Of a DNA stretch of 64,000 nt, positions 1 through 64,000 are shown in pieces. Within the stretch, counting starts at the first letter, position 1. Each line of letters begins with the position of its first letter. A program made the translations under genes and the position numbers. The notes under the pieces were generated by a model, which was given only the letters and a program-made list of their open reading frames with translations, did not search any database and was not told where the DNA came from. This stretch comes from a virus: positions 43,458 to 107,457 of the IMG/VR virus record IMGVR_UViG_3300029908_000004. One strand, written 5' to 3'.

Positions 1-134
1 GAAACCAGAAGGATCAAATTCTAGTTCAGCAACTGTGTCGTCCTGTAAGTAGAAGATTTGTGTCTTACCTTGGGTGTTCTTTACGATCTTGATATGTCCT
101 GTCCATAGTGTCTGTTCATCCATAATTATCTCCT

Positions 135-210
135 TGGAGCTACCGCCGGGGATCGAACCCGGGACCTCTACTATACCAAAGTAGCACTCTACCGACTGAG
201 CTACAGTAGC
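135..210 (-). tRNA. tRNA-Thr (anticodon GGU), CCA encoded
   Basis: Hand-folded cloverleaf on the reverse complement: acceptor GCTACTG/CGGTAGC, D-arm GCTC-AGTCGGTA-GAGT, anticodon arm CTACT-TTGGTAT-AGTAG, T-arm CCGGG-TTCGATC-CCCGG, discriminator T, CCA. Confidence 0.85.
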
Positions 211-585
211 TTATACTTCATTCCTTGATTCCAATTCGTCAACAACAGTTCGTTCTTTATTAGCATGAACTGGCTTTTTATTAATCTTTACTTTATCTAT
301 ATTAATCTTCTGAAGACAGGCTATTATTCGCTTCTTGTCTGAATCAACTTTTTTCATAGCAGCTTCGACTTGTCCTTGTATCTTATTAACTTCAGACTGT
401 CGCTGCTCCAGATTCTTCTCGGCTTGCGCGAAGCTGGCAAGTGCCCGTTTATTTTCGTAATCCAGATTTGCTATTTCACTTAAATGAGATTGGATACTAT
501 CCAACATTCTCCTACCCGTTGGATCGATGATCCTGTCAAGGATTGATCCTTTCGCTACACTTTTCTTTACTATCTTTTTCATCAT
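211..585 (-). CDS. hypothetical coiled-coil protein (124 aa)
   Basis: ORF starts immediately downstream (minus sense) of tRNA-Thr. Charged, heptad-like composition; no recognisable domain. Confidence 0.5.
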   Translation of the reverse strand: MMKKIVKKSVAKGSILDRIIDPTGRRMLDSIQSHLSEIANLDYENKRALASFAQAEKNLEQRQSEVNKIQGQVEAAMKKVDSDKKRIIACLQKINIDKVKINKKPVHANKERTVVDELESRNEV

Positions 586-721
586 TGTGCCACCGCCTCT
601 GAAAATGTAAGAATCGAAATTAGTGAATCTGGAAAAATAAGTGCTATACCACTAAATCTGAAGATTAAAGAAGAGCTTTTTTGTCTCGCGTGTTGACTTT
701 AGGACAACCTCTCTAGTTAGC

Positions 722-1057
722 TTACTTAGGCAACTTACCCTTGCTTCTAAGCTTTTCTTCAGATTCATCAAATTCGTGTTTTAGCTGTTGCCCCTGAACT
801 GCCACTTTTACGCATAATTCCAAATATTCATCAAAATCTGACCAGTAGTCATAAGACATGGGTTCGGATTTACGACCAGAGGTGTAAGTTACAACTATAT
901 TAGGGGAACCATACACCCCGTTTTTCTTTATTTCTGTTATAACACCATTTTTTGTAGGATAACACGTCTTGTAAACACGTTTACCAATTTTCAACTGGTC
1001 ATTTTTTATGTGAGCTCTGCTTTTCAGAATTACTTGTGATGGAAGAAGTTTTGCCAT
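722..1057 (-). CDS. hypothetical protein (111 aa)
   Basis: Intact ORF in the gene-dense minus-strand array; no recognisable motif. Confidence 0.5.
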   Translation of the reverse strand: MAKLLPSQVILKSRAHIKNDQLKIGKRVYKTCYPTKNGVITEIKKNGVYGSPNIVVTYTSGRKSEPMSYDYWSDFDEYLELCVKVAVQGQQLKHEFDESEEKLRSKGKLPK

Positions 1058-1102
1058 AAACTAGAAACCTTTTGTCTATACTATATAATAGTGAGGTGAT
1101 CA

Positions 1103-1324
1103 ATGAACGATAATTTGATTAAAATCTGCCGTAAATGTAAAATCCCTAAAGATCGTGACGAATTCCCGTGGAAGAACAAATCCAAAGGAATTCGCCATAA
1201 TACTTGTAAGCATTGTACACGGGACTATAGTGAAAACTATTACAAGTCAAATCAAAATGAACTATCAGAGAAAGCTAAACTACACCAAAGGGAGAAAAGA
1301 GCTGCTAAACCAAATGTGGTTTAA
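1103..1324 (+). CDS. small Cys-rich zinc-ribbon protein (73 aa)
   Basis: CxxC...CxxC pairs (CRKCK...CKHC). GAGGTG Shine-Dalgarno 6 nt upstream of ATG. One of the few plus-strand ORFs. Confidence 0.45.
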   Translation: MNDNLIKICRKCKIPKDRDEFPWKNKSKGIRHNTCKHCTRDYSENYYKSNQNELSEKAKLHQREKRAAKPNVV

Positions 1325-3048
1325 GCTTCTAATTCCTTCTCTCGTGGTTCAGCATCATAGCTATCAATAGACAGTTTCATGTCCTCAGAGAACTTTATAG
1401 CCACTTCTACTGATCTCTTGATATCTCCTATTCTAATCTCACGACCATTATCTGCCCGAGCTAGTGTTTGTGACAAACGGATGGCATTTTTGATTTGTCG
1501 TCCGTTTAGATTATAAACACTCATCTCTTTCGACCACTGTGCATTCATTTTGGCCGCTTCTAGTAGGTTGTACCAGATTTTCTCTCTCTTTTCCTGTCCG
1601 TTGTTACAGAAATGAAGTGCTACAGAGATGCGGCTATAAAATGCCTTATCAATATTCTTGACACGATTGGTGGTAAGGAAAAGTACTCCGTTGTGATATT
1701 CTAGCAAACGAAGGAAAACACCAACCATAGCATTTCTTTCGATGTCGTGCTCATCACGAGCTTCCAAGAAGATATCTGCCTCATCCAGAAGGATAACAGC
1801 ATCCCAAATCGTTGCTACCTCCAAGATATTGCGTAAATGAGATTCCAAGTGTTCTGTATCTGTTCCCAATTCTCCTACTGAGACTGAATACAGTGGCTTG
1901 TGAAGAATTTCTGCAACTGCTTCAGCAGAAGCAGTTTTACCTAACCCCGGTTCTCCATGAAGCAGGAAGATGCAGCCTCCACCTTTACCTTCAATGATAT
2001 CGGTGAATCCGCCACCATGGTATTTAACCAGAGAGTAAATCAAATCCTTACTGTCTTGATCCAACACCAGTCGATCAAAAGCATCCTCACGGAAATTGAT
2101 CTCGCTCAAGCCAGAAAGTCTTAGACGTCCCCATTCCTTAACTTGTAAGCTAAACCCCAGAAGATATGGATAACAGCGCCAATAGTCTTCTTCTTTTAAC
2201 TTGGTTTCATCTTTTTGGGTAACTTCTACTTCATCGTCGTCTTCCAAATTGATACCCAACATACGTCCACATTGGCCCCAAACGTCAGGTTTTAATCTGG
2301 AGAAGGAAACTGGATCGATTACCACACGACCAGAAGCTCTCGTTATCTTGTTCCCGAGCCAACTTGGTGATATCATGTTGCCTTCGTAATGAAGGTACCT
2401 ACCCGGTTTAGACATTGATAGAATCTTCTCTCCACGTTCGGACATGGACTTCTTCTCAGAGTCAGTGACCAACCGAATTGGTAACGAACTAATTGGTACG
2501 CTACCCGGGAATCCGTTTATTCCGAATGAATAATCATTCTCCACGATTTTGCCGCATAACCCATGTATAACCCTTAGGGAGATCCTGAATACAGGACCCA
2601 TCCATGTATAATCTATTCTTGACTTCCTGACGATACCACCAATGGCTTCTTCCCCTTGGATAACAACTTCTTTCTCTTCTGGGAAATATCTTATCATATC
2701 GTTAAGGGTAAGAACTCCGTTATCGATTCTTGCTAAGAATAATTTCTCTAACAATTCCCCCATCGACTGAATATATTTATAAAGGTCTTTACCCTTTTTG
2801 TCAGTTTTCAGCGATGTCCCCTCGTTTGATACATAGCCGTGATAAAACTGACACAATACATAGATAGGGTATCTATGACGATATATAATTGCGGCTTCGT
2901 AATCCCATACTTTTGTTAGATCGCTAAACACTAAAGTCTTTATATATTGGTCTTTAACAGATCGGAAACAGACCACTTCTTCACCAGAAATATCAAGAAT
3001 TGTGTAGAAGTCTGTTGCATTAATTAATTTCTCTGCGATTTCCATACG
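1321..3048 (-). CDS. AAA+ ATPase with large N-terminal domain
   Basis: Walker A GEPGLGKT, Walker B ILLDEAD, sensor/arginine-finger region LTTNRVKNIDKAFYSRI. Start trimmed to the internal Met (MEIAEKL) because the upstream extension of the ORF overlaps the tRNA at 3148-3232. Confidence 0.8.
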   Translation of the reverse strand, partial: RMEIAEKLINATDFYTILDISGEEVVCFRSVKDQYIKTLVFSDLTKVWDYEAAIIYRHRYPIYVLCQFYHGYVSNEGTSLKTDKKGKDLYKYIQSMGELLEKLFLARIDNGVLTLNDMIRYFPEEKEVVIQGEEAIGGIVRKSRIDYTWMGPVFRISLRVIHGLCGKIVENDYSFGINGFPGSVPISSLPIRLVTDSEKKSMSERGEKILSMSKPGRYLHYEGNMISPSWLGNKITRASGRVVIDPVSFSRLKPDVWGQCGRMLGINLEDDDEVEVTQKDETKLKEEDYWRCYPYLLGFSLQVKEWGRLRLSGLSEINFREDAFDRLVLDQDSKDLIYSLVKYHGGGFTDIIEGKGGGCIFLLHGEPGLGKTASAEAVAEILHKPLYSVSVGELGTDTEHLESHLRNILEVATIWDAVILLDEADIFLEARDEHDIERNAMVGVFLRLLEYHNGVLFLTTNRVKNIDKAFYSRISVALHFCNNGQEKREKIWYNLLEAAKMNAQWSKEMSVYNLNGRQIKNAIRLSQTLARADNGREIRIGDIKRSVEVAIKFSEDMKLSIDSYDAEPREKELEA

Positions 3049-3147
3049 AATTGTCCTTTTCTTGGAGCTGGTGACCGAAGTCGAATCGATAACCTCTACT
3101 TTACGAAAGTATTGCTCTTCCAATTGAGCTACACCAGCGTTGATATC

Positions 3148-3232
3148 TGGAGCGAGAGACGGGATTTGAACCCGCATGTCTTTCAACGGTAGCTTGGAAG
3201 GCTACTGACCAACCGAGTAGGTCATCTCCCGC
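3148..3232 (-). tRNA. tRNA-Gly (anticodon UCC) with atypical 13-nt variable arm, CCA encoded
   Basis: Acceptor GCGGGAG/CTCTCGC with U73, as in bacterial tRNA-Gly. D-arm GACC-TACTCGGTT-GGTC. Anticodon arm GTAGC-CTTCCAA-GCTAC. Variable region CGTTGAAAGACAT can form a small stem (GTT-GAAA-GAC). T-arm GCGGG-TTCAAAT-CCCGT. Confidence 0.7.
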
Positions 3233-3502
3233 TTATGTATTCGCTGTTGCTTCTGTGAAATCCAGATATACGTACTTTCCGGTACAGGAGGCAGTATCTG
3301 GCCCCAACTTCTCGAAAAACTCGATAGCCGCTGGGTTGGTAAGCGTCAGCTCGACGCTTCCTGATGGTGTAGAATTGGAAAAGCTCTCGTTTTCCGGGTT
3401 AGATTCGTCGCCCTTGTAAACGGCATAAAGCTTGACTACCACATTCCCATATTGATCCTTGAGAATGTTGCTTACGGTGAACTTTGCTCGTACTCTTTCC
3501 AT
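3233..3502 (-). CDS. hypothetical protein (89 aa)
   Basis: Intact ORF abutting the tRNA 5' end; no recognisable motif. Confidence 0.5.
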   Translation of the reverse strand: MERVRAKFTVSNILKDQYGNVVVKLYAVYKGDESNPENESFSNSTPSGSVELTLTNPAAIEFFEKLGPDTASCTGKYVYLDFTEATANT

Positions 3503-4089
3503 TTGATTTTCCTTTTCCCGTAGTTACGGGAGTCAAGTGTGTAATTCCCAAAAATAAGATGGTGGGACCACGAGCGCGAACACAGCTCAAGCTGTATCCC
3601 ACCATCAATAAAGCTATTCAGTTGTCAAATATCTATAATAGACTGCCTAGGCAACCTATTGGTAAGCGTTAAGATTTATCATAATTCACTAGATGATCAA
3701 GCTCGCCTAAATCTAGTTCGTCTATATCTTCGGACTCATAGCCCTGTTCTTTGGCTAAAGCTAACATTGAGTATACTTGTTCATCCGAGTATTCCCAATG
3801 TCCCTTCCCTCTTATCTTGTGGTAAATTCCAAATCCCATTTGCCTACCTAAACTAAAAGGGAGAATGATTAACATTCTCCCTCTGTGATACAGAAACTTG
3901 TATGCTTAAGCTACAAGATTTTACCAAGAGGGTTCGTAGTGTTAATATGGGTGAATGAACTACCCGAATACACGAGTCCTGTGCGCCCCGTAAAGGGTGT
4001 TTCACTGGATAATACGAATTGATATCTTGGTTTCATTTTTGCTTAACTCTGATTAGTATAGCACTTCTTAGTACAAAGTCCAGAACTAT

Positions 4090-4638
4090 TTATCCAATAC
4101 TTTCGGGGTCATCATCAACATAGTTTACTGTAGCCATAGAAGCAGGCATACAAAACTCATTCACTGACATTTTGTAACCACGGTTTGAGATTGTGAATGA
4201 ATCTTTCCAGTTCCATTCGTCCATTACATAATTACGGAAATCTTCTTCCGTTACTTCAATGATCGTGTCAGAAGACATTTCTAGCATTGTAATCGCTCTG
4301 TCGTAGGACCTAAGATAACAACATGGGGCTGATTCAGATATGCTTAGTGAACTTATTTGTTTTGAAATGTCAATCTTAGCATCAGGCTCTTTGACTTTTG
4401 AGACTGCCCAAGTAAGTTTCTTCTTACACAGAGTCCGGAAATCGGCTACTGCTTCACGATATTCCTTCTCGTGTTTGATCCTGTTTGATTTCAGTTTCGT
4501 AACAAGGTCGGAGACCTTCATTTTTACGGATTTCATTTGAATCTCTTCTCCTAAGGTATATGGTTTGAAAGGACGATATTGTTGGTAGTTAGTAGGCTGT
4601 ATATCAGTGAATTCAGCGAATAATATTGGATTTGGCAT
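4090..4638 (-). CDS. hypothetical protein (182 aa)
   Basis: ORF with coherent composition; no motif recognised. Confidence 0.55.
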   Translation of the reverse strand: MPNPILFAEFTDIQPTNYQQYRPFKPYTLGEEIQMKSVKMKVSDLVTKLKSNRIKHEKEYREAVADFRTLCKKKLTWAVSKVKEPDAKIDISKQISSLSISESAPCCYLRSYDRAITMLEMSSDTIIEVTEEDFRNYVMDEWNWKDSFTISNRGYKMSVNEFCMPASMATVNYVDDDPESIG

Positions 4639-4664
4639 ATGACAGGGAGTACACCACTGTATTC

Positions 4665-4859
4665 CTAGTTATCTTTAGATCCACATTTCAAAACGTTCTG
4701 AAATATATTTATTAATAACTGTCTATTAAGTTCTTGTTGTTCAATTATACTCTTCAAAGCTGCCCTTGAGTAGGAGTTATGGAAATACAAAGTTACTATC
4801 AAAGCTACAAACCATGCAGTTGTAGGTAGTACAAAGACCCAAAATTCATGAGCGGTCAT
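4665..4859 (-). CDS. small membrane protein (64 aa)
   Basis: N-terminal hydrophobic helix (FWVFVLPTTAWFVALIVTLYF). Translationally coupled to the upstream gene (stop/start 4859/4860). Confidence 0.45.
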   Translation of the reverse strand: MTAHEFWVFVLPTTAWFVALIVTLYFHNSYSRAALKSIIEQQELNRQLLINIFQNVLKCGSKDN

Positions 4860-5396
4860 TTATATCTTCTCTCCTTGACCCTTCTCTGCGGATTCTTCTT
4901 TAGTACCTACCAAACCAATGTGAGTTAATCTCCCCGGGGTGTCAGCTTCAGTTAGAACCTTCTTCATAACTCCCAATAGGAGAAGAGCACTTTCACGTTG
5001 ACCTTCTGTTATATCCTCGTGCGTATCAACTGAACGCTTAACTAATAGTTCCTTAAGAACTATACGTTCGTCGTCACTGATAGTTAGAGTATCTAATTTC
5101 TCTAATAACTTGTCCATTTGAAGATATCGAGGGTGAGGATGATGCAAATCAGCTGTTAATTTAGCTTGGACTGTCGCCCATAACGGTGTGACTTGAGTAT
5201 TTAGAACTGTTAGTTGTTTATCGATATCTTGTTTCCATACCAACAACGCGTCCTCAGCTTCTTTTCTGTCTTTTTTAGCTTGTACATATAACGTATACAC
5301 CAAGCCAAGTGTAGCAGAAAACCCAGCTAGTAAAAAACTGAACCACCAATTTCCTGTTGTTGCTAACTCTGTAAATACTATTGTAAAAAGTAACAT
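4860..5396 (-). CDS. membrane-anchored coiled-coil protein (178 aa)
   Basis: N-terminal transmembrane segment followed by charged helical region. Confidence 0.55.
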   Translation of the reverse strand: MLLFTIVFTELATTGNWWFSFLLAGFSATLGLVYTLYVQAKKDRKEAEDALLVWKQDIDKQLTVLNTQVTPLWATVQAKLTADLHHPHPRYLQMDKLLEKLDTLTISDDERIVLKELLVKRSVDTHEDITEGQRESALLLLGVMKKVLTEADTPGRLTHIGLVGTKEESAEKGQGEKI

Positions 5397-5679
5397 AACT
5401 CAATGTCCCCGTCTATCCATTAAATGCTTGGAACTCTGGGGTTCACTGGTTGTAATGGGTCTTTCTGTTCCCAGGTAGACCCTAACCCGGTTAATCAACT
5501 AAGAAGATTAACAATACGCTGGGGCAGAAACACTGGCTAGGCTGGAAATCATCCAGGCTGGCAGAGTGTCGATACCAACAGCGTTTACGTTAACAGTTTT
5601 GCCTGTTATTGTTGTATAGTCGTTTAACGTGAGCCTATAGCACGACCTGTCATTATTTGCAATTCATACCAAGCGAACC

Positions 5680-5770
5680 CGGGAGCGGCCCCTATGGTGG
5701 ACACTCGGGATTCAACCTCCGTGCCCTTATAATTGGTGGACCGCGAGGGAGTTGAACCCTCGTTAATGGT
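5680..5770 (-). other. two tandem tRNA 3'-end-like fragments (T-arm + acceptor 3' strand + CCA), no 5' halves
   Basis: Minus strand reads AGGG-TTCAACT-CCCT..GTCCACCA and GGAGG-TTGAATC-CC..GTCCACCA; direct repeat tggtggac on plus. No pairing 5' acceptor, D arm or anticodon arm found. Confidence 0.35.
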
Positions 5771-5803
5771 CATGCTTACAAATAAATCATACAGGTTTAA
5801 CCG

Positions 5804-6289
5804 TTAGAACTTAAATACTATTCCACCGCTATAACGAAACCCAGAGACCCCTTTACCATCATGAATTGAATATATGTGGTCTAGGTCAATGGCTCTAATA
5901 GCAACATGTTTAAATAGGTTGTAATCAACTGCTCCGCCAGTGGCTATAGCAAATCCAGAATCCGAAAACTTATTAATCTCTGCACGTTCCCAGCCTAGTA
6001 ATACGTGGCTGGATACGTCTATGTTTCCTACTGAGAATAACTTTACAGTAGGACCAACAGAGTATACATAAGCTCGCTTACCGTCTGAGAAATTGCCACT
6101 TAGGTCTACTGTTGCACCAAACCTAGGAGTGAAGAAGTAAGTTCCATCTGCTTGATACCCAAGCACGTTGGAAAACTGACTTACATCTGTATGGCGATAT
6201 TGAATACCACCGTAGACCTCGACCTTGTCTTGGGCGAGTGCGAAAGTACTTAATAGTACCATAGCAACAGCTAACATGAAATTACGCAT
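5804..6289 (-). CDS. outer-membrane beta-barrel protein (OmpA/OmpX/Lom-like), signal peptide
   Basis: Signal peptide MRNFMLAVAMVLLSTFALAQ. Alternating amphipathic beta-strands with Y/F/G-rich segments. C-terminal ...GGIVFKF aromatic terminus typical of OMP barrels. Confidence 0.7.
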   Translation of the reverse strand: MRNFMLAVAMVLLSTFALAQDKVEVYGGIQYRHTDVSQFSNVLGYQADGTYFFTPRFGATVDLSGNFSDGKRAYVYSVGPTVKLFSVGNIDVSSHVLLGWERAEINKFSDSGFAIATGGAVDYNLFKHVAIRAIDLDHIYSIHDGKGVSGFRYSGGIVFKF

Positions 6290-6406
6290 TTATATTTCTC
6301 TCCTTGGAAATCTTATGGGAATCAGGTGCAGGGCTTTAGGCTACAATCCCATCTTGTAGTAGCTCCTAAAGTGTCTAGTGTTACCTAGAGCCTACACCCT
6401 CACTAT

Positions 6407-6481
6407 TGGCGATCCAGATCGGATTTGAACCGACACAAACTTCAGAGACAGTGAAGTGCACTGCCGTTATGCTACTGGACC
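6407..6481 (-). tRNA. tRNA-Asp (anticodon GUC), CCA encoded
   Basis: Acceptor GGTCCAG/CTGGATC, D-arm GCAT-AACGGCA-GTGC, anticodon arm CTTCA-CTGTCTC-TGAAG, T-arm GTCGG-TTCAAAT-CCGAT, discriminator G, CCA. Confidence 0.85.
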
Positions 6482-6766
6482 AAAATCTTAGGTGGATATA
6501 ATTGGAATTGGATATTTCGGATATCTTAGTCCAGCAAACATCACCAGCGTCAAATATCCTACACCTTTATGTGGTCAAAGGTAACCGCACTGACTTCTCA
6601 ATACTAGTAGTGTCTTAACCAGACACAGGCTTATAACTATTTAACCTCTGTGTTTGCTATTCTTTCAAATAGCTCTTCTCTATCAGAGAAGGTTTAATTG
6701 TCCCCGAGGTAACGGGTACTTGCACGGTTATAGAGATAACCAAGTTCCGGCGACCCACCAAAGGTC

Positions 6767-6937
6767 TTAATGCTTTATTGTTACTCCTGCTGTGTTTACA
6801 AAACCTAATAACACGGTTAGAGCCCAGAAGAATAACCCCCAAGCTAGCATATTAAATCTAGGATTGGGGAAATTAACACCACAAGCTGCGATCAATAAAC
6901 AAACCACAGCTAAAATCATTAGAACTAAACCTACCAT
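6767..6937 (-). CDS. small hydrophobic membrane protein (56 aa), not in supplied ORF track
   Basis: ATG preceded by a G-rich SD; two predicted TM helices (MVGLVLMILAVVCLLIAACG...WGLFFWALTVLLGF). Confidence 0.35.
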   Translation of the reverse strand: MVGLVLMILAVVCLLIAACGVNFPNPRFNMLAWGLFFWALTVLLGFVNTAGVTIKH

Positions 6938-6988
6938 TGTAAAACCCCCATATTTACCTTCTAGAGGTTCAACGAACGTAGTTTGTTG

Positions 6989-7210
6989 TTATTGCAATCC
7001 AAGTAGTGGAAGTTTTGCTCCACCACTCTTACCTCTTGTCTTCTTGCCGGGCTTGAACTTAGCCTTGGCATATCTGACAGAGGGTGGGTATGCTTTCATT
7101 ACCCTTTCACGATGAGCTTCACGTTCAGCTGCCTTACGAAGTCTCGTAGCTTCTTTCTGCTCTTCAGTCCTTGGGAGATGTACAGTTTCTCCATTCACTC
7201 GACAGCGCAT
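6989..7210 (-). CDS. small basic (Arg/Lys-rich) protein (73 aa)
   Basis: Strongly basic composition (KKTRGKSGGAK, RLRKAAEREAHRER). Preferred over the overlapping plus-strand ORF 6792-7115 with low-complexity translation. Confidence 0.4.
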   Translation of the reverse strand: MRCRVNGETVHLPRTEEQKEATRLRKAAEREAHRERVMKAYPPSVRYAKAKFKPGKKTRGKSGGAKLPLLGLQ

Positions 7211-7246
7211 ATGTAGCTCCTTTTAATGTTTGGAACTATTTATTCA

Positions 7247-7610
7247 TCTCTCGGATATGGATTGACAAAGGTATTGCCTGCACGCAGGCTGTCATTTTAA
7301 TTGTAGATAACCTTTATACTTCGACCCGAGATTCTTTGTTGCTTAAGATGTAGATTGATAAGGGAATGCCTTTTCCCGAGATGGATCCGGGAACCACTGT
7401 AGGCAACAGCTAGCTTGCGCTTTTAGATAACCCTTGTCGTTCGACCCTAAGCGGAATTTATATTGTTATGGATATGGATTGATAAGGTTATGCCTTATTT
7501 GGGTATCGAAACCCGCTGCAGGCGACAGTTAGACTTTCGTCCATCCAGATAATCCTCGTCGGTCGACCCATAACAAAGTTGTTAAAACTACTTCTTTTTA
7601 CCACCCTTAC
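7247..7610. repeat. tandem array of 3 degenerate ~120-bp repeat units, each with bipartite motif GATAAYC-N7-KTCGACCC and GATTGAYAARGG submotif
   Basis: Motif copies at 7296-7317, 7416-7437, 7538-7559 (spacing 120/122 bp). Submotif GGATATGGATTGA at 7243, 7341, 7460. Confidence 0.6.
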
Positions 7611-7826
7611 CACGGTTACCACCAACGGTTGTGGTGGCTGTCTTGTTCAATGACTCGAAGCCGCCCTTTTTACTTGGTTTGCCAGTGCTACCGATCTTAC
7701 CCTGACCCGGATCTTTACCCTTGTGAATCATCGTACTCTCCCTTATTTGTACTACTTAATATTGGTGGACCCAGCGAGAATTGCACCTTTGTAAATGTTA
7801 TACTATATAGATACGAAAGGATTTGT

Positions 7827-7905
7827 TGGTGGATCGTATGAGAATCGAACTCATCTGAAATCTTCTTTGCAAAAGAAGTGACCACCCCGTGCAGTCCCAC
7901 AACCC
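7827..7905 (-). tRNA. tRNA-Ala (anticodon UGC), CCA encoded
   Basis: Acceptor GGGTTGT/ACGATCC including the G3:U70 Ala identity pair. Anticodon arm CTTCT-TTTGCAA-AGAAG. T-arm ATGAG-TTCGATT-CTCAT. Confidence 0.75.
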
Positions 7906-7911
7906 ATTTAT

Positions 7912-8442
7912 ATGCCAATTCGTAACTGTTTATATTGTAACAAACTATTTGATGCTCCACAACGTGATATTACCAGAGGTAATGGTAAATACTGTTCCAG
8001 GAAATGCTCTGGAAACTATAAGAGCTCTCTTCCTAGTAAAGCTCCTATTATAGAGCTTACTTGTGCTTATTGTAATAGTACATTTACTAAGCCTTCCAGA
8101 TACGTTAGAAAAGCCAATTCTAGAAGCGGATTGCGCTTTTGTAACCGTAAGTGTAAAGAACTTGGACAGCGATTAGACGGTGGTAACATAAAAGCTATAC
8201 AACCATCTCATTTTGGCACAGGTACCGGAGAACACCATTATAGAGCAAAAGCTCTAAACGCATTCCCAAATAAGTGTAATAGATGTGGATATGATGAATT
8301 AATAGGGATCCTTGTTGTACACCACAAGGATCGTAACCGTTCCAATTCTCATCTATCAAACTTAGAGATTCTGTGCCCAAATTGTCACGCTAAAGAACAT
8401 TACATTAATCACGATGGATCGTATAGCTCAAAGAGAAAATGA
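7912..8442 (+). CDS. HNH homing endonuclease with N-terminal zinc-finger repeats
   Basis: HNH motif VVHHKDRNRSNSHLSNLEILCPNCH plus repeated CxxC pairs. Opposite strand to neighbours, directly adjacent to tRNA-Ala and the repeat array. Confidence 0.8.
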   Translation: MPIRNCLYCNKLFDAPQRDITRGNGKYCSRKCSGNYKSSLPSKAPIIELTCAYCNSTFTKPSRYVRKANSRSGLRFCNRKCKELGQRLDGGNIKAIQPSHFGTGTGEHHYRAKALNAFPNKCNRCGYDELIGILVVHHKDRNRSNSHLSNLEILCPNCHAKEHYINHDGSYSSKRK

Positions 8443-8541
8443 TGCTGCTTTGCAAGAGCATTGCTCTCCCGAATGAGCTAAGAGCCCACGTCGTGCTTTC
8501 CTATTTAGTATACCACCAAATGTTGGAAAACACTAGAATCT

Positions 8542-8700
8542 TTAATCTCTTTCTCTTTCTCTTTCGCGACTCAACGCCTTCTGTTCGCGAGACCACCAGA
8601 ACTTCCATGAAACACTTCTACCATCGTAGTACCAGCCAAGCGCTTTCAAACGTTCGTACGTTTCTGGTGAGGTTCCTGTCTTCTTAAGTTCTTCTGGCAT
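8542..8700 (-). CDS. small protein (52 aa), not in supplied ORF track
   Basis: ATG with GAGGA SD 7 nt upstream; ends in an RE-repeat tail (SREREREGD). Confidence 0.4.
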   Translation of the reverse strand: MPEELKKTGTSPETYERLKALGWYYDGRSVSWKFWWSREQKALSRERERERD

Positions 8701-8802
8701 TTTCTTTTCCTCATCTTGGGATTTTAGTGGAGTAGCCCGGCTATCCGCGTCGGGCTACCCCGGTTAATTTGATGTCAAACCTAAATGGTTTTAACAAATT
8801 AC

Positions 8803-8960
8803 GGTAGTTGTATAAACACGTGTCTGGAACTACGATTGTTTACGTTAATCTCGGTGCTTTACCATTGAGCTACTCAGGCATATGTTTTGGGGCCCGAGGA
8901 GAGCATCGAACTCTCATACCCGATTTTGAAAGAAATCGTCTACCAGATGTTGTTTCTACC
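8803..8960 (-). ncRNA. candidate Y RNA (YrlA-like) with circularly permuted tRNA-like module
   Basis: Minus strand 5'->3' in order: T-arm GAGAG-TTCGATG-CTCTC, acceptor-3' CTCGGGC, loop CCCAAAACATAT, acceptor-5' GCCTGAG, TA, D-arm GCTC-AATGGTAA-AGC. Flanks pair as an interrupted helix GGTAG/CTACC, AAACA/TGTTT, TCTGG/CCAGA, CGATT/AATCG. Confidence 0.4.
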
Positions 8961-9333
8961 AAGTGAACCTCTTGGGTAATAGATTAACGTTAAACTTAAT
9001 CGTTTATTTAACCTGACCCTGAGGTTGAAAGAATCCTTGCGGACTCTTCCCAAGCTTGTTAGTTATTAGCCACTTTGTCTTTGTACTTAAGACCGGGCTT
9101 ATTGCGTTTGTCCATCTTTTTCTTTGCTGATGCAATGTGTTTCTGCTTGTTACTGAACTTCATTGTACCACCTCTATAAAACATTTCTCCTACGGCAAGA
9201 AGACGAATCTTCTAGGTGGTAACATCGCATTAAACCCACGACTCTTGTTGGTTATGACCCAACCTCCGTTTACTACGTCCGTGCGACTAGTTCGTAGCGA
9301 CCTCGGGGATTCCGTCCTATAGGAGAAAACTTA

Positions 9334-10092
9334 TTATGCTAATGGAACAAGGATATAATCCATCAGCTTCTTGCCAATCTTTGAGCTTGATACGTCAATG
9401 TCCTGCTCATTGGCGCGGGCTCTTGCCTTCTTGACGAATCTTGACAGGTTTTCAACCCTCTCCAGAAGTGAAGCTTTCATAACTGGAGTCAACATTGAGG
9501 ACCATTCCTGAGTTCTCAATAGACCTGTTGCAATGGTTTCTTCCAGAATTTGACACTGTGCTGGATGTTTGTCTGTAGCCGGGTACAGAACTAGTGGTTT
9601 CTTTACAAGTGTTTTGCGCTCTGATTCCACGTCTCTCGCTTGATAGATTCCTACTGAGCGGTTATCGTCTTGCTTGAACCCTTTTGTTGGATCAAGTGTT
9701 GGAATAGCTGTCAGAAGAACCTGAACTTCCTTCAACCTCTTTTCCAACTGCAATAGACTTGTGGCGGGGACATCCTTCAGGATTGTGTTTCCGTCATCGT
9801 CTACCACATCTGCTCTTGCTTGAGTATTTGCTACATCAACCTGATGTGACAGGTCAATACTCTTGATCTGGAATGCCGACCACCACAACAGTTCATCTTT
9901 CACTGTTGTCTGAATCTCTGACACTTCCTCGATCTTGACTGGTGCACCTTCTGTATAAGCAGAGTAGGTCTTACGAATCTCACTGAAATGAGATCTTTTC
10001 TTCTCGAAGGTGGCCTCTAATTCAGTCCGTGTTTTTGCGGCTTGATTTTCCAAATTCTTCTCAACCGCTAGTAACTCATGTAGCTTTGGCAT
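9334..10092 (-). CDS. hypothetical protein (252 aa)
   Basis: Intact ORF with a GAGG SD; no motif recognised. Confidence 0.55.
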   Translation of the reverse strand: MPKLHELLAVEKNLENQAAKTRTELEATFEKKRSHFSEIRKTYSAYTEGAPVKIEEVSEIQTTVKDELLWWSAFQIKSIDLSHQVDVANTQARADVVDDDGNTILKDVPATSLLQLEKRLKEVQVLLTAIPTLDPTKGFKQDDNRSVGIYQARDVESERKTLVKKPLVLYPATDKHPAQCQILEETIATGLLRTQEWSSMLTPVMKASLLERVENLSRFVKKARARANEQDIDVSSSKIGKKLMDYILVPLA

Positions 10093-10153
10093 ATCTGAAC
10101 CTCACTTGGGTTTCTCTTTGTAAGTTTGAGTTTAGTTAAAAGGGCATGGTACT

Positions 10154-10387
10154 TTAGTACATGTCCTGATCTTGTGGTGATATAAAAGGAGGAGGTGGTG
10201 CGCCCGGTTCCCCAGTGGCTAATGCATTGCGACCAGCAGCTAAGATAATACGAATTTCTTGTATTACTCTCCAGTTCTCGTATGAGAATCTTTGAGCTGC
10301 TGTTTGGTCGTATTCAGTCATTACTTCTTCTATCATATCAAACTGAATACGATTAAATGTTACTGTAATCTGTTCTTCCTGTCCCAT
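10154..10387 (-). CDS. hypothetical protein (77 aa)
   Basis: Intact ORF; acidic N-terminal half and Pro-rich C-terminus. Confidence 0.5.
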   Translation of the reverse strand: MGQEEQITVTFNRIQFDMIEEVMTEYDQTAAQRFSYENWRVIQEIRIILAAGRNALATGEPGAPPPPFISPQDQDMY

Positions 10388-10415
10388 TTTACCTTTGTTT
10401 AGAATTGCAGATTGT

Positions 10416-10559
10416 CTAGATATTTCTGCCAGAGAATAGCCCTATCATTAATACTATAAAGGCTAGTACTAGTAAAAGGTGGATTAAACCGCCTGCTATA
10501 TGGAGACCGAAACCAAGTAACCATAAAAATAGTAAAATTATTAATATCGTCCAAAGCAT
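10416..10559 (-). CDS. small membrane protein (47 aa), not in ORF track
   Basis: GAAGGA SD; single/double TM (MLWTILIILLFLWLLGFGLHIAGGLIHLLLVLAFIVLMIGLF). Confidence 0.4.
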   Translation of the reverse strand: MLWTILIILLFLWLLGFGLHIAGGLIHLLLVLAFIVLMIGLFSGRNI

Positions 10560-10611
10560 ATGAATCCTTCACGTTATTGTAGGGTGGTTCCCCACCCTAC
10601 AATGTTGAATG

Positions 10612-10767
10612 TTAGAGCCTACCCAATACTAGAAGTATAATGAGGATTAAAAGAACTAATCCTATTCCTCCACTTGGAAAGTATCCCCAATTCTGACTGT
10701 GTGGCCAAGAAGGCAACGCACCGACGAAGAAGAAGATCAATAGTATTACTAGGATTATTCCTAACAT
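10612..10767 (-). CDS. small membrane protein, DUF3309-like (51 aa), not in ORF track
   Basis: AAGGAG SD 6 nt upstream. Sequence MLGIILVILLIFFFVGALPSWPHSQNWGYFPSGGIGLVLLILIILLVLGRL matches the widespread DUF3309 small-protein pattern (GALP.WP.S..WGY.PSGG). Confidence 0.5.
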   Translation of the reverse strand: MLGIILVILLIFFFVGALPSWPHSQNWGYFPSGGIGLVLLILIILLVLGRL

Positions 10768-10778
10768 CTGTTACTCCT

Positions 10779-11438
10779 TTACATTGATACGTTTATTGCT
10801 ATTGCTACACCAGCATGTCTACTATCATATAGATAATACCCACCACCTTCATAAACAATATAGCAATCATCTGTATCATACCAGTTATCGCCCCAGTCCC
10901 CGGGATAAGGGTCAGCTAGTACAAACCAAAAACCGTTATATTGGAAGCTTGGGAACCCATTAACCAATCTATATGGGTAGCTGCCAATTCTGAATGAGTG
11001 TTCTCTTCCGAATGACGTTCTAAACCTATCATCTGGAATATGATACCCGTTATACCCGCCACGAGCTGCCCAAGTCTTATGTTCACCAGCCCAATTACCT
11101 GACTTGTGAGCTTGCCAATCACTTCTTTGTTCTTTTGGTCTCTGTTCTTGTTTAGGCTGTTGAGCTTGCTTCGGAGCATGTTGTTGTTTAGGCTGTTGAT
11201 CTCTTTGTTCTACTCGTTGAGCGCTCGGCTTCGACATCTGAGAAGGCTGGCTGCGTGGATGTGATTGAGGACGCTGTTGGTCCATATTATGTTGTGGTTT
11301 CGCACTCTGTTGTGATTTAACTTGTTCGTGCTGTTGAGCTGGCTTTTCTTGCTTTTCACCAGACTTCTGTGCGTATACTGGGGCTATCCCAATAAGTGCA
11401 CACATCAAGATACCTAAGTATCTACTTTTCATGAACAT
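10779..11438 (-). CDS. secreted Gln/Pro-rich protein with Tyr/Trp/Gly-rich C-terminal domain (219 aa)
   Basis: Signal peptide MFMKSRYLGILMCALIGIAPVYA. Long Q/P/K low-complexity linker. Aromatic-rich C-terminal domain (possible RcnB-like fold, uncertain). Confidence 0.6.
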   Translation of the reverse strand: MFMKSRYLGILMCALIGIAPVYAQKSGEKQEKPAQQHEQVKSQQSAKPQHNMDQQRPQSHPRSQPSQMSKPSAQRVEQRDQQPKQQHAPKQAQQPKQEQRPKEQRSDWQAHKSGNWAGEHKTWAARGGYNGYHIPDDRFRTSFGREHSFRIGSYPYRLVNGFPSFQYNGFWFVLADPYPGDWGDNWYDTDDCYIVYEGGGYYLYDSRHAGVAIAINVSM

Positions 11439-11517
11439 TGTTCTCCATTGCTACTAATAAAAGCTCAATGGCTTTCACTTGTTTCAGTCCTACATGTTTA
11501 ATTAGTATACGATAATT

Positions 11518-11916
11518 CTATCCATCTATGTTAGTGTTTTGTTTCTTCTTCCAGTCACGTATTGCAGCCGCTATCGCGTCTTGGGCAAGAACCGAGCAAT
11601 GAATCTTGACCGGAGGCAGTGACAGCTCTTTCACTATGTCGGTGTTCTTGATCTGCAGAGCCTCGTCCACCGTCTTGCCTTTTACCCACTCGGTCGCCAG
11701 CGATGACGATGCGATCGCCGAGCCGCAGCCGAACGTCTTGAACTTCGCGTCCTCGATGATCCTGGTCTGCGGGTTTACCCGGATTTGCAGCTTCATGACG
11801 TCGCCGCATTCCGGAGCGCCGACCAGCCCGGTGCCAACCTCATCTGCATTCTTGTCCATGGTGCCGACGTTGCGCGGATTGGTGTAGTGATCCAGTACCT
11901 TATCGCTGTAAGCCAT
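11518..11916 (-). CDS. iscU: Fe-S cluster assembly scaffold protein IscU
   Basis: Near-complete match to the IscU pattern (MAYSDKVLDHYTNPRNVG...GAPECGDVMKLQI...FKTFGCGSAIASSSLATEWVKGKTVDEA...LPPVKIHCSVLA). GAGGAG SD. Local GC content much higher than surroundings. Confidence 0.9.
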   Translation of the reverse strand: MAYSDKVLDHYTNPRNVGTMDKNADEVGTGLVGAPECGDVMKLQIRVNPQTRIIEDAKFKTFGCGSAIASSSLATEWVKGKTVDEALQIKNTDIVKELSLPPVKIHCSVLAQDAIAAAIRDWKKKQNTNIDG

Positions 11917-12610
11917 CCATCTCCTCTACTTGTTGCAAAACACTTCTTACCTTGTTTATATCTAAGCTACTATCATCTTCAGTTCTAACTCTACGCTGCA
12001 TGTCGATCCAATATGGAGCACGGCAAACGTCATTAATTCTTGAGATCTCTTCCTTCACGTTATCTGGTCCTAATCCACCAGCAAACCCTATCGGGAATGC
12101 AAACGTTGGTGACGGCCATTTGTCTGGGATGATACCCCTTCCACCGGATTTGTCAAATAATCCTTGAGCTCTGAATCCACAAGATTTCAGTGCATAAGGT
12201 AGTAGGTTATTTACCCCGTCCAACTGAAAGATAAACTTTTTCTGACTAAGCTCCTTAAGTCTGTTTACCATACTAAATGTGGAACTGTGTGTTTCGCTGT
12301 GAGTGTTAATCTGAATTCTATCGCTTATATTAACACAAGCAGGTAGAGCTGTCCAGTCTAACTCACCAATCAGTAATTCTTTAACCCATGCACCACAGAT
12401 ATGTGTAGCTACCTGAAGTTCATTTATCTCAGCAGCTTTGGAGAATTGTGATATCCAATGATTGAATGGAAATCTAGGCTCACCGAAGTGGTCTCTAGAT
12501 ACTAAGATCCCCCATTCTACGAATGGGAACTCTTTACTAAGCTCAACCAGATCGTTGATATTGGTAGCATCATCAGCTCCAGTGATTGTTACTGTGTGTG
12601 GATAAAACAT
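11900..12610 (-). CDS. TIM-barrel protein, phosphoribosylanthranilate isomerase (TrpF)-like
   Basis: Motif series FQLDG, GGRGIIPDKWPS and FAGGLGPDNVKEEI parallel the TrpF QLHG, GG.G..FDW and LAGGL.PENV motifs. Start trimmed to the Met with an AAGGAG SD so as not to overlap tRNA-Trp. Function assignment tentative. Confidence 0.45.
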   Translation of the reverse strand: MFYPHTVTITGADDATNINDLVELSKEFPFVEWGILVSRDHFGEPRFPFNHWISQFSKAAEINELQVATHICGAWVKELLIGELDWTALPACVNISDRIQINTHSETHSSTFSMVNRLKELSQKKFIFQLDGVNNLLPYALKSCGFRAQGLFDKSGGRGIIPDKWPSPTFAFPIGFAGGLGPDNVKEEISRINDVCRAPYWIDMQRRVRTEDDSSLDINKVRSVLQQVEEMDGLQR

Positions 12611-12709
12611 AAACTCCTTTGTTTGGCATGGGCACGAGGGCGGAGATAGAACTAAGTTTTGGCACCAGATGGAAGAATCGGACTCCTGAGTCCTGATACT
12701 TAAATTCTT

Positions 12710-12783
12710 TGGCACAAGCACCAGGATTTGAACCCGTACGAACTGTTTTGGAGACAGTCATGCTACCGTTACATCATGCTTAT
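12710..12783 (-). tRNA. tRNA-Trp (anticodon CCA), CCA encoded
   Basis: Acceptor ATAAGCA/TGCTTGT, D-arm ATGT-AACGGTA-GCAT, anticodon arm ACTGT-CTCCAAA-ACAGT, T-arm ACGGG-TTCAAAT-CCTGG, discriminator G. Confidence 0.8.
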
Positions 12784-12825
12784 GCGATAGCCTTTTACTA
12801 CATGGAAAGGCCTTCCATGTCCATA

Positions 12826-13146
12826 TTACTTCTTAAACAGTCTTTCTAATTCTCTTACATCCGGGTTAATAGGCTCTGGTTCATCCATGTTGTCATCATC
12901 ATCATCATCATCGTCATCGTCATCATTGTCAAAGTATCGGTCGTAGACATATACTTGACAATTACACCTTGTAAGTGCATTTTCCATTACACAACAACCA
13001 TGTTTACCTTCAGTGTGACGACATCTGAAGTGCCCACATTGACATACACCCGGTTTGAGTCTCAAGAGTTCTTTTATAAGTAATAATATAACAATAATCA
13101 TCATTATTGCTACTACAATGATAAACAACTGAGTTATCAAGGTCAT
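12826..13146 (-). CDS. membrane-anchored Cys/His-rich protein with poly-Asp tract (106 aa)
   Basis: N-terminal TM helix, CQCGHFRCRHTEGKHGCC...CNCQ metal-binding-like cluster, then DNDDDDDDDDDDDN acidic run. Confidence 0.55.
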   Translation of the reverse strand: MTLITQLFIIVVAIMMIIVILLLIKELLRLKPGVCQCGHFRCRHTEGKHGCCVMENALTRCNCQVYVYDRYFDNDDDDDDDDDDDNMDEPEPINPDVRELERLFKK

Positions 13147-13164
13147 AATAGCCTCTCTTTACAT

Positions 13165-13239
13165 TGGTACGCCGTGAGAGATTTGAACTCCCAACCTCTT
13201 GCTTGTAACGCAAATACTCTACCATTGAGCTAACGGCGT
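13165..13239 (-). tRNA. tRNA-Val (anticodon UAC), CCA encoded
   Basis: Acceptor ACGCCGT/ACGGCGT, D-arm GCTC-AATGGTA-GAGT, anticodon arm TTTGC-GTTACAA-GCAAG, T-arm GGGAG-TTCAAAT-CTCTC, discriminator A. Confidence 0.9.
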
Positions 13240-13241
13240 AT

Positions 13242-13499
13242 TTATTGTATCTCGTTATCGGTTATGTGGATCTTGCCTTTTTCCGTTGGTTCCACTCGGA
13301 TATGTGGTTTGATGTAGCTTTTATCAATCAGTCCATTATTTAACAGTGTAACATGAATTCTCATGTTATCTTGGATTACATCCGTTAGAACGTCATTCTG
13401 TACGATTACTGCTTCGTTTAAGTTACGAAGGGTAAGGTATTGTGAGATATTAATTAAAGCTAACCCAATCATTGAAATGATCATAATTCTCTTTGCCAT
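13242..13499 (-). CDS. small signal-anchored protein (85 aa)
   Basis: N-terminal hydrophobic segment MAKRIMIISMIGLALINISQ. Confidence 0.5.
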   Translation of the reverse strand: MAKRIMIISMIGLALINISQYLTLRNLNEAVIVQNDVLTDVIQDNMRIHVTLLNNGLIDKSYIKPHIRVEPTEKGKIHITDNEIQ

Positions 13500-13529
13500 T
13501 ACCCTACCCTTCTTTCTTAAGAGGCGGAT

Positions 13530-15230
13530 TTACTCCGCTTCTGCTTCTTCAGTTTCCAATACTTCCGTTTTCCCTGAAACGAATTGGGCAATCAACGAAG
13601 GCACATTGGTATCGAATCCAACCACGTCCAACGAACGTACATCGTTTGGATCTGCGATCGAGAATCCAGTTGCTGTCATCCCGATGACAATCTGATGAGC
13701 GTTACGTCCAGAACTCTGACGATAGCTCTCCAAAGCGCTAAATACGTGTTTAGGTCCTGCCCAAGTCTCGTTGTCAGTGATGTTGACAAACACATCGACT
13801 GGCATCTTCTTTTCTTGTGCATCCTTATATGGAAGTGAACAATCTGTTCCTCCCCACCCTGTGCGTAGTGCCTTGGATATTGCTGCGTCTAGCTTCATGG
13901 ATTTAACCAATCCAACATCAATCATCTTGGTGTTGTAGGAAGCAACGTGATGCCATGGCTCATTATGCATGATTACCATAGCCATTGCTACTGCACCCAT
14001 GATTGGTGACATGTTTGGACAACCAACAAGATTTCCCCATCCCATTGAGCCGGAACAATCCAAGCCAATGTAATAGTTCAAATTGGTGGTTTCAGCATTC
14101 TTAAACGTCTTATAGAACGCTGCGTCCATAGCATCCAAAACTGGTTTCACCACTGTCCAAGTCAACGAGCCACGAATGCCATGACCAGTTTGATAGGTTA
14201 ACATAGCATTCAGAACAGTTAGTGGGTGAACACGACTACGTTGCAGATATTCCTGATCCGACAGACGTGTTACTACTAGCTTTGACGCCTCTGATAGAGG
14301 AGCTAACAGCTTGATGCTACTCATCTTACCAAGGTTCCTGATCATTGCGTTCATGGGCATTTTCTGAAGCAATGCCTCCCAAACTGCAACGTGGTTCAAT
14401 GCCTCTGTAGGGATCATTTCGCGAGTGAGGTTGTACTTCTGAATCGCTGAAATGATTACCTTTGGGTCTTTTTCATTCTTCATTGCCTCGAACTGCTTAA
14501 TCAGTTCTGGCAAGTCCTTCTCTAAATCGGTTGCTCCGTGCAGACCTTTGGTAGCCCAATCAAACAAGGCTTTCTGCCCATTCGACAACGTAGCATGGGT
14601 ACCTGCATGGGTGGCACGAAGGATGTCGCGATGGCTCCATCCTTGTGTTCCATCCACACGCCGTGATTGGTATTTCACCATCTGATAAGCCAGTTTCTGC
14701 TCATCTTTCTGTGTGTACCAATCTGCTACGCCGTTGCGTAGTGACCTATTCCAACGCATCTTTGCGGCACCTTCGGCCTGTTTTGACCGCATGCCTTTCA
14801 GATATTCCATTAGTTGGAACAAATGCGTTCCGATACGTGCTACGTCTGGCAGTTTATCCAAGGCGTAACCACGAGTGGATTTGTCACCGAATGCTATACA
14901 CTGTGCCAACGCGAACAGGGCATAGTCATTCTTTGGAGCCCGGCCAGATACAGAGATATCGACAATCGTTTTTACTGTCTTCTCTCCATCTGCCGAAATA
15001 CAGCGTTCAACGCACTTTGCGTTGTCACGCGTCAACTTGTCGGCACCAACATAATAAGTGCCACCTTCGCTTCCAAGAATTATAAATCTCTGGAGTCGGT
15101 CCCAGTCACTCAGTTCAAAAACATAACCTCCAGCGTTATTCTGAACTTGATTCTTTTCTGGGAATGGTTCACTTTGAGGAATTGTTGGCTTCATCGCCCC
15201 ATACACATTTGTTAGGTTGGGTTTCTTCAT
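13530..15230 (-). CDS. rsr: Ro60/Rsr ortholog (TROVE domain + vWA domain with MIDAS)
   Basis: N-terminal TROVE-like segment (YVFELSDWDRLQRFIILGSEGGTYYVGADKL). C-terminal vWA with MIDAS DxSxS (YYIGLDCSGSM). Length 566 aa typical of bacterial/phage Rsr. Confidence 0.8.
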   Translation of the reverse strand: MKKPNLTNVYGAMKPTIPQSEPFPEKNQVQNNAGGYVFELSDWDRLQRFIILGSEGGTYYVGADKLTRDNAKCVERCISADGEKTVKTIVDISVSGRAPKNDYALFALAQCIAFGDKSTRGYALDKLPDVARIGTHLFQLMEYLKGMRSKQAEGAAKMRWNRSLRNGVADWYTQKDEQKLAYQMVKYQSRRVDGTQGWSHRDILRATHAGTHATLSNGQKALFDWATKGLHGATDLEKDLPELIKQFEAMKNEKDPKVIISAIQKYNLTREMIPTEALNHVAVWEALLQKMPMNAMIRNLGKMSSIKLLAPLSEASKLVVTRLSDQEYLQRSRVHPLTVLNAMLTYQTGHGIRGSLTWTVVKPVLDAMDAAFYKTFKNAETTNLNYYIGLDCSGSMGWGNLVGCPNMSPIMGAVAMAMVIMHNEPWHHVASYNTKMIDVGLVKSMKLDAAISKALRTGWGGTDCSLPYKDAQEKKMPVDVFVNITDNETWAGPKHVFSALESYRQSSGRNAHQIVIGMTATGFSIADPNDVRSLDVVGFDTNVPSLIAQFVSGKTEVLETEEAEAE

Positions 15231-15314
15231 TTTCTTTTGACCTCTTACGAGACTACCAAGATAATCTGGCTTCTCGCATCCTTTATATTTGCTTTGGAGA
15301 TTTTGGTTTACCCT

Positions 15315-15473
15315 TTAAGAACGATTTTCTTTGGTGAGCAGCTGGGCAACCGTTTCCAGTGAATTGAAGCTTGGGACGTGGGCGTCTGGAGGCGCTGGGT
15401 GCAAACCCTTTGCCACAGCCGTCATCTCCTCACGCAACGATTTCAGCGATTGAATTTTCAACTTGCTCGTCAT
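15315..15473 (-). CDS. small GC-rich ORF (52 aa), hypothetical
   Basis: ATG with weak GGGGTG SD; GC-rich codon usage unlike neighbours; not in ORF track. Confidence 0.3.
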   Translation of the reverse strand: MTSKLKIQSLKSLREEMTAVAKGLHPAPPDAHVPSFNSLETVAQLLTKENRS

Positions 15474-15499
15474 CCTACACCCCGGATATGATGTTGCAT

Positions 15500-16110
15500 A
15501 GGGTTTGTTGTCAAGGTAACCCTACGCGTTCGACCCGTGGTCGAATTTTGTTGCTATGGATATAATACGATTGAAGGCGTTTTTATCTGCAATGATTGAT
15601 AACCTTCATTCTTCGACCCATAGCCGATATTAATAGAGTGGATATAAACAACTTTGCTGGGATATTGTTTAAATTAGCAGTTTAAGGTAACCCAACGATC
15701 TCGACCCACTCCATGATTTGATGGTGGAAAGAGGTATTGTATGTTTGGCCCAACACCGGCCTAGATATATCCGCAGTGCTGGTTTCCTCTCTTACAAATT
15801 ACCTAGTTCTAGGCACCAAATAACCGTAAGCCACCAAACTTTATTACTTCGTTTCAAAATCTTTAATATCTAGTAGATATAAATTTGACTGGATGTTTTA
15901 GAGTGTCCTGCCAATTAGACGATGCCGGTTACCCGGTAGAGAGATTCGAACTCCCATAACCCGCTCCATAGGCGATAACCCAATCGGGTCGACCCACTAG
16001 ATAAATTCATTTGCTCCCTAGGAGCGCTTTACATTCTTATGGTGTGGATATAAACAACTTAGTCAGGAAGTTTATCAAAGTAATAAGGTAATCCTAACTA
16101 TTCGACCCAA
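15500..16110. repeat. repeat-rich intergenic region upstream of rsr with 5 further copies of GRTAAYC-N7-KTCGACCC
   Basis: Motif copies at 15525-15546, 15598-15619, 15686-15707, 15974-15995, 16087-16108. Recurrent GTGGATATAAACAACTT submotif at about 15550, 15641, 16044. Confidence 0.55.
15905..16000 (-). ncRNA. second tRNA-mimic module (T-arm, short acceptor hairpin with GTAA loop, D-like arm)
   Basis: Minus strand: GGGAG-TTCGAAT-CTCTC, then TACCGG-GTAA-CCGG, then GTC-TAATTGGCAG-GAC. Flanks TATCTAGT and ACTAGATA can pair. Located 0.7 kb upstream of rsr. Confidence 0.3.
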
Positions 16111-16231
16111 ACCATTTCCTATGCGAGGAGCAATAACAATATAATAAAGAGAACTGGGTGAAGGTTCCAGAAAGCCAGAATTAGTGCTCCCTTTCCTAGT
16201 AGGGCAAGTAGAATTAGAATTAATATCATAA

Positions 16232-16462
16232 TTACCTCTCAATTGTTGTTTCTTCTTCTTCTTTGTGTTTATTTCTTAGAGAGAGAATCATACGGGAAAC
16301 TTCTTCTGCCGTTAACATTACGTCTCCCATCCTTCTGAACGCTTCTGCTAAGTTAGTAAGTGTTAGGTCGTAAAGGGTATCCATCCCATTTTCCACAATT
16401 TCCTTTACTCCACTTTCTTTCTTTTGATCCACAAACCATTTATCCCAAAACATAGTATTCAC
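16232..16462 (-). CDS. hypothetical protein (76 aa)
   Basis: Intact ORF directly downstream of tRNA-Asn. Confidence 0.5.
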   Translation of the reverse strand: MNTMFWDKWFVDQKKESGVKEIVENGMDTLYDLTLTNLAEAFRRMGDVMLTAEEVSRMILSLRNKHKEEEETTIER

Positions 16463-16498
16463 CTTAAGTGTTTCTACTTCCCGTAGTATTCTCTAAAT

Positions 16499-16575
16499 TG
16501 GCTGAGAGGGAGGGATTCGAACCCTCGGAATCTCTGGCTTAACAGGCCAGCGCATTACCACTTTGCTACCTCTCA
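16499..16575 (-). tRNA. tRNA-Asn (anticodon GUU), CCA encoded
   Basis: Acceptor TGAGAGG/CCTCTCA, anticodon arm CTGGC-CTGTTAA-GCCAG (as in E. coli tRNA-Asn), T-arm GAGGG-TTCGAAT-CCCTC, discriminator G. Confidence 0.85.
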
Positions 16576-16997
16576 TCATTGTTACAACTTTCTTTCTCAC
16601 GTGGTAACTTTATGATACCTTTTGGTTTATTAGATTTGTATTTAGTATTGAGTTCATCAGTACCCATACATATATAATGTCCATTAAGTGGATGTTCTGG
16701 TAATTCATCTAACATAGCCATAGCTAACCTATTGAAAATGAAGTCTTTAAGGTATTTAGATTTCTTCAATTTCCCTAAATTGTGAAAGCTATAGCCGAGT
16801 CTAGAGGAACCATTTGTTCTATGTTCCCATCTACGAAACATCTTACCATTAACTATCTTACCGTCTATCTCAGCTATGAATAGATGTTCAGCTCTCATTC
16901 CTGTACGTTGTATATAAGAATGGGCTAATATCTTTACCTTGTGACCATCTTTGGTAATGTACTTTTCTTTATTCATAATGAGGAATAAACTTTTCAT
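16566..16997 (-). CDS. hypothetical protein (143 aa), possible endonuclease
   Basis: Basic protein next to a tRNA; no firm motif. Stop codon overlaps the tRNA-Asn 5' end by 10 nt. Confidence 0.5.
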   Translation of the reverse strand: MKSLFLIMNKEKYITKDGHKVKILAHSYIQRTGMRAEHLFIAEIDGKIVNGKMFRRWEHRTNGSSRLGYSFHNLGKLKKSKYLKDFIFNRLAMAMLDELPEHPLNGHYICMGTDELNTKYKSNKPKGIIKLPREKESCNNDER

Positions 16998-17223
16998 TTG
17001 CTTCGTTACGTAATGTAACTCTACCAGTTAAACCAGATTTTACGCTGGTTAGGGTATAGACACCTTTAGTTTCAGATCTGGTTATAGTTACTTCCTCTTC
17101 TATATGGAAGGGTAGACGTTTGTAATAGTCCATGTCAACTATTATTTCCATTCCATTGTCACTTAATAGTTGAACTGTTACATCACCCATTGCACCTATG
17201 TACATTATTCCACCTATAAACAT
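16969..17223 (-). CDS. hypothetical protein (84 aa)
   Basis: Intact ORF. Confidence 0.45.
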   Translation of the reverse strand: MFIGGIMYIGAMGDVTVQLLSDNGMEIIVDMDYYKRLPFHIEEEVTITRSETKGVYTLTSVKSGLTGRVTLRNEANEKFIPHYE

Positions 17224-17230
17224 GTTGTAC

Positions 17231-17521
17231 CTACTGACGTTTCAACTCTACATCTTCAAGCCAGAACGTAACTGTCTGTAATACTTTTGTAAAATCATGA
17301 GTTATACTTGATACTCTTCCAATACCGTGACCTCTTTCACTAGGCATCGCATCAAACACTGCTAGTGAAACAGAATCTGGTATCGTAAATCTTAGATTAT
17401 CCCCAATTGCTGGTATGGCTTCAATTGTGGGCGTTAGTTCCGCTTCCATATATACACTTGAGTGTTTGTGATCGCTCTGCTTCCAACCAACAATGGCTTT
17501 CATATTCCCCCTATGCAACAA
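17231..17521 (-). CDS. hypothetical protein (96 aa)
   Basis: Intact ORF. Confidence 0.45.
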   Translation of the reverse strand: MLHRGNMKAIVGWKQSDHKHSSVYMEAELTPTIEAIPAIGDNLRFTIPDSVSLAVFDAMPSERGHGIGRVSSITHDFTKVLQTVTFWLEDVELKRQ

Positions 17522-17571
17522 ATCCCTCTAATTATAGAGGGATTGGTAGAGTTAACTCATCTACACCCTCA

Positions 17572-18177
17572 TTATTTACGCAAGTTCCCCCATACGCTTG
17601 AACTGGCGTTGAGATCGACGGTATTGTAGGTTTCCATTCCCATGTCTTTACTATTTAGTATAGTATGATTTTGTGTAAATTGGAAATCATGATAATCATT
17701 TACTAAATGTATGCTTGTGCCTTCGTACGCGGCGGTCTCTTTTAACCCGATAGCCGCACCAGAAAAGGTGAAATCTTTTACTATCAGTATATCAAGATCT
17801 TCATAAATTTCTGTCTGTACATTAACTATTTCATAGCTCATTCCTAATCTTGAGCTGTGGTCCTCTAATTCACGAACAACCAGTGGAAAGTTAACAGCAA
17901 ATATATAACCATATACCTTTACATAGGTTATATCGTCTTTAACTTCCAGACTTCCAAAGTTAATGATACCAACCGGTCTTTCCGCGTTATGAGAACGAAA
18001 GTCATAATTACAGTTGACTGGTGTTCCCTCCAAGGTCGGCAATGCCTTGATTGTGCCTGACTCTGTTAGGATAACCTTTTTACCGTTGGTTCCCTTTGGT
18101 GTTCTTGTTGAGACAACGCCAATAACTGTTAATATTCCTTCAAAATATCTCTTGTTAGGATGAGCTTCTGTGAGCAT
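17572..18177 (-). CDS. hypothetical protein (about 200 aa)
   Basis: Start trimmed to internal Met (MLTEAHPNKRYF). The N-terminal extension of the ORF runs over a structured tRNA-like intergenic segment. Confidence 0.5.
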   Translation of the reverse strand: MLTEAHPNKRYFEGILTVIGVVSTRTPKGTNGKKVILTESGTIKALPTLEGTPVNCNYDFRSHNAERPVGIINFGSLEVKDDITYVKVYGYIFAVNFPLVVRELEDHSSRLGMSYEIVNVQTEIYEDLDILIVKDFTFSGAAIGLKETAAYEGTSIHLVNDYHDFQFTQNHTILNSKDMGMETYNTVDLNASSSVWGNLRK

Positions 18178-18351
18178 TGTAACAGTCCTCAAGATTGGGA
18201 GCGGAGGTTGGATTTGCACCAAATTATGGGAGCGGGTTCTGGTAACGATCCAGCTTTTGGGCTTATGAGGCCCACGTAGCAACCTGTCTACTTACCCGCA
18301 TATTGTTTGTCTAAATCACTTCCGTTAGGAAGTGATTTTAGTCTTAGAAGT

Positions 18352-18627
18352 TTAGAGTAAATCGTCCTCTGTCCCTTTTGGACTTGATGGTACAATTGCA
18401 AATCTCTTATTTTCAATGAATCTATGAATAATTTCGTGGATCTGATCTGCATCTAACACGTCAAGGTCACCACCTTGAGTCCTTTGATGTACAGGACTTA
18501 GTGCTGTAGATATGTTGTTTATCTCTAAGTATCCAAAGGGTACACCGAAACGGAGTATTTCTACTCTTAGACACGTAGTTAAATGATAAGTTATCGTACC
18601 ATTCTTTAACTCTTCTTTTGTATTCAT
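18352..18627 (-). CDS. hypothetical protein (91 aa)
   Basis: Intact ORF followed by inverted repeat aatcacttcc-gtta-ggaagtgatt (18309-18333). Confidence 0.45.
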   Translation of the reverse strand: MNTKEELKNGTITYHLTTCLRVEILRFGVPFGYLEINNISTALSPVHQRTQGGDLDVLDADQIHEIIHRFIENKRFAIVPSSPKGTEDDLL

Positions 18628-18881
18628 TATTTCTTTACCACCAACACTACACTTAATGCATTACTGGATATACGTCTCCATTTAGCTTTGAGTGGGTCTG
18701 ATGCCTCTTCCCATATTTCGACAGAGCAAAATCCGTTAAATGCTGCTTCTGCAGCTTTTTCTATCACCGCTAGTAACATTTCTTTTGATACTTCTATCTT
18801 CAAAGAGCTTTCTTTTCGATATCTTTGTCACTTGGATAATCATCTTCTATACTTAGACTGAATTTTTTGTCTACCATAGTG

Positions 18882-19133
18882 TCACTTCTTCTTTTTTATT
18901 AGTGGTTCCAAGACAAGTCTGACTATTTTTATCCACAGATCTCTGTTGTATGGTGAACACTCTTGCCAATCGTGTTCAGAAAGACCAGTATGGCCCATAT
19001 ACGCTCTACGAGCAGCTTCTTCTATAAAATCCTCTACATTATCTACTACTAAAGATAATAAATCTTTGGCATTAACTACTTCCTTCTTAATAGGATAGTC
19101 TCGTTCTATCTCTAAACTGTTTTTATCTGCCAT
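18882..19133 (-). CDS. hypothetical protein (83 aa)
   Basis: Intact ORF. Confidence 0.5.
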   Translation of the reverse strand: MADKNSLEIERDYPIKKEVVNAKDLLSLVVDNVEDFIEEAARRAYMGHTGLSEHDWQECSPYNRDLWIKIVRLVLEPLIKKKK

Positions 19134-19452
19134 GGATCATTACACCTATTCTTAATCCTAAAGCTGTTACCTGTATTATTAAACAAGCAAAGAAAAGTAA
19201 AGCAGACCACCACATATCCCTTTGAATACACTTTCTCATACTTATTAGGGCAAGGACACTGAATGAACCACACCATACTATCCAAAATATGTTCATATCA
19301 TTCTTTCCACCACTCAGGTTTAACCTTCGCTAAGATTAGCGCAAGTGTACTTGGATACACAACAGCATGGTCTGATAGGATATCGTGGTTAAAGGTTAAA
19401 TAAGCTACTTCTTTAAAGAAGATTCTTAATAATCTTAACTCTTCTTCTTCTG

Positions 19453-19653
19453 TCATAACCCTACCTTATTGTGATATTTATTCTTATGGACATTTTCTTT
19501 CTGGTTACCTATATGATAATGCCCACAATCACAACCATAGACCAAGCACTTACAATCTGGGTCTTTCCTTAGCATCCCTCTCAGATGTGCTTTTGCTTGA
19601 CCTATGGTATCGTGACAATGCTTGTGTAATTGACAACTACAGGAGGTATTCAT
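19453..19653 (-). CDS. Cys/His-rich small protein
   Basis: CSCQLHKHCH...CKCLVYGCDCGHYH metal-binding-like. Start trimmed to avoid overlap with 19671-19901. Confidence 0.4.
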   Translation of the reverse strand: MNTSCSCQLHKHCHDTIGQAKAHLRGMLRKDPDCKCLVYGCDCGHYHIGNQKENVHKNKYHNKVGL

Positions 19654-19670
19654 AAACCCTCTTGATATGA

Positions 19671-19901
19671 TTATTTCAAAGAACTTTGTGAGGCAGGGAA
19701 TTTCCAACCATGCCCACACTCAACCCACCAAGCTGGTGAAGTAAGGTATTTGTCTCCATCTTTTGATACTGAATATTTGGAGAGAATGGTTACTTCTTCT
19801 CCTATAGATGGATACTTTACCTTATCGCCCACTTTCATTGTGCGAGTATTTACTTTGTTTTTCATTGAATCTCCAATCGGTAGAGCTTCCCGATTCTCCA
19901 A
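19671..19901 (-). CDS. hypothetical protein (76 aa)
   Basis: Intact ORF. Confidence 0.4.
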   Translation of the reverse strand: MENREALPIGDSMKNKVNTRTMKVGDKVKYPSIGEEVTILSKYSVSKDGDKYLTSPAWWVECGHGWKFPASQSSLK

Positions 19902-20138
19902 CTCTACATGGTTTTCTGTCCTTTCGGACTGGGCCGTAACCCTCGAAGCTGAAAAACCTCGTGTTCAGGATGGAGTATCATCCTACGATTAGATTAGTGA
20001 GGTCGCATCAGAGCCCTAATCTAATCTTCACTTAGCGTCTAATTTATTGATCGTATCTTTTCCGCCACGATTGGAGCATCTAAGGTGGAAATGTGAAAGC
20101 ACATTTTATGGTTGATGAGACCAACCACCTAAGACATT

Positions 20139-20369
20139 TTACTTCTTCTTCTTCTTTTCTTCCAATGCAACTTCCCTGATACGCAACTCATTGGGTTTGG
20201 TCCCAACATCAGTGATGTGGTCGCCAAGGTGCTTACGCAAGCCACTTCCCCTGCGCTTGGAATGAACCTGACCAGACGGATCAATCTTGCCACGATATTT
20301 CTTGTGGATCCCGTCAACTTTTGCTTCGTTTCTTTCCTGCTTCGGGTTGAACAACGTCAAGTCGGACAT
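20139..20369 (-). CDS. small basic protein (76 aa)
   Basis: Lys/Arg-rich with C-terminal KKKKK. Confidence 0.45.
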   Translation of the reverse strand: MSDLTLFNPKQERNEAKVDGIHKKYRGKIDPSGQVHSKRRGSGLRKHLGDHITDVGTKPNELRIREVALEEKKKKK

Positions 20370-20499
20370 AATTTCCCTTCTGTTGTTTAAAGTTTGTTGT
20401 AAAGGTTGTTTAAGGTTGTTATTTCTTCTTGAGCTGTGTGAGGCATCCCAATAAGATCTCTTAGTTCTCTTTCTTGTTTACATATTGGACAAGGTTGCC

Positions 20500-20574
20500 C
20501 CATAACGTAGCCATTTATACATAGGCTACAATTGTGGTAGGATTCGAACTCAGAGCCCATAGACACCTCGTATT
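20500..20574 (-). other. tRNA-like fragment (T-loop-like GAGTTCGAATC, 4-bp hairpin, D-like hairpin)
   Basis: Minus: ...CTGAG-TTCGAAT-C, CTAC-CACAATT-GTAG, TAGCC-TATGTATAAAT-GGCTA. T-stem does not pair canonically, so not a functional tRNA. Confidence 0.3.
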
Positions 20575-20651
20575 TGGTAGCTCCTCCTAGGGTCGAACTA
20601 GGCTATGCGGCTTATGAGACCGCCACTTTACCTACCATAAGTTAAAGAGCC
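20575..20651 (-). tRNA. tRNA with CAU anticodon (Met or Ile2/lysidine), CCA encoded
   Basis: Acceptor GGCTCTT/AGGAGCT, D-arm ACTT-ATGGTAGGTA-AAGT, anticodon arm GCGGT-CTCATAA-GCCGC, T-arm CCTAG-TTCGACC-CTAGG, discriminator A. Confidence 0.8.
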
Positions 20652-20887
20652 ACGCTTTCACTTATTTCTGCTACTGGGGTAGTCGTAATAAGTCTAATAT
20701 CAGTTCCTTCTGTAAGAGGAGGCCCCAAGATTTCTACTGGTTCGCCTATCTTAACATTCGAATGTGAGGTCATAACCCCGTCAGTAGTTCGTATGTTATA
20801 TTTAGTATCGCCACCTCTTATCCAAGTTCCGACCTCTTCATTTAATGTGTATTCCGCTCCAGATTCAGTCTTGAATTTGATAATCAT
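20642..20887 (-). CDS. hypothetical protein (81 aa)
   Basis: Intact ORF; stop overlaps tRNA 5' end by 10 nt. Confidence 0.45.
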   Translation of the reverse strand: MIIKFKTESGAEYTLNEEVGTWIRGGDTKYNIRTTDGVMTSHSNVKIGEPVEILGPPLTEGTDIRLITTTPVAEISESVAL

Positions 20888-20895
20888 AGTTTCCT

Positions 20896-21384
20896 TTAAG
20901 CGCGTAAACTTGCTTCCAAGAAATAGAGGAACTTTTCTAATCCTCTTACTAACCCAATATATACGTCTTGGGTTATTAGATCCCCATTCTCACTGGAGAC
21001 TTTCATACCTTTCCTCATTGCATTGGAAATGTCACTGATATAATCTGACATCTTTTCTATGTGGGTTCTACAATTGTCATCATAGATACCAGCGTAAGTA
21101 AAACCTTGACTATTGTTTGTAACCATCCAAGGTTTACCTTCTGGTACACCACCTAGAGCTGTTATTCGCTCGGCGATAGTATCGCTAGCATCTGCCATAT
21201 AATCATAGATTTGATCAAATAGTAGATGTGTAGGATGAAATCCATCCCCTTTCACATTCCAGTGTGCAAATTTTATATCCATTTGTGCCAGCATGGTATT
21301 AGCAAGATTCACGTTTAGATTGTCGACGATTACCTTGATCTTATCTTCTGGCACGTCAATGCGCGTCGTATACAATTCACTCAT
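20896..21384 (-). CDS. dps: Dps-family ferritin-like DNA-binding protein
   Basis: Dps signature: LNVNLANTMLAQMDIKFAHWNVKGDGFHPTHLLFDQIYD...TIAERITALGGVPEG... C-terminal WFLEA-like helix (KFLYFLEASL). Confidence 0.8.
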   Translation of the reverse strand: MSELYTTRIDVPEDKIKVIVDNLNVNLANTMLAQMDIKFAHWNVKGDGFHPTHLLFDQIYDYMADASDTIAERITALGGVPEGKPWMVTNNSQGFTYAGIYDDNCRTHIEKMSDYISDISNAMRKGMKVSSENGDLITQDVYIGLVRGLEKFLYFLEASLRA

Positions 21385-21396
21385 CTTACTTTACCT

Positions 21397-21810
21397 TTAT
21401 TCCTTAAGTGGATATATTTGATGTGCTTCTGTAGTTCCTTTTATCAACATTCTTCCTAGATGCTCAGAACAACTCTCTGTAATCTTACGCCCCGTTGAAT
21501 CAAGAACTTCGTATTCAGCTAACTGGTTACAAGGCAGTTGATCTGAATCAGTCCAGCGGCATAAGACCTGAGAGGAATTAGGGTAGCATCCACTTCCGTC
21601 ATTCTGTTTACAGAGTAGTTCGTATAACCCTCTACAATTACGTAGTATCCCTGTATGAAAGTCTTCTCTTCCACAAGAGCTACATACTAGCTTTGTACGA
21701 TAAGACGGGACAATAACCTGCTCGATTACCTGTCCTTCTGGCTCTGTTTCTTTTATCTTCTGTTCTACTTCCTGAGGAAGTACTTCTTCGTTCTCCATCT
21801 TTCTCCACAT
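21397..21810 (-). CDS. Cys-rich protein (137 aa)
   Basis: Multiple CxxC/Cx(n)C (CSSCGR...C..C...C...C). Confidence 0.5.
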   Translation of the reverse strand: MWRKMENEEVLPQEVEQKIKETEPEGQVIEQVIVPSYRTKLVCSSCGREDFHTGILRNCRGLYELLCKQNDGSGCYPNSSQVLCRWTDSDQLPCNQLAEYEVLDSTGRKITESCSEHLGRMLIKGTTEAHQIYPLKE

Positions 21811-21835
21811 CTATTGATATTGTTGGAATGTAAAT

Positions 21836-21910
21836 TGGTCGGCTCGGCTGGTGTCGAACCAGCGACCTAACCATTATGAGCGGTTGGCTCTACCGTTGAG
21901 CTACGAGCCG
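21836..21910 (-). tRNA. second CAU-anticodon tRNA (elongator Met or Ile2), CCA encoded
   Basis: Acceptor CGGCTCG/CGAGCCG (1-72 paired, so not an initiator), D-arm GCTC-AACGGTA-GAGC, anticodon arm AACCG-CTCATAA-TGGTT, T-arm GCTGG-TTCGACA-CCAGC. Confidence 0.85.
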
Positions 21911-21961
21911 TTTCCTATTTACATTATCACTTTAAATCACTAAGCTTCACGAGATCAGTAT

Positions 21962-22222
21962 TTACTTGAAATAAATAGCTCTATTTTCAGGTTGAATTTC
22001 TTCTTCTGGAATATCTAAACAATATCCTAATTCTTCTAGAGAATTACTTATGTCCAGCAGACGCTTTTTGTTATTTCCTACTCTTCCTCCTCCTCCAATT
22101 CTTCGGAGAATACCAGCTAAAACTTCAGCTTCTGCTGATGTTAAAAAAAGAGTAACACCTACTACTCTTTTTTCATATGTAGTTACTGGAACTTGTTCAA
22201 TCATTCTTTCTGCTTTTGCCAC
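21962..22222 (-). CDS. hypothetical protein (86 aa)
   Basis: Intact ORF. Confidence 0.45.
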   Translation of the reverse strand: MAKAERMIEQVPVTTYEKRVVGVTLFLTSAEAEVLAGILRRIGGGGRVGNNKKRLLDISNSLEELGYCLDIPEEEIQPENRAIYFK

Positions 22223-22234
22223 TTCTTATCTCCT

Positions 22235-22903
22235 CTAAATACCAACCATTTTCTGGACTTCTTCAGGAAGCATAGCAAGCCGCTCCTTGTTGATGGCTTC
22301 GTAGTCATACCCATCTTTGGTATCTGCCCAATGCAGAAGCCAGATAAAAGGCTGTTCCAACCAAGGATTGAGCAAAGTTCCGTGATTCCGTAGCTCTCGG
22401 ATGTGGAATCGTAATGCTTCTCGCCCATCGAAATCACCCGAGAAATTGAGCTTATCAATTGGGTAACTTGAGCACTTAAGATCACATCGAGCTTTGCTCA
22501 TAGCATCCACATCTTCACAGTACAGATTGAACAACAATGTTGAGCTATTGATGCCCACGCCATAAGTGTCAAACCGAAGGAGCATGCCATCTGGGTGGTA
22601 GTACACAAAAAACTTATCACCATCGTGAATAGAGCCACACTGTTCTGTTGATGGGATAGCTAGTTCCATCACCTTCTTGAACCCCTCCTCTTCAACAATC
22701 CGCTGGTAACGGTCCAGCTTATTGGAGAAAGTAGTATCATCAAGAGCTGTGAGCTCTTTTTCTAGCAAAGTGCTCTTTTTGCAGTACAAGAGGGAACCTA
22801 TTGCTCTAGCCTTCCCATCTGTCTTGTAGTCACCGCCGGTAATCTTCTCAGCAGCGCCAAGGGCATCGAATTCAAGTAATGCCTTCAAATCTTTGTCTTC
22901 CAT
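22235..22903 (-). CDS. hypothetical protein (222 aa)
   Basis: Intact ORF with coherent composition. Confidence 0.55.
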   Translation of the reverse strand: MEDKDLKALLEFDALGAAEKITGGDYKTDGKARAIGSLLYCKKSTLLEKELTALDDTTFSNKLDRYQRIVEEEGFKKVMELAIPSTEQCGSIHDGDKFFVYYHPDGMLLRFDTYGVGINSSTLLFNLYCEDVDAMSKARCDLKCSSYPIDKLNFSGDFDGREALRFHIRELRNHGTLLNPWLEQPFIWLLHWADTKDGYDYEAINKERLAMLPEEVQKMVGI

Positions 22904-23193
22904 GATAAGCCTCTTCCTCTAGCGCATAATCAGAATGATTATGATCCAAAACATCAGAGAAATTCCTGATGCTATGATTAAACCAGCAATTGAATTGCTA
23001 ATCCTTGGATAACTCATTTCAGTTTATTCCTAAACTCTTTTTCAAGCTCCAGAAGGTACGAAGCAGCATGTTCTCCAGTAAAGCCTTGATCCAGTAAGAA
23101 GTCCATAGCTGCAAGATAGCTCAACCATTCAACTCCAAACCAGTATTGAAACCCTGTAGGAGTAGACATTGCTTTGTCCATAAACAAGACCTC

Positions 23194-23439
23194 CTAGTAC
23201 CTGATTTTGATTGTGATCACTTCCCCGGGAAGGAGCAAGCGAGCTCTGAGAGGGCAACTTCCTTCCCACACCTCAGATGGATCTGTAATAGACACTATGT
23301 CTCCACCATAGACTTTGGTGACAATATGCTTTCCACCACGGTAATTTTCAAGTAGGATCGCATACTGCCCTACTAGGAGAGAAGATGCATAAAAGTCTTC
23401 CTTCTTTGGTGCAGGCGTGAGTGTGATTTCATGATACAT
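23194..23439 (-). CDS. hypothetical protein (81 aa)
   Basis: Intact ORF. Confidence 0.45.
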   Translation of the reverse strand: MYHEITLTPAPKKEDFYASSLLVGQYAILLENYRGGKHIVTKVYGGDIVSITDPSEVWEGSCPLRARLLLPGEVITIKIRY

Positions 23440-23489
23440 GATATCTCTCCTATGATAAGGATACTTTCTTTTCGAATGTTTGACGTATT

Positions 23490-23519
23490 TTCAACCGATC
23501 TTCTTCTTTCTAGTATAGT
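23490..23519 (+). promoter_or_regulatory. candidate sigma70-type promoter for plus-strand moron
   Basis: TTCAAC (-35), 18-nt spacer, TATAGT (-10), about 60 nt upstream of the AGGAG SD of the 23580 gene. Confidence 0.3.
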
Positions 23520-23579
23520 TATCCTATACTAAATAGTGATAGGAAGTAAGAAATAACTTCCCCTAGGAGAATTCAAACT

Positions 23580-24311
23580 ATGGCTATTGCCGCAAAAACT
23601 TTCGCTGGTAAGGTGAATCTGGACAGTACTGCAAGTACGCTGAACGTCCCGTTCGTTACTGCCTCTGGTGACGCCGTTGTAGTTTACGTCGCCGTTAAAT
23701 CGGCGAATGTCACAGTTCTAAGTGTTACAGATACCGCTGGAAACGTTTACGTTAAGAAAACATCAGGAACCTCTAAAAACGCTGTTCATGATTATAATAG
23801 CAATATAGCTGGTGACACCGTTGATGACTTAGTATCTTATGATGATGCTATAGACGCAGAAGCATGGGTAACAGTCGCTAGTGCTACAGCAGCTTCCTCG
23901 CTAACTGTAACCCTAGTAAGTGGTTCTACATGTGCTGTAGCAGTTCAGTCGTACACTGGCGCTAATGTCGCTGTCGCTACTGCTTTCCCACAAGCCGCTT
24001 TCGTTTCCTTAACAAAGGGGTCTACCCCTACAAATACTCTAACTGGAATGACTAGTACCAGTTACCTATCTGCTTGCTACGCATCTTGTGTTGGCTTGAA
24101 CCAACTAACCCCCAGAGCAGGAACACTACGTCAAGAAGTAACTGCTTCTAGTGCAGACAAGTCTATCACACTTGTTGTGGTTGATAATATAGTTACTGGT
24201 ACTTCTAGTACTGTTACACTAGCTCCAGCTTCGGAAATAGATTCACCTGATGGAATTTCAGAACCAGTTCCAGAGGGAGTTGCTGTTTGCTGTGTTGAAG
24301 TTCACGTCTAA
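23580..24311 (+). CDS. Ala/Thr/Val/Ser-rich beta-rich protein (243 aa), plus-strand moron
   Basis: AGGAG SD. Composition typical of Ig-like/beta-sandwich surface or decoration domains. Opposite strand to surrounding genes with its own terminator. Confidence 0.65.
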   Translation: MAIAAKTFAGKVNLDSTASTLNVPFVTASGDAVVVYVAVKSANVTVLSVTDTAGNVYVKKTSGTSKNAVHDYNSNIAGDTVDDLVSYDDAIDAEAWVTVASATAASSLTVTLVSGSTCAVAVQSYTGANVAVATAFPQAAFVSLTKGSTPTNTLTGMTSTSYLSACYASCVGLNQLTPRAGTLRQEVTASSADKSITLVVVDNIVTGTSSTVTLAPASEIDSPDGISEPVPEGVAVCCVEVHV

Positions 24312-24330
24312 TTTTCTTCGTAATTAAGAC

Positions 24331-24366
24331 AAAACATCCTCAGACTTAATCTGAGGATGTTTTTTG
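24331..24366. terminator. rho-independent terminator (bidirectional-capable)
   Basis: Stem acatcctcaga/tctgaggatgt with loop cttaa, followed by TTTTTT and preceded by AAAA. Confidence 0.8.
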
Positions 24367-24378
24367 TGATAAAGATTA

Positions 24379-24633
24379 TTAGAATCGTGTTGGTATACCG
24401 TTTTGTACAGTTGTACTCTCTTCATCTTCTAGCTCAATCCTTTGACCAGAGTCTAGGTTGATAATAGCTACTAGAATATTAATTTCACGATCGTCTTTAC
24501 TAACTTCTCTCTCTAGGATAACTTGGACGGTATACCCCTGAGTAGTCCTATCTCTTATGGAAGTAATGTTAGTCCATCTACCGAGTACTGTATTTCCTAG
24601 ACTGGTGTCTTTTAAAACAAAAGTGTTATTCAT
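24379..24633 (-). CDS. hypothetical protein (84 aa)
   Basis: Intact ORF. Confidence 0.5.
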   Translation of the reverse strand: MNNTFVLKDTSLGNTVLGRWTNITSIRDRTTQGYTVQVILEREVSKDDREINILVAIINLDSGQRIELEDEESTTVQNGIPTRF

Positions 24634-24637
24634 CTAT

Positions 24638-25165
24638 TTACTCTTCTCTTGGAAGTGGAGAGTAAGCAAGTTCTTGCAACTCGTTCATATCTACCGCTTC
24701 GTTCTGTTCGGCGAAGTTTCCTTCGTCTATGATTTCAATATCCCCTTGTTTATCTTTCAATGTTTTACGCATTGAAGAACTTACATCTAACCACATCTTA
24801 ACATATGTTTCTTCTCTAGATATCGCTGGTGGGTTCTCTCCAGCACACCAACGAGAACAAGCTTCCATAGCTACATTACGTTGTATAGAGATGTCTAGTT
24901 CTAATCCTCTTAGTTGTTTGAATGTCTCAAAAGAAACCGTTTCTAGACCCTCTGGAATAATTTTGATGGTCCACTCTTTGGCACGTTCATCTTCTATATA
25001 CTCTTTACATATATCTTCTGCTGCTTCTTGAGCGTCTTTGCTAGTGCCGAATGTTAACCTAGAATCTAAATTCTGAGTTCTACGACCATCTGGATGTGAA
25101 GCGTCTACTATGAATCTCCAACGCCTCATCTTCCTTTTTGAGGCTTTACTCTTTGGTGTTGGCAT
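24638..25165 (-). CDS. hypothetical protein (175 aa)
   Basis: Intact ORF; basic N-terminus, acidic C-terminus. Confidence 0.55.
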   Translation of the reverse strand: MPTPKSKASKRKMRRWRFIVDASHPDGRRTQNLDSRLTFGTSKDAQEAAEDICKEYIEDERAKEWTIKIIPEGLETVSFETFKQLRGLELDISIQRNVAMEACSRWCAGENPPAISREETYVKMWLDVSSSMRKTLKDKQGDIEIIDEGNFAEQNEAVDMNELQELAYSPLPREE

Positions 25166-25674
25166 ATACTCCTAAATTTGGCTGGGATTGAAGGCTCCCA
25201 GCAAGCCCTTACTATTAGAATTAACTAGGATCAAATAGGTAATTGGCCTAATAGTAATAACTACACACATATTCCACGCTCTTGTTGGCGGCCCCGGAAA
25301 TCTGGACGATGTTCCCTACAGCGTTGCGGTCCCCAAACCGCTGCCAAATCCCGGTGAAACCAGTGTGTAGCAAAAGGTTAATTAACATCTACCGCTGTTT
25401 CTCCTCTCCCTCGATTAGCGGTGTCATCGAGGGGCAGGTTAATCTGAACCTTTACACGTTGGCTTACTATCAATGATAACGAGATTGGTCCCTGCAGGGT
25501 GTTCGTGCTTTTCGAGTACGTACCCTGTAGGACATTGCCACGTCCCCCAGCCATAATTGGTGTTGGGAAGAATAGCAGGCATATCATCATGATAGTTAAT
25601 CCATGTAGGTTCAACTGTTTGCTTGTCAATAATTTCACCATCTTCCATGCGGCGATTCCGCATACTGAAGACTA

Positions 25675-26331
25675 TTACATATTCTTCAGCAAATCTTCTG
25701 CGGCTGCCGTTGTCTCAGGATCTTCAGATGTAGTGACAGCTCCCATGGCACGGTTCAACTTCTCTGTGGCTATATCATTCTGTGCTCGCATGCGCCCTTC
25801 AACATCATCGACAGAGATATCTGCCCCACTGCCTACTAATCTACCCGCGTGCTCAAGAGCAGTTGCTGCATGAGTTTGAGCCTTCGAGGACTGATTTAGT
25901 GCCTCAAGTTCACGAACTTTGCTCAACATCTCTGCATGCTTACTGGTAATATTGGCGACTGAAATGTCCATCTTGTTCGATGTTTCCGTCTCTGAAATCA
26001 ACAAAGCCTGCTTGTTGGTTACTTCATTCTGTAACCGAACAATTTCCTTTGCTTTTTCCAAAGCCTGATCAGGATGCCCGTTGTTTTTCAGCTTCGTTGC
26101 TGTAATTCTGGAGGTCTCGATTTTTGCATTGAGATCGTCGATCTCACGCTTTGTCGTGTGAACTGTAGCTGCTGCTACCGCTGCTTCTCCACGTAGCTGG
26201 TCAAGAGCCTCTTCCAGATCCCTTACATACTGCCGAAGAGCAGATGGACTGTTAAGATCGATCACTTTGTCAAGTAGATCATGGGTCTCACCAAGTCCAA
26301 TCGTTCTGAGCTTGCTAAAAATTCCTGTCAT
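25675..26331 (-). CDS. pspA: PspA/IM30 (phage shock protein A family, ESCRT-III-like)
   Basis: N-terminus MTGIFSKLRTIGLGETHDLLDKVIDLNSPSALRQYVRDLEEALDQLRGEAA parallels the PspA opening MGIFSRF..IVNANINALLEKAEDPQK..R..I.EMED.L. Long coiled-coil, 219 aa. Start trimmed to this Met (purine-rich SD). Confidence 0.8.
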   Translation of the reverse strand: MTGIFSKLRTIGLGETHDLLDKVIDLNSPSALRQYVRDLEEALDQLRGEAAVAAATVHTTKREIDDLNAKIETSRITATKLKNNGHPDQALEKAKEIVRLQNEVTNKQALLISETETSNKMDISVANITSKHAEMLSKVRELEALNQSSKAQTHAATALEHAGRLVGSGADISVDDVEGRMRAQNDIATEKLNRAMGAVTTSEDPETTAAAEDLLKNM

Positions 26332-26347
26332 TGCCTTTCCCTTCTTC

Positions 26348-27688
26348 TTAGAAATCGCTACTACCACCGCCGCCGCTGTCGGAACTGCTGCTACTGTCAA
26401 AGCTGCTACTCCCGCCGCTGTCAAAGCTAGAACTGGAATCAGAACTACCCCAACTGGATGAGCCACCAGACTCGCTTTCACGATCTGGTTCTGGATCTGG
26501 AGCTCTGTACGTTGATTCTTCTCGTCTTGGTTCTTCGCGACGAATCTCTTCCACACGTGGTCGATTGTTTATAGATTCGCCGATGAGAACACCAGTCAAT
26601 AAATCATTGTTGGGAGTTGATGTCGGTGTTGGTTCATAAGTCGGTCTTTGTTCTATGTTATGGTGCTGGTGATGATGCCTAACTTGGTTGTATCCAGTGG
26701 TATCATTTACATCGGCAGTGTCAATGGGGGGTCCTTGTTCAGCCGGCTGTTCCGTTGCCATTGGGCTCTGTACATATTTGTGTGCTGAACGTAGAGACTC
26801 GAACTTATCGATGAGGATTCGATATTCTTTGGTAATGGCTTGATAACCATCTTCTGTCATACTTTGTTTGGGGTCCATCGAGTCTGAGTTCTCCATATTG
26901 GAAAACTCTTCCATATACGTATCAAACATATCTTGAATGGATTTCTCTGGTGGATCACTCTGGAACGCTGATTTGAGGGTAAGAACTAGCGCAATACATT
27001 GATTCTTTGTAACTTGAGCTAACCTCTTCGCTTTTGCTTTGGCATCTCTTATTTCTGCCCAACGGGTGCAAGCGATATACCCTGCGGCAATAATGAAGAT
27101 TAAGAACCCCAATCCAAGACACCATAGTAGTACAGTCCATAAACCTTTATAGTCCGTTGCTTGGACATTGGTTGTGTTCTGGACTGGGTGTAGAGCTTCA
27201 TCTTTGGAAGCCGCTAATCGAAGTGAGAATTGTTCGATACCAGTAGACATGCCAAGTGCATAGTTACCGTCTTTGAATCTTGGGATCATATAGGACGTCA
27301 TGATCCGGTTCCAATTTCCGTCTAGTGCGGAATGCCAAGCGGAACCATACATTATTCCTACTTTATGATTCCCGGCTAACATAAAAACAATGAGTGTACT
27401 TTTACGTCCACCGCTGCCACTTTCCCAAGAGGCACATTGGTTCTCCATCTGTTTTTCTGTGATATCGAGGTTGGTGCTATACCCGACTGTCCTTATTCGG
27501 ACATCAGCGCCTTGTTGAACCAACCTGTTCGCAGCGGTTTCTACTGTTGTAATACCTTTTCCAAACAGATTTGCTTGGTCAATGACAATGTTGTCACACA
27601 ATAGAGATTGAGCCATGACCCAACCTGACGTTGAAAACACCATCATCATAACCAACAACGTATACATTGTCAGCTTTGAACTTTTCAT
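26348..27688 (-). CDS. TPM-domain protein (YgcG-like): signal peptide, TPM domain, TM helix, Gly/Ser-rich C-terminal tail
   Basis: Signal peptide, TPM-like block (VIDQANLFG...VRIRTV), central TM (LWTVLLWCLGLGFLIFIIAAGYIA), C-terminal GGSSSWGSSDSSSSFDSGGSSSFD...GGGGSS tail. Sits 16 nt upstream of pspA. Confidence 0.7.
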   Translation of the reverse strand: MKSSKLTMYTLLVMMMVFSTSGWVMAQSLLCDNIVIDQANLFGKGITTVETAANRLVQQGADVRIRTVGYSTNLDITEKQMENQCASWESGSGGRKSTLIVFMLAGNHKVGIMYGSAWHSALDGNWNRIMTSYMIPRFKDGNYALGMSTGIEQFSLRLAASKDEALHPVQNTTNVQATDYKGLWTVLLWCLGLGFLIFIIAAGYIACTRWAEIRDAKAKAKRLAQVTKNQCIALVLTLKSAFQSDPPEKSIQDMFDTYMEEFSNMENSDSMDPKQSMTEDGYQAITKEYRILIDKFESLRSAHKYVQSPMATEQPAEQGPPIDTADVNDTTGYNQVRHHHQHHNIEQRPTYEPTPTSTPNNDLLTGVLIGESINNRPRVEEIRREEPRREESTYRAPDPEPDRESESGGSSSWGSSDSSSSFDSGGSSSFDSSSSSDSGGGGSSDF

Positions 27689-27740
27689 ACACTCCACCTC
27701 CAAGTGGATCGGGAGGGTTGTTACACCCTCCCTTTACTAG

Positions 27741-28040
27741 TTAGTAGTCGTTGATTACGTCGTCGCCATCAAAGTTACCGATATCGGTGTCGTCGGGTTC
27801 GTTGACAGGGGTCTTCTCAGGGATCCCAACTGGTTCCGATGGAGGAGTAGCAATTGGAGGCTTAACCTCTGGGGCTACTGGCGCTCCTTTCACTTTCTTC
27901 TTCTCTAGCTTCTTGACGCTCGGTTCTTTCACATCCGGTTTAACGGTCTCGACAACTTTCTTCGTTGTCTTCGGGACATCCTTCTTTACGACTTTCTTGG
28001 ATGCCTTCTTCTTGGTGACTACTGCTTTCTTTTTGGGCAT
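27741..28040 (-). CDS. Lys-rich histone H1-like basic protein (99 aa)
   Basis: KK/KKV repeats with PKKKA motifs over the first 60 aa, acidic C-terminus. Confidence 0.55.
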   Translation of the reverse strand: MPKKKAVVTKKKASKKVVKKDVPKTTKKVVETVKPDVKEPSVKKLEKKKVKGAPVAPEVKPPIATPPSEPVGIPEKTPVNEPDDTDIGNFDGDDVINDY

Positions 28041-28106
28041 TGCTTTCTCCGAAAGGACAAGATAAATTCCCTGTCTCTTTTTCAGCGCTTACAACTGAAC
28101 TTAATA

Positions 28107-28367
28107 TTAGTTTTTTCTTTTATCTTTTGTTAATCTTCTAAAGTGTTGTGAAATAGTGGTTACAACTTCATCGATCACCACTATAACTAACACGATTAAG
28201 GCGAAGGGTATCGTTATAACCCAACTTATATAGAAAGGGAGGAGTACTAACCACCAAGACCATGTAATTATATGACATAGTTTGAGTACAACAAAAACTA
28301 TGCCTAATACCCCAAATATTGGGTTTAGATTTACATGAACGGTTGAAACTCTCGATGCGTTAGGCAT
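28107..28367 (-). CDS. small membrane protein (86 aa)
   Basis: Three predicted TM helices. Confidence 0.5.
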   Translation of the reverse strand: MPNASRVSTVHVNLNPIFGVLGIVFVVLKLCHIITWSWWLVLLPFYISWVITIPFALIVLVIVVIDEVVTTISQHFRRLTKDKRKN

Positions 28368-28448
28368 TTCCTCCCCTTATACTACTTAGCTTTAGCAGGG
28401 TTCTGTTTAGTAGCGCACCTATTGCTAAGTCCAAGTATTGGAACATAG

Positions 28449-28673
28449 TTAACGACTTGCTAAAGACTGTTCTCGTCTAATTTTCGCCCAAGCAACATAT
28501 GCCGCCACGGCTTGTGTAGAAATACTAAATGCCTTACCAATATTTGTACAAGTATACCCCTTCTTGTGCAAATCTACCATCGTCTTCTTGTCTGTATTAC
28601 TGATGGTCACTTTCTTGGTAGGCTTTTTGTTACCTAACTTCTTTGTGCTCATTATTTCCTCGTTACGCACCAT
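28449..28673 (-). CDS. small HTH DNA-binding protein
   Basis: Helix-turn-helix-like MVDLHKKGYTCTNIGKAFSISTQAVAAYVAW with basic N-terminus. Confidence 0.5.
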   Translation of the reverse strand: MVRNEEIMSTKKLGNKKPTKKVTISNTDKKTMVDLHKKGYTCTNIGKAFSISTQAVAAYVAWAKIRREQSLASR

Positions 28674-29296
28674 CCAAATGTATGCATGGTGTAAATACCA
28701 CTCTTGTAAGAGAAGTTTATATCTTCTCCGAGATTGGTTAGTTCATAGCCACCGCATATGGCTAATCCTTTTACAACTAGATTTATCTCATCTCGCGAGA
28801 ATTTCGGGTTGTAATACCTATCGGAACCCATTGATGCCATAGTGCGGTCGGCAACTGTCATAAACAGCAGGGCTTCGTCAGATAATCTACGTCTATTAAA
28901 TAGTAGTGTTAAATCCTCTACTATTTTCATACAAAAGTGACAGCAAAAGTCTAGATTAGCACCGTTAAACACTGTATCTGTTGTACGTATAAATTCGTTA
29001 AAACTTATCGGCTTGTCTGGTAGAACAGCGGAAAGATGATGAATATTTCTCTTCTTTTCCTCTAATCCACTCGATCTATTCTCGACGATGTGGACTCGTC
29101 CAAACAAGAGGGCGACTTCGTCATAGTCGGACATGTCGTCTGCTGCGAACCAGATATATTCACCTCTAGCAGACGATCGAAGAGCGGAGATATATCTAAG
29201 CCATCCAATTCTCGAACGCCTTTTTCCGTCAGTATCGAGCTGCTCTCGTTGAGAACGCGTGCGCCGAAGACTACGTTCTCGAATATCGAGATCCAT
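28652..29296 (-). CDS. hypothetical protein (214 aa)
   Basis: Intact ORF. Overlaps the 3' 235 nt of ORF 29062-29841 in another frame. Confidence 0.5.
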   Translation of the reverse strand: MDLDIRERSLRRTRSQREQLDTDGKRRSRIGWLRYISALRSSARGEYIWFAADDMSDYDEVALLFGRVHIVENRSSGLEEKKRNIHHLSAVLPDKPISFNEFIRTTDTVFNGANLDFCCHFCMKIVEDLTLLFNRRRLSDEALLFMTVADRTMASMGSDRYYNPKFSRDEINLVVKGLAICGGYELTNLGEDINFSYKSGIYTMHTFGWCVTRK

Positions 29297-29841
29297 ATCG
29301 CTCTTGCCTCCATTAACTTTGGTTTAAGTTCTTTATGTAAAGACAAGAGTTTGTCTATTGAAACGTTCAGTTCTTTATCACCCTCTGGATGCTTCACCTT
29401 CTCGTTGTATTGATGAACGTTAAGACCTAACAATGAGATTTCCTCACATAACTGATTATGTATGACATATCTCTTTTCTTTCTTGTCTTTGTTTGTTGTA
29501 AGTTTCTTACTCCCCGGGGTAACCAAGCGGAATTTCTTTCCCCGCTTCTCAATCTTGAACCCAGTTGGTATAGTTGGAATGAACCCTTCGTCAATACATA
29601 TTCTCACGGCAGAGCGAATGGCACTAACACAAGCTTTGATAGTAGCCGCGCTCAAATGATTTGGGTCCCCAGTTCCTACTCTACAAGTGTTTGTGAATAA
29701 ATCACAAGCCTTATCGAGCTCTGCTACGGAGAAATCAAAGCACTCTTTAGCATGGTTTTTAACCATATCAAGTTGAGCTTTGCTTTTTGGTTTCTTCCCA
29801 ACTATATATTTATACACATCAGCTAGTGTCTGCTCAGCCAT
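29062..29841 (-). CDS. hypothetical protein with integrase-SAM-like DNA-binding segment
   Basis: Segment SAATIKACVSAIRSAVRICIDEGFIPTIP resembles the phage-integrase N-terminal SAM-like domain, but no catalytic RHRY domain follows. The 3' part overlaps the next ORF (possible run-through or frameshift). Confidence 0.45.
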   Translation of the reverse strand: MAEQTLADVYKYIVGKKPKSKAQLDMVKNHAKECFDFSVAELDKACDLFTNTCRVGTGDPNHLSAATIKACVSAIRSAVRICIDEGFIPTIPTGFKIEKRGKKFRLVTPGSKKLTTNKDKKEKRYVIHNQLCEEISLLGLNVHQYNEKVKHPEGDKELNVSIDKLLSLHKELKPKLMEARAIWISIFENVVFGARVLNESSSILTEKGVRELDGLDISPLFDRLLEVNISGSQQTTCPTMTKSPSCLDESTSSRIDRVD

Positions 29842-29852
29842 ATGGACCTTCC

Positions 29853-31364
29853 TTACACGTCTTTTAGGACGGTGAATGAATCCTTTCGTTTCCTTCTATG
29901 ACAATTTGTACACATTATGAACTCTTTTGTATCATTTTTACAATTGTATTCTTCCCTGATAGTGGTTTTTACCATTCCATGAGGATAATTTATCTCATTA
30001 CTGTTTTTATCCTTCATCCTAACCCCAGTAGTGAACATCATAGTTCCTTTACATTTGGGGCACTTTGCTGCTATACGGATAACCTTGGATTGGTCGGAGA
30101 AGAATCCAGTTTTCAGAAGTCTATTGACATGTTTATACCAAACTTCACAGATTGCTTTCTTAATTGAATCTTTACCATAACTAGGGTTCTCTAGTTGATA
30201 GTCAAAAGCACGCTCCAACATTCTTTTATATTCATTACTGGGGGTGAATCCCCACTCGGTGAGATCGTCGCCAGTAACCAATGGTTTGGGGAATCCAAGA
30301 GTCTTAGCAGCAGTTATATACCCTATGGTATTCTCCATATTTATAGAGATGATCTTAGCATTAACTAGAATCCATAGTAATTCTATAGCTCTGTTTATAT
30401 TTGGCTTGTTGGCAAGCTTCCTTCTTTCACATAGTGAAGTAAGCCTATTAGACCTAAGATCAATTACTATTTGCACCATCTCTGAGATTGTATTTCTGTC
30501 TTCGTTAGAGAATTTGAGATATTTTAATACATCCCCAATATTCCAATATATACCAGTTGTATACAAAAGACAACACCATGCTAAGATTGGATCTTTAACT
30601 TGTCCAATCTTGTCGAAATTGACAGTTTGATCTACTATATTAAAAAGGGAATTTGGTTGTTGCTCATAGATTTTGGTGTATAAATTAGTTCTCTGAAGAC
30701 AGAACAAAGCGTCACCGACGTGTTCCCCCGTTATGAGCTTTGTCATTTCGTCTCTAACACGTTCTCGCGAAACCCTAATCATCAAATTTGCATTATTACG
30801 AATTGCTCGTAATGTCTCAAATTCTATCTGAAACCCAAGTTGTGACACGAATCTAACAGCTCTTAACATTCGAAGAGGATCCTCTTGGAAACGAATGTTA
30901 GGGTCACCAATACAACCAATCCTTCGTATTGATATATCATATTTACCACCAACATAATCAATAACTTCCATTGACTCTGGGTTCATCAATATCCCATTCA
31001 TCCTAAAATCTCTACGACCAGCGTCAATACATTCTTGATCAGTAAATATAACACTATCCGGTCTACGAAGGTCTGAATACTCAGTAGAATCACTTCTCAA
31101 TGTAGCTACTTCTATGGAGTGATCTACACCATCTATATCAACAAGGACTTTTACAACTCCGAATTCTACTCCAATTGGAATATTGTGGGGAAATAGATCC
31201 ATTACTTCATTGGGTTTAGCTGAAGTACATATATCAAAGTCTTTCGGTTCCTTGTTCATAAGAAGGTTTCTAACACACCTACCTACAAGGAAGACTTTGA
31301 AGTTATTTTGCTTTAACGTCTTAGCTACTTTCCTAGCAGCTTCTAAACTACTTATCTCTGGCAT
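29853..31364 (-). CDS. cca: CCA-adding tRNA nucleotidyltransferase with C-terminal zinc ribbon
   Basis: Head-domain motifs VFLVGRCVRNLLMNKEPKDFDICTSAKPNEV and RRDFRMNGILMNP (Pol-beta/PolyA_pol family). C-terminal CPKC...CTNCH. Start placed at the ATG with an AGGA SD. Confidence 0.85.
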   Translation of the reverse strand: MPEISSLEAARKVAKTLKQNNFKVFLVGRCVRNLLMNKEPKDFDICTSAKPNEVMDLFPHNIPIGVEFGVVKVLVDIDGVDHSIEVATLRSDSTEYSDLRRPDSVIFTDQECIDAGRRDFRMNGILMNPESMEVIDYVGGKYDISIRRIGCIGDPNIRFQEDPLRMLRAVRFVSQLGFQIEFETLRAIRNNANLMIRVSRERVRDEMTKLITGEHVGDALFCLQRTNLYTKIYEQQPNSLFNIVDQTVNFDKIGQVKDPILAWCCLLYTTGIYWNIGDVLKYLKFSNEDRNTISEMVQIVIDLRSNRLTSLCERRKLANKPNINRAIELLWILVNAKIISINMENTIGYITAAKTLGFPKPLVTGDDLTEWGFTPSNEYKRMLERAFDYQLENPSYGKDSIKKAICEVWYKHVNRLLKTGFFSDQSKVIRIAAKCPKCKGTMMFTTGVRMKDKNSNEINYPHGMVKTTIREEYNCKNDTKEFIMCTNCHRRKRKDSFTVLKDV

Positions 31365-31489
31365 ATATTCCTTGTTCAATCTTATCCCAAGTACTCAGGA
31401 CTAAAAGGGGGTAGTGTAAGTTATAAAGTAGTAAAGTACACTACCCTTCGTATTTGTCTACTTCTGACCACCAAACCATCATGGCTTGT

Positions 31490-32407
31490 CTACTTGTTTG
31501 GAATTCCAATCAGAAAGTTTCCACCCTTGTCACCACCGGATAGATACTCTGGCATACGACCATCCCAACGCCAAATAGCAGCATTCTGGTTATCCAGTGC
31601 TCTCATATTTAAGATGTTTGGTGTGATTGAAGCGTTCCTGATTCTATTGGCTTCCGCTTCACCAGTAGCCTTGGTAATCTGTGCCTTAGCTTCACCCTCA
31701 GACTGAGCAACTAGTTTAGCTGCATCAGCTTGCACCTGAATAAGCTCAATCTGCTTCTTCTGTGCAACTTGATTTGCCTGTGCCTTATTGTTGATAGCAT
31801 CGATTACTGATTGAGGTGGCCTTGGTGCTCCGATGAACCCGAACTGAGTAAGCTCAGCTCCATACTCTAATACTTGGCTTTGAACGCATTTCTTGGTTTC
31901 TTCAATGAAAACTGCGTTATCACCCATAACTTGTTCGATGCCATACTTGCCGGCATGTTCATTGAAGCAGTCTCTTGCTATGTTTCTAAGGAACCCGTGA
32001 GTGAATTTCGTATCAATTTCTTTTTCGTCGTGTGCCAAGAACTTTACATAGAAGTATGGAACTTTCTCTGCATGTAGGAAATAACTCAATGAGATATCAG
32101 CACCAATTACCATTGAATCTTTGTTGGTAAAGGTGATACTCTCGTCGATTGGCTTGCCCTCGTTGGGGCTTGCAGTCCATTTCGCTGTCTGCATGGAGGT
32201 TGGGTATTCATACACACTCTCGGTAATTGGGTTATAAAACACCCAGCCAGTACGAACAGGGGTATCCGTTACCCCTTTGCTTGAACCTGCCATGTTTACA
32301 ACAATTCCGACATGTCCCGGTCCAACTGACGTCCAGCCACAACCGGTTAGGAGACAAGCGGATAAGATAGTAACAATCAAGCTAAGATTCGCTGTGTTTA
32401 GTTTCAT
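31490..32407 (-). CDS. SPFH/Band-7 (stomatin/HflK-like) lipoprotein
   Basis: Lipobox LLTGC after the signal peptide. SPFH core (PGHVGIVVNM...). Ala/Gln/Glu-rich coiled-coil tail (AQSEGEAKAQITKATGEAEANRIR). AAGGAG SD at the trimmed start. Confidence 0.8.
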   Translation of the reverse strand: MKLNTANLSLIVTILSACLLTGCGWTSVGPGHVGIVVNMAGSSKGVTDTPVRTGWVFYNPITESVYEYPTSMQTAKWTASPNEGKPIDESITFTNKDSMVIGADISLSYFLHAEKVPYFYVKFLAHDEKEIDTKFTHGFLRNIARDCFNEHAGKYGIEQVMGDNAVFIEETKKCVQSQVLEYGAELTQFGFIGAPRPPQSVIDAINNKAQANQVAQKKQIELIQVQADAAKLVAQSEGEAKAQITKATGEAEANRIRNASITPNILNMRALDNQNAAIWRWDGRMPEYLSGGDKGGNFLIGIPNK

Positions 32408-32657
32408 TTTCGTTCTCCTTGTGATACTGAAGTTGTAGGTAATGATATGTTTCTCCAAACAATTTATAACTCCAAGAACTTGCGTACTTCCAACTGATGA
32501 ACAAACTAATCAATACAACAAACAGCCCAAAGAAAGCCAATAGAGTACTGGGAGCGGATAAGGCAACAAACCCCCAATTCATGACATATAACCCAGCGCA
32601 TGTTACAACTACAATCTTGAGAGATTGTATAAGGAAGTGCCACCAGAATCTATTCAT
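32382..32657 (-). CDS. small two-TM membrane protein upstream of SPFH (NfeD-like partner?)
   Basis: Two hydrophobic helices (IVVVTCAGLYVMNWGFVALS, LLAFFGLFVVLISLFISW). Position mirrors NfeD-SPFH operons. Confidence 0.5.
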   Translation of the reverse strand: MNRFWWHFLIQSLKIVVVTCAGLYVMNWGFVALSAPSTLLAFFGLFVVLISLFISWKYASSWSYKLFGETYHYLQLQYHKENENETKHSES

Positions 32658-32741
32658 ACAATAATCTCCTTAGTTTCATCTAGCATCCCATTCGCTACAA
32701 TGAATAGGTATTACTTTTATCTTATTTTCCCCGCCACGCTA

Positions 32742-33269
32742 TTAAAAGTCTTCGTCAACACAACGCACGGGAATGACTCTTACTCCTTCTCTTCTCCACA
32801 TATCAACAACCCGTTTACGATCCTCAATGGCGAACAGAATTTGATCTTTTCCTCTTGGTAATGAGTTAACTAACTCATTCAGAATTTCCTTTTTTACTAC
32901 GTCGCCTGGTCTCTTATCCCCTTCCCAACAGAAGAATATCCAAGAGAAAGGAATGTCATATTTTCTTAACCACTCTACGGACAGATCCCCTGTTGTGAAA
33001 GAAGGGCGGCCAGATATGATGACGATACTACAATCTTGAGAGATTGTCCGTACCCAAGAAGCTATAATGTCCACTGGAAGGTCATTACACGCTTCTATGT
33101 GAAATTGTTTGAAGTTTTTAGGATGAGATTTAACGTAGTGTAGTCTATGACTACAGTCTGACAGTGTTCCGTCTAGATCAACAATCACTACTGGTTTTTC
33201 TCCCCATTCTATCTTGTTCTCCAGTAATAACACTCTGGACTTTTCAACACTGTTACGACATGGTTTCAT
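32742..33269 (-). CDS. HAD-superfamily phosphatase
   Basis: Motif I VVIVDLDGTL, later ISGRP and a C-terminal D-containing motif. Size and motifs fit PNK-phosphatase/nucleotidase-type HAD proteins. Confidence 0.6.
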   Translation of the reverse strand: MKPCRNSVEKSRVLLLENKIEWGEKPVVIVDLDGTLSDCSHRLHYVKSHPKNFKQFHIEACNDLPVDIIASWVRTISQDCSIVIISGRPSFTTGDLSVEWLRKYDIPFSWIFFCWEGDKRPGDVVKKEILNELVNSLPRGKDQILFAIEDRKRVVDMWRREGVRVIPVRCVDEDF

Positions 33270-33458
33270 CCTTGCTTACAGCTTCCTCTTCATTCTTTCT
33301 GAACCAAGGTTATCAGGTTATTTGGTGACATCCTCAAACTCTTGACTCCCTACTCAAATGCCAGTTATTATAACCTGGCACAAAAGAATTACGCCAATGA
33401 CAATACATGCCCATTTGACAATCTTTAGGACTCTTCTCATCTCTCCCTGCTTGGTTTA

Positions 33459-33770
33459 CTAGCTACCGTACGGTCTTAGATCTGTTTTGGGAGGTATTGG
33501 TGGCGTTAACTTTCTGCTCCAACTTATTTCGTCTTCTGCGTAGTTGATCAAATATGCCAGTCCAAACAAGGAAGCTACTAAAGCTAGCTTGTTTAGTTTG
33601 AGGATTAACAGCACGATAGCAATTGGAAAGAATCCCCATTGCAGGGTATAACCCATCCAATTCTTCCGTCTTGGCATGCGAATCTCCTTACCTTCCATTA
33701 CAATCCCAACCCGTGGGGATATGTGTGGGCGAATTGTTACTACAACAGCCTTTGTTTTAACTACTGCCAT
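33459..33770 (-). CDS. small membrane protein (103 aa)
   Basis: Two TM helices. Confidence 0.45.
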   Translation of the reverse strand: MAVVKTKAVVVTIRPHISPRVGIVMEGKEIRMPRRKNWMGYTLQWGFFPIAIVLLILKLNKLALVASLFGLAYLINYAEDEISWSRKLTPPIPPKTDLRPYGS

Positions 33771-33851
33771 ACCATTTACTCTTTCTGTGTTCGTACGACA
33801 TTAACAGTGTTAACGTTTAGGGATTGTTGTCATTTAGGGTTGTTGTTTAGG

Positions 33852-34124
33852 TCATACCCCGGAGTACTTATCTTTCCAAGGCTTGTAGATTTGATACCAA
33901 AGTCTTAGGCCACCGTATCCAAGAGGCAATAGAACTGCTCCAGTGGCTACGACAGCACTTGTTGATGCTACGAACCCAGCCATTTCTTTCTTCTCAGCAA
34001 ATGTCATGGGTTCCCTGTGTTCAGGTTCTGGTATTGGTTTTCCCTTTGTTCTGAGAACTATTACAATACCAGAACCAAGAACAACTAAAAAGAGGATGTA
34101 CATCAAAATGGATACATCTCCCAT
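33852..34124 (-). CDS. small membrane protein
   Basis: Start trimmed to MGDVSILMYILFLVVLGSG; two TM helices. Confidence 0.4.
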   Translation of the reverse strand: MGDVSILMYILFLVVLGSGIVIVLRTKGKPIPEPEHREPMTFAEKKEMAGFVASTSAVVATGAVLLPLGYGGLRLWYQIYKPWKDKYSGV

Positions 34125-34126
34125 GG

Positions 34127-34783
34127 TTATTCCTCGGGTACCCCTTTTCCAACTTCTGATTCTTTTGGCTCTTCTGCCGTAACTTCTGCTACGTCCCCCT
34201 CTTTGGGCACCGGCCCGTCGCAACCTCCTGCCTCCCACGCCCCTCCAGCGGTCGCGCTGGGAGCGCCCGCAGCGTGCTCTTCCATGGTGGCGTTCAGCTC
34301 ATCAGCGAAATCAATTGACTTCTGAAGTCTGATGAACAAGCGGAACAATGGATAAGACAGTTCGTTCTGGTGTTTGTCCAACCAACCTTCCAGAACTGCC
34401 CTGTTTATATCAACTTTGCTTTCCGCTTCTTCGAGGGTTGCAGGTTTTACCATGTCTTCAACTATCTTTTCCTTGAAGTCTTGACTTCTTTCGATGAGCT
34501 CTCCTAGCTCCGTTTCAGAGGGGTCTACCCCAAATAACTCGATCGAAAGAACCTTAACCAAATGTTCTGCCTCTTCTGGTTCAAGAGCAACCTGCAAAAC
34601 CATTGGTTCAGTGTACCCAGTGCTGTGATTTGGGACGAGACGCCAAGCTCTTAGGCAATAACCAATCGTCCCAAGCATCCTCTGGCTGAACTCGATCAGA
34701 TCAATCTTATGGGTAGGCGTATCGAGTATACCTGCTAACTTCGTCTCGATCTCTTGTGTTGCACGGCTTCCACCTAAGCTCAC
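34127..34783 (-). CDS. hypothetical protein (218 aa)
   Basis: Intact ORF, acidic. Confidence 0.5.
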   Translation of the reverse strand: MSLGGSRATQEIETKLAGILDTPTHKIDLIEFSQRMLGTIGYCLRAWRLVPNHSTGYTEPMVLQVALEPEEAEHLVKVLSIELFGVDPSETELGELIERSQDFKEKIVEDMVKPATLEEAESKVDINRAVLEGWLDKHQNELSYPLFRLFIRLQKSIDFADELNATMEEHAAGAPSATAGGAWEAGGCDGPVPKEGDVAEVTAEEPKESEVGKGVPEE

Positions 34784-34950
34784 TTGTTCCTCCTTGATTT
34801 CCGGTTAAGTTAACTCTGAGAACTTCTCTCTCGATTGTGAGAGGGGTAGTCCGTTTCTCACATCGTTTACAGCGTCGGCACATTTCATACTAGCTGCAAT
34901 AACGATTACTATCCAGAAAAATAAGCGGAGGACATTCAACAATACGCTCA

Positions 34951-35382
34951 TTATTCCTCCTGTTCTTCCTCTTCTACTTCGATTGCGTTGGCTACAGCAA
35001 CGGTTGTTGGTCCAACGTTGTTTTTGGCTATTGTTTCAGTCCGATGTACCGTTGCACTATACCCGGACTGACCTTCATAGACGTTCACGTATACCGTTTT
35101 TCTAACCCGTTTTGGTGCCATATACAACAATCCTGAGGTGCCAGAACTAATCCCATCCAAAGAGGAAGTTATTATTTTCCTTGATGCAGAGTGTAATTCC
35201 AACATAACTGGTCTAACAGATAACAATACCCGAGTTAAGACATATACTGTAGTTCTGTCTTTCTCTAGGCAGACCGCATCAAGGCTTAGCACTCTCTTCA
35301 AATCAAACGGTTTCAGTGGCTTCTTCTCTCGTTCTTCCGCTGGCTTCTCGTCACCATTCTCCCCATTTGGGGTATCTGACAT
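34951..35382 (-). CDS. hypothetical protein, paralog A with conserved C-terminal YVNVY...GY...EEEE domain
   Basis: C-terminus RKTVYVNVYEGQSGYSATV...VAVANAIEVEEEEQEE aligns with the C-terminus of the next gene. Confidence 0.55.
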   Translation of the reverse strand: MSDTPNGENGDEKPAEEREKKPLKPFDLKRVLSLDAVCLEKDRTTVYVLTRVLLSVRPVMLELHSASRKIITSSLDGISSGTSGLLYMAPKRVRKTVYVNVYEGQSGYSATVHRTETIAKNNVGPTTVAVANAIEVEEEEQEE

Positions 35383-35388
35383 GGTTCT

Positions 35389-36120
35389 TTACTCCTCTTC
35401 TTCTATTTCAATCTCCTGTGCTACTGCTACAGCAAGTTCCCCAGCGGTGTCGCTGGCCCTATTTGCTGTTAAATGAGAAACGAGCTTGTACCCGTTGTAC
35501 CCAAAGGGATCTGGATAGACATTCACATAAATCTTCTTCTTGATCTTCTTTTGAGCCATGCACAGGGAACCTTCACGCGTCATTCCTTTTGCATCTGAAG
35601 CTATGTGTGCACCACCCAAACGTGAGTGGTACTCCAAAACACATGAACAACTTCCAAGCAAGATACGAGTGAGGATAAATTCCACTCCTGTACATGGTAG
35701 AACCACTGAGTTACCGTTTACCACGTCTTCCAGACTAAACTGTTTCAGAGGTTTCTGTTCTGGCCGTGGAAACCGACTCCAATCAGCCGGGTGCAACGGG
35801 TTTGGCGTAGGCGTCGGTGGTGATTTCTCGAATGTCTTGTTTGGGGCGTCTGCCACGTCTTTCTCATCCTTTCCAAGGACAAACTCCATGCTTCTTCTCT
35901 CCTGTGCTTCATGTTCCATAGTTTTACATCCGTCCCGGATAGTTACGTTTACTAGGAAGCTTGTGCAGAGGGGTTTACACGACGGACATAGATAGATATT
36001 CGTGTCTGGGTTGTGTAAATGAAGCATAGCACGGTCGAGCTTACCTAAGCTCCATTCTTTCCTCTTAGTACTTGCTACGCTTCGGAGGCAACCTGAGCAT
36101 TTTGATACTTTTCTAGGCAT
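35389..36120 (-). CDS. hypothetical protein, paralog B (Zn-finger-like N-terminus, conserved C-terminal domain)
   Basis: Start trimmed to MPRKVSKCSGC; CxxC...CPSC. C-terminus KKKIYVNVYPDPFGYNGYKLV...VAVAQEIEIEEEE. Confidence 0.55.
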   Translation of the reverse strand: MPRKVSKCSGCLRSVASTKRKEWSLGKLDRAMLHLHNPDTNIYLCPSCKPLCTSFLVNVTIRDGCKTMEHEAQERRSMEFVLGKDEKDVADAPNKTFEKSPPTPTPNPLHPADWSRFPRPEQKPLKQFSLEDVVNGNSVVLPCTGVEFILTRILLGSCSCVLEYHSRLGGAHIASDAKGMTREGSLCMAQKKIKKKIYVNVYPDPFGYNGYKLVSHLTANRASDTAGELAVAVAQEIEIEEEE

Positions 36121-36136
36121 TGCCCTCACTTTCAGA

Positions 36137-36523
36137 TTAGCCTTTGAATGTTCCCCAAATCTTCTTATCTTGTGGAAGGTACAGTTCCCACTTCTCATCG
36201 AAGTAACAATTACTTGGTGCGTTCTCGAACATCTTTGCCATGTCTTGGTCACGTAGTCTTGCTCGTCCACAACCTATACGAGTTACTTGGAACTCTCTCT
36301 TTTGCTGGTTAATAGCAAAAGATATGAAGTTCTCTACGTAGACATTTATCTCTTTGAGTGTCAATGTCCTTAGGGACCCATCCTTCGTGGGAATAGCATA
36401 ACTATTCCCGTGGAAACCCATATGACCTTCCACTCCTAATATTGCTCCATATTCTCTTAGCGCTGTTAACGCCGCGCCGGCTCCGTGGCGACCCCCGAGG
36501 TTAGAACCGAAGACAAATATCAC
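36137..36523 (-). CDS. small Rossmann-like protein, nucleoside 2-deoxyribosyltransferase/DNPH1-like (tentative)
   Basis: N-terminal IFVFGSNLGGRHGAGAAL resembles the YFCGSIRGG opening of Rcl/DNPH1 and nucleoside deoxyribosyltransferase-family proteins. Immediately downstream of the PurA-like gene. Confidence 0.4.
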   Translation of the reverse strand: MIFVFGSNLGGRHGAGAALTALREYGAILGVEGHMGFHGNSYAIPTKDGSLRTLTLKEINVYVENFISFAINQQKREFQVTRIGCGRARLRDQDMAKMFENAPSNCYFDEKWELYLPQDKKIWGTFKG

Positions 36524-36538
36524 TTTTGTTACTCTCTT

Positions 36539-37780
36539 TCATTTTAAGATACCTTTGAAGGACTCAACTGACATTCTGTCCTCGAACCTTGGTCCAAACG
36601 AGATTGTGTTGATAGTCGGTTCCAACAAATTCTTTAGAACAGACAAGTAAGTGCTTAGACTCGGGGGTTGTATAAACAAACCCTTCTCTGAGTCGATTAT
36701 CTTCAGATAGTCTGTCCACCTGTCCAAATGGGACAAAGCTATTTCATCTACGCCTTTACAAATCTTAATGGACTTATTGACAAGCCCAATGTCCAAGTGT
36801 CCCACCCGAAACTCCCCTTGATACTCGCCTTTCTGGTTATGATTTTCTGGCAGTAAACCAGTTAATCTCATATCCTCGGTTGGGAATGGACCCACTCCGT
36901 GACGAGTGGCGTAGGTTCTTATACAGCCAATTCTGACTCTGTTACCAATGAACCCAGAAATGTTGAGCAAATCATCAGCATTCCTGAAAGTTGTGTTGGT
37001 CCATGAGTTATACGGATAGGTCCCATACCACTCATCTAACATTACTCCTTGTGCCCCCTCGAACACAGATGCAGTGGATTTTGATAGCAAATCAGAAAGG
37101 AACTCTTGTGGCTTTACCTGAGCGTTCCATTTGCTATATATCCGACTGTGCCATTCAGACCAGTCTTCATTACTATCTACTATGATGTCGTAGTCCTTTT
37201 TCCACTGGTCCACTGGTATCTTTTCCAATGTCGGAAGCAGCTCTTTCAGCTTGGCGAGGTACACCTTGTGAAGGAAGCTCAATTTGCTACGTGTTACCTC
37301 TTCTGATTCTATGTCTTTAGCAAATAGGACGTTGTTCCCATATTCAATGGAATCACTACGAGTTTGTCCTATTCCTTGTCCACAGCTACCGTGTCTGTTC
37401 TTCCCTCTGGCAATTTCTCTCAACCTTCCAAAAGCTATTTGGAAGGGAGTGACTACCAAGCAATCCCCATCAACAAATGTTCTGTCCCATATATCAGTTA
37501 TCCCAAGGGACATTAGATGAGCTGCTTCTCTCATCATGTAGAATGGATTGACCAATGTAAACTTGGACAAGTAAGTCTTCACATTGGGTTGTAGCATCCC
37601 ACTACCAAACTGTTGGAAGGTATGGCTTCTCGATAATTCAACAACGTTATGTGCAGCTTGTGGCCCACCGTTGTATCGAACTATCAAATCAGCTTTGTGA
37701 GTACGGGTTAGATACTCTACGTGGGCTCCTTTTGCGCAATCGCCCCATAGCATCCCAGCAACGAGATATGCTATACCCAT
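36539..37780 (-). CDS. adenylosuccinate synthetase family protein (PurA/PurZ-like) with divergent nucleotide-binding motifs
   Basis: PurA fold hallmarks (LWGDCAKGAHVE...VRYNGGPQAAHN; GSCGQGIGQT; TYATRHGVGPFPTE). The P-loop GDEGKGK is replaced by GDCAKGA and the guanine-specificity motif TKLD by SHLD. Start at the Met with a GGAGG SD. Confidence 0.85.
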   Translation of the reverse strand: MGIAYLVAGMLWGDCAKGAHVEYLTRTHKADLIVRYNGGPQAAHNVVELSRSHTFQQFGSGMLQPNVKTYLSKFTLVNPFYMMREAAHLMSLGITDIWDRTFVDGDCLVVTPFQIAFGRLREIARGKNRHGSCGQGIGQTRSDSIEYGNNVLFAKDIESEEVTRSKLSFLHKVYLAKLKELLPTLEKIPVDQWKKDYDIIVDSNEDWSEWHSRIYSKWNAQVKPQEFLSDLLSKSTASVFEGAQGVMLDEWYGTYPYNSWTNTTFRNADDLLNISGFIGNRVRIGCIRTYATRHGVGPFPTEDMRLTGLLPENHNQKGEYQGEFRVGHLDIGLVNKSIKICKGVDEIALSHLDRWTDYLKIIDSEKGLFIQPPSLSTYLSVLKNLLEPTINTISFGPRFEDRMSVESFKGILK

Positions 37781-37871
37781 TAGTACCTCCATCTCTATTT
37801 GAGTTTGTGCTGTAATACTTACATGGATGAAGCATTCCTGATTACTTAGTTAAGCACAAGAAGTTGACGTT

Positions 37872-38096
37872 TCACCTCTCGATTTTCTTATCTAACCATT
37901 CAGTGAACACCATGAAACTATCTCTTGGTGTTAACATTGACACTACAAGGGTGATAGGGCCTAACAGAACAAATATGACCAAACCGACTACGAATAACAA
38001 AGTTCGGTTCCTACGATCACACTGTTCTGTATAGGCCCATATCCAAGGTAGTGCCATAACAAGACCGAACGCTACCCAGATTTCCACCAAATGCAT
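37872..38096 (-). CDS. small membrane protein (74 aa)
   Basis: Two TM helices. Confidence 0.45.
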   Translation of the reverse strand: MHLVEIWVAFGLVMALPWIWAYTEQCDRRNRTLLFVVGLVIFVLLGPITLVVSMLTPRDSFMVFTEWLDKKIER

Positions 38097-38098
38097 GG

Positions 38099-39022
38099 TT
38101 AAGACTCTTCTCTGAAGAACTCTCCACCACTTGCAGTTGCTGTGGAGGCTTTCTCCTTGTCTGTCGCTTCAGCTTTCTCCATCTCTGAGGCAACGACTTC
38201 GATTAGATGCTTTGGACTCTGAACGGTGATAACGTTGTTATCACCAACCAGTTTTACATACTGCTCTCTGGCCTCTGTCTGTCCACTGGTAGGCCAAAGG
38301 AACATTAGATGATACTTTGCTTGAACTTCTTTGACGATCTCCTCAATGGGGATGTCAGCTTGGATGTGATCGTCGAAAACATATTCCACATGTTTCGCGC
38401 TCACTTTACTGAACACTGGCTCGTCGGCATAGAGGAACATGTACCCTTTCTTTCCTCTCTTATCCAGTGAGTCAAGCTTCGTCTTGCGAGCGGCGCAGTA
38501 CAACAGTAGATCGTAAGACTCTCCCGGGTTAGAGCCGCCCCGTCCAATTAACCAAGTTGCACATATCGAGTCGTCGATACGATTGTCTGATTCAAAATCG
38601 GACACCTGAATACAGGATGGACCTGAAGTCAGGTAATCATCGTTTGACCAGACAGCAACTTGTGGATTGGGTATCACTTTCAGCAGTCGTGCCATCAGAG
38701 TTGGCAGCTCCTTTTGTGCGATGACAGCGTTGCTGTAGTTTGATCCAGTTACATCAAACGTGAGAATGACAGGCAAAGATTCAGGGTGTTCTGTACTGTC
38801 ACAACTCTCCAGAACCCCCATTGCTTTCTTGTTGATCCGAAGAGGATCAAGCATCTGATTAACCTTTTGTGTCTTTTCTGCCTCCTCGGTGTAAGCGAAA
38901 TCCTTTACCCCTGATTTGGAACGTAATGCTCTTGCCGTTCCATAACTCGCTTCTGAAAATGTTCCTCCTCCGATATAGCTAACCCATCCCTTTCCTAAGA
39001 TTGAGTTTGGCAAATTCTCCAA
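38099..39022 (-). CDS. vWA-like domain protein (307 aa)
   Basis: Possible MIDAS variant ILTFDVTGSN; Rossmann-like alternation. Assignment tentative. Confidence 0.5.
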   Translation of the reverse strand: MENLPNSILGKGWVSYIGGGTFSEASYGTARALRSKSGVKDFAYTEEAEKTQKVNQMLDPLRINKKAMGVLESCDSTEHPESLPVILTFDVTGSNYSNAVIAQKELPTLMARLLKVIPNPQVAVWSNDDYLTSGPSCIQVSDFESDNRIDDSICATWLIGRGGSNPGESYDLLLYCAARKTKLDSLDKRGKKGYMFLYADEPVFSKVSAKHVEYVFDDHIQADIPIEEIVKEVQAKYHLMFLWPTSGQTEAREQYVKLVGDNNVITVQSPKHLIEVVASEMEKAEATDKEKASTATASGGEFFREES

Positions 39023-39063
39023 ACTCGGCTAAGGCAGCCTTGGCTGCTCCAATTTGTTACTTG

Positions 39064-39453
39064 TTAAACTTCGTTCCAAACTTTTCCATACCCTCGCTCC
39101 CAGTATGGTTCTAGAGACTTCCCAGTGATTTCGTCTTCTAGCATAGACATTTGCTGTCGGTGCTGGTCTCTGGACTGTTCTAACCGGAAATGGAATGAAC
39201 TACCCTCCCGAAGCGTTATCAGAGGGACATAATCAATGTTCCCAATCTTCCTGAGCTTTAGCTTACAGGCTACATATTCATGTAGATGATATGTATACTG
39301 TCTCTCTAGATCGGTAACAGGACTAGCTTGTCTTCGCCTTATGCGACGTAGCCTGCTTGCTATGACAAGAGCCTGAGCTTTGGACAACACTTCCATTGTG
39401 AAGAGCCCAGCTTCCTCGTGAGCGCTTGCTCGAAGCTCTTCCAAGATGCTCAT
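39064..39453 (-). CDS. hypothetical protein (129 aa)
   Basis: Intact ORF. Confidence 0.5.
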   Translation of the reverse strand: MSILEELRASAHEEAGLFTMEVLSKAQALVIASRLRRIRRRQASPVTDLERQYTYHLHEYVACKLKLRKIGNIDYVPLITLREGSSFHFRLEQSRDQHRQQMSMLEDEITGKSLEPYWERGYGKVWNEV

Positions 39454-39455
39454 AC

Positions 39456-40010
39456 CTATTCCTTCTTCCGCCCCTCGTTCCCCTTGTTACTGTTGGAGAC
39501 GATCTCACTGATCTGCGTAAAGTCATTCTCCTCCAACCCACGCTGCAACGCCTTCTGGAGTTTCGTGTGTTCTTTGAGCAGATTCTCCATTAGCGCTGCT
39601 TGCTCGGGATCGAACACAGGTTGACCGACTACTTTCTTGTTTCCATTCTCATCGAACGAGAAACCTGCTGGTTTCGGTTTGATACGCTTCCGCTCATGCT
39701 CGTTCTTCTCGATGAGTTCAAGAATGAGAGCAGTGGCATGAACGTTCTTCTCGACTTCCTTCGCTGCCAAACCGTCAATGACAGCTTTCCTGACTACATC
39801 GCCGGTAGCTATCTTCTTGACTTCTTGGCGAACCGAAATAGACGGAAGAACTGATTTGACAGCTTCGGTAATTCTAATGTCAGCCTTGTACGCCTTAACT
39901 TCAGACTGAGGTTCAGAAGAGGTAACTTCGTTACCAAGGGTCTCTGGGACTGGTTCATTCTGAGTCCCTTCTACTTCGGGAGATGGCTGATCCTTATCCT
40001 CTCGTCCCAT
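39456..40010 (-). CDS. hypothetical protein (184 aa)
   Basis: Intact ORF. Confidence 0.5.
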   Translation of the reverse strand: MGREDKDQPSPEVEGTQNEPVPETLGNEVTSSEPQSEVKAYKADIRITEAVKSVLPSISVRQEVKKIATGDVVRKAVIDGLAAKEVEKNVHATALILELIEKNEHERKRIKPKPAGFSFDENGNKKVVGQPVFDPEQAALMENLLKEHTKLQKALQRGLEENDFTQISEIVSNSNKGNEGRKKE

Positions 40011-40411
40011 TAAATTGTTCCTTTCGTGGGTAAAGGTTTAATCTTCCTTTGTTTGGACTTCTTCCTTTTCGTAGGCTTCCTGACGCACTGCTTGATACTT
40101 GCTTTGTCAGTCCCTTTCTCTTTGACTGGCTGTTCTTCAACACAAGGCTTCTTACCACGTTGCTTCTCACGATAGAACGCAATAGCTGCCTCCACTACAT
40201 CAATCTTTGAGTCCCAGTATTGTGCAGCAACTGGTTCATAAGCTTCTCTCCACAATAAGTACTTCGGTGTAACAAATTCTGGTACTGATGGTCTTTCTAT
40301 GTGTAACTTTTCGATTTTCCTTAGTAGGTTTATATGATTCCCAACTACCTCCAAGAATGACTCTTCAGCCTTATTAGATACTTCTATTTGGCTGTCTTTT
40401 CCGCTCTTCAT
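40010..40411 (-). CDS. hypothetical protein (133 aa), basic C-terminus
   Basis: Intact ORF; KRKKSKQRKIK tail. Confidence 0.5.
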   Translation of the reverse strand: MKSGKDSQIEVSNKAEESFLEVVGNHINLLRKIEKLHIERPSVPEFVTPKYLLWREAYEPVAAQYWDSKIDVVEAAIAFYREKQRGKKPCVEEQPVKEKGTDKASIKQCVRKPTKRKKSKQRKIKPLPTKGTI

Positions 40412-40452
40412 CTACTCTAACCTTCTTTTCTATTACTACCACTTTGCACCTT

Positions 40453-40986
40453 CTAGAAGATGCTACTACGATTCCAAGTAGTGTTTGGCACATCAAAACG
40501 ATGCAAAATATCTAGTTCCTCACTGTAACAATTACATATGCGAACGAACTTGTCCAAGGCCGTGTTGAACTCCCTCAAAGCTTTGTCACACCGCTTCGAG
40601 GGCAGAGTCCATATATCTTTCTCTTGATCTTGGCACGTCTTACAGTGATCTCTGTTAGCTTCAATCACTTCTAGATTAGCATCACTGAAAGACTTACCCT
40701 TTTCAATCACTTCTACGGGTAAAGCAGAGAAAACTGGACGAAAGTTATTTATCCTTACCACTATCTCCACTTTGGGTTTGTTAGCAAGGATATACTGAAT
40801 CCGTTCTTCAGGAGGAGCAGTTAGTGGTTCACACGGGATAGTATGGTGAACGTTCCATCCCCAAGTTTCCCCAACTTTCCATTCTACTGTGCTCCATGCC
40901 TTTTGCCATTCTTCAATTGCTTCTTTTATCCTTTTTTCCCGTTCTGCCAGATAAAAGTTGTTTGCTAGACCCACACGCAGATTCAT
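40453..40986 (-). CDS. hypothetical protein (177 aa)
   Basis: Intact ORF; CKTC...CNC cysteines. Confidence 0.5.
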   Translation of the reverse strand: MNLRVGLANNFYLAEREKRIKEAIEEWQKAWSTVEWKVGETWGWNVHHTIPCEPLTAPPEERIQYILANKPKVEIVVRINNFRPVFSALPVEVIEKGKSFSDANLEVIEANRDHCKTCQDQEKDIWTLPSKRCDKALREFNTALDKFVRICNCYSEELDILHRFDVPNTTWNRSSIF

Positions 40987-41031
40987 ACAAGTCCTCCGGG
41001 TTCAATCTCTTTTCTGTATCTCCTTATCCAA

Positions 41032-42654
41032 TTAGCTCGCCCTGTGCCACCCCTTGGCAGATTTCAGGGCAAAAAGAATGTTCTTAGCTTCTGCTGAGTC
41101 TCCTCCAGCCAAACTTTCAGTGTACATTAACATTGCAGCTTCAGTGTTTCCCTTGTCTGGGTGAAAATCAAGGAATACACCAGCCCTTGGGACTTGTCTA
41201 TCAGTTAGATTCTGGGCTTTTATCTTTGCCACCGCTCCAATTAGTTGGTCTCTGTGGTCCCAGATCCACTGTCTCTTCTCATCAGTAATACTGAAGCTAC
41301 CAATTTCTCCCCTAGCCCCGTTAGCAGGGTTCTCAACAACCATCCTGCCAACGGAACCTGAGTACTTACCTGATCCTTCAAGGATCTCCACAACAGGTAG
41401 ATCAAAAGGATCCGTGTTCTTTACTTTGAACCAATTACCCTCGCCGACTTTACTATCAACAGACTTGGCGACAATTCCTTCACCATATGGCATTGGTTGA
41501 GCAATAACCATATCGTAGAACTCTTCTGGTGACTGGTATCGCCCTTTCTCAGCACTCACGTACCAGTGCTTGTTGAAAATCCTAACTTCGGCAATGGTAT
41601 CCTTAAGTAGCGCACGCCGCTCTCCGTATGGCAACTTTGATACGTCCCTACCACGGTACTTGAGAATATCCCAAGCAACAAAGGTGGCCTCACCACGGAG
41701 CGCCTGAATTTGGCGAGCCTTTTCCGGATAAGCATTTAGGATCCCTCCTATTCTCCCAGGGCCATCGGGATGGACTAATTCACCTCTTACAAGGGATCCA
41801 CGTAAATTTGGACCTCTGAACAACTTTCTGGAAGACCACAAATTTGATGTGTTACTTATATGCTCCAACTGTGGAAGCCTGTCGTAATATGTCTCCCCTT
41901 CTTCTCTATGGCTTCTAAAGGTAGCATAGTTGTCCATGATGAGTACGTTAGAAAGTGAACCATCATACTTCTGTTCAAATACGTACTCATCTGGGTTGAC
42001 GGTTTTTAGCCAGTTTCTCAGCTTCGTTCTGTAAGCTGGTTTTGGTATTACCATGCCTTCGTCTTTCATCGGGACTATAAGCTTTCCCTTCGGAGTGGTC
42101 ACAAAGGCATAGCGCCCCTTGAATTCGCCAGATGGTATGTTAAGTTCCCACTGCTCTGTTCCAGGAGGTACCCCCTCAACGACAAGGTCGTAATGCAAGC
42201 CAGCTCTGATTGCATTATGAGAGTGGTAATTAATTTTGGCGGGAAAGGTCCTTTCACCAATCTTAACAATACCGACCTTAGAAAGAAGCAGTGTTTTAAT
42301 TCCTTTACCGTAACCTTCCTCGATTTCCCCAGAGAAGTCTGTGATAAAGTGCGGATCATTCTCGATCGCAAGCGCACGCTTGCCACTGATCGGTAAACCC
42401 TTCGGAATCGCGTACTTGGCAAACGCCGGATTAGGCGTGAATTCATTAAGGGTAGCTCCATCTACTGACCTCGTAGGATACCATCTAGAAGTGTACAATC
42501 TAGAACGGGGATACTTAGGTAACAACATAGCATGAAGATTGTTTTGAACTCTTGGCTGTATAACAGAACCAAAAGTATCAAGTCCGATGTCTAATCCAGT
42601 CCTGAGTAGGGCTTTCGATATCGTTTTTACCCATCTCCAAACTTTGCTTTTCAT
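41032..42654 (-). CDS. ATP-dependent DNA ligase with N-terminal phosphoesterase-like region
   Basis: Motif I EQKYDGSLS (KxDG), downstream ligase motifs (GEGIVAKS). N-terminal HYDLVVEG segment resembles the LigD 3'-phosphoesterase HYDLRLE. Start at the Met with a GGGAG SD, coupled ATGA overlap with the upstream ORF. Confidence 0.8.
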   Translation of the reverse strand: MKSKVWRWVKTISKALLRTGLDIGLDTFGSVIQPRVQNNLHAMLLPKYPRSRLYTSRWYPTRSVDGATLNEFTPNPAFAKYAIPKGLPISGKRALAIENDPHFITDFSGEIEEGYGKGIKTLLLSKVGIVKIGERTFPAKINYHSHNAIRAGLHYDLVVEGVPPGTEQWELNIPSGEFKGRYAFVTTPKGKLIVPMKDEGMVIPKPAYRTKLRNWLKTVNPDEYVFEQKYDGSLSNVLIMDNYATFRSHREEGETYYDRLPQLEHISNTSNLWSSRKLFRGPNLRGSLVRGELVHPDGPGRIGGILNAYPEKARQIQALRGEATFVAWDILKYRGRDVSKLPYGERRALLKDTIAEVRIFNKHWYVSAEKGRYQSPEEFYDMVIAQPMPYGEGIVAKSVDSKVGEGNWFKVKNTDPFDLPVVEILEGSGKYSGSVGRMVVENPANGARGEIGSFSITDEKRQWIWDHRDQLIGAVAKIKAQNLTDRQVPRAGVFLDFHPDKGNTEAAMLMYTESLAGGDSAEAKNILFALKSAKGWHRAS

Positions 42655-42872
42655 GTTGTCACTCCCGGTATTTTCCACAAATCTAGGTTACATTTATACT
42701 CCGGGTAGCGCTTCATCAGAAGAAGAATACTTGGTAATATAATTGCGTAGTTCTCTTTATCTGTACTAATTATAGCTTGAGCCATAGCTGTTAAGAAGTC
42801 TTCAGCGTTATAGGGCTCAGCGTAAAGGATACCGTAGGCCCATATCAAAACGTTTCGGTCCTTCTCAGGCAT

Positions 42873-43574
42873 TTACTTACCTCTTTCCATACGCCAAAAT
42901 TCCTGTGGTAAGTCTTCTTCATTGACTCGGACAAATTGCTTATCACGATTTACATACTTTACAATAGGGCAAACACTATCAATGTGAGCTCTTACTACAC
43001 ACAATTGTTCAGCGTCACAAGAGTCTAACTGTCCAACTTCGCTGGCTTCTTTCATAAATGGTTGATCTTCTATACCCGTGGAGACGAATGGGTGTTCTTT
43101 CCACCAAGACTTCAGATACATTTGACTTGTTCCACAAGCATAAAACTCGCTTGGTGGATGGACAAATAGATCATGGTAGAACTTAAAGCATTCCTCGTTA
43201 TCTGTGTCAAAGAACAGGATGTTATGCCAACCTGTTACAGCTTTGCCTGTCTGAGCCAGTCTATCAACTTGAGCCTGAATACGATTGTCTGCGAACCAAT
43301 CATCACAGTCCCAAGTAACACAGATTTCACCGGTTGCATGTAGCGTTCCTAAGTTGCGTAAGGCCCCCACAGGCCGCTTTTCACATTGTATATAAACAAT
43401 CCTTGGGTCATTGATAGGAAGAAGATGTTGAATCTTCTTATCGTTAGGGTTGTTATCGACTACAATGAGTTCTCGGTTCTCATAGGTCTGGTTTAGGAAA
43501 CATTGAATTGCTATTTTTGCAATGTCCCCATAGTAAGCAGGCATTACACAAGAAACTTTTAACATGATTGACAT
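42873..43574 (-). CDS. family-2 glycosyltransferase (GT-A fold)
   Basis: VSCVMPAYYGDIAKIAIQCFLNQTYENRELIVVDNNPND; DxD-like CDD further on. Confidence 0.7.
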   Translation of the reverse strand: MSIMLKVSCVMPAYYGDIAKIAIQCFLNQTYENRELIVVDNNPNDKKIQHLLPINDPRIVYIQCEKRPVGALRNLGTLHATGEICVTWDCDDWFADNRIQAQVDRLAQTGKAVTGWHNILFFDTDNEECFKFYHDLFVHPPSEFYACGTSQMYLKSWWKEHPFVSTGIEDQPFMKEASEVGQLDSCDAEQLCVVRAHIDSVCPIVKYVNRDKQFVRVNEEDLPQEFWRMERGK

Positions 43575-43595
43575 TTATCCTTTGACACTACAAAA

Positions 43596-44192
43596 TCAAT
43601 AAGTAAAGAGCGTTATCAAGGTAATGATAGCTATTAAAGCTATTGCTACCCCGTGGTACTCCCTTGGGCTAATATAGTAGTTACTACCAACGTACTCAGC
43701 GATTTTATAGTCCCTTATCTTTTTACCTTTGTCGTTGTAGTGCTCACCAATAACTACGGACCTAGTCATACACGTTTTCTTATATGACCATAGCCAAATT
43801 GATAGGGAAACAACCATGAACAGTAATCCCATTGATATATGTACCAATATACCAATAAGACTATCGCCTATCAACTTCCATACTACTACAATAGCAGTTA
43901 ATTTGCCAACTGGTGTCTGGGCAAAGTTGTTGGCTTGAATGTTAATAGCAGACATAGAATCATTGATTGCTACCCCAACTTCTTTTCCTACCCCCACCCA
44001 ACTGTGAACTTCCGTCTTCACATCCGTCTTCTGGACTTGCTGTAGTTGATATTCTGTCAACAGACTTTTTGGGACTACTACGTGGTCTGTATCCTGACCT
44101 TGGCTCATCGTAGGTGTCAGTAGTAGCATTGATACGAACACCAAGGTTATCATTAGCCTTAGGCTCAATAACCTCTTCCTTAACTGGTTCAT
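43596..44192 (-). CDS. membrane protein (198 aa)
   Basis: Signal/TM N-terminus and two C-terminal TM helices. The N-terminal 233 nt overlap ORF 43960-44547 in another frame. Confidence 0.5.
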   Translation of the reverse strand: MNQLRKRLLSLRLMITLVFVSMLLLTPTMSQGQDTDHVVVPKSLLTEYQLQQVQKTDVKTEVHSWVGVGKEVGVAINDSMSAINIQANNFAQTPVGKLTAIVVVWKLIGDSLIGILVHISMGLLFMVVSLSIWLWSYKKTCMTRSVVIGEHYNDKGKKIRDYKIAEYVGSNYYISPREYHGVAIALIAIITLITLFTY

Positions 44193-44547
44193 TTTCTCCC
44201 CTTATTCTCCACAACTCAGTCGCTTGACAAACATGGCCAAGCTGGCCAAATATATCACTTAGACCTGAAGCTTGTTTCAACACTAACAAAAGCTCAGGGT
44301 TCTCAGCGATGTACTCATCCCATAACTGTGAGTACAATTTGGTAACAGCTTCCATGTTTACTGCTTGTCTTCCTTTTGCTTGTCTCCAAGACAACCCAGT
44401 TGTCCCATCCTCGAAGATCTTGGCTGCTTGGTAAATTTCTTCAATGGGCTTGTTACCACGACTTCGGATTCTAGCCCAGAACGCACTGAGCCTTTTGAAA
44501 CCACGAGTTGAGCATTCTATAAATGGTGGATTACCATGTTTTACCAA
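43960..44547 (-). CDS. hypothetical protein (N-terminal NPPF motif)
   Basis: Globular-looking first 120 aa (HGNPPFIECSTRGFKRL...); the C-terminal 75 aa is low-complexity and overlaps the next gene, so the real stop is uncertain. Confidence 0.45.
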   Translation of the reverse strand: MVKHGNPPFIECSTRGFKRLSAFWARIRSRGNKPIEEIYQAAKIFEDGTTGLSWRQAKGRQAVNMEAVTKLYSQLWDEYIAENPELLLVLKQASGLSDIFGQLGHVCQATELWRIRGENEPVKEEVIEPKANDNLGVRINATTDTYDEPRSGYRPRSSPKKSVDRISTTASPEDGCEDGSSQLGGGRKRSWGSNQ

Positions 44548-44559
44548 CTCTCTTCCTCC

Positions 44560-44820
44560 TCAAAGATTCTTGTAAGCACGACGGAGTATAAACCAACCCT
44601 CTTCGTCTGAGACACCATCCAGCTCGTCTCCAAGCAACTCCATTGAAGCAACTACTTTCTCGTGAGCTTCCTGATAAGTTTCTGAATCTTCTGCATGGAA
44701 GTTTTTGGCAAATCTACGGAAGGCAGAGACATCTCTGAGATCTGCGTCTGGTCTGCTCTTTTTTATTTCACGCAGTAGTTCAGCATCTGACATGTTACTA
44801 ATCATCTTGACTTTCTCCAT
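44560..44820 (-). CDS. hypothetical protein (86 aa)
   Basis: Intact ORF. Confidence 0.45.
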   Translation of the reverse strand: MEKVKMISNMSDAELLREIKKSRPDADLRDVSAFRRFAKNFHAEDSETYQEAHEKVVASMELLGDELDGVSDEEGWFILRRAYKNL

Positions 44821-44840
44821 TCGGGAGCTTCAACCTTTAG

Positions 44841-45104
44841 CTAAAAATGTCCGCCAAAGGTTTCCTCTGTTCCTTGAACCAACTCATGTCTTTTCACACA
44901 GCCACCAGTACCAAACCTACATATACCACTAGAGTGACCATATACAACACACTCATCACCCGGTTTTCTTGGCATTGATTTCTTTATGAAGGAGAGTTCA
45001 GTCATAAGTGCGTTACACCTGTACTTATGGTCTTCGAGGATCACGAAGCTACATACACACATCAAAATGATTAGTGTAATGAAGCCAATAAAGATAAGAT
45101 TCAT
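44841..45104 (-). CDS. membrane-anchored Cys-containing protein (87 aa)
   Basis: N-terminal TM helix. Confidence 0.45.
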   Translation of the reverse strand: MNLIFIGFITLIILMCVCSFVILEDHKYRCNALMTELSFIKKSMPRKPGDECVVYGHSSGICRFGTGGCVKRHELVQGTEETFGGHF

Positions 45105-45109
45105 TGTAA

Positions 45110-45625
45110 GTCTCCTTGATCTAAGATGTGCCTAGCAAGTATCGAACCTTGCATCCCCCCATTAAAAATGGCAAGGACTAATAGACAATGCATATCTATT
45201 AGCCGGTATCTTCCCTGTTAGTAAGTATGTCTAGAAAGGCTTACTAATTAGACGATAGGCACATCACGCCCAAATAAGTTAAGTAAAAGGTACTCTTACT
45301 TAACCATAGTGATTGTAACGATTTCCCATTGGAAATCCTCCTTGGCCAACCAGCGCGCATCGTGCGCAAACAAGATTTACAACCTTGCCAAGTTCGGAGG
45401 GTGGGATTAGCCTGAACGCTACCCTCTGTACGTTCCCAGCCCATGTTCTATATGTCCGCTGAAGTCCAGAGCATGGTCAACTTCAACGTTAGCCACCGTC
45501 CCACGAACTGTCTTGTTCTAAAGGCTTCGTGACCGTGGCTTGCGGGTTGCTGGCTAGGCTAAGGGCACCTGAGTACAATGGAACAGGCTTACTGTGGTAG
45601 CCACCACGCCCCTTCTCCGCAATCT
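45110..45625. other. about 520-bp ORF-free, GC-enriched region; candidate structured RNA or decayed element
   Basis: No ORF over 66 codons on either strand in an otherwise tightly packed array. Local GC about 50% versus about 40% around it. Several GC hairpins (cgcgcatcgtgcgc; ggagggtggg...accctc). Confidence 0.25.
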
Positions 45626-45628
45626 CTT

Positions 45629-46084
45629 TTATCTTGGTTCCAATCCTCTCTCTTTTAGGAGGACTCTCCAGCGAATTGATTCAATTGGATCAACGTAGGT
45701 AACGTTACACTCGCTACAAACACCTACTTTGGCGTTTTTCACAGTGAACAATACCCCGTTCTTAGCTGTTATCTCATATTCAGGAAGCACTCTTTCTATT
45801 ATGTTTCCTCTGAAACATTCTAGGCAGAAGCCACCCCAAATATGTATCTGTGGTTGGTTCGATTCGTTGGTTGGTGTTCCTTCCACTGCTGATGTACATA
45901 CCTTCAGATCGTCTTCATCGAAGACGTACTCCGAGATAGCATAGGGAGGGCCATTGTACCAGCTTGGGTTATCACTCCTATCCAGTGGAATACCAATTAT
46001 TACTCTTGTCCCGATGTCTGTGCATCTGAATGGGTTGTTATCACAGTAGAATGTTTCACCAATCTTGAAGTCAGAGAGTATCAA
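45629..46084 (-). CDS. hypothetical protein (151 aa)
   Basis: Intact ORF. Confidence 0.5.
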   Translation of the reverse strand: MILSDFKIGETFYCDNNPFRCTDIGTRVIIGIPLDRSDNPSWYNGPPYAISEYVFDEDDLKVCTSAVEGTPTNESNQPQIHIWGGFCLECFRGNIIERVLPEYEITAKNGVLFTVKNAKVGVCSECNVTYVDPIESIRWRVLLKERGLEPR

Positions 46085-46096
46085 TATTACCTCCTG

Positions 46097-46585
46097 CTAA
46101 TCTTCTCGGGAGGTGAATAGGCTATCAAGCCCATCACCATAGATCATCTTTGCTTCTATCTGTTGTAGCTCAGCAGGAGTGAATTTGACGAAGGATTCAG
46201 TCTCCACTTTCTTGTCTTGAACCGCTTTGCTATACAAAACAGATTTAAGCTTCGTCTTTCCACCTGCTACAGCTTTACCATCTACCATGAAAACATAGGA
46301 GTCGGCGCTGTAGTCAGATGTTGGTGAATGAACAATCAGTTTAATCTTTCCTGACTTGCCACCGGTTATACTATCGGAGTGGTACTCACGATTGTAACCG
46401 TTTGCACATTTCTTTCTGTTATCCCTTTTCCAATCTTCACTACGTTTCATCCGTAGTTTCAGATCTCCCTTGAGGACCTTTCCTCCAGTTTTCTGATACT
46501 CTGGGTAAATCAAATCCATTAAGCCGTCGTCTACCCACGTTGATACATGGTTCCTTACTGATTCACTGATTCCTTTTCCACTCAA
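46097..46585 (-). CDS. hypothetical protein (162 aa)
   Basis: Intact ORF. Confidence 0.5.
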   Translation of the reverse strand: MSGKGISESVRNHVSTWVDDGLMDLIYPEYQKTGGKVLKGDLKLRMKRSEDWKRDNRKKCANGYNREYHSDSITGGKSGKIKLIVHSPTSDYSADSYVFMVDGKAVAGGKTKLKSVLYSKAVQDKKVETESFVKFTPAELQQIEAKMIYGDGLDSLFTSRED

Positions 46586-46594
46586 ATCCTTCTC

Positions 46595-46879
46595 CTAGTT
46601 CTGATTACTTTCATCTGCTGCTTCTGATATCGTTCTCATCATTGTTGCACCTTCAAACGAAGTTATGAACTCTATGCTTTTCTTCATAACTTCCCAGTAA
46701 CCAAGGTCAGGGTGAACAGAAGCAACGGACAAGGAAAGGTAAAAGAATAAGTTGTTGTAAGCTTCACTACCAATCGTTAGCTCTACAACAGATTCGAATA
46801 GTGATAACTTCTCACCGCTCAAGTATTCCCTTGCTTTCGCAATAACCTGTTCCTTGGCACCCTCGTTATTTTTATCCAT
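46595..46879 (-). CDS. hypothetical protein (94 aa)
   Basis: Intact ORF. Confidence 0.45.
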   Translation of the reverse strand: MDKNNEGAKEQVIAKAREYLSGEKLSLFESVVELTIGSEAYNNLFFYLSLSVASVHPDLGYWEVMKKSIEFITSFEGATMMRTISEAADESNQN

Positions 46880-47168
46880 TGTTCTCCTCTTCCTTGTTCT
46901 CCTTATCTGCGCTCCTGCTCAATAAGACAATGGCGAACCTAACACATTCCCAAAAAGATGTGTTTGGTTCAGTAATCCCAATTGCAAACATAGATAGCAG
47001 AAGCTGTCGAGAGATTATAGCAGAAGGAAACGCGTGTTTCCTACATATTGCTAACATTTCCAACTGGTCGGTAGACAGAGCTTCAAGGATAAAACCTTCT
47101 ACCCTTGCTTCTGCTAACTCCTTTTTGACAGTTTCGTCAGCTTTCTCCACTTTATCTCCTATTACCAA
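46872..47168 (-). CDS. hypothetical protein (98 aa)
   Basis: Intact ORF, coupled overlap with the downstream gene. Confidence 0.45.
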   Translation of the reverse strand: MVIGDKVEKADETVKKELAEARVEGFILEALSTDQLEMLAICRKHAFPSAIISRQLLLSMFAIGITEPNTSFWECVRFAIVLLSRSADKENKEEENNG

Positions 47169-47315
47169 GGAAGGTTGTCAGTTACATCGATCTCAGGTGT
47201 TGGTACAACAACTTGGACTTCCTTCTGAATGATCTGTCCATTGATAACACTTTCCACTATAACCGTGGAGAGTGTGTCAACATTGACATCATCAGAATTA
47301 TCAAGTGGTTGGTTT

Positions 47316-47726
47316 TCAGATGATTGGGCCATCGACTGTGGATAGTATCTGTTTGTACCACACATTGTCCTTACTCCTCTCTGCCAATTCTATTAACACA
47401 TCTCCATGGCAACTCAAAGGAAAGCACCAGCATCCAAGAGTCTTATCTTGTAATTGGGTTAGTTGAGAAAGTATATTTTTCCTCATTACTTCCCAACTAT
47501 TCTGCCAAAGGGCCGGGAAACGATTGTATACCCAGTCTTCCTTTAACAACCAAGCTCTGTAACAGTCCACAGACTCTTGTCTACTATCCACTTGGAAAGT
47601 AGCAAAAGTCTTGTTAACGTCTAGATGAGTGAACGGATTACCAAGCTCGGTTGTTCTATCTATCCGAATATCAAATTTACCCCTCTTCAGATGGACAACT
47701 CTCCCTGGCATCTTTTCTCCCTTCAT
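47316..47726 (-). CDS. DUF4326-family protein
   Basis: ELGNPF ... YRAWL ... LGCWCFPLSCHGDVL matches the DUF4326 signature (GNPF...CWC.P..CHGD.L). Confidence 0.6.
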   Translation of the reverse strand: MKGEKMPGRVVHLKRGKFDIRIDRTTELGNPFTHLDVNKTFATFQVDSRQESVDCYRAWLLKEDWVYNRFPALWQNSWEVMRKNILSQLTQLQDKTLGCWCFPLSCHGDVLIELAERSKDNVWYKQILSTVDGPII

Positions 47727-47888
47727 TACGCCGTGCTCTGAACATCATTGACGATATGAATGTATATACTTTTACAAGTATATACTCAACCGTGTTTGCT
47801 AGCCAAATTATCGATGCAATTATAAAGACTACAACCAAACCGTCTAGGTTTACACTTGATGGATGAAACATCTAACCTTTCTCCGAGG

Positions 47889-48422
47889 TTACGAACTAAC
47901 CGGTTTTTCTATTAACTCTCTTAGACAAGTTACAAGAAATTTGTCCACAGTCAAAGTTGTACTTGGTAACACAGTTACCACTTTTATACCTAAACCAGTG
48001 GCAATCCGAATGCCTTGTCTTGTCCCACCGTTGCCATCTTCTTGTGGAAATGCACACACAAGACAAGATCCTTCGATAATACCGAAGTTACGAGCATGAA
48101 GCTTAAACGCTCCCTGTGTTAGAAAACTTGGATTCGGATGGTATTGTATAACTGAATCTCTCCAATCCAGATGAACCAACTCATCATACACAATCTTGTG
48201 TGTACAGTCTCTCGGTATAATCCCCGAGTTGTATGAGTACCAAGGCAAATACACTCGTAGATTCTTGGGTGTAGCGTTTAGCATGGCTGCGTGATCAATT
48301 CCCATTGCTGCTCCAGTAGCGATTACATAGTCGAGGAAGGAGAATTTTCTCGCTGCAGCTGCAGCTAATACAAGTTGTCGTTGACTGGGGTTACGAGTGC
48401 CAATAATGGCAATCTTGCTCAT
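47889..48422 (-). CDS. DprA/Smf-like Rossmann-fold protein, paralog 1
   Basis: KIAIIGTRNPSQ...LAAAAA...VIATGAAMGIDHAAM and later GSCLVCAFPQEDGNGGTRQGIRIA parallel the DprA GTR.PS...LA..LA...VSGLA.GID.AAH and SGSLITA motifs. Confidence 0.6.
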   Translation of the reverse strand: MSKIAIIGTRNPSQRQLVLAAAAARKFSFLDYVIATGAAMGIDHAAMLNATPKNLRVYLPWYSYNSGIIPRDCTHKIVYDELVHLDWRDSVIQYHPNPSFLTQGAFKLHARNFGIIEGSCLVCAFPQEDGNGGTRQGIRIATGLGIKVVTVLPSTTLTVDKFLVTCLRELIEKPVSS

Positions 48423-48439
48423 TACTTATCTCCAATGTA

Positions 48440-48748
48440 TCACTTCTTCGGTGTCAAAGTTCCGAGAGAACGTGTGTAGCAGAGAACTTTACCGTCTACT
48501 GCTACACCAACATAGTTTCCATTCTCTCGGAACTGGACGACCTCATGTCCTTCTCTAGCTAACTTCCCCCAGAGGCTTGGCTTGTTTGGATTTTGTTCAA
48601 TTGCAAGGACAGGTTTTCCACCGGTGTCCCTGAAAAACGCGGTACGAAGACCACTAATTGATGTCCTCTTGATAGTTAGTGACTTACCACTCTTCGTTAT
48701 CCCCGTGAACAATGCTCTTGCTATTGCTTTGAACAGAGTTCCATTCAT
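48440..48748 (-). CDS. hypothetical protein (102 aa)
   Basis: Intact ORF between the two DprA-like paralogs. Confidence 0.45.
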   Translation of the reverse strand: MNGTLFKAIARALFTGITKSGKSLTIKRTSISGLRTAFFRDTGGKPVLAIEQNPNKPSLWGKLAREGHEVVQFRENGNYVGVAVDGKVLCYTRSLGTLTPKK

Positions 48749-49277
48749 ATTCCCTCCGTTGGCTTTGTTCTCTCAACCGTTCGATACACAGAGCCATTAG
48801 CTCACCTTTGCTAATAGCAGACTCTGGTTCGATAGGGATCACAGGAATGTCGTAGTAGGTTGCCATCTTTATTGCTATGGCAGTGGCACCATTCCCACCG
48901 GACTGTGGGAATGCAACTAACAGCTCACTACCTACGACGGCACCGTAGGTACAAGCATGGATTGCAATTGCCCCTTTACTTAACACTGACGGGTTAGGGT
49001 GGAAAGCGAACACAGCATCTCTCCATGCTGGGTCCCTAAACTCATCGTACAAATAAATGTTTGCATGAGATGGGAGCATATCTTGGGCATAGCTCAACCA
49101 TGGAATTACAACATTTAACTTTGGTTCCTTGCAGTTCATCATTACTGATTGATCAACGCCTCTAGAGCCTCCAGTGAATATATCAAAACCCTTTCCCGAG
49201 AATTCTTTTGCTACAACCGCAGCTAGATACAACTGGGTTGTTACTGGCCTACGGGTTCCCAGTACTGCTATCTTCAT
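48684..49277 (-). CDS. DprA/Smf-like Rossmann-fold protein, paralog 2
   Basis: KIAVLGTRRPVTTQLYLAAVVA...IFTGGSRGVDQSVM ... HPNPS ... AFPQSGGNGATAIAIK; collinear with paralog 1. Confidence 0.6.
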   Translation of the reverse strand: MKIAVLGTRRPVTTQLYLAAVVAKEFSGKGFDIFTGGSRGVDQSVMMNCKEPKLNVVIPWLSYAQDMLPSHANIYLYDEFRDPAWRDAVFAFHPNPSVLSKGAIAIHACTYGAVVGSELLVAFPQSGGNGATAIAIKMATYYDIPVIPIEPESAISKGELMALCIERLREQSQRREYEWNSVQSNSKSIVHGDNEEW

Positions 49278-49289
49278 ACGTCTTCTCCT

Positions 49290-49709
49290 TTACATCTCAA
49301 GGGGACTATTCGTTCTTCGTTCATTATATTTCTCCTCAGTCCACTGCTGTCTGATATACCCGAGAAATCCACAATTCCCTGTGATTATGTCGACACTGAA
49401 CACACTCACAAGGGCAAGAACTTCCAAAGCACTTATACTTATGGAATTAAACAGCATACCAACGAAGACAGCCACCGTGATCTTCATGTTGTGTGATGTT
49501 ATTGGTCTAACCACGAGGTTAACTGCCCATGCTACGAGTAAAACAGGAAGTTTCCAAGACAAAAAACTAATGATAGACCAGTCACAGATGCTCTTAAAGA
49601 GCTTAAACTTCAGTGATTTACGTCGATAGGCTAGGCAATTTTTACAGAGCACCGCTGCAAATAGAGCAGTTAACAACAGAGCAATGTAACGATGGAATGC
49701 TTTCACCAT
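49290..49709 (-). CDS. polytopic membrane protein (139 aa)
   Basis: Four predicted TM helices. Confidence 0.5.
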   Translation of the reverse strand: MVKAFHRYIALLLTALFAAVLCKNCLAYRRKSLKFKLFKSICDWSIISFLSWKLPVLLVAWAVNLVVRPITSHNMKITVAVFVGMLFNSISISALEVLALVSVFSVDIITGNCGFLGYIRQQWTEEKYNERRTNSPLEM

Positions 49710-49712
49710 AGG

Positions 49713-49982
49713 TCACTTCCCTATTGGACTGTTTCTGACAGCCTCGATGAAGGGATTTGTATCGGTTGGGTATAGCATACCGGTATCTTCATGTCTTACT
49801 ACCCAACCTTTTTCCATTGCTTGGGCTCCGTTTTCATACCCACGGGTGAAACAAACGTTACCAACAACAGTTAACAAGCAGAATCCAACCCATGATGCCA
49901 AACCTGTCATATTACGTTTGGCGAGTTGAACCATGGTGTAGATACCAACCAACCCTGCACAAGCTACCAGCCAAAACTTCAT
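49713..49982 (-). CDS. small membrane protein (89 aa)
   Basis: Two TM helices. Confidence 0.45.
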   Translation of the reverse strand: MKFWLVACAGLVGIYTMVQLAKRNMTGLASWVGFCLLTVVGNVCFTRGYENGAQAMEKGWVVRHEDTGMLYPTDTNPFIEAVRNSPIGK

Positions 49983-49984
49983 GA

Positions 49985-50281
49985 CTACCCCCGTGTTGCA
50001 GATGGTAAAGTTGTTTCCTTCCGTCCTGCTCCACCAGTTTTAGATTCCTTTGCCAAGACAGGAACGTTAACAACTGGTTCAATCGGTGCGTGTATAGCAG
50101 ACTTCACAGACACTAAGTCCTGTACATCAAAGGACTCAGTTGCTATCGGTCTACCATCCTTGTCCAATTTCTCAGGGGTAACCTGAACACGTACACAACC
50201 ATTCAGGTATACTGTCACTGCTGTGACAATACCAGTGAAACCGGTTACTCGATCCTTAGCTCGGTCGCCCAGCTTAACCAT
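49985..50281 (-). CDS. hypothetical protein (98 aa)
   Basis: Intact ORF. Confidence 0.45.
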   Translation of the reverse strand: MVKLGDRAKDRVTGFTGIVTAVTVYLNGCVRVQVTPEKLDKDGRPIATESFDVQDLVSVKSAIHAPIEPVVNVPVLAKESKTGGAGRKETTLPSATRG

Positions 50282-50774
50282 TTTCTATCTCCTTTTCCTC
50301 GGCTGATTGCCTTGTCTTGATGTAGTTATATCTTATCTGAACTTTTAAAGCATTGGTCTGCAACAGCAGGATCTCTTTCGTATCAGCAGGATAGAACATA
50401 TCCAGTATAGCCTTTGGTGCTTTCCAATGAATTTCAAGCATCTCAACAAGGCTACCAGAAGAATCCTTAACCTTTACTTTGTCCATACTGGTACGTTCCC
50501 AACCGGAGCTCCTTAGGAACTCTAACCTTTCGTATGGTTTACCCTTCATACGATTACGGTACTCGTTTGTTACCCAAGCTTCCTGTAGGTCGAGTTCCTG
50601 CCTTACCTTGAGAGCTTTATCTACAGCTTCTTTCCTTGCTGCTTCTAAAACTCTATCATATTCTTGTTGTTGGATACAGCGAGGACAATAATGTCCATCA
50701 AAGCCGCACTCACGAACGTTCAGACGCCCGTTTATTGATAACACCACTTTGTGGAAAAATTGACAAGGCATCAT
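50274..50774 (-). CDS. hypothetical protein (166 aa)
   Basis: Intact ORF; CGFDGHYCPRC cysteine cluster near the N-terminus. Confidence 0.5.
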   Translation of the reverse strand: MMPCQFFHKVVLSINGRLNVRECGFDGHYCPRCIQQQEYDRVLEAARKEAVDKALKVRQELDLQEAWVTNEYRNRMKGKPYERLEFLRSSGWERTSMDKVKVKDSSGSLVEMLEIHWKAPKAILDMFYPADTKEILLLQTNALKVQIRYNYIKTRQSAEEKEIENG

Positions 50775-51069
50775 ATCTCCTGTGAAACAAGATCAGGTTT
50801 CATCAGGTGCCCATGAGGTACCTTATGTCCTGTACAAATTCAATCTTCTACTGAGTTTCTTCTTGGCCATTTAACTCTGTCCAGAAGTACTAGACTTTCG
50901 TGAATGGATTGGTACGGTACCATACCTAGGTTTATCGTTAATATCATAACGAATGTCGGAAGCTTCCAATAAGGAGTCACACATTAAACATAAAATTGTG
51001 TGACCATCTTCTTGCAACCCCCCAAAACTCAGAGATCCAGGGCAACTCTCTTTCACAGCTTCCATGTGG

Positions 51070-51321
51070 TTAACCTCCAGAGTTAATACGCTTTGCCCAT
51101 CTGAACCTTTGGTTCGTCGCGTCGTGGAAAGATTCCTTTATATTGTAATACAAATACGCAAGAAAGAAAGTCCCCATTGGAGTTACTCCAATGGCGAAGA
51201 ACGCCCACATAAACATTCCGAAGTTGCTACATCTGTTCCGTCTGACATACCAGAGTAGCAGTATCAACATAAGAGATGGGTAAATGTAGTCTATGAAGAA
51301 CAACCAATTAGGATTGGGCAT
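51070..51321 (-). CDS. small membrane protein (83 aa)
   Basis: Two TM helices. Confidence 0.4.
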   Translation of the reverse strand: MPNPNWLFFIDYIYPSLMLILLLWYVRRNRCSNFGMFMWAFFAIGVTPMGTFFLAYLYYNIKESFHDATNQRFRWAKRINSGG

Positions 51322-51551
51322 TATCCACCGTTACTTCTTTGTACAGCAGAGCAAGTCTTACTATAACCCGTTCAGTTTCATTCAGTTTATAGTAAGCCTG
51401 CTTTAAACCTTTGAGCAGTGTCGCGGCTTCTTCACGCGAACAAATGGGATCAGTTGCATTCATTCTATTTTCCTTTTACTGTACAAAAAGGCCCTCTTGA
51501 TAAACAACTATCAAGAGGGCGAATTATCAGGTTAACAGGATAATGCATGAG

Positions 51552-52331
51552 CTACGGTTTGTCCGCGTGCGCCCAGACAATCTCTTCGTATTTCTTCTCG
51601 TCCCAGACTTCGACGTAGTAAGACTCTGAACCATTGATCACTACGAGGAACGGGTCCGGTTCAATAACCTCTAGAGCCTTTTGCCCTTTTGTCTCTACCA
51701 AAGCTTCTACGAGCAATTGTGCTGTAGGACAAGCACGACTTATCTCCAAGGCTTTTTCCAAGACAAATGGTTCTATGTCCTTGTCAAACGTACTCAGGGT
51801 GAACAACTTCCAATGCCGTTCAACTCTTTCACCTCTTCCCCATTGAGAGCTATCGCTAGGGATCAGCCAGGTCACAGCAGTTAACAACGCTATTGCGTTC
51901 AACGCGGTCAAGACGACCGTTAACACTAATCCACTCTCAGAGATTAGTGCAGGCTGAAGAAACTCTTGATATTTCGGTGGTAGCCTGACTACCCAATCGA
52001 AACCATCGTACCAATTGATGATGTTCAAAACTAATGGGAAAATCAGTACCACTGCTATCGCCAAGTACTTCAACTTTTCTTTTGTTCCTGACCACATTCC
52101 AATGTACTCTTGACTTTTCTTGTAAGCTTTGACATCCTCGATATCAAAAGGAGTGATATCGATTCCTTTCAAAGCTTTAAGAAGCGGTTTTGCTGGTGGG
52201 GTCCTCACAGCAACCAAAAGTCTGGAGTAGCCAAGCTCGTCTTGAACTTTCTTGGCAAACTCCACACTGGAAGTATCAGCCTCTTGAACAGCTGGTATCT
52301 CCATGCTCATTCTTCTCAGGACGTTTCCCAT
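51552..52331 (-). CDS. membrane protein (259 aa)
   Basis: Central pair of TM helices flanked by soluble domains. Confidence 0.55.
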   Translation of the reverse strand: MGNVLRRMSMEIPAVQEADTSSVEFAKKVQDELGYSRLLVAVRTPPAKPLLKALKGIDITPFDIEDVKAYKKSQEYIGMWSGTKEKLKYLAIAVVLIFPLVLNIINWYDGFDWVVRLPPKYQEFLQPALISESGLVLTVVLTALNAIALLTAVTWLIPSDSSQWGRGERVERHWKLFTLSTFDKDIEPFVLEKALEISRACPTAQLLVEALVETKGQKALEVIEPDPFLVVINGSESYYVEVWDEKKYEEIVWAHADKP

Positions 52332-52788
52332 CTCATCCTTCTCCTTGTGACAATACTACGTAGTTTCAGGGTGCCGTTCCCATCCAAGAGAACGGCACCA
52401 AGAAGTTACTGGATTGGGGTTGTTGGCGTCTGTTCTGTGTGGAACAACTTACTCGCATAACCCTTGGTGGCGTCAATGCCGTTCATCAATCCATCAGAAA
52501 CGGATTGATAATCTGCCAGCCGTTGTTCCCTTGAACGCAGGCTGAAGTAAGCACCGGTGCCAATGGCACCTATGCTAAGTATTCCGAGGAACCATCTCAA
52601 CATGATCTCAACTCCTTATTGGCCAAAGCCGGAGGGTTTTGTTCGTAGTGTTTTTCAACGTCTTAGTGCCTTCTTCAAGGTTTCCCAACAGATGACAATC
52701 AAAACGAGAGAACACAGGAATACAGCCACCAAAAAAACTAGATGGCATATAGTACCCAAAGTGACAATTAACACAGCGAGCATGTTTT

Positions 52789-53139
52789 TCATGCCACATC
52801 CTTTAGCTGAATGGACTTTCCACGCAGTTTGTTCAATGGCCATATAACACAGAAGATAACGATTGCATTCACAATCGTAGCTCCTCCTGCGAACGTAACT
52901 GCGTTAGGATTGTCGATACCGGTATGCCCATAGTTCAGACACTCGGTAGTCAAAAGGGTGAGCACTTTGTGATTGGCAACCCAGTTGAAAAACTTCCCTT
53001 GGTTGACCCAACGACTTAGTTTAAATACTTCGGCTATTGCATCCAAATGGGATAGCATCAGCCAAGATAGAGCAGACAACCCCATGCCTGCTATGAAACT
53101 GGATCTAGCAGTGGGAGTTAACGAACTTATTCCTGCCAT
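52789..53139 (-). CDS. membrane protein (116 aa)
   Basis: Two to three TM helices. Confidence 0.45.
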   Translation of the reverse strand: MAGISSLTPTARSSFIAGMGLSALSWLMLSHLDAIAEVFKLSRWVNQGKFFNWVANHKVLTLLTTECLNYGHTGIDNPNAVTFAGGATIVNAIVIFCVIWPLNKLRGKSIQLKDVA

Positions 53140-53147
53140 ACTCTCTC

Positions 53148-53474
53148 CTACGTTTCTAAGCTAACGTCACTGTCCAATTCTTCGTCTGCTCGGAACTTGG
53201 AGTTGTGGTTCACTACGTTGGCTACCCCTAACTCGAACAGCCTTGTATTCACCACTGTTCTAGTTAGCTTTACAATCTGTTTAGTAGCAATCTCTTCAAC
53301 CTTGTTTGGTTCACCAGCTTGTCCAGCTAGCAAACTATCCAGAATTGGTATACTGATGGGATCTTGATCAGTCCCATCAAGCAAACGTTTCCTCTTGCGA
53401 TAGGAAACAAATACCCAGACACCACCAACTTCAGCTAGCTTCATTCCGACAGCTGCCAACAGAAGGTTCAGCAT
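53148..53474 (-). CDS. hypothetical protein (108 aa)
   Basis: N-terminal hydrophobic helix then basic patch. Confidence 0.45.
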   Translation of the reverse strand: MLNLLLAAVGMKLAEVGGVWVFVSYRKRKRLLDGTDQDPISIPILDSLLAGQAGEPNKVEEIATKQIVKLTRTVVNTRLFELGVANVVNHNSKFRADEELDSDVSLET

Positions 53475-53480
53475 GACGCC

Positions 53481-53804
53481 TCACTTTCTGGCTTCTACAA
53501 AGTTTTCTACAAAGTTAGCGTTGCCACTGGAAGGTGAACTGGAGGACACTGATTGCTTGGTGACTTTCTCACCAAGAGCAAGTGCCATGGAACTTTCCTT
53601 CTGTACGCAGGTAGCCCCGCATATAGGACGAGACCCAGAGATGTGTAGGATAGCCGGATCCCAACTGGATAGTAGGATCCCTTCCTTCGTTGGAACGGAT
53701 ACTAACCAAGTGTTAGTTTCACCCTTGGTGGTGCCACAGACGGCACACTTATACCCAATGTAAACGTATGGATTCGAAGCGTGGAATTCCATTACCACCC
53801 CCAA
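53481..53804 (-). CDS. hypothetical Cys-containing protein (107 aa)
   Basis: CAVC...C..C possible zinc site. Confidence 0.45.
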   Translation of the reverse strand: MGVVMEFHASNPYVYIGYKCAVCGTTKGETNTWLVSVPTKEGILLSSWDPAILHISGSRPICGATCVQKESSMALALGEKVTKQSVSSSSPSSGNANFVENFVEARK

Positions 53805-54241
53805 TGTCCGGAAACGATCAAATGATTCAGTCTTACTAATAGCCCTGAATACATTGACCAGAAGATGGTTATAACGAAGAACGCTGGTACCACAACAAAC
53901 GCTACGTGTTTGGTGTTCTCCGTATAACGCTCTATCTTCTTGGCTTCCGGTTCCGGTTCCTTCGAGAGTTTAAGCAGTCCCTGTAAACCGGGGACTTGCA
54001 TATAAACCTTGTCCTGTTCGCATTCGTAAGTTGCGCAGAACTCACAGATTGCAGATTCGCAGTCTAACCAAAGTCTCTGGAAGATAACATCTCCCTGTTT
54101 GAGACCTGCTGCTTTGTGCTTCTTCGCTAGCTCAATGTTTCTGGCTAGCCTTTTGGACAGAGAATGTAAAGCTGTCTTGCGAACGACAGTAAGTTTCTTA
54201 TCATCGTACCAGCTCCCCATTCTTTCCAGAATATCCAGCAT
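53792..54241 (-). CDS. hypothetical protein with C-terminal TM anchor (149 aa)
   Basis: Soluble N-domain with CEFC...CE; C-terminal FVVVPAFFVITIFWSMYSGLLV. Confidence 0.5.
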   Translation of the reverse strand: MLDILERMGSWYDDKKLTVVRKTALHSLSKRLARNIELAKKHKAAGLKQGDVIFQRLWLDCESAICEFCATYECEQDKVYMQVPGLQGLLKLSKEPEPEAKKIERYTENTKHVAFVVVPAFFVITIFWSMYSGLLVRLNHLIVSGHWGW

Positions 54242-54378
54242 GAGCCAGCTCCTTTCCTATACTAATGATGAAGACAAATTGTTGGTACGCTAAGTACCAA
54301 CAATTTAATCTCCATCCGTATTGGATGGTCTAACAGACAACAAAACATCCCCGTAGGATTGCTCCTACGGGGAGTCTA

Positions 54379-55077
54379 CTACTTGATGCGGGTCGCGTTC
54401 GGGATGGTGGAAACGATCTCGGACGTACCGTCCTTGTACTTGACTTCCAACATCTCAACGCGGAGGCTGTGCTGCCCTTCCAACTGCTGTTGAACAGCGG
54501 CATTGCCTACACGTAGTGCTGCAGCGCGTGCCGCCCTGCTGTACATCGGCTGACCGATAACGTTCAGACTCAGAACCTCCTCGTTGTCGGCGATCGATCT
54601 GAGCACATCTTCGTCCGGACCGAATCCGTTCAGACGAATCGTTTCGCCCTTACGGAATCGACCGATCAAAGAGATGTAAGGCTCACCGGTTTCCGTGTAG
54701 CCTTTCTCCGTGCGACCGCGATAACGCTGGATACGCCCGCCAACGTTCACTTCCTGAGCTGCCCGTGGAGCAGCGGTAACGTCGCGAACGATCTGAATGC
54801 CGGTGCAAACATCCAAACGGATCTGCCGTTGGAAAGTCCCGCCCAATGCTGACTCCGAGATATTGAAGACAGCCTGACCGGGGTAGTACTCACCGGACAC
54901 TTCGAGGTCAATTGGCCGAGCCGACCTTGCAGGACTCGGTGCGCCCACTGGGGCCGTACGACTGGAATGAGCAGCTGGTACTGCCGGCGCTGCCGTTGTT
55001 GGCTGGTTCTGATTGGCTTGTTCCATTGTATTATTCTCCGCGACTGAGTCGCTAAGTTCATCGATCTCTTTTCCCAT
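54379..55077 (-). CDS. hypothetical protein encoded by a GC-rich island (232 aa)
   Basis: GC content far above flanks; Ala/Pro-rich N-terminus; no motif recognised. Confidence 0.6.
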   Translation of the reverse strand: MGKEIDELSDSVAENNTMEQANQNQPTTAAPAVPAAHSSRTAPVGAPSPARSARPIDLEVSGEYYPGQAVFNISESALGGTFQRQIRLDVCTGIQIVRDVTAAPRAAQEVNVGGRIQRYRGRTEKGYTETGEPYISLIGRFRKGETIRLNGFGPDEDVLRSIADNEEVLSLNVIGQPMYSRAARAAALRVGNAAVQQQLEGQHSLRVEMLEVKYKDGTSEIVSTIPNATRIK

Positions 55078-55177
55078 GAACCTCCTTACATAATGGGTGT
55101 ATACCCATTTACACCTGCTTTAGCAGGGAATGAAGGGGTGATAGAACCAGTAACTTATACAGTCACCCTAGTCAATC

Positions 55178-55654
55178 CTACCCACTATTGTGGGCCCCGG
55201 AGACTACAGATTCTACCACCACCACTTGTTTAAGCTGTTTGTCCCGAGCTGCTAAATAGCGCTCACGTAAGGTCAAACTACGCTTGATCTCTTGTTCTGG
55301 ATCTCTTGTTCTGGTCCAAGCCACACATCTATAACAGTATGGATGGAATGGTTCAGGGCTCTCACCACTTTCACAGTACACACATCCCTGTTGACAACTA
55401 CATGGTGAGTATTCAGAGCACAGCTCTTTCATACGTTCCTTGGTTTGGTCAGTGTGAATCTCCCATCCGGGCGATTTACTCTCTACCTTATCAACAGACT
55501 TGTCAAACCTGTATAGCAAAGTAGTATCTTTGCTAAAACGGTTTAACTTCCAGCTTAACCTCTCCTTCTCCTCCATCATTGCTCCTTGTAACAAGAACCG
55601 GTGCCGTTTCCATGGGACCATATATTCTGGAATAGTAGCCCCTGCGTATGCCAC
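55178..55654 (-). CDS. Cys-rich hypothetical protein (158 aa)
   Basis: CSCQQGCVYC ... CYRC cluster. Confidence 0.5.
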   Translation of the reverse strand: MAYAGATIPEYMVPWKRHRFLLQGAMMEEKERLSWKLNRFSKDTTLLYRFDKSVDKVESKSPGWEIHTDQTKERMKELCSEYSPCSCQQGCVYCESGESPEPFHPYCYRCVAWTRTRDPEQEIKRSLTLRERYLAARDKQLKQVVVVESVVSGAHNSG

Positions 55655-55748
55655 CCCTTAGAAACGGTAGTGGCCTTAGTACCGTGTCGCCGTCTAGACG
55701 TTGACACGGTTCCGGCTTAGGCTGTGCCCGATAACGGCCAAACTTGTG

Positions 55749-56888
55749 TCAACCAACGTTGTTGGTTGGTTGTTGTGTCTCCTCTGTTGAGGAGTTTGAT
55801 GGGAGAATCCTCCCATATACTCCTTTGTCGATGGCCTTGATGTAACCTCTGTCCTTTAACGATTGGACAGTGGCATATATCGGTTGCTTTCTTGTACCGA
55901 TGTCCATGCCACGACTGGCGAGTAGTTTGATGAGAGCCAGAACATCGAATGTTTTCTCTGGTTCTTTCTCCCATTCCTCCATAATCGTCCTTACCATATC
56001 CGTTGGCTTGTAAGGACTCAGTATGCGGGAATGTGTTTGTTTCTTTGGCTCGGTAGCCTTCGCTAAAGCTTGTTTCTGGAAGACAGACAAGAATGGTTCT
56101 ACCTTCTTGCTCTCTTCCATGGCTAGGTCATACCAGTTTAACAACTCGTTGACCATTGACATTTGTTGGACTGCCTCAGCCTTAACAGCTTCGGCAGTAT
56201 CGATTATTCGCCGGGCTTCCGCGAACTGCTCCTCACAGCGAATAATCCGCCGCTCTAAATCCTGCTTGAGTTCGCGAGCGCCGGCTATTCTTAAATCCAG
56301 AATACTCGGCATCTCTTCACTCCCCTTCGTTGGTTTAACAGTATTCACTTCACCCAACTCACGTTGTTCTGCCAAGTAGGCGTTCATTGCTGGCATCCCG
56401 TTTTCGTTACGAATGCGGGCTGCTTCAGCAAGAACTTCTTGTTTATAAGTGAACACTTGACCTTTGGGTTTACTCTCCCGAACCTTCCGTATTGGATGAT
56501 ACACCAATACTTCTGGTTCCGTCTCCACCTTGGGTTTTGGCACAAGCTTGGCCAACTCCTCAAGATTACGTAGAGCTTGCTCTTCCACAGCAGACTTGCT
56601 AACAACTAGCAACTGCTTGTGTACAGATTTCTTCGCCTTCTTCTTTACCACTTTGGCGACCAAGGTTACTGCCTTGTAAGGTTTCGCCTTTGGCTTGATG
56701 CCAAGCATCCCCTTTAACTCAGCCAAGTGGTTAGCGTATGACCTATACGCTGAAGGCGTCTTTGACAAAACGAATGTTTCGCCGTTGGATAGCGTGTATA
56801 CATAGTGCTTCTTCTGCCTTACGCAGGTAGCACCATCCCGCTTTAAGATAGCTTCGATTTGGTCCTTAGGCGGCTTAACTGTTGACAT
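55749..56888 (-). CDS. hypothetical protein (379 aa), Lys-rich central region and coiled coil
   Basis: Intact long ORF; no catalytic motif recognised. Confidence 0.6.
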   Translation of the reverse strand: MSTVKPPKDQIEAILKRDGATCVRQKKHYVYTLSNGETFVLSKTPSAYRSYANHLAELKGMLGIKPKAKPYKAVTLVAKVVKKKAKKSVHKQLLVVSKSAVEEQALRNLEELAKLVPKPKVETEPEVLVYHPIRKVRESKPKGQVFTYKQEVLAEAARIRNENGMPAMNAYLAEQRELGEVNTVKPTKGSEEMPSILDLRIAGARELKQDLERRIIRCEEQFAEARRIIDTAEAVKAEAVQQMSMVNELLNWYDLAMEESKKVEPFLSVFQKQALAKATEPKKQTHSRILSPYKPTDMVRTIMEEWEKEPEKTFDVLALIKLLASRGMDIGTRKQPIYATVQSLKDRGYIKAIDKGVYGRILPSNSSTEETQQPTNNVG

Positions 56889-56894
56889 ACCACC

Positions 56895-57197
56895 TCACAG
56901 TTGACAGATTGTTTTGTTCTTGTAGCCCGGATCTCTGAGATAACTTACGATCCGGCGTAGCAAGCCCTTCCAAACGATGTTCGCAGTTGGGCTGCATGTA
57001 TCACAGCATCTACGTAGAACATCCCAGTGTCTGTAACAAACGAGCCGATCACAATGTTCACAAACGTATTCCATGGGTAATTTACAATCACCCATCTTTT
57101 GCACTGGCGTAACCAGTCGGAATTCCATTCCTTTTGGCACGTTACCAGTGTAAAAACCTGTTGTCTTCCCATCCGTTCCAACTAACAATTGAGCCAT
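56895..57197 (-). CDS. Cys-rich hypothetical protein (100 aa)
   Basis: CEHCDRLVC...CCDTC. Confidence 0.5.
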   Translation of the reverse strand: MAQLLVGTDGKTTGFYTGNVPKGMEFRLVTPVQKMGDCKLPMEYVCEHCDRLVCYRHWDVLRRCCDTCSPTANIVWKGLLRRIVSYLRDPGYKNKTICQL

Positions 57198-57326
57198 TGC
57201 TCACCTCCAGCTTTGTCCCTTCCAAATGAAATAGGAGGGCTAAGACAGTATGTACATGGTATAGTTTGGTAGGCTGTCTTAGCCAGTTTATGAAGGAGGA
57301 GCCCTACCACCAAAATCGCGTGTTTG

Positions 57327-58118
57327 CTAAGCTTTCAGGTTGAGCACCTCTGCTTGGTCCACTCGGAACTTGCCACATTCGAGGCTTCGTACGCTGCCGA
57401 GTCCACAGTTGCTACTCATGGCGAGAATACTGAGGATGTCATCCTCATTGACCTTGCCCGGAACGAATCGGTACACGAAGTGAATGCGACTTCCTTCTGG
57501 AGCCACTTCACTGTCATGGACGATTGATGCCGCGCCTTTGGGTGTTTGAACACGACCCATGAACGTCTCGAAGTGCGTTTTCACTGGTTCGCCGGCTGGC
57601 GTTACCATGTAGACATGGTTCGGATGGTCGCTGTCGATCAACGATTGACCGACTGCTCTGACACGCCCACCTTCGGAGAAGTTACCCTTGGTGCCGATTT
57701 TGCCCTTGAATAAGCCTGTTCTGCTGGCTGCCTGCTTGAGCATGGCCTTCATCATCCAGTCACCAAGCCAGACGCCCTTGTCGCTGTGCCGTAACACGTT
57801 GACGCCGTAAGATTCCACTTCGACAATCTCTGGCGCTGCCGCCGTTACCGAAGCTTCACTGCTTGGGTCAACCTGAATGGTTGGTTTCTTCTCACCAACC
57901 TCTTGTTTGAGTATACGCCTAACGGCCTCCTCGAACAAGATTTTCTGTTCTTCCGTTTCCTGCGGTAGCTTCATCTGAAAGGCGACGAATGCTCGTACAC
58001 CTTCTTCACCGCCGGGTTGTCCACCGACAACCTTCGTTAAGAATGTTGCGTGAATTTCCAATGATGCAGTGAGGCCTATAAAGCGTCCCTCCACATCGTC
58101 CGATGTAAATGTAGCCAT
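57327..58118 (-). CDS. hypothetical protein (263 aa), moderately GC-enriched
   Basis: Intact ORF; composition differs from the AT-rich neighbours. Confidence 0.6.
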   Translation of the reverse strand: MATFTSDDVEGRFIGLTASLEIHATFLTKVVGGQPGGEEGVRAFVAFQMKLPQETEEQKILFEEAVRRILKQEVGEKKPTIQVDPSSEASVTAAAPEIVEVESYGVNVLRHSDKGVWLGDWMMKAMLKQAASRTGLFKGKIGTKGNFSEGGRVRAVGQSLIDSDHPNHVYMVTPAGEPVKTHFETFMGRVQTPKGAASIVHDSEVAPEGSRIHFVYRFVPGKVNEDDILSILAMSSNCGLGSVRSLECGKFRVDQAEVLNLKA

Positions 58119-58155
58119 ATAGGCCCCCTTGATTGTAAAACTGTTGAGATGGAAG

Positions 58156-58510
58156 CGGTGTCACGATGTTTTGCCGCCTCGAAGTATCAGATCACGAGTC
58201 GTCAAGTTTTGCTGCTCAGTTCAGTCTTGTAGCGTCTCATCTTACCTTGCCACCACGTCTCGTTGAGCCTTGTCTCAACTTGTCACTATGTGGAATTTTG
58301 TAATGTCGAGCTGCAATGTTACATGTAATGGAATGTAACCTTGCCGCCGCGTCCCATACCGCTTTGCATCGGCAGATGTTATCTTGCCGCCAAGTTATAC
58401 TCTGTGATGTCTAGCCGCTAAGTTAGAACTTAACTCGACATGTTCTGCCGCTTCGATATATGACATCTTGGATTGCCACTACATACGGAAGAATCACATA
58501 ACGGACTGCC
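58156..58510. repeat. iteron-like cluster: 7 copies of (ATGTT)-N1-3-YTGCCRCY plus AT-rich stretch with atgtaa repeats
   Basis: TTGCCGCC at 58161, 58331, 58374; TTGCCACC at 58247; CTGCCGC at 58435, 58496; TTGCCAC at 58463. About 500-bp non-coding gap. Confidence 0.5.
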
Positions 58511-58636
58511 GCTGTGTATTGACATGATGTATACAGCTTCGGTTTGCCTCTTAGTTCTGGGGGCACCTAGCCCCTGTACTACGGTAGTACTAACCAACTT
58601 TGTGATGATCAAACGAATCTCTGCTTATCCCTCCTC

Positions 58637-58960
58637 CTAAACCGTGTTTTTAATACGGTCTTCGTCGTCCATGATTTCACACTTGCTACACCTTGCTTGG
58701 GAAGCAGTGTAAATACCACAGAATTCACAGGTGAACTCGATATCACCAGGGTGATCGTGGGTAAAGCCACATACACAAGGGAACCCGAATTCTGGATTAC
58801 CACAAGCACAAGGCATTGTCTCCCTTTCTGGGTTCCATGATAACTCGACCGCCTCCTTACAAATGGGGCAGCACTCGTGTGTTACCCAATGAACTGGTCC
58901 ATCTACTTCTTTAACGAATCGTTTGCACCAGCCACATAGAACAAGCACAAAGATCTCCAA
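58637..58960 (-). CDS. multi-zinc-finger Cys-rich protein (107 aa)
   Basis: CGWC, HECCPIC, CACG, CVCG, CEFC, CSKC pairs. Confidence 0.55.
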   Translation of the reverse strand: MEIFVLVLCGWCKRFVKEVDGPVHWVTHECCPICKEAVELSWNPERETMPCACGNPEFGFPCVCGFTHDHPGDIEFTCEFCGIYTASQARCSKCEIMDDEDRIKNTV

Positions 58961-59357
58961 AGACTAAATCTTATTCCATTTGGAACCAGTCCAAACGTAA
59001 GAACTGTCACTTCCCTGCTTCCAGAAGTCAAGTGCTTTCAAAGCACCATGACCATAGCCCGCTTGATTCAGGGCATCGTTAACACTCTTACCAATGAGCA
59101 TCTCACGGGTTCCGTCCAGCCAATAGAAAGTAAACAGTTCCATTACTCACCTTCCTTTTGCTTTGTAGCTGTTACCATGTCAATCCACGGCTGCAACCGG
59201 GGGCCGGACGCTTTGGCCACTCTCTTAGCAGACAGACGTAGACAATATGTTTGTCCAAGCAGAAACCATACAGGGTTGTGAACCATTTAACTTTGAAAAC
59301 TGACCAATGGTCGCCAGAGAGATTCTTGACAATTTCTAACTTTGGTACAATCATACC

Positions 59358-59573
59358 TTATTCCTTTGGCCAGAAGATCTTTATTTCACTGGGCATAAAC
59401 CATACACCCAGATCTTCGGGGCCGGCAGGATAAAGACCATAAACTTCAACAGCATGCTGGTTAGTTGTAGCAGATTGGACATGCTCCAGCTTAGCAAACC
59501 CAAACCGATCTTTGAATTGAGATTTTGCTGTGACAATCACAACAACTTCACCCGGTTTAATTGATCTTGGCAT
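59358..59573 (-). CDS. hypothetical protein (71 aa)
   Basis: Intact ORF. Confidence 0.4.
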   Translation of the reverse strand: MPRSIKPGEVVVIVTAKSQFKDRFGFAKLEHVQSATTNQHAVEVYGLYPAGPEDLGVWFMPSEIKIFWPKE

Positions 59574-59586
59574 TATCCCACCTCCT

Positions 59587-59820
59587 CTACCAGTACTTGA
59601 TTACAAAGTTGTCACCCTCTTTGAGGGCTTCATCTCGTAGTAACTGTCTTGCTAGTTCGTTGGCAGGAATTGTTGACCAATGCTCAGGTAGCTCATCACC
59701 AACCGTAAGTCCCATACCTTCTGGAGGGGCCTCAACAAAGTAGCACTTACCATTTATTTCTCTAACTAGTCCCCCACCCTGAGTACCAAATACTGGAAAC
59801 TTGTATTCTTCTGGGTTCAT
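59587..59820 (-). CDS. hypothetical protein (77 aa)
   Basis: Intact ORF. Confidence 0.45.
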   Translation of the reverse strand: MNPEEYKFPVFGTQGGGLVREINGKCYFVEAPPEGMGLTVGDELPEHWSTIPANELARQLLRDEALKEGDNFVIKYW

Positions 59821-59909
59821 GAACCTTCTCCTTTGGGCACATTCGATTGGGAGCTATACATAAGCGCGCTCAACCAGAATCGTGAGACTAAGATATATCG
59901 ATAGATCTG

Positions 59910-60155
59910 TTACAACCGAATTGGAGAGCCATCTTGTTCGATGACATATTCCTCATCAGGTAGGTGATCCTGTTCACAATGTTGCACCGTGCAAACAGTC
60001 CCACTAGTAAGACTGAGATTCTTTACAAGCTGTTGAATAGTTAGGAAGTTGCGGTTGTAAACATACGTCTTCCCCTCCACTTTCAGCAAGGTCATTGTCT
60101 TTCTCCTTATTGAAACATTAAACAGTCGCTTGGAAGCAGCCAGACCGGCGCTCAA
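59910..60155 (-). CDS. hypothetical protein (81 aa)
   Basis: Intact ORF immediately downstream of a direct-repeat operator-like array. Confidence 0.45.
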   Translation of the reverse strand: MSAGLAASKRLFNVSIRRKTMTLLKVEGKTYVYNRNFLTIQQLVKNLSLTSGTVCTVQHCEQDHLPDEEYVIEQDGSPIRL

Positions 60156-60171
60156 CCAAGAGCTACTAGTT

Positions 60172-60320
60172 ATATCCTGTTAATACCAATAGATAATACC
60201 AATAACACTAGGATAGAGATAACCCTGTTAATCCTGATAACACTTTAACAGTGTAACACTTTAACAGTAACAGTGTAACCCTGTTAATACTTAACTCTGA
60301 TAACCCTGTTAATACTAGGT
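60172..60320. repeat. direct-repeat array: 4x CCTGTTAATMC and 2x TAACACTTTAACAGT
   Basis: CCTGTTAATAC at 60176, 60281, 60305; CCTGTTAATCC at 60224; TAACACTTTAACAGT at 60238 and 60254. Confidence 0.55.
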
Positions 60321-60769
60321 CTCTCCATCCTAATACACCGATATCATCTCGTGTGTAAAGACTTTAAGGTTTGTGGTGGTATATTCACACCACTAATCCC
60401 AGCTACTCACAGCTGTAAGCTGTTGTAATTGTTGATGTTGCTTCACAAGTACACTGGTCTTGGGCCCGTAGCATGTACCGGAAGATAGGCCCTCACGGGA
60501 CGCTACCGACTCTCATCGGGGTGAGCGAGACTCACCTACTATACAAGCTTGGACACTTGTATAGTTTCGAATTATCATCTATTCACTAGATATTGGACAA
60601 TCTAGCTACTGTTTATCCTATACTATATAATAGTAAGGGGACAAAAGAATCGCCCCTACAGGTAGACAGCAAGGAAGCATCCCTACTGAACACCGACTAC
60701 GCCTAACAGACGGCTCATACTATTATGGTAGTACCTATGGATCGGTACAATATGACCTCTTTGTCTCTT

Positions 60770-63700
60770 TTATCCCACCTCATCAGGATTAGGTTCTTCG
60801 AATGCCTCATAATTCTTCTGAGGCAACAAAGACTCGTGTGATTCTCTCAGAATCACCATTCCATCTTCCATTGTGAAGCCACCGAACTCTATCCCCTCGT
60901 CCTCTAGCCTTACAGGGATAGTTCCAATAGCTTCCATAGTGCTTAACCGATACACAATACCAGCCTCCTTGATCACAACATCAACCTTAGCTTCGCCAAG
61001 GTCATAAGCAAACTCCTCGTCCAAATCCACTGGTACTACAAGCCCAGTTATTGGACGCAGCTTACGAGTCTTGATATCCATATACTTGATATCCCGACTC
61101 GCCTGAATAATCGCATTACCCATGCGCTTAGTCCACAACATACCATCTGGGAAGCTCTTTCGCTTCCCCATCTCCTCTCCCTCAACAACATACTGAGCAT
61201 CTGCGTAGATGGTGTGATACAGATAGCAGAGCAGCTCTACAGCCATCTGCTTAACAGTGTCATCATCAAACTGTGCCAGATACTCAGCACAATCATTCTC
61301 TACCTTCTTATACGCTTCGTTAAGACCCTCTCTGGTCATTGGATTACCAGCGCCAAGGATAGCTTTCCAGCCACCTCTCCACACCTGTATATAACCAGGC
61401 GCATCTTCACGCTTCCGACCGGGATTGGAACCGAGATAGACAGCGATGTCCGGGCTATGCCCACCCATCTCAAACACAAATGCTTCATCGGCAGGAGCTA
61501 CTGATATCCACTCACGCAGCTTCAGACGATCTATCAACACATCACGTTTATGTGTTAAGTCTTTCAGACTCTTACACATAAGCGAGTCATAAATGTGATA
61601 ATCAGCCTTAGCTACCTTAGTGGTGGGGATTCTAAGGGTATCCTTCCCACTAATACGCTTACCCATAGTAGCAATATATGGATAGATCAGAGTCCCTTCC
61701 AATCCAATGTTCTCAACAGGTTCTCTACCTTCCTGTAAGCCACTATGGAACTGACGTACAGCATCGCTAACGTTACCAAGTTGAACCAAGATGTTTGCAT
61801 CCAGAACAACGCCATCAATGACATGTTCCAGATTAGTTTCAAACTTCCTCATCTGATAAAGAGGTCTCATCACAAACCACTCACGGGTTGCTTCGAGGTC
61901 AGCAATCTTAGCAAGGTTACCAAACCTCTTAGCTTCAGCGATTTCAGCATCGAGCTGTTCAAACATATATGCCCGATCCGCTGCATTGGACAACCTATTG
62001 TCAATCATATTTGCATTAACAACAGGTCCAATTCCAGCACCGCTCCTCTGCTTCCTATCAATCTGATAAGCAAAGTGCCGATTGTTATACCATTCCTTCA
62101 CGCCGCGACCGGGGATTTTATAACCTTCAGCTTCTGCTTCTTCATCAAACTGACGACGAAGCACAGCTCCTGACTTCTTGATCTTAGCAGTTTCTGGATA
62201 CGGGTTATCGTTCAATTCCTTGAACTTGTTAACCCAGAATTCATCAAATACTACGATGAAGCGATCATCCAGATCACCACCACCTAATCTGGCTAACACT
62301 TTGTTACAGCCAGCGCCGAGAATGATAATACCTTTCCCAGCGAACCTAGCATAACGCTGATGGTGGATATTCTTGAGAATCACGAATGCATTCTGATTCT
62401 CATTTGGTTGTCTATAACAGGCAACCAAAATACCAGCAGGGATGTCCATCATACAGCACTCATCTTTACCAATGAGCTCATCCTCAATTGGTAACAGATT
62501 CCCTTCCGTATCATGCATATACGGGTCATGGATACAATATCCACTAACAGCTACCTTATCCAATGGGATACGTCCACGCTCCATTTGCATGACACGATAC
62601 ATCATGAAGTTGTTAACCCTACGACCCAATCCCGGGTACTTAAGAGCAGACCATCCATTGATGACCGCTTCTCTCAGCACCCAAGCATCCCAATCAATCA
62701 TTGAGATCCCATCATTGTAGTAATGCTCATCATCACGTACACTGTTGATATACTTAACCAACAGCTTCGTGATTTCCTTGTTATCCATCGTCTTGTTCCA
62801 ATAATCCAGACGGAACAGCTGAGCTTGATAATCAATCATGCCCGGACGCTCAAAGCGGAAGTTATCCCAGCTTTGCATATCACTGAACGGCATGATCTTC
62901 TTCAGCTTACCAAAACAGCCGAAGTAGAACCGCTCATTCTTAATCATAGTCTTGGACCCATACACTACGAAGTCATACTCCAAATCCTCCTTATAGACGA
63001 AGTTACCCTTCGGCATACCTACATACCTCTCACCAATAGTGCACTGCCATGCATCTCCAATACGTGGATGCTTGCTAAGTCCAACAGACTTTGCACCATG
63101 TTCTCCTACCAAGCCGCCACCATCCAACCGAGCAGCGTCATCATCTGTCAGTCCATCGATGCTATTAAACTTCACGGTAATGATGGCACCGTTATCCAAA
63201 CGATACACACCAATACCAGCGACAACATCGAACTTAACCGGTTTACCTAACGCATGCACCCAAGTTGGTGCCATCTCACGGTTTAAATACTTACCCGCTT
63301 TCAGGCATTTCTCCAAATCATTGAGCTCAATCCAGATCCCAACACTTCTCAAATCCACTAAATTTGTCATGGCATCAGGAACGAGATAAGCAGTAGCCCT
63401 GTCATCTCTCTGATAACCAAACAAACACTTATAGTGGATTCCCTCGTATTGATACCCACTGTTCATAACTCGCTCTGCTACCGCAGAGTCATCAGTTACA
63501 AACTCTATGTAGGTACAGTCTAATGCGTCTTCCAACAGCCATGGAACTTCCGCATACGGCCCATAAGCTCTGAAGAACTTAGGATCATCGTCAAGTTTTG
63601 ACCCAAACTTAACTTTATTACGACGATGAGCCTCTGTATACGGAGTCCGAGTAACAAGCTTCTTGTTACTCTTCATCCATTCAACAACAGCGATCTTCTT

Positions 63701-63946
63701 TACTCCTCCATCATCCATCTTTACTACCTCCTTTACAACATCCTTCTTAACCGGTTCAGTAGGAACCGGAGGATTCAATTTAGTCCAGAGCTGCTCAGGG
63801 CTAATACGCACCATAGGTGCATTAACCCGAAGGCAATAACGCCATCTGTTGTTAACAGACTCATACATCACACACCAACCACTCGTTAGATACCAAACAG
63901 TATCTAACGCATTAGGTTGGAGTGCTCCCTTAACCTTCTCATTCAA
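60770..63946 (-). CDS. large single-subunit RNA polymerase candidate with cellular-RdRP (QDE-1/YonO-like) fold (1058 aa)
   Basis: Block VACYRQPNENQNAFVILKN...IIILGAGCNKVLARLGGGDLDDRFIVVFDEFWV parallels the eukaryotic RdRP/YonO catalytic region (V.RNP..HPGD...L.A....D.IVF...G.R.....LSGGDLDGD.Y.V.WD). Metal-binding loop is GDLDDR rather than DLDGD. Confidence 0.5.
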   Translation of the reverse strand: MNEKVKGALQPNALDTVWYLTSGWCVMYESVNNRWRYCLRVNAPMVRISPEQLWTKLNPPVPTEPVKKDVVKEVVKMDDGGVKKIAVVEWMKSNKKLVTRTPYTEAHRRNKVKFGSKLDDDPKFFRAYGPYAEVPWLLEDALDCTYIEFVTDDSAVAERVMNSGYQYEGIHYKCLFGYQRDDRATAYLVPDAMTNLVDLRSVGIWIELNDLEKCLKAGKYLNREMAPTWVHALGKPVKFDVVAGIGVYRLDNGAIITVKFNSIDGLTDDDAARLDGGGLVGEHGAKSVGLSKHPRIGDAWQCTIGERYVGMPKGNFVYKEDLEYDFVVYGSKTMIKNERFYFGCFGKLKKIMPFSDMQSWDNFRFERPGMIDYQAQLFRLDYWNKTMDNKEITKLLVKYINSVRDDEHYYNDGISMIDWDAWVLREAVINGWSALKYPGLGRRVNNFMMYRVMQMERGRIPLDKVAVSGYCIHDPYMHDTEGNLLPIEDELIGKDECCMMDIPAGILVACYRQPNENQNAFVILKNIHHQRYARFAGKGIIILGAGCNKVLARLGGGDLDDRFIVVFDEFWVNKFKELNDNPYPETAKIKKSGAVLRRQFDEEAEAEGYKIPGRGVKEWYNNRHFAYQIDRKQRSGAGIGPVVNANMIDNRLSNAADRAYMFEQLDAEIAEAKRFGNLAKIADLEATREWFVMRPLYQMRKFETNLEHVIDGVVLDANILVQLGNVSDAVRQFHSGLQEGREPVENIGLEGTLIYPYIATMGKRISGKDTLRIPTTKVAKADYHIYDSLMCKSLKDLTHKRDVLIDRLKLREWISVAPADEAFVFEMGGHSPDIAVYLGSNPGRKREDAPGYIQVWRGGWKAILGAGNPMTREGLNEAYKKVENDCAEYLAQFDDDTVKQMAVELLCYLYHTIYADAQYVVEGEEMGKRKSFPDGMLWTKRMGNAIIQASRDIKYMDIKTRKLRPITGLVVPVDLDEEFAYDLGEAKVDVVIKEAGIVYRLSTMEAIGTIPVRLEDEGIEFGGFTMEDGMVILRESHESLLPQKNYEAFEEPNPDEVG

Positions 63947-64000
63947 GAAGGCAAATAGTCTCTCCTTAACAGGTACCTCAATAACCGGTACCTTCTCAAC

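What the first reader, a model, noticed from the sequence alone, without database searches (positions are those of the whole stretch)
8803..8960. Circularly permuted tRNA-like module inside a long helix: candidate YrlA-type Y RNA
On the minus strand a canonical T-arm (GAGAG-TTCGATG-CTCTC) is followed by an acceptor 3' strand (CTCGGGC). Then comes a 12-nt loop, the complementary acceptor 5' strand (GCCTGAG), TA, and a D-arm (GCTC-AATGGTAA-AGC). This is the reverse of normal tRNA order. Neither half has a partner elsewhere, so it is not two tRNA genes. The flanks pair as a roughly 40-bp interrupted helix: GGTAG/CTACC, AAACA/TGTTT, TCTGG/CCAGA with a TAGA/TAGTT internal loop, and CGATT/AATCG. A T-arm, closed acceptor hairpin and D-arm with the anticodon arm replaced by a long bulged stem is the architecture of bacterial YrlA Y RNAs, the tRNA mimics bound by Ro60/Rsr. 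A Ro60 ortholog is encoded 4.5 kb away on the same strand.
Basis: partly seen in the sequence, partly recalled or inferred. Interest (0 to 1): 0.8.

Follow-up and report, generated by a model that had tools for sequence, protein, structure and literature searches.

The report
tRNA-mimic RNA beside a DUF7873 gene
The reported back-to-front tRNA-shaped RNA is real. It belongs to a widespread, apparently undescribed RNA family that always follows one protein gene of unknown function (DUF7873) in phages and bacteria, while the Ro60 protein of this phage has its own separate set of Y RNAs next to its gene.

Summary
The sequence is as described. On the minus strand, 8803-8961 folds into a T arm, a closed 7-bp acceptor hairpin, a D arm and a 4-bp closing stem on a long interrupted helix. 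This is the minimum-free-energy fold of the interval (z -2.35).

The cloverleaf is strongly supported by covariation. The YrlA/Ro60 reading is only partly supported:
- Rfam YrlA is the best family hit but is weak.
- The RNA lacks the Ro60-binding GNCGAA motif.
- It also lacks the GGUUAYC element that I found upstream of every Ro60-adjacent YrlA-like RNA examined.
- Eight Y-RNA-like genes carrying those motifs lie elsewhere: five directly upstream of Ro60, one with its own tRNA-like domain.

The target RNA instead lies downstream of a DUF7873 gene (9334-10092). That pairing recurs in 72 of 80 viral loci, 7 of 7 cultured phages checked and the best 80 of 519 bacterial genome matches. It almost never has Ro60 nearby, and no other neighbouring gene is conserved.

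The acceptor loop carries tRNA-gene hallmarks (N-CCA, U-1, G+1).

Best reading: an RNase P-processable tRNA mimic that works with DUF7873. The processing and the partnership are inferred, not shown.

The parts
9334..10092 (-). DUF7873 protein gene (252 aa), the conserved upstream partner of the RNA
9049..9054 (-). Probable 5' start of the RNA. CUUGGG is the 5' strand of a long-range helix with CCCAAG (8971-8976).
   Evidence: By eye: relatives have UUYGGGUG paired with CACCCRAA, with compensating changes (L094 GGGG/CCCC, L100 GGGUG/CACUC). L181 keeps 5 of 6 pairs.
9033..9044 (-). Small hairpin GUCC-GCAA-GGAU with a GNRA tetraloop
   Evidence: The same position in relatives holds hairpins capped by GGAA, GAAA, GUAA, GCAA or GCGA.
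8981..9030 (-). Leader with loose 6-7-nt repeats of type U-N-A-R-R-Y-U (e.g. UCAGGUU, UUAAGUU)
   Evidence: The motif occurs at 8.2 per kb in 74 leaders against 1.5 per kb in background.
8971..8976 (-). CCCAAG within the conserved AUUACCCAAGAGG box; 3' strand of the long-range helix
8934..8960 (-). 5' strand of the long interrupted helix (GGUAG, AAACA, UCUGG, CGAUU)
   Evidence: MFE of 8803-8961. Flank-duplex z -2.4 in the window, family median -1.6. Partly kept in L181.
8924..8933 (-). 5' side of the large internal loop (UCUUUCAAAA). An A-rich ...CAAA precedes the closing stem in relatives.
8920..8923 (-). Closing stem 5' strand UCGG (position of the anticodon-stem 3' strand)
   Evidence: Four pairs, all with compensatory changes. 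In L181 the stem is GAAG/CUUC.
8899..8915 (-). T arm GAGAG-UUCGAUG-CUCUC
8892..8898 (-). Acceptor 3' strand CUCGGGC
   Evidence: Seven of seven pairs in 95 of 98 gene-adjacent modules, with unrelated sequences.
8880..8891 (-). Acceptor loop CCCAAAACAUAU: discriminator C8891, CCA at 8890-8888, U(-1) at 8880
   Evidence: N-CCA in 57 of 98 modules. U(-1) in 64% and G(+1) in 87%. Ordinary tRNA genes in the same loci give 50% and 52%.
8873..8879 (-). Acceptor 5' strand GCCUGAG
8856..8870 (-). D arm GCUC-AAUGGUA-AAGC with G18 G19
8851..8854 (-). Closing stem 3' strand CCGA
8838..8850 (-). Conserved 3' side of the internal loop, GAUUAACGUAAAC (family consensus GAUUARRCU)
   Evidence: Nearly identical in L181.
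8803..8837 (-). 3' strand of the long interrupted helix (AAUCG, CCAGA, UGUUU, CUACC)
8729..8761 (-). G+C-rich 11-bp hairpin downstream; possible 3' end or protective hairpin of the RNA. It has no U tract.
   Evidence: Read from the sequence. Relatives have a similar hairpin or a tRNA gene at this place. The terminator scan found nothing.

Best explanation
Window 8803-8961(-) is the tRNA-like domain and closing stem of a larger non-coding RNA, probably about 320 nt (about 9054 to 8729). The RNA belongs to a family encoded immediately downstream of DUF7873 genes in phages and bacteria.

Shown:
- The RNA has a circularly permuted cloverleaf: closing stem, variable-loop-like linker, T arm, 7-bp acceptor stem closed by a loop, and D arm. 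All of it is maintained by compensatory changes.
- It sits on a long, poorly conserved helix made by the flanks.
- A large internal loop has a conserved 3' side (GAUUARRCU).
- Its only conserved genomic partner is DUF7873. Ro60 is not.
- The acceptor loop begins with N-CCA and ends with U before G+1, at the same rates as true tRNA genes of the same loci.

Inferred:
- The RNA is made with or just after the DUF7873 mRNA and folds into an L-shaped tRNA mimic.
- RNase P cuts between U8880 and G8879, and the 3' side is trimmed to C-CCA (8888). This would give a two-piece, base-paired tRNA-like particle, as reported for M. smegmatis YrlA and for two-piece tmRNA.
- The stem, the internal loop or both bind DUF7873. 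The resulting particle would be an analogue of Ro60-Y RNA that presents a tRNA-shaped head to tRNA-handling enzymes of the host, as adaptor or decoy, during infection.

In this phage it coexists with a separate Ro60 plus eight-Y-RNA system.
For: Structure:
- the MFE equals the proposed fold, z -2.35.
- 18 of 20 pairs are compensatory in 11 relatives.
- 95.9% of cells paired against 60.1% shuffled; covariation 0.82 against 0.20; slid controls 0.06-0.15.
- 95 of 98 modules have 7 of 7 acceptor pairs.

Linkage to DUF7873:
- 72 of 80 viral loci have a model hit within 900 nt downstream on the same strand. Median distance is 168 nt, and 24 loci have two modules.
- 7 of 7 cultured phages.
- in the best 80 of 519 bacterial matches there are 121 hits, all on the gene strand, nearly all directly after the gene.
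- no other conserved neighbour.

Independence from Ro60:
- 2 of 80 viral loci; 0 of 80 bacterial loci.
- at least 61 of 75 DUF7873-positive phage records come from host genera with no Ro60-positive phage record (or only one, for Vibrio).
- the Ro60-type motifs are absent.

tRNA-gene hallmarks.

Long helix:
- median z -1.6, 38% below -2.
- the closest relative L181 keeps the core through compensatory changes and part of the helix.

Against: - There is no expression, processing or binding data. The transcript ends are guessed.
- DUF7873 has no recognisable RNA-binding fold or motif. By eye its sequence is rich in Asp/Glu rather than Lys/Arg; I did not compute charge or pI.
- Adjacency could reflect co-transcription or cis-regulation rather than a complex.
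- N-CCA is missing in 42% of modules.
- The long helix does not align column by column, and competing pairings exist in the window.
- The covariation counts come from an alignment fitted to the model.
- The window phage does encode Ro60 4.6 kb away, and its stem carries a 5-of-6 match (GACGAU) to the Ro60 motif.
Confidence: 0.5

Rival explanations
1. It is a genuine YrlA-type Y RNA bound by the phage Ro60 encoded 4.6 kb upstream. Its stem would bind Ro60 and its tRNA-like head would recruit a partner.
For: - Best Rfam hit is YrlA, with the full-length model.
- Same strand as Ro60.
- The stem contains CUGGUAGACGAUU / AAUCGUAGUUCCAG. This loosely resembles the lower stem of this phage's own Y units: UGGGUCGAA / AAUCGUAUUAUAUCCA in the 15619 unit.
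- True phage YrlAs next to Ro60 also score below the Rfam cut-off, at 36-42 bits.
- The probable relative of this phage also has both systems (L011 and L181, from the same sample).
Against: - The GNCGAA motif is not met and not enriched in the family.
- RRUUAYC is absent.
- The CGA is not conserved even in the closest relative, L181.
- Eight better candidates lie elsewhere in the window, five of them directly upstream of Ro60.
- The family occurs almost entirely without Ro60 nearby.
- The distance exceeds the 4-kb criterion of Chen 2014.
Confidence: 0.12
2. It is a cis-acting processing or stability element. A tRNA-shaped structure in the 3' untranslated region would direct RNase P (and a 3' exonuclease stop) to define the end of the DUF7873 mRNA or to punctuate a tRNA operon, as the mascRNA element does for MALAT1. 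It would have no function in trans.
For: - Always on the same strand, 34-749 nt after the stop codon.
- Often inside tRNA arrays.
- Carries RNase P substrate hallmarks.
Against: - A simple processing signal would not need a conserved D arm with G18 G19, a long stem, a conserved internal loop, a structured 5' domain, or two tandem modules kept from cyanobacteria to actinobacteria to phages.
- FBKp24 annotators placed a promoter between the gene and the RNA.
Confidence: 0.15
3. It is a free tRNA decoy or sponge that soaks up a host tRNA-directed factor, such as a defence nuclease or a modification or charging enzyme. DUF7873 would merely be a neighbour or a separate component.
For: - Full tRNA tertiary-fold hallmarks.
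- Location in phage tRNA islands, which are thought to counter tRNA depletion.
- The first module in two-module loci copies a tRNA-Leu-type D arm.
Against: - The same gene-RNA pair sits in many bacterial chromosomes with no conserved neighbour. That fits a self-contained protein-RNA unit better than a phage-only decoy.
- No target is known.
Confidence: 0.13
4. It is a permuted gene for an aminoacylatable two-piece tRNA-like RNA (tmRNA-like or a split tRNA) that enters the ribosome or an aminoacyl-transfer reaction.
For: - The gene order is the same as in two-piece tmRNA genes.
- CCA is encoded after the acceptor 3' strand, with U-1 and G+1.
Against: - The acceptor has C3-G70, not G3.U70.
- It has a full D stem, unlike tmRNA.
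- There is no tmRNA hit at E<=10 in 8600-9200.
- The frames after the closing stem give unrelated short peptides in relatives (read).
- There is no U33-type anticodon loop.
- The phage already has a separate permuted tmRNA-like gene at 5553-5796.
Confidence: 0.07
5. It is a decaying remnant of two tandem tRNA genes and has no function.
For: A tandem duplicate of one tRNA gene automatically contains this permuted order, including N-CCA and a spacer. This is a plausible origin.
Against: - The stems are kept by compensatory change across phages and bacteria whose DUF7873 proteins are only about 30% identical.
- No anticodon arms flank it.
Confidence: 0.02

Closest known systems
YrlA (Rfam RF02553), the tRNA-like Y RNA of Salmonella, Mycobacterium smegmatis and mycobacteriophages (Chen et al. 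2014, PMC4201824)
   Same: - Permuted tRNA-like head: T arm, closed acceptor stem, D arm, short closing stem.
- Sits on a helix formed by the 5' and 3' ends.
- Best Rfam hit.
- My family model also hits true Ro60-adjacent YrlAs (Catera, 37.7 bits).
- RNase P and CCA processing was shown for the M. smegmatis RNA.
   Different: - No GNCGAA Ro60-binding motif and no GGUUAYC element.
- Linked to DUF7873 rather than to rsr.
- The acceptor loop is long (median 18 nt) and usually starts with an encoded N-CCA, whereas the Rfam YrlA consensus has a loop of a few nucleotides.
- Large conserved internal loop, an extra 5' domain, and often two tandem modules.
Yrl1/Yrl2 of Thermus phage phiLo and other phage Y RNAs next to phage Ro60 (PMC12135203)
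   Same: Phage-encoded small structured RNAs in a genome that also encodes Ro60.
   Different: Those lie directly upstream of Ro60 and carry the CGAA motif. In this window that description fits the eight GGGUCGA units, not the target RNA.
Two-piece (circularly permuted) tmRNA genes
   Same: Same gene order: T arm, acceptor 3' strand-CCA, spacer, acceptor 5' strand. A long helix replaces the anticodon arm. Maturation gives two base-paired pieces.
   Different: The target has a full D arm, no G3.U70, no tag reading frame and no pseudoknots, and its partner is not SmpB.
Circularly permuted tRNA genes of Cyanidioschyzon merolae and some green algae
   Same: The 3' half precedes the 5' half, joined by a spacer at the acceptor ends. 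The flanks pair next to the anticodon stem.
   Different: Those mature into ordinary tRNAs through a bulge-helix-bulge cut and ligation. Here no anticodon loop can be rebuilt (no U33 context), and CCA is encoded.
mascRNA / MALAT1 and viral 3' tRNA-like structures
   Same: tRNA mimics recognised by RNase P and the CCA-adding enzyme, used for RNA 3'-end formation.
   Different: Those have normal strand order and are eukaryotic or from RNA viruses. They have no dedicated adjacent protein gene.

Membership tests
YrlA / bacterial Y RNA (Ro60-bound) | tRNA-like domain: T arm, closed acceptor stem, D arm | tested here: met
YrlA / bacterial Y RNA (Ro60-bound) | 5' and 3' ends pair into a long stem | tested here: met
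   MFE of 8803-8961, z -2.35. Flank duplex z -2.4. Only partly conserved in L181, and competing folds exist in longer contexts.
YrlA / bacterial Y RNA (Ro60-bound) | GNCGAA(N0-1)G motif near the 5' end (Chen 2014) | tested here: not met
   The window has GACGAU. In the family the motif occurs in 4 of 96 against 6% expected by chance. It is absent in the closest relative, L181.
YrlA / bacterial Y RNA (Ro60-bound) | RRUUAYC element 20-40 nt upstream of the T arm. This is my own observation on Ro60-adjacent phage YrlA-like RNAs, not a published criterion. | tested here: not met
   Present in window 15995, L011, Catera, Cashline, L138 and L146. Absent in the target and in 95 of 96 family members.
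YrlA / bacterial Y RNA (Ro60-bound) | Encoded within 4 kb of rsr on the same strand | tested here: not met
   Same strand, but 4.57 kb from the end of Ro60. In the family Ro60 is within 10 kb in 2 of 80 viral loci and within 3 kb in 0 of 80 bacterial loci.
YrlA / bacterial Y RNA (Ro60-bound) | Rfam gathering score (69 bits) | tested here: inconclusive
   26.6 bits. However, Ro60-adjacent YrlAs of Catera and Cashline also reach only 36 and 42 bits.
YrlA / bacterial Y RNA (Ro60-bound) | Physical binding to Ro60/Rsr | not testable with these tools
   Needs pull-down or gel shift.
DUF7873-linked tRNA-like RNA (family defined here) | Directly downstream of a DUF7873 gene, same strand | tested here: met
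   The T arm starts 419 nt after the stop codon. The same arrangement holds in 72 of 80 viral loci, 7 of 7 cultured phages and the 80 bacterial loci.
DUF7873-linked tRNA-like RNA (family defined here) | Permuted cloverleaf with an A-rich 5' side and a GAUUARRCU-type 3' side of the internal loop | tested here: met
   The window is a seed sequence of model R1, so its 92-bit score is by construction.
Ordinary tRNA gene or pair of tRNA genes | Standard order with an anticodon arm; detected by tRNA finders | tested here: not met
   No call by ARAGORN or Rfam tRNA at 8803-8961. The acceptor strands pair with each other across the loop.
Two-piece tmRNA | G3.U70 acceptor, reduced D loop, tag reading frame, match to a tmRNA model | tested here: not met
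   The third acceptor pair is C-G. The D stem is full. No tmRNA family hit at E<=10. No conserved frame in relatives.
Permuted tRNA gene maturing to a normal tRNA | Flank cleavage and ligation would rebuild a 7-nt anticodon loop with U33 | tested here: inconclusive
   The sequence after the closing stem is GAUUA... and before it ...CAAA. No U33 context appears, but no processing data exist.

The most novel reading that the evidence does not exclude
DUF7873 and its downstream RNA form a previously unrecognised, self-contained ribonucleoprotein. It would be spread across phages and many bacterial phyla. Its RNA would be a two-piece, CCA-ended tRNA mimic produced by RNase P. This would be a third protein plus tRNA-like-RNA system alongside Ro60-YrlA and SmpB-tmRNA, acting on tRNA metabolism or on tRNA-centred phage-host conflict.
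Probability: 0.35. Interest if true: 0.85.

Novelty: new variant of a known kind. Interest (0 to 1): 0.72.

Why it matters
tRNA-mimicking Y RNAs have so far been defined by their link to Ro60. These results point to a second, much more widespread lineage of permuted tRNA mimics with a different and wholly uncharacterised protein partner.

- The family includes 1171 DUF7873 protein clusters found in one search, 180 viral stretches and 519 stretches in species-representative bacterial genomes.
- The RNA is unannotated in every cultured phage genome I checked. In one (FBKp24) part of it was mis-called as a suppressor tRNA.
- The linkage gives DUF7873 a first functional lead.
- Tractable test systems exist: phiRSL1, Klebsiella FBKp24, the SEA-PHAGES Gordonia and Arthrobacter phages, Streptomyces and Calothrix.
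- This one phage carries both the Ro60/Y-RNA system and the DUF7873 RNA, so the two can be compared directly.
- For annotation, proximity to Ro60 plus a YrlA-like fold is not enough to call a Y RNA.

Tried and rejected
- DNA searches of the region against INPHARED phages, near and distant: no match.
- Exact 24-mer and Ro60-based scans of IMG/VR: nothing close.
- The contig of Ro60 relative P0002 had no DNA, and L011 ends before the region.
- Whole-window Rfam scan in E-value mode: no second YrlA hit. The real Y-like units were found by eye and by motif, not by Rfam. YrlB gives only 16.6 bits on one unit.
- RNAalifold on a MAFFT alignment of 11 relatives recovered the cloverleaf but no consensus long helix. 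I therefore tested the helix per sequence against shuffles and in the closest relative.
- The alternative 10-bp pairing ACGUUAAUCU/AGAUUAACGU, favoured in longer folds, was rejected because it is absent in L181.
- Conserved-neighbour clustering in viral and bacterial loci found nothing.
- A tmRNA-style tag frame after the closing stem was rejected: the peptides in relatives are unrelated.
- I noted that the heptamers look like Leu codons or anticodon loops. This was not pursued because there is no structural context for it.
- Literature searches for DUF7873, for permuted tRNA in phages and for phage tRNA-like ncRNAs found no prior description. The library is incomplete, so prior work cannot be excluded.
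Full report
**1. Observation**

On the minus strand the window reads, 5' to 3': GGUAG-AAACA-ACA-UCUGG-UAGA-CGAUU-UCUUUCAAAA-UCGG-GUAU-[GAGAG UUCGAUG CUCUC]-[CUCGGGC]-CCCAAAACAUAU-[GCCUGAG]-UA-[GCUC AAUGGUA AAGC]-A-CCGA-GAUUAACGUAAAC-AAUCG-UAGUU-CCAGA-CACG-UGUUU-AUACAA-CUACC, spanning 8960-8803.

There is also a 4-bp closing stem, UCGG/CCGA, in the place of an anticodon stem. ARAGORN and the Rfam tRNA model find ten ordinary tRNAs in the window but nothing here.

In longer contexts a local hairpin and a 10-bp leader/trailer pairing compete.

The "40-bp helix" is really 20 pairs in four blocks.

**2. Comparison with YrlA and the search for relatives**

A permissive Rfam scan of 8600-9200 gives YrlA (RF02553) as the top hit. 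The hit is full-length at 26.6 bits against a cut-off of 69, E 0.0017. The tRNA-like part aligns well and the stem poorly. At whole-window scale the E-value is 0.18.

The Ro60 gene is real: 13530-15230(-), with TROVE and vWA_Ro60 domains, and NCBIfam Rsr at 421 bits.

The phage is not in INPHARED or closely in IMG/VR. Its Ro60 is at most 42% identical to actinophage Ro proteins. The same protein occurs on metagenomic contigs of up to 215 kb.

**3. The RNA follows DUF7873, not Ro60**

The gene just upstream of the RNA (9334-10092) is a DUF7873 protein.

- Two IMG/VR loci whose DUF7873 is only 32-36% identical each carry YrlA-like hits right after the gene, at 40.3 and 34.8 bits.
- A profile scan returned 180 viral stretches. 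In the best 80, a simple pattern search found T arm, acceptor hairpin and D arm modules just downstream on the same strand, with unrelated but complementary acceptor stems.
- I built covariance model R1 from the window and six close relatives. It hits 72 of 80 loci within 900 nt after the gene, at a median of 168 nt. Two of the eight misses lack sequence there, and 24 loci have two modules.
- Seven cultured phages all have one or two hits in the unannotated 250-530-nt gap after the gene: Ralstonia phiRSL1, Rhizobium RHph_TM21B, Vibrio D497, Klebsiella FBKp24, Gordonia Phendrix, Pseudanabaena PA-SR01 and Arthrobacter Mimi. In FBKp24 part of it was annotated as "tRNA-Sup-TTA".
- In species-representative bacterial genomes, 519 stretches encode DUF7873. 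They include Streptomyces, Nonomuraea, Actinomadura, Sorangium, Myxococcus, Calothrix, Abditibacterium, Ktedonobacterales, Planctomycetota and others. In the best 80 loci there are 121 R1 hits, all on the gene strand and nearly all directly after the gene, usually as two modules.
- No Rfam family reaches its cut-off on the RNA in 20 of these loci.
- No other protein family is conserved near the gene, in viral or in bacterial loci.

**4. Independence from Ro60**

- Ro60 lies within 10 kb of DUF7873 in 2 of 80 viral loci and within 3 kb in 0 of 80 bacterial loci.
- Among INPHARED records, DUF7873 occurs in phages named for Vibrio (29), Rhizobium (12), Gordonia (12), Klebsiella (7), Serratia (6), Arthrobacter (3), Ralstonia (2), Pseudanabaena (2), Rhodococcus (1) and Microcoleus (1).
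- Ro60 occurs in phages named for Mycobacterium (212), Streptomyces (115), Gordonia (11), Microbacterium (10) and a few others, with one Vibrio record.
- At least 61 of 75 DUF7873 records therefore lack a detectable phage Ro60.
- Caveat: this is tblastn with one query at E<=1e-5.

**5. Structure evidence**

- RNAalifold on 11 relatives returns exactly the permuted cloverleaf. Eighteen of 20 pairs show double changes.
- On the 140 R1 hits, 95.9% of cells pair against 60.1% in shuffles. The covariation score is 0.82 against 0.20, and slid registers give 0.06-0.15. That alignment is fitted to the model. The model-free pattern scan and the acceptor count (95 of 98 with 7 of 7 pairs) agree with it.
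- The long helix does not align by column. As a family trend, however, the 5' and 3' flanks pair better than shuffled flanks: median z -1.6, 38% below -2, 89% below 0, and -2.4 in the window.
- The closest relative is L181 (66% identical DUF7873, from the same sample as the 72% Ro60 relative L011). It keeps the T arm, D arm, acceptor loop and 3' internal loop almost unchanged. The closing stem changes from UCGG/CCGA to GAAG/CUUC and the acceptor stem is also different. Sixty to 80% of the long-helix pairs are kept at the aligned columns. By eye, a CACAGU/ACUGUG helix stands where the window has CGAUU/AAUCG.
- The competing 10-bp pairing of the window is not present in L181.

**6. tRNA-gene hallmarks**

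The acceptor loop starts with N-CCA in 57 of 98 modules (window: C-CCA, 8891-8888). The base before the acceptor 5' strand is U in 64%, and +1 is G in 87%. For 453 ordinary tRNA genes in the same loci the figures are 50% N-CCA and 52% U-1.

These are the features RNase P and 3' maturation use. [quoted passage not shown] Processing of this RNA is my inference.

**7. The RNA is larger than the flagged interval**

The window clade shares the following, in order:
- a 5' UUYGGGUG box (window CUUGGG, 9054-9049);
- a GNRA-capped hairpin (9044-9033);
- AUCCAGGCU;
- several loose U-N-A-R-R-Y-U heptamers;
- an AUYACCCRAAGG box (window 8980-8968), whose CACCC pairs with the 5' GGGUG. I judged the compensating changes by eye.

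The heptamer occurs at 8.2 per kb in leaders against 1.5 per kb in background. One copy follows the closing stem (GAUUARRCU). A strong hairpin (8761-8729) or a tRNA gene follows the RNA.

More distant members, including Nonomuraea and Calothrix, have an extra first module. It often has a tRNA-Leu-like D arm and is flanked by similar repeats.

**8. The real Y RNAs of this phage**

The 1-kb gap upstream of Ro60 holds five units beginning GGGUCGA (at 16108, 15995, 15707, 15619 and 15536). Three more lie at 7569, 7447 and 7327, all on the minus strand.

They share GGGUCGA-N8-10-RGGUUAYC at the 5' side and ...AUAUCC... at the 3' side. This resembles my recollection of the 5' end of human Y1 RNA (GGUCCGAAGG...GUUAUC). 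Most fold into a terminal stem, an internal loop holding CGA(A), and an upper stem, with z from -1.7 to -4.6 for the folded non-tRNA-like units except 7447 (z about 0); the 15536 unit was not folded.

The 15995 unit contains its own permuted tRNA-like domain: T arm GGGAG-UUCGAAU-CUCUC, a 4-bp acceptor capped by GUAA, and a D arm. L011 has the same unit 320 nt upstream of its Ro60, with GGCGAAUAG.

Ro60-adjacent YrlA-like RNAs of Catera, Cashline, L138 and L146 also carry the GNCGR...GGUUAYC signature. This matches the published pattern for phage phiLo.

The target RNA and 95 of 96 DUF7873-linked modules lack RRUUAYC. GNCGAA is at chance level in them.

**9. DUF7873**

The AlphaFold2 model is confident (pLDDT 84.5) and consists of long helices with beta-hairpins. 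It has no convincing structural or sequence relative in PDB or BFVD, and no family name. Nothing marks it as RNA-binding. The partnership is inferred from linkage alone.

**10. Verdict**

The YrlA-like architecture is right. The assignment as the Ro60 partner is probably wrong.

The RNA is a member of an apparently undescribed, widespread family of DUF7873-linked tRNA mimics. No paper in the searchable library mentions it, and no Rfam family covers it.

The proposed mechanism is an RNase P-processed two-piece tRNA mimic working with DUF7873. It is inferred. The cis-processing, decoy and Ro60 readings remain open.

Noticed in passing
window 15456-16116(-) and 7245-7577(-): Eight Y-RNA-like genes start at GGGTCGA (16108, 15995, 15707, 15619, 15536, 7569, 7447, 7327), with consensus GGGUCGA-N8-10-RGGUUAYC ... 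AUAUCC. Five fill the gap directly upstream of Ro60. The 15872-15998 unit has its own permuted tRNA-like domain. These are the likely true partners of the phage Ro60, and eight copies is an unusually large set.
   Followed up: partly
window 5553-5796(-): Probable phage-encoded two-piece (permuted) tmRNA. Rfam tmRNA_permuted hits full-length at 42.5 bits (cut-off 47), E 4e-5. It has T arm GAGGG-TTCAACT-CCCTC, then GCGGTCC-ACCA, and later GGGCCGC giving a G3.U70 acceptor. A second mini-helix ending in ACCA sits in the spacer. ARAGORN did not call it, and no tag peptide was identified.
   Followed up: partly
window 8440-8490(-) and 7912-8442(+): An orphan 5' half of a tRNA-Ala(UGC)-like gene (acceptor GGGCTCT, D arm, anticodon arm) abuts an HNH endonuclease gene on the other strand. 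No matching 3' half was seen next to it. The ARAGORN tRNA-Ala at 7827-7905 has an odd D region and a different acceptor. This may be a tRNA gene disrupted by a homing endonuclease.
   Followed up: partly
window 3148-3232(-): An 85-nt tRNA-Gly(UCC) is called by ARAGORN, but its best Rfam match is tRNA-Sec at 36 bits, below the cut-off. It may be an unusual long tRNA or a tRNA with an insert.
   Followed up: no
L177 2518-2597 (Klebsiella phage FBKp24, MW394391.1 46041-46120): The GenBank feature "tRNA-OTHER, tRNA-Sup-TTA" (ARAGORN also calls tRNA-Stop here) overlaps the 5' flank and T arm of the second DUF7873-linked module. It is probably a mis-call of the tRNA mimic. The record also marks a promoter between the DUF7873 gene and the RNA.
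   Followed up: partly
L228 2436-2840 (Streptomyces sp. HMX87): The RNase P RNA gene (288 bits) lies immediately upstream of the DUF7873 gene in this genome. Several other bacterial loci have tRNA genes next to the module. This could be chance, or a hint of a link to tRNA processing.
   Followed up: no
window 9062-9166(-): A 34-aa, very basic open reading frame (MKFSNKQKHIASAKKKMDKRNKPGLKYKDKVANN) sits between the DUF7873 gene and the RNA. It is also called as a gene in L001 and was not seen in the relatives examined.
   Followed up: no
window 1321-3186(-): A 621-aa AAA+ ATPase whose best PADLOC matches are IetA (E 7e-13) and TRIP13-like defence ATPases. It lies in the same tRNA-rich region.
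   Followed up: no
L138 11650-12460 and L146 13450-13700: In the two viral loci where DUF7873 and Ro60 are within 10 kb, the RNAs just upstream of Ro60 are of the Ro60 type (GGUUAUC/GAUUAUC element, three to four tandem units in L138). Both RNA classes can therefore sit side by side and stay distinguishable.
   Followed up: partly

Follow-up and report, generated by a model that had tools for sequence, protein, structure and literature searches.

A phage iscU gene with a host-identical 5' part and a diverged, phage-like 3' end

We analysed a 64-kb stretch of viral DNA (hereafter the window; all positions are counted along this whole stretch) and found an iscU gene that, from alignment and composition, is best read as a mosaic with two histories in one gene. 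Its first 108 codons match the chromosomal iscU of uncultured Terriglobales at nearly every nucleotide, and the codons that follow are diverged and of ordinary phage composition. The gene is very likely a host-derived IscU from Terriglobales that was recently exchanged. It probably arose by a two-step history, in which recombination with the host gene recently replaced the 5' part of an earlier captured phage iscU.

The gene lies at 11518-11916 on the minus strand and forms an ATG-initiated ORF of 132 amino acids. Its product matched Pfam PF01592 NifU_N (E=7e-55; 185 bits against a cut-off of 22) and passed the equivalog threshold of the NCBIfam iscU model TIGR01999 (216.4 bits, above the curated cut-off of 192.4), while the NifU and SufU models of NCBIfam scored under their own cut-offs. 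Both the ORF and its assignment as IscU, proposed in a first-pass annotation of this DNA, were thereby confirmed. PHROG 8429 ('NifU-like Fe-S cluster assembly protein') also matched the ORF, at 1e-39. The phage protein aligned over its full length with the structures of E. coli IscU and human ISCU, to which it is 72.4% and 74.0% identical, respectively, and the blocks APECGDV, FGCGSA and LPPVKIHCS occupy the same columns as in the E. coli and human proteins. The cluster ligands Cys37, Asp39, Cys63, His105 and Cys106 (E. coli numbering) are all present, as is LPPVK. Judged by sequence, the gene is a functional-looking type-I Fe-S cluster scaffold IscU.

The base composition of iscU departs from that of its surroundings. 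The GC content of the ORF is 0.551, about 3 sd above the mean of all 399-bp windows (0.431, sd 0.039), and a GC content this high recurs at a single further site of the 64 kb, around 54.4-55.1 kb. GC3 of the ORF (0.714) ranks top of 64 ORFs, with the remaining 63 averaging 0.412 (sd 0.071). These values (55% against 43% GC for the window) bear out the earlier claim that GC and codon usage differ from the flanks. The signal does not extend over the whole gene: codons 1-108 have a GC3 of 0.778 (z=+5.1 against the 63 window ORFs), and codons 109-133 have a GC3 of 0.44 (z=+0.4), an ordinary phage composition. The GC-rich island is narrower than the iscU ORF. The second GC-rich island (54379-55077) was considered as another host capture and set aside; it encodes an Ala/Pro-rich protein without a Pfam or PHROG match and bears no such sign. 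Several shadow ORFs from the ORF list lie over iscU:

11555-11809, minus strand: shadow ORF over iscU
11606-11887, plus strand: shadow ORF over iscU
11785-11988, plus strand: shadow ORF over iscU

Out-of-frame shadow ORFs are a usual by-product of GC-rich DNA. That they exist here agrees with the first-pass annotation; its statement that they appear only here does not hold, because overlapping ORFs of at least 90 aa also occur elsewhere, for instance within the TROVE gene (14645-15085 and 14814-15215) and at 30244-30630.

Database comparisons placed the donor in the Acidobacteriota. The best non-self matches among 5.8 billion proteins were 94-98% identical to phage IscU, and the named ones belong to this phylum. 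Over residues 1-125, the identity to the closest Acidobacteriota donor protein is 97.6%, with close Acidobacteriota proteins at 96-98%. When one genome per species was considered (GTDB), the best 80 genome loci for iscU were all from Acidobacteriota, mostly Terriglobia, Terriglobales or Acidobacteriaceae. On these matches, the donor phylum is Acidobacteriota, with most of the signal in Terriglobales or Acidobacteriaceae. A gammaproteobacterial donor was rejected, as E. coli IscU reaches 72% identity versus 96-98% for Acidobacteriota and none of the 80 best genomes lies outside this phylum. The resemblance to gammaproteobacterial IscU noted earlier is real, but it is no more than the likeness that all type-I IscUs share; as a pointer to the closest lineage it failed.

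The closest proteins (P0003, P0010 and P0011) are encoded on metagenome contigs in operons of the order Rrf2(iscR)-iscS-iscU-iscA-hscB-hscA-fdx-iscX, and the bacterial contigs with the closest isc operons have 53-61% GC. Three of the host contigs (L172, L173 and L175), which come from different samples, give the same identity figures to the window (325/326 nt), and the host contigs are 99.6-99.85% identical among themselves. The bacterial iscU is not a mosaic. Compared with sister bacteria (L180, L176), it diverges by 7-11% in its 5' part and by 2-6% in its 3' part, and its GC3 is uniform (0.79 and 0.83, respectively). Among viruses, 548 IMG/VR relatives of the protein were found, of which the best reach only 83-84% protein identity to phage IscU; in the 13 IMG/VR copies whose GC content was compared with that of their flanks, the two agree. 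The best homologs are hence bacterial chromosomal iscU genes in complete isc operons and not phage copies of the same GC content, which the first-pass annotation had named as the mark of an old phage gene. Tract composition, the operon context of the bacterial gene and its even divergence from sister bacteria together require transfer in the host-to-phage direction.

Base-by-base alignment of the window to the bacterial contig L172 divided the gene and its start region into four parts:

11919..11932, minus strand: ribosome-binding region (GAGGAG) supplied by the phage, immediately 5' of the ATG (alignment and sequence)
11591..11918, minus strand: host-identical tract, comprising 2 nt before the ATG and codons 1-108 (alignment)
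11540..11590, minus strand: diverged homologous 3' segment, codons 109-125, corresponding to helix alpha5 (alignment)
11518..11539, minus strand: phage-specific extension NTNIDG (6 codons) and stop codon (alignment to L172 and homolog tails)

Within the host-identical tract, 325 of the 326 compared nucleotides agree with L172, and the lone mismatch, at 11704, is an A in the window and a G in the bacterium. Since three contigs with the phage allele (L082, L089 and L090) have G at this position, the tract is 326/326 identical in those copies. In contrast, 16 of the 17 coding mismatches fall in codons 109-125, amounting to 16 mismatches to the host in about 50 nt (49-51 nt), a clustering with a Fisher p=1e-14 (1 in 326 nt vs 16 in 49). 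Eleven of the 17 third positions differ in this segment; of its nine purely synonymous changes, six go from GC to AT. The phage 51-nt segment shows 65-75% nucleotide identity to the 176 iscU copies compared, with none higher; the host's own 3' segment is 76-94% identical to 80 Acidobacteriota genomes. The phage-specific 3' sequence of iscU is given by VLAQDAIAAAIRDWKKKQ and GCCCAAGACGCGATAGCGGCTGCAATACGTGACTGG, and the 3' end of the phage gene by AQDAIAAAIRDW. Homology to bacterial iscU ends at the host stop codon, beyond which the phage ORF runs on as NTNIDG. The 5' junction falls in the repeated ATGG of ATGGATGG; positions 11919..11932 still resemble the bacterial iscS-iscU spacer weakly (9/14), and homology is otherwise absent upstream of 11919.

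Identity and composition thus change abruptly within one ORF, as in psbA-type mosaics. The host parent of the mosaic is identified (L172/L173/L175). A phage parent, or any other parent of the 3' segment, was not found in the 176 iscU copies, the 120 best proteins or the IMG/VR pattern scans, and a protein search with the C-terminal 40 residues returned short bacterial fragments only, without recovering the phage protein itself. The 64-kb window holds neither a repeat of the 3' region nor a template of a diversity-generating retroelement. The proposal of a recent host-derived acquisition is supported by this nucleotide identity to a chromosomal iscU (up to 99.7-100% over 326 nt) and by a syntenic relative that lacks the gene. 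The single clean capture that went with it had to be corrected, because codons 1-108 alone are host-identical and the last 24 codons are strongly diverged, shifted towards AT and found in the phage alone.

Around iscU, the following features were delineated:

11900..12610, minus strand: upstream phage gene of 236 aa (gene calls; NCBIfam gives a weak PRAI-like TIM-barrel hint, E=0.001)
10416..11916, minus strand: accessory island comprising iscU, a 217/219-aa protein, a 51-aa DUF3309 membrane protein and a 47-aa membrane protein (synteny)
20896..21384, minus strand: Dps-like ferritin with a phage-typical GC of 0.39 (Pfam Ferritin 1.4e-18; NCBIfam Dps 110.5 vs a cut-off of 114)

The extent of the island follows from the nearest syntenic relative (P0191 contigs), in which the gene order is TROVE-83aa-97aa-234aa-77aa-DUF7873 and the 234-aa gene is immediately followed by the 77-aa gene. 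Because this relative lacks iscU and the three adjoining genes between conserved flanks, iscU belongs to a 1.5-kb accessory island. The flanking gene of the relative is 60% identical to the 236-aa gene, homologs of which, at up to 60% identity, occur in many viral contigs; iscU was absent near the upstream-gene homologs at 52 of 52 other loci. Hence iscU is not part of the core of related viruses and counts as an accessory gene. An older iscU was not found in related phages when the flanking genes were compared with viral and metagenome contigs and with the protein database. All island genes fall in phage-only protein clusters, and IMG/VR contains no match to the downstream gene of 217 aa. The 217/219-aa protein is Q/P-rich and looks secreted.

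The flanks of iscU contain phage-type genes (TROVE PHROG 850, DUF7873 and many ORFans), and both IMG/VR and 'uncultured phage' records hold relatives. Almost all genes of the window lie on one strand and most are ORFans; there are 10 tRNAs. The recognisable genes include those for a Ro60/TROVE RNA-binding protein (PHROG 850), a CCA-adding enzyme, a DNA ligase, a PurA/PurZ-like enzyme, an HNH endonuclease, the Dps-like ferritin, PspA, SPFH and DUF7873. Capsid, portal and terminase genes are absent from the 64-kb window. In GenBank, neither a megablast of 9-16 kb nor a tblastn of the 1058-aa ORF retrieved a phage relative, and the flanking gene matched huge 'uncultured phage' records at no more than 40% identity. 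Proteins of the window also occur on a contig of 215,488 bp. Taken together, PHROG matches, the 10 tRNAs, gene organisation and relatives among viral contigs give a well-founded, if indirect, case that the window is part of a large phage.

The phage allele was present in ten independent contigs from JGI and ENA k141 assemblies, which represent different samples and different assemblers. Both junctions, one with the phage 5' flank and one with the phage 3' end, are contained in nine of the ten; in the remaining contig, L090, the 5' flank is bacterial. The private A at 11704, which lies 113 nt from the phage-specific 3' segment, was found in seven of the ten and in no bacterial contig, and this sole difference in the tract is therefore polymorphic among the phage-allele contigs. 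Three contigs are chimeric. In L171 and L174, a bacterial iscU-iscA-hscB follows the phage upstream region, and in L090 a bacterial iscS leads into an iscU with the phage-type 3' end and on into the phage gene downstream. These demonstrable chimeras might be taken to mean that host reads were spliced into a phage contig and that the phage has no host-identical tract at all. We consider such an artefact very improbable. Chimeras can arise only where phage and host truly share long exact k-mers, within which assemblers switch, and the ENA contigs are k141 assemblies. Outside 11540-11932 homology is absent, leaving nothing there to seed a switch. Moreover, both junctions recur in nine of ten independent contigs, and seven contigs carry, at 11704, a variant unseen in bacterial contigs and only 113 nt from the phage 3' segment.

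In the two-step history that we favour, a host iscU would first have been captured illegitimately, with one breakpoint lying a few nt 5' of the ATG and the other immediately before the host stop codon, which created the NTNIDG tail. The captured copy would then have drifted to phage composition and gained its phage-specific changes of three residues in helix alpha5. In a second and very recent step, during infection, this copy would have undergone homologous exchange (gene conversion) with the iscU on the chromosome of the present host, so that codons 1-108 were overwritten and left with an identity of 99.7-100% to the host. A single event is hard to reconcile with 0-1 changes in 326 nt beside saturated synonymous change in 50 nt, and the exchange is taken to be very recent, the divergence between tract and host (0-0.3%) being no more than the variation among the host contigs themselves. 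We infer the order of events from composition alone, since neither a parent of the 3' segment nor a close relative with an 'old' iscU was found. One observation speaks against this order: homology as a whole stops where the identical tract has its 5' end, within the ATGG microhomology, a pattern that a fresh illegitimate junction would fit as well.

The main rival to the two-step history, unlikely in our judgement, is a mosaic of two donors without an old resident copy, in which the 3' segment would stem from a second, unsampled iscU of a bacterium or a co-infecting phage and would have recombined with a host-type gene before or after entry into the phage. The 3' segment is indeed about equally distant (65-75%) from all 176 iscU copies compared, and one viral IscU, L236, shares its rare AQDAIAAA motif; at the nucleotide level, however, L236 is about 71% identical and no closer than other copies. 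Neither the 120 best proteins nor IMG/VR yielded a donor, and the GC3 of the segment is phage-typical (z=+0.4) and the segment is contiguous with phage DNA, all of which speaks against a foreign source. Next comes a single, very recent capture of the whole iscU followed by rapid divergence of its 3' end only, through phage-specific selection or local hypermutation, which we hold to be distinctly improbable. It would accommodate the host-identical 5' part, the syntenic relative without iscU and the selection-like placement of three replacements along one face of the helix (i, i+4, i+8), but not the contrast between 16 changes in about 50 nt and 0-1 changes in 326 nt (p=1e-14). Change has reached 11 of 17 third positions, for the most part synonymous and in the direction of AT, and protein-level selection does not explain such saturated synonymous change; the changes are also not adenine-specific, and the 64-kb window contains no template repeat of a retroelement. 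The least credible reading, to which we give hardly any weight, is an old, vertically inherited phage iscU that resembles host genes, or a transfer from phage to host. Phage IscU families do exist (PHROG 8429; 548 IMG/VR relatives), but the best IMG/VR copy is 84% identical, the copies checked match the GC of their own flanks, and the tract has a GC3 of 0.78 against a genome average of 0.41. Further evidence against this reading is the host gene, which sits in a conserved operon with uniform GC and evenly spread divergence, and the syntenic relative that has no iscU.

The protein changes of the diverged segment are confined to a region that is otherwise strongly conserved. The 118 closest non-self homologs with a readable helix have VLAEDAIRAAI.DWKKK in common, in which the sole variable residue precedes DWKKK; the phage alone has VLAQDAIAAAIRDWKKK in its place. 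The replacements are E->Q, R->A and S->R, and with their spacing of i, i+4 and i+8 they fall on one face of helix alpha5. For the conserved AEDAI(K/R)AA, a trait of the helix and not a formal family criterion, the phage reads AQDAIAAA. The pair of E and K/R was present in 170 of 171 non-self loci. We take the first two replacements to be the loss of E111 and K/R115 (E. coli numbering), a pair that is otherwise conserved from bacteria to humans. Pattern scans of IMG/VR yielded five viral contigs with E->Q in three lineages (L236, L234/235 and L244/246), all five of which have also lost the basic residue at i+4; it is L236 that has the full AQDAIAAA.

In E. coli, the E111A substitution is reported to move IscU towards its structured state (PMC13423590). 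A further source, PMC8199681, was discarded as evidence on this residue, as its E111 entries refer to frataxin and not to IscU. The phage helix represents a natural IscU variant at E111, a position known to control the conformational switch, and loss of the E111-K/R115 pair together with the added tail may shift the equilibrium between structured and disordered IscU. Adaptation or relaxed constraint could each explain the alpha5 changes. A more specific idea, which is tentative and to our mind rather unlikely, is that selection has adapted the helix to the phage and retained it as a module, while the remainder of iscU is renewed time and again from whichever host is being infected. If so, the hybrid would keep a perfect fit to host IscS and HscBA and would alter the structured/disordered switch or scaffold turnover, for example by a bias to the cluster-holding S state, as with E111A in E. 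coli.

In E. coli IscU, IscS binds an N-terminal region and HscA binds LPPVK, and the other known sites are the three Cys, the Asp and the His. The sites for IscS, HscA and HscB and the cluster ligands all lie within the first ~108 residues. As residues 1-108 of phage IscU are host-identical and hold all partner sites, the protein should work with host IscS, HscBA and Fdx without adaptation. The last 17 nt of the upstream 236-aa gene, including its stop codon, overlap the host-derived iscU tract, which suggests translational coupling of iscU to that gene. No terminator-like sites were found around iscU, promoter-like matches there are no commoner than in shuffles, and the fold of the iscU 3' UTR is unremarkable (z=-0.5). 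The gene is probably co-transcribed and translationally coupled; phage IscU would then be expressed from a phage operon, tied to the translation of the upstream gene, and would add scaffold capacity during infection. Such added Fe-S capacity is the usual rationale for Fe-S auxiliary genes of phages (PMC5332604), and, from its intact motifs, phage iscU is a putative auxiliary metabolic gene. A Dps-like ferritin is encoded 9 kb away; it may accompany IscU in handling iron and hints at a wider theme of this kind. Fe-S client enzymes were not detected among the roughly 40 ORFs scanned.

The identical tract of 326 nt is about the strongest host link that can be had from sequence, and it ties a phage of ~215 kb that is otherwise unclassifiable to uncultured Terriglobales. 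The locus catches gene flow from host to phage almost in the act. It suggests that host copies can patch auxiliary genes of phages, as proposed for psbA, here for a central Fe-S scaffold and in a soil/peat setting. The same tract gives rise to chimeric phage-host contigs in public assemblies, which risk being misread as prophages or as phages with an isc operon.

Compared with the bacterial type-I IscU of E. coli (PDB 2L4X/3LVL) and with human ISCU, the phage copy belongs to the same length class and fold family. In contrast to the bacterial genes, phage iscU is an orphan, with no adjoining iscS, iscA, hscBA or fdx. Its helix alpha5 has Q, A and R where the cellular proteins have E, K/R and a variable residue, and it ends in a C-terminal extension of 6 residues.

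IscU auxiliary genes of phages are known from marine viral genomes (Nishimura et al. 2017, PMC5332604). Like the IscU/NifU-like genes of phages described so far (PHROG 8429; PMC5332604; GenBank phage C48C1 and Acinetobacter phage MD-2021a contigs), the gene in the window encodes a host-derived scaffold whose phylogeny serves to infer the host. The known phage copies have 70-84% protein identity to the one in the window, and the 13 checked IMG/VR copies are compositionally blended in. Unlike these, the window copy is nucleotide-identical to a host gene over 326 nt and visibly mosaic. The first isolates of Acidobacteriota phages were reported only in 2025 (PMC11924767). An Acidobacteriota host and a soil/peat setting for phage IscU were not met in the literature searched.

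The closest precedent for the mosaic itself is provided by the cyanophage genes psbA and psbD, for which host-phage intragenic recombination was reportedly described by Zeidner and colleagues in 2005. Patchy %G+C in these genes, with host-like beside phage-like segments, is likewise interpreted as host-phage intragenic recombination by Sullivan and colleagues (Sullivan 2006, PMC1484495). The iscU gene is similar to psbA/psbD in being a putative auxiliary gene with patchy GC and with segments probably swapped between host and phage. It differs from them in its gene and host and in having one sharp breakpoint, at which a 100%-identical host tract meets a saturated segment of phage composition. 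It also differs in that the host parent, though not the phage parent, is directly identified. Phage IscU and psbA-type mosaics were known already; new are this instance, its host-identical tract, the clean breakpoint and the retained phage-specific helix.

Among viral IscU copies, the replacement of Glu111 by Gln (E. coli IscU numbering) was accompanied by replacement of Lys/Arg115 in all five pattern-selected cases (L234/L235, L244/L246 and L236), with Gln or Ala taking the place of the basic residue. The IscU of the window phage carries the same double change in its diverged 3' segment (11540-11590), that is, Glu111 to Gln together with loss of the basic residue four positions on. This joint replacement suggests that Glu111 and Lys/Arg115 may form an interacting i/i+4 pair that was jointly lost.

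The rare AQDAIAAA helix also occurs in a viral IscU with an unusual architecture:

L236:2327-3841, plus strand, intein-containing iscU (viral contig IMGVR_UViG_3300044800_000305)

On this contig, IscA is followed by an IscU of 504 aa, interrupted by an intein that carries an HNH endonuclease; ThyX and dCMP deaminase are adjacent. Pfam recovered NifU_N as two pieces together with HNH_3, while Intein_splicing matched slightly below the profile's cut-off (E=1e-7). The insertion point lies directly N-terminal to the cluster ligand Cys37 (...GAPE|CFSG...VVRN|CGDVMKL). A full-text literature search for IscU and intein returned no description of an IscU intein of this type.

Three further contigs join phage to bacterial sequence:

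L171, L174 and L090, chimeric JGI public contigs Ga0311361_10109728, Ga0311358_10141019 and Ga0302319_10414904

In all three, the switch between phage and bacterial partner falls within the 326-nt identical iscU tract. These contigs are phage-bacterium chimeras; that they are instead real recombinants is possible. They could be mistaken for a phage that encodes iscU-iscA-hscBA, or for a prophage junction.

Within the window, genes related to iron handling and to the accessory island of iscU comprise:

20896-21384, minus strand, Dps-like ferritin (NCBIfam Dps 110.5 bits, cut-off 114; PHROG 3636)
10416-10767, minus strand, two small hydrophobic peptides (51-aa DUF3309; 47-aa) in the iscU island

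The ferritin gene has phage-typical GC, and its presence alongside IscU suggests that the phage manipulates iron handling. The same island also holds a 217-aa Q/P-rich protein with a signal peptide. All three companions of iscU look bacterial in type; their composition is that of the phage, and a cluster look-up placed them in phage-specific protein clusters only.

Other genes of the window were:

54379-55077, minus strand, 232-aa protein (GC 0.57, GC3 0.60)
13530-15230, minus strand, Ro60/TROVE-vWA RNA-binding protein in a tRNA-rich stretch
12710-12783 and 13165-13239, neighbouring tRNAs
36539-37792, minus strand, adenylosuccinate-synthetase-like gene (Pfam Adenylsucc_synt 4e-55; PHROG 1211 1e-61)
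47889-48422 and 48684-49277, minus strand, neighbouring ORFs with short matches to the DprA profile (DNA_processg_A)
25675-27703 and 31490-32458, minus strand, PspA/IM30-family, TPM-domain and SPFH/Band-7 proteins

The 232-aa gene is the only other stretch in the 64-kb window as GC-rich as iscU; the N-terminal region of its product is rich in Ala and Pro, neither Pfam nor PHROG gave a match, and evidence for host capture was not found. The Ro60/TROVE-vWA gene, also kept in the syntenic relative, could have a Y-RNA-like partner nearby; Rfam at gathering threshold reported tRNAs only. The adenylosuccinate-synthetase-like gene scored far under the NCBIfam PurA cut-offs and matched PurZ weakly, and might serve 2-aminoadenine (Z) DNA production or merely boost purine synthesis. 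In each DprA-like ORF, the match is confined to a short N-terminal stretch, and the two may be paralogous fragments or a duplicated domain that has since diverged. The PspA/IM30, TPM and SPFH/Band-7 genes are a membrane-stress or membrane-remodelling cluster, which is unusual in phage.

Follow-up and report, generated by a model that had tools for sequence, protein, structure and literature searches.

The Ro60 gene and its neighbourhood

The 64-kb window (the whole stretch of DNA analysed) carries, exactly at nt 13530–15230 of the minus strand, a 566-aa ATG-to-stop ORF that specifies a full-length Ro60/Rsr ortholog, with a ribosome-binding-like motif (AAGAGG) about 10 nt 5' of its start codon. 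The gene and its two domains are as follows.

nt 13530–15230, minus strand: Ro60/Rsr ortholog of 566 aa, made up of a TROVE ring and a vWA domain (ORF, Pfam, PHROG 850, phmmer, Foldseek)
nt 14202–15146, minus strand: TROVE (HEAT-repeat ring) domain, residues 29–343, including the GWSHRDILRATH block with H208 (Pfam, alignment)
nt 13578–14075, minus strand: vWA domain, residues 386–551, with MIDAS residues D391/S393/S395 (nt 14046–14060), T462 and D486 (Pfam, alignments)

Profile searches gave matches far above thresholds to Pfam TROVE (PF05731, residues 29–343; E 1.3e-39, 137.1 bits against a gathering cutoff of 23) and vWA_Ro60 (PF25045, residues 386–551; E 2.3e-47, 161.4 bits against a cutoff of 27.7). 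The preliminary description of this DNA had recognised a Ro60/Rsr ortholog from a TROVE-like N-terminal region and a vWA domain with an intact MIDAS, and both assignments stand. The N-terminal region belongs to Pfam TROVE and not to an unrelated HEAT/ARM family, while LDCSGSM (residues 390–396) is part of a complete MIDAS (DxSxS...T...D: D391, S393 and S395, with T462 and D486), all five residues of which are invariant among 22 homologs (47–75% identity) and align with those of human and Xenopus Ro60. The protein also matches PHROG 850, and its phmmer alignments to the human, Xenopus and Deinococcus proteins (9nen, 1yvp and 2nvo; E 1e-95 to 7e-109) span the full length. The NCBIfam Rsr equivalog model (NF041674) covers the full length (11–554) at 421.6 bits, below its cutoff of 900, because the sequence has diverged from the bacterial seeds; no feature is missing. 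The NCBI pipeline would name the product a TROVE-domain protein, not Rsr.

By alignment, the histidine on which Y RNA binding depends is retained in the phage protein: H208 (within GWSHRDILRATH) corresponds to vertebrate H187, is at least 90% conserved in the homolog set, and is accompanied by the invariant residues K186, Y187 and R190. In Ro60, H187S is a mutant without Y RNA binding (PMC11277228). Structure comparison, named in the preliminary description as a check, agreed with the assignment. An AlphaFold (AF2) model (pLDDT 88.6, pTM 0.87) predicts a closed ring that can be superposed on experimental Ro60 structures, with Foldseek matches to RNA-bound Xenopus Ro60 (1yvp_A; TM 0.88/0.94, rmsd 2.4 Å, 545 columns) and D. 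radiodurans Rsr (2nvo; TM 0.65/0.73).

The window holds 10 tRNA genes and so was correctly called tRNA-rich. The ORF, its domain matches, the MIDAS and the tRNA count could not have arisen by chance. Genes that bear on the locus are listed below.

nt 16499–16575, minus strand: tRNA-Asn, upstream of array 1 of the Y RNA modules (synteny in relatives)
nt 13165–13239, minus strand: tRNA-Val, downstream of Ro60 (conserved synteny)
nt 6407–6481, minus strand: tRNA-Asp, directly after module Y9 (tRNA genes)
nt 29853–31379, minus strand: CCA-adding enzyme (tRNA nucleotidyltransferase), context only (PHROG 2244, Pfam PolyA_pol and related domains)

Two related loci, L001 and L012, keep the gene order tRNA-Asn, Y RNAs, Ro60, tRNA-Val, tRNA-Trp. 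Enzymes of the CCA-adding class have been shown to act on the YrlA RNA of M. smegmatis (Chen 2014, PMC4201824). An rtcB/rtcA-like or exoribonuclease partner, which the preliminary description proposed to look for, did not emerge: the window ORFs of at least 250 aa include no RtcB, RtcA, PNPase, RNase II/R, Rnl or PNK, and neither the window nor the gene tables of loci L004–L012 contain RtcB, RtcA or RtcR. Given this absence from the window, the effector, if any, is probably supplied by the host, for example PNPase. Elsewhere in the window, a PHROG label on the ORF at nt 36539–37792 raised the idea of a Z-genome, which was discarded; the NCBIfam PurA (147 bits) and PurZ (28 bits) scores are both below their cutoffs.

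Y RNA modules

The strand that carries the Ro60 gene also has nine Y-RNA-like modules. Five are upstream (array 1, Y1–Y5, nt 15477–16115), ending 247 nt before the Ro60 start codon, and four are 6–8.7 kb downstream (array 2, Y6–Y9, nt 6487–7576). R1 in the list is the covariance model described below.

nt 16039–16115, minus strand: Y1, 77-nt simple (YrlB-like) module (5' signature, fold, alignment A1, R1 62 bits)
nt 15868–16002, minus strand: Y2, 135-nt YrlA-type module with tRNA-like domain (fold, covariation, R1 E 0.005)
nt 15633–15714, minus strand: Y3, 82-nt Y RNA module (motif, fold, closing stem, second helix, R1)
nt 15551–15626, minus strand: Y4, 76-nt module with strict GNCGAAG motif (motif, fold, both helices, R1)
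nt 15477–15543, minus strand: Y5, 67-nt module (motif, fold, both helices, R1)
nt 7463–7576, minus strand: Y6, 114-nt module with variant T-arm-like hairpin GGGUUUCGAUACCC (motif, fold, helices, R1 E 1.2e-5)
nt 7339–7454, minus strand: Y7, 116-nt module (motif, fold, helices, R1 E 1.3e-5)
nt 7246–7334, minus strand: Y8, 89-nt module (motif, fold, both helices, R1)
nt 6487–6763, minus strand: Y9, probable long 277-nt module with variant motif GGGUCGC (motif, closing stem, second helix)

Bacterial and phage Y RNAs have been defined by GNCGAAN0-1G near the 5' end, followed about 15–20 nt later by YUAY, which opens the variable region (PMC4201824). Each of the present modules has an Rsr-binding signature (GNCGA, with UUAY about 17 nt further on), a closing stem and a second helix, in a scaffold of stem, internal loop and stem. 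The signature has six exact and nine relaxed copies, all on the Ro60 strand, where shuffling expects 0. The relaxed motif alone is noisy (about six chance matches per window), and the stem criterion was therefore required as well. UUAY is present at a fixed spacing in all nine modules and the GNCGA core in eight (Y9 has GUCGC), while CGAA occurs in five and the strict GNCGAAN0-1G in four (Y4, Y5, Y7 and Y8). Y5 has the weakest closing stem (8/11) yet the strongest second helix (-17.2 kcal/mol). Y9, whose 3' end is about 6 nt from tRNA-Asp, has a closing stem of 10/11 and a second helix of -9.0 kcal/mol.

Both helices are copy-specific in their complementarity. The closing stem forms 5.8 of 7 pairs between a module's own flanks but only 3.0 of 7 on cross-pairing (0/20,000 permutations), and the corresponding energies for the second helix are -10.6 and -5.6 kcal/mol (0/5,000 permutations). 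RNAalifold on the module alignment gave nine pairs, eight of them compensatory. For the closing stem, 96.7% of alignment cells are paired (70% when shuffled) and the covariation is 0.88, compared with 0.31 for shuffled alignments and at most 0.2 for slid registers. The modules thus have what is required of a Y RNA: a long stem that pairs the 5' end with the 3' end and is interrupted by an internal loop where Ro is predicted to bind. Scans for sigma-70 promoters and intrinsic terminators returned chance levels.

An alignment (MAFFT) that included long modules misaligned their 3' ends, so covariance model R1 was built from ten short modules only, five from the window and five from other phages. 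It recovered Y2, Y6 and Y7, which were outside the training set, and nothing else across the 64 kb. Y9 was missed because of an insertion of about 230 nt and is therefore the least certain module. A scan with Rfam at gathering and permissive thresholds found no significant Y RNA match in the window. The gathering scores are 69 bits for YrlA (RF02553) and 97 bits for YrlB (RF02565); Y2 had no match at E up to 10, and Y1 gave a weak full-length alignment to YrlB (16.6 bits, not significant). The positive controls, YrlA of mycobacteriophage Catera (36.1 bits) and the RNA of related locus L011 (33.5 bits), also fell under the gathering score, so that these models miss known phage Y RNAs and the absence of a match is uninformative. 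The curated YrlA and YrlB models are narrower than the Y RNA class.

Nine modules exceed the number in any of 15 comparison loci (0–5 each) as well as the two to four reported per organism in the literature cited here, and the number of partner RNAs is the sole unusual feature of the locus.

A tRNA-like Y RNA and element X

The folded sequence of Y2 identifies it as a YrlA-type tRNA mimic, which supports the remark in the preliminary description on tRNA-mimic RNAs. It comprises a V hairpin, a T arm (GGGAG-UUCGAAU-CUCUC), a GUAA-capped acceptor-like stem and a D arm, with the V, T, acceptor-like and D arms in YrlA order and with both the T loop UUCGAAU and the D-loop GG present. An alignment of YrlA RNAs from five phages, including the Catera RNA that is partly recognised by the Rfam YrlA model, gave a fold of 38 pairs in six helices, in which 29/38 pairs are compensatory and 91% of cells are paired (0/500 shuffles on all measures). 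In M. smegmatis YrlA a 7-bp acceptor stem allows cleavage by RNase P (PMC4201824); the acceptor-like stem of Y2 is shorter (4–6 bp), and RNase P cleavage would therefore not be expected.

Array 1 also contains a further element.

nt 15722–15836, minus strand: element X, conserved structured RNA-like element (conservation in related locus L001, closing stem)

Compared with its counterpart in L001, this element includes an invariant block of 22 nt, and its closing stem covaries. Its minimum free energy is -36 kcal/mol (z -1.8); it has no GNCGA motif and no match in Rfam.

Comparison with known systems

Among the closest known parallels are the mycobacteriophages of the Bxz1/Catera type (cluster C; Pedulla 2003, PMC4201824), which are likewise large and tRNA-bearing and encode a full-length TROVE plus vWA protein. 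As in the present locus, Catera has several same-strand modules upstream with GNCGA, a spacer of N9-10, GGUUAYC, a 3' YAU and a closing stem, and its YrlA, with V-T-AS-D arms, aligns with Y2. The Ro-like proteins are, however, only about 40% identical, the core pairs are AGGC:GUCU in Catera and GGGU:AUCC here, Catera has three modules in a single cluster rather than nine in two, and element X is absent from it.

The Ro60 of Thermus phage phiLo binds two upstream CGAA-bearing Yrl RNAs together with the host PNPase (PMC12135203; PDB 9KOP, 9L5Y), the phage having no nuclease of its own and recruiting that of its host (PMC12135203). The two loci share a phage Ro60, Y-like RNAs directly upstream, and CGAA within a stem-bulge-stem, and phiLo is the best experimental guide to the way in which the present locus may operate. 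The phiLo complex attenuated PNPase activity and did not stimulate it (PMC12135203), so any effect on PNPase here could go in either direction. The differences are considerable: the two proteins share 17% identity (TM 0.54/0.63) with no sequence-level match, and phiLo has two RNAs instead of nine, no reported YrlA-type tRNA mimic, and a dimeric assembly. The present Ro60 looks much nearer to canonical animal and bacterial Ro60 than that of phiLo does.

Bacterial Rsr systems (S. Typhimurium, M. smegmatis and the RYPER of D. radiodurans, a complex of Rsr, Yrn1 and PNPase) agree with the present locus in protein architecture (E 1e-95 to 2nvo), in the Rsr-binding motif and in the YrlA tRNA-like domain, and they too encode simple (YrlB-like) and tRNA-like Y RNAs beside the gene; in M. 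smegmatis both kinds are processed from one precursor (PMC4201824). Bacteria carry two to four Y RNAs within about 2 kb, whereas there are nine here, and array 2, at 6–8.7 kb from Ro60, is farther off than the 2–4 kb usual for bacterial loci. The enterobacterial locus lies in an RtcR/sigma-54 rtcBA operon, while rtcBA was not found in the present window. In structure, too, the predicted ring fits D. radiodurans Rsr less well (TM 0.65) than it does the closed form of Xenopus (0.88).

Metazoan Ro60 is 35–38% identical over the full length and provides the best structural match. Metazoan Y RNAs (hY1, hY3, hY4 and hY5) show the same succession of stem, internal loop, stem and variable loop, and the 5' strand of hY1 (GGUCCGA...GUUAUC) is resembled by GGGUCGA...GUUAUC here. 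They differ in being individual Pol III genes, in keeping the bulged-C helix on both strands, and in binding La at a 3' U-tract; the present RNAs have a conserved 3' YAU bulge, are arrayed among tRNA genes, and include one with a tRNA-like domain.

Distribution in other phages

Knowledge of phage-encoded Ro60 goes back to the mycobacteriophage genomes, and annotated copies occur in hundreds of phage records; the number of GenBank phages with a homolog is 356. The combination of phage Ro60 with Y RNAs is established biology (Chen 2014; Iyer 2021; the phiLo structure paper of 2025). A probe built from the RNA alone recovered six metagenome loci and three genome loci, and Ro60 is directly downstream in 7/9 of these (7/8 true matches). 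One match (L026) was discarded as a chance match inside a transporter-like CDS, and one locus, from Nocardia, has a YrlA-like RNA with no Ro60 within its 8 kb. No matches were returned by megablast of the locus against GenBank phages, by protein-pattern scans of IMG/VR and metagenome contigs, or by a YrlA DNA probe against IMG/VR. The locus adds an uncultured lineage of phages of about 215 kb, unmatched in the GenBank-phage and IMG/VR searches, to those known to have a Ro60-Y RNA system. The signature GNCGA...GGUUAYC with a 3' YAU bulge is kept across phages in which Ro60 is only 33–46% identical, and offers a simple route to Y RNAs missed by the Rfam models.

Proposed function and alternative explanations

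The locus probably represents a phage-encoded Ro60-Y RNA ribonucleoprotein system. In such a system, the Y modules would be co-transcribed with neighbouring tRNA genes and freed by tRNA-processing enzymes, Ro60 would bind the conserved 5' strand of each module, and the differing apical parts, in the role of adaptors, would link it to other proteins. The likeliest partner would be a host 3'–5' exoribonuclease such as PNPase, in a RYPER-like complex, a step of the model that is taken wholly from work on other systems. Decay and quality control of host RNA could thereby be redirected or dampened during infection, and the system may also monitor the phage's own tRNA supply. The preliminary description had suggested viral manipulation of RNA quality control, which may reasonably be inferred and fits the published work on phiLo (PMC12135203).

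A rather unlikely alternative is that the locus serves as a platform for RNA repair or tRNA quality control, in which Ro60 and the tRNA-like YrlA recognise tRNAs that are misfolded or damaged, such as by anticodon nucleases of the host, and hand them to a ligase or CCA-adding enzyme, guarding the supply for phage translation without hijacking decay. This reading overlaps with the ribonucleoprotein system preferred here. Both Y arrays are interleaved with tRNA genes, an arrangement also seen in L012, L015–L017, L019 and phages Sparky, LukeCage and Trina, and the phage encodes a CCA-adding enzyme. Phage TROVE proteins have been placed among RNA-repair systems (Iyer et al., PMC7824862), and Salmonella rsr and yrlBA share one operon with rtcBA (PMC4201824, PMC7790460). 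However, neither RtcB or RtcA nor an Rnl-type RNA ligase, polynucleotide kinase or phosphatase was detected in the 64-kb window of the approximately 215-kb genome, and the only ligase in the window fits ATP-dependent DNA ligase domains better, with RNA_ligase below cutoff.

It is improbable that the modules act mainly without Ro60, whether as tRNA-like RNAs that decoy or soak up tRNA-binding enzymes of the host or its defence sensors, or simply as processing spacers of the tRNA transcripts. Y2 does mimic the T, D and acceptor parts of a tRNA, a T-arm-like hairpin is present in Y6, array 2 is far from Ro60, and the Nocardia locus has a YrlA-like RNA with no Ro60 within its 8 kb, but it is only the Rsr-binding signature, and not the tRNA-like part, that all nine modules share and that persists across phages whose Ro60 is 33–100% identical. 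At least five modules have no tRNA-like domain, and nearly all of the true matches to the RNA-only probe directly precede Ro60. Since no module has an anticodon arm, none would be a decoy for anticodon nucleases.

That the window is cellular or plasmid DNA with an ordinary bacterial rsr locus is very improbable, although it has no capsid, portal, terminase or tail gene within its 64 kb, its largest ORF (1058 aa) has no phage homolog, and there is no nucleotide match to GenBank phages or IMG/VR. Against this, the 10 tRNA genes lie amid short ORFan genes, nearly all on one strand, together with an HNH endonuclease; phage-only families are matched, one of them, A1S_2505 ('phage non-structural protein'), with a score over the curated cutoff; and homologs of a DUF7873 neighbour occur in 75 phage genomes. 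Independent metagenomes yield assemblies of the same sequence that reach about 215 kb (among them contig ERZ27249030:k141_4752672), samples with this phage being JGI 3300029986, ENA ERZ27249030 and SRR8556253, and the relatives L001, L011 and L012 carry NUMOD3, RusA, Big_2 and a phage HP1-like domain. The phage-only protein families, the tRNA arrays and the contigs of about 215 kb make a phage source very likely.

It is scarcely credible that the repeated 22-nt motif, short, strictly spaced and in intergenic clusters as it is, acts as a DNA-level signal (promoter, operator or recombination site) and not as RNA, given that each copy has two copy-specific complementary partners at a variable distance of 47–257 nt, which a DNA-binding site does not need, that compensatory changes occur among paralogs and among phages, that the motif is the biochemically defined Rsr-binding motif (PMC4201824), and that the sigma-70 promoter scan was at chance.

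Within the Ro60-Y RNA system proposed above, a more speculative and on the whole unlikely extension is that the nine Y RNAs and element X form an adaptor library, by which one ring would reach several host or phage partners through RNAs with a common Ro-binding stem and differing apical modules; their siting within tRNA arrays would then let the host tRNA-processing machinery mature them. If so, this jumbo phage would be a natural system for learning how the function of Ro60 is specified by the apical modules of its Y RNAs. Ro60 biology as now understood is unchanged by the locus, whose unusually large and varied set of Y RNAs amid tRNA genes is suited to experiments on the variable parts of these RNAs.

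Ro60 Protein

The Ro60/Rsr ortholog proposed in the preliminary description corresponds to an exact ATG-to-stop ORF, preceded by a Shine-Dalgarno-like AAGAGG:

13530-15230, minus strand, Ro60/Rsr ortholog, 566 aa

Profile searches upheld the suggested TROVE and vWA organisation: Pfam placed TROVE at residues 29-343 (E = 1.3e-39) and the Ro60-specific vWA domain at residues 386-551 (E = 2.3e-47), both far over the gathering score, and the protein matched PHROG 850 ('RNA-binding protein', 7e-79). When compared with all PDB sequences (phmmer), it aligned full-length with human Ro60 (7e-109), Xenopus Ro60 (2e-104) and D. radiodurans Rsr (1e-95). The MIDAS is intact, as had been read from the sequence, with LDCSGSM at residues 390-396 and D391, S393, S395, T462 and D486 invariant among 22 homologs. 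An AlphaFold2 model (pLDDT 88.6, pTM 0.87), built as the preliminary description had proposed, superposes on RNA-bound Xenopus Ro60 with TM-scores of 0.88/0.94. Residue H208 (conservation at least 90%) is the alignment counterpart of vertebrate H187, and the H187S mutant of vertebrate Ro60 loses Y RNA binding (PMC11277228). The sole formal test failed was the NCBIfam Rsr equivalog cutoff (421 bits vs 900), a shortfall that reflects divergence from the bacterial seeds. The product is confirmed as Ro60.

Y RNA Modules

Gene callers placed no gene in the gap of about 1 kb upstream of Ro60, where the motif GGGTCGA-N9-GGTTAYC recurs. The exact motif occurs six times and a one-mismatch version nine times, all on the Ro60 strand, with 0 expected by shuffling. 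The copies (Y1-Y9) form two arrays:

15477-16115, Ro60 strand, array 1, five motif copies
6487-7576, Ro60 strand, array 2, four motif copies

The motif is similar to one strand of human Y1 (GGUCCGA...GUUAUC). It agrees with the signature reported for Rsr binding in bacterial Y RNAs, in which YUAY follows GNCGAAN0-1G at around nt 22-25 (PMC4201824). Every copy folds on a common plan. Its 5' and 3' ends pair into a closing stem, from which an asymmetric internal loop (CGA in the 5' strand, a conserved YAU in the 3' strand) leads to a second helix and a variable apex. The two helices are specific to each copy. Closing stems form 5.8 of 7 pairs with their own flanks vs 3.0 of 7 in cross-pairings, a total reached in 0/20,000 permutations, and the second helix has a duplex energy of -10.6 kcal/mol with its own partner vs -5.6 with cross-partners (0/5,000 permutations). 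For ten short modules from three phages, RNAalifold predicted nine pairs, eight of them with compensatory changes; in the same alignment 96.7% of cells were paired vs 70% after shuffling, covariation was 0.88 vs 0.31, and slid registers of the closing stem all scored at most 0.2. A covariance model trained on five window modules and five from other phages, with Y2, Y6 and Y7 left out, retrieved Y6 and Y7 (E about 1e-5) and Y2 (E = 0.005) at boundaries set beforehand, and nothing else credible over the 64 kb. It missed Y9 (277 nt), which is identified by the motif and two helices only.

Module Y2 is a YrlA-type tRNA mimic. It was aligned with its counterparts in three relatives (L001, L012 and L011) and with an RNA of mycobacteriophage Catera, itself a partial match to the Rfam YrlA model (36 bits). 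Six helices make up the consensus, namely the closing and second stems, a V hairpin, a T arm (loop UUCGAAU near-invariant, UUCGAGU in L011), an acceptor-like stem that covaries, and a D arm whose loop carries GG. This arm order is the one given for YrlA by Chen et al. Compensatory changes occur in 29 of 38 pairs and five measures all lie above 500/500 shuffles. With Y2, the tRNA-mimic RNAs mentioned in the preliminary description are borne out.

A further conserved element, X, resembling a structured RNA, lies inside array 1 between Y2 and Y3:

15722-15836, minus strand, element X, about 115 nt, three-way-junction candidate

Its counterpart in L001 is at about 6050-6195, and a 22-nt block (GGGCCAAACATACAATACCTCT) is invariant between the two phages. 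The closing stem covaries and the fold z-score is only -1.8; the element has no GNCGA (Ro) motif and matches nothing in Rfam. Y5 and the Ro60 start codon are separated by 247 nt, most of which is taken up by a 52-aa ORF (15315-15473, minus strand); gene callers passed over this ORF on all of the identical contigs (L004-L010). In L001, where the last module ends a few nt before Ro60, there is no such gap. The segment may be a remnant or a further non-coding element.

Probable Phage Origin and Comparison with Other Loci

The window contains 10 tRNA genes, as expected from the 'tRNA-rich genome' first described, interspersed with short ORFs; most of these cannot be annotated, and one strand carries nearly all of them. 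It encodes an HNH endonuclease, several phage-only PHROG families, an 'A1S_2505 family phage non-structural protein' (over the curated cutoff) and a DUF7873 protein whose homologs occur in 75 phage genomes. No virion genes occur in the window, and the phage was not found among GenBank phages or in IMG/VR. Independent assemblies contain the identical Ro60 protein, on contigs reaching about 215 kb. The source is very likely a jumbo phage, of which the window alone is no proof. Three independent assemblies of this phage (L004, L005, L006) end 0.6-4 kb from the Ro60 gene; repeated Y/tRNA modules or local strain variation may be the cause.

The order tRNA-Asn, Y RNAs, Ro60, tRNA-Val, tRNA-Trp is kept in L001 (Ro60 72% identical) and L012 (46%). 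Y9 stops about 6 nt short of tRNA-Asp, and similarly tight placement is seen in L012, L015-L017 and L019. A 22-nt probe drawn solely from the YrlA RNA found six metagenome loci. In all six, Ro60 (33-47% identical) is encoded immediately downstream, and dense tRNA arrays precede most of the loci. Among cellular genomes, it matched Nonomuraea, with Ro60 adjacent, and Nocardia amikacinitolerans (L028), where an RNA at about 2930-3080 is clearly YrlA-like, has T and D arms and carries GCCGGA in place of GNCGA as its 5' motif. No Ro60 was detectable in this 8-kb locus, even by a Ro60 profile HMM, and the RNA may be an orphan Y RNA. A third cellular match, inside a CDS, was due to chance.

Ro60 homologs occur in 356 GenBank phage records, mostly annotated 'Ro-like RNA binding protein' (best 42% identical). 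Y RNAs adjoining Ro60 in phages (Chen 2014, PMC4201824), TROVE proteins in jumbo phages (Iyer 2021) and, in 2025, the structure of a phage Ro60 with its Y-like RNAs have all been reported, so the locus adds another case to established biology. Its standout feature is copy number, with nine modules in two arrays; the 15 loci used for comparison, among them six GenBank phages searched over +/-10 kb, have 0-5. Both detectors were tuned on the present family, and modules elsewhere may be undercounted. The arrays are a useful addition to the earlier Ro60 observation.

In Rhodococcus phage Trina, a 209-nt 'tRNA-OTHER' pseudogene directly upstream of the Ro gene (9667-9875) overlaps a Y module (found by motif and stem, beginning at about 9800) and probably represents a YrlA that was misannotated. 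The Ro60 homologs of Agrobacterium phage Atu_ph07 (490 kb; 9986-11641) and of Kashi_SSH1 are misannotated in GenBank as 'Clp protease-like protein' and 'Rho-like DNA binding protein', respectively; the same detectors found no Y module within +/-10 kb of the former.

Possible Function

The window carries an intact Ro60 gene and, on the same strand among tRNA genes, nine Y RNAs that look cognate, one of them a tRNA mimic; the earlier interpretation of a phage Ro60 system is supported. By analogy, Ro60 would bind the conserved 5' strand of the modules, and the variable apices could act as tethers to effectors. PNPase has the effector role in D. radiodurans and Salmonella; in Thermus phage phiLo, host PNPase is bound by the phage Ro60 together with two Yrl RNAs encoded upstream, which lowers PNPase activity (PMC12135203). 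The search for an adjacent rtcB/rtcA-like or exoribonuclease partner, also proposed in the preliminary description, came back empty: the window encodes neither RtcB or RtcA nor PNPase, RNase II/R or an RNA-repair ligase, and a host-supplied effector is therefore the most economical assumption. The main rival reading, in which the system serves tRNA repair or quality control (Iyer 2021), is not mutually exclusive with this one, and the phage-encoded CCA-adding enzyme is compatible with either. The tight placement of modules against tRNAs suggests that they are co-transcribed and then freed by tRNA-processing enzymes; in M. smegmatis, YrlA and YrlB similarly come from a single precursor.

Other Genes

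Other features of the window, all on the minus strand, are:

3148-3232, tRNA-Gly, 85 nt (ARAGORN; under Rfam tRNA gathering score)
7827-7905, tRNA-Ala, 79 nt (ARAGORN; under Rfam tRNA gathering score)
11518-11916, IscU/NifU-type Fe-S scaffold (E = 7e-55)
12826-13146, 106-aa ORF between tRNA-Val and tRNA-Trp
20896-21384, ferritin-like protein
25675-26556, PspA/IM30 protein
31490-32458, SPFH/Band-7 protein
36539-37792, divergent adenylosuccinate synthetase (best PHROG has PurZ-type label)
47889-48422 and 48684-49277, two paralogous DprA-like genes, close together (PHROG 768)

A 2-aminoadenine (Z) genome is unsupported, the synthetase scoring 147 bits to NCBIfam PurA and 28 bits to PurZ, both under the cutoffs. 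The tRNA-Gly overlaps the upstream end of a mechanically listed ORF (1321-3186) by 39 nt (3148-3186), and the tRNA-Ala shows, by eye, a G3:U70 pair, an encoded CCA and an unusual D arm. The 106-aa ORF has no family match and displays an N-terminal hydrophobic segment, a Cys/His-rich stretch and 13 consecutive Asp. The Fe-S scaffold, ferritin-like, PspA/IM30 and SPFH/Band-7 proteins are auxiliary gene products; Rhodococcus phage Trina and Streptomyces phage LukeCage likewise have a Band-7-like gene beside Ro or close to it.
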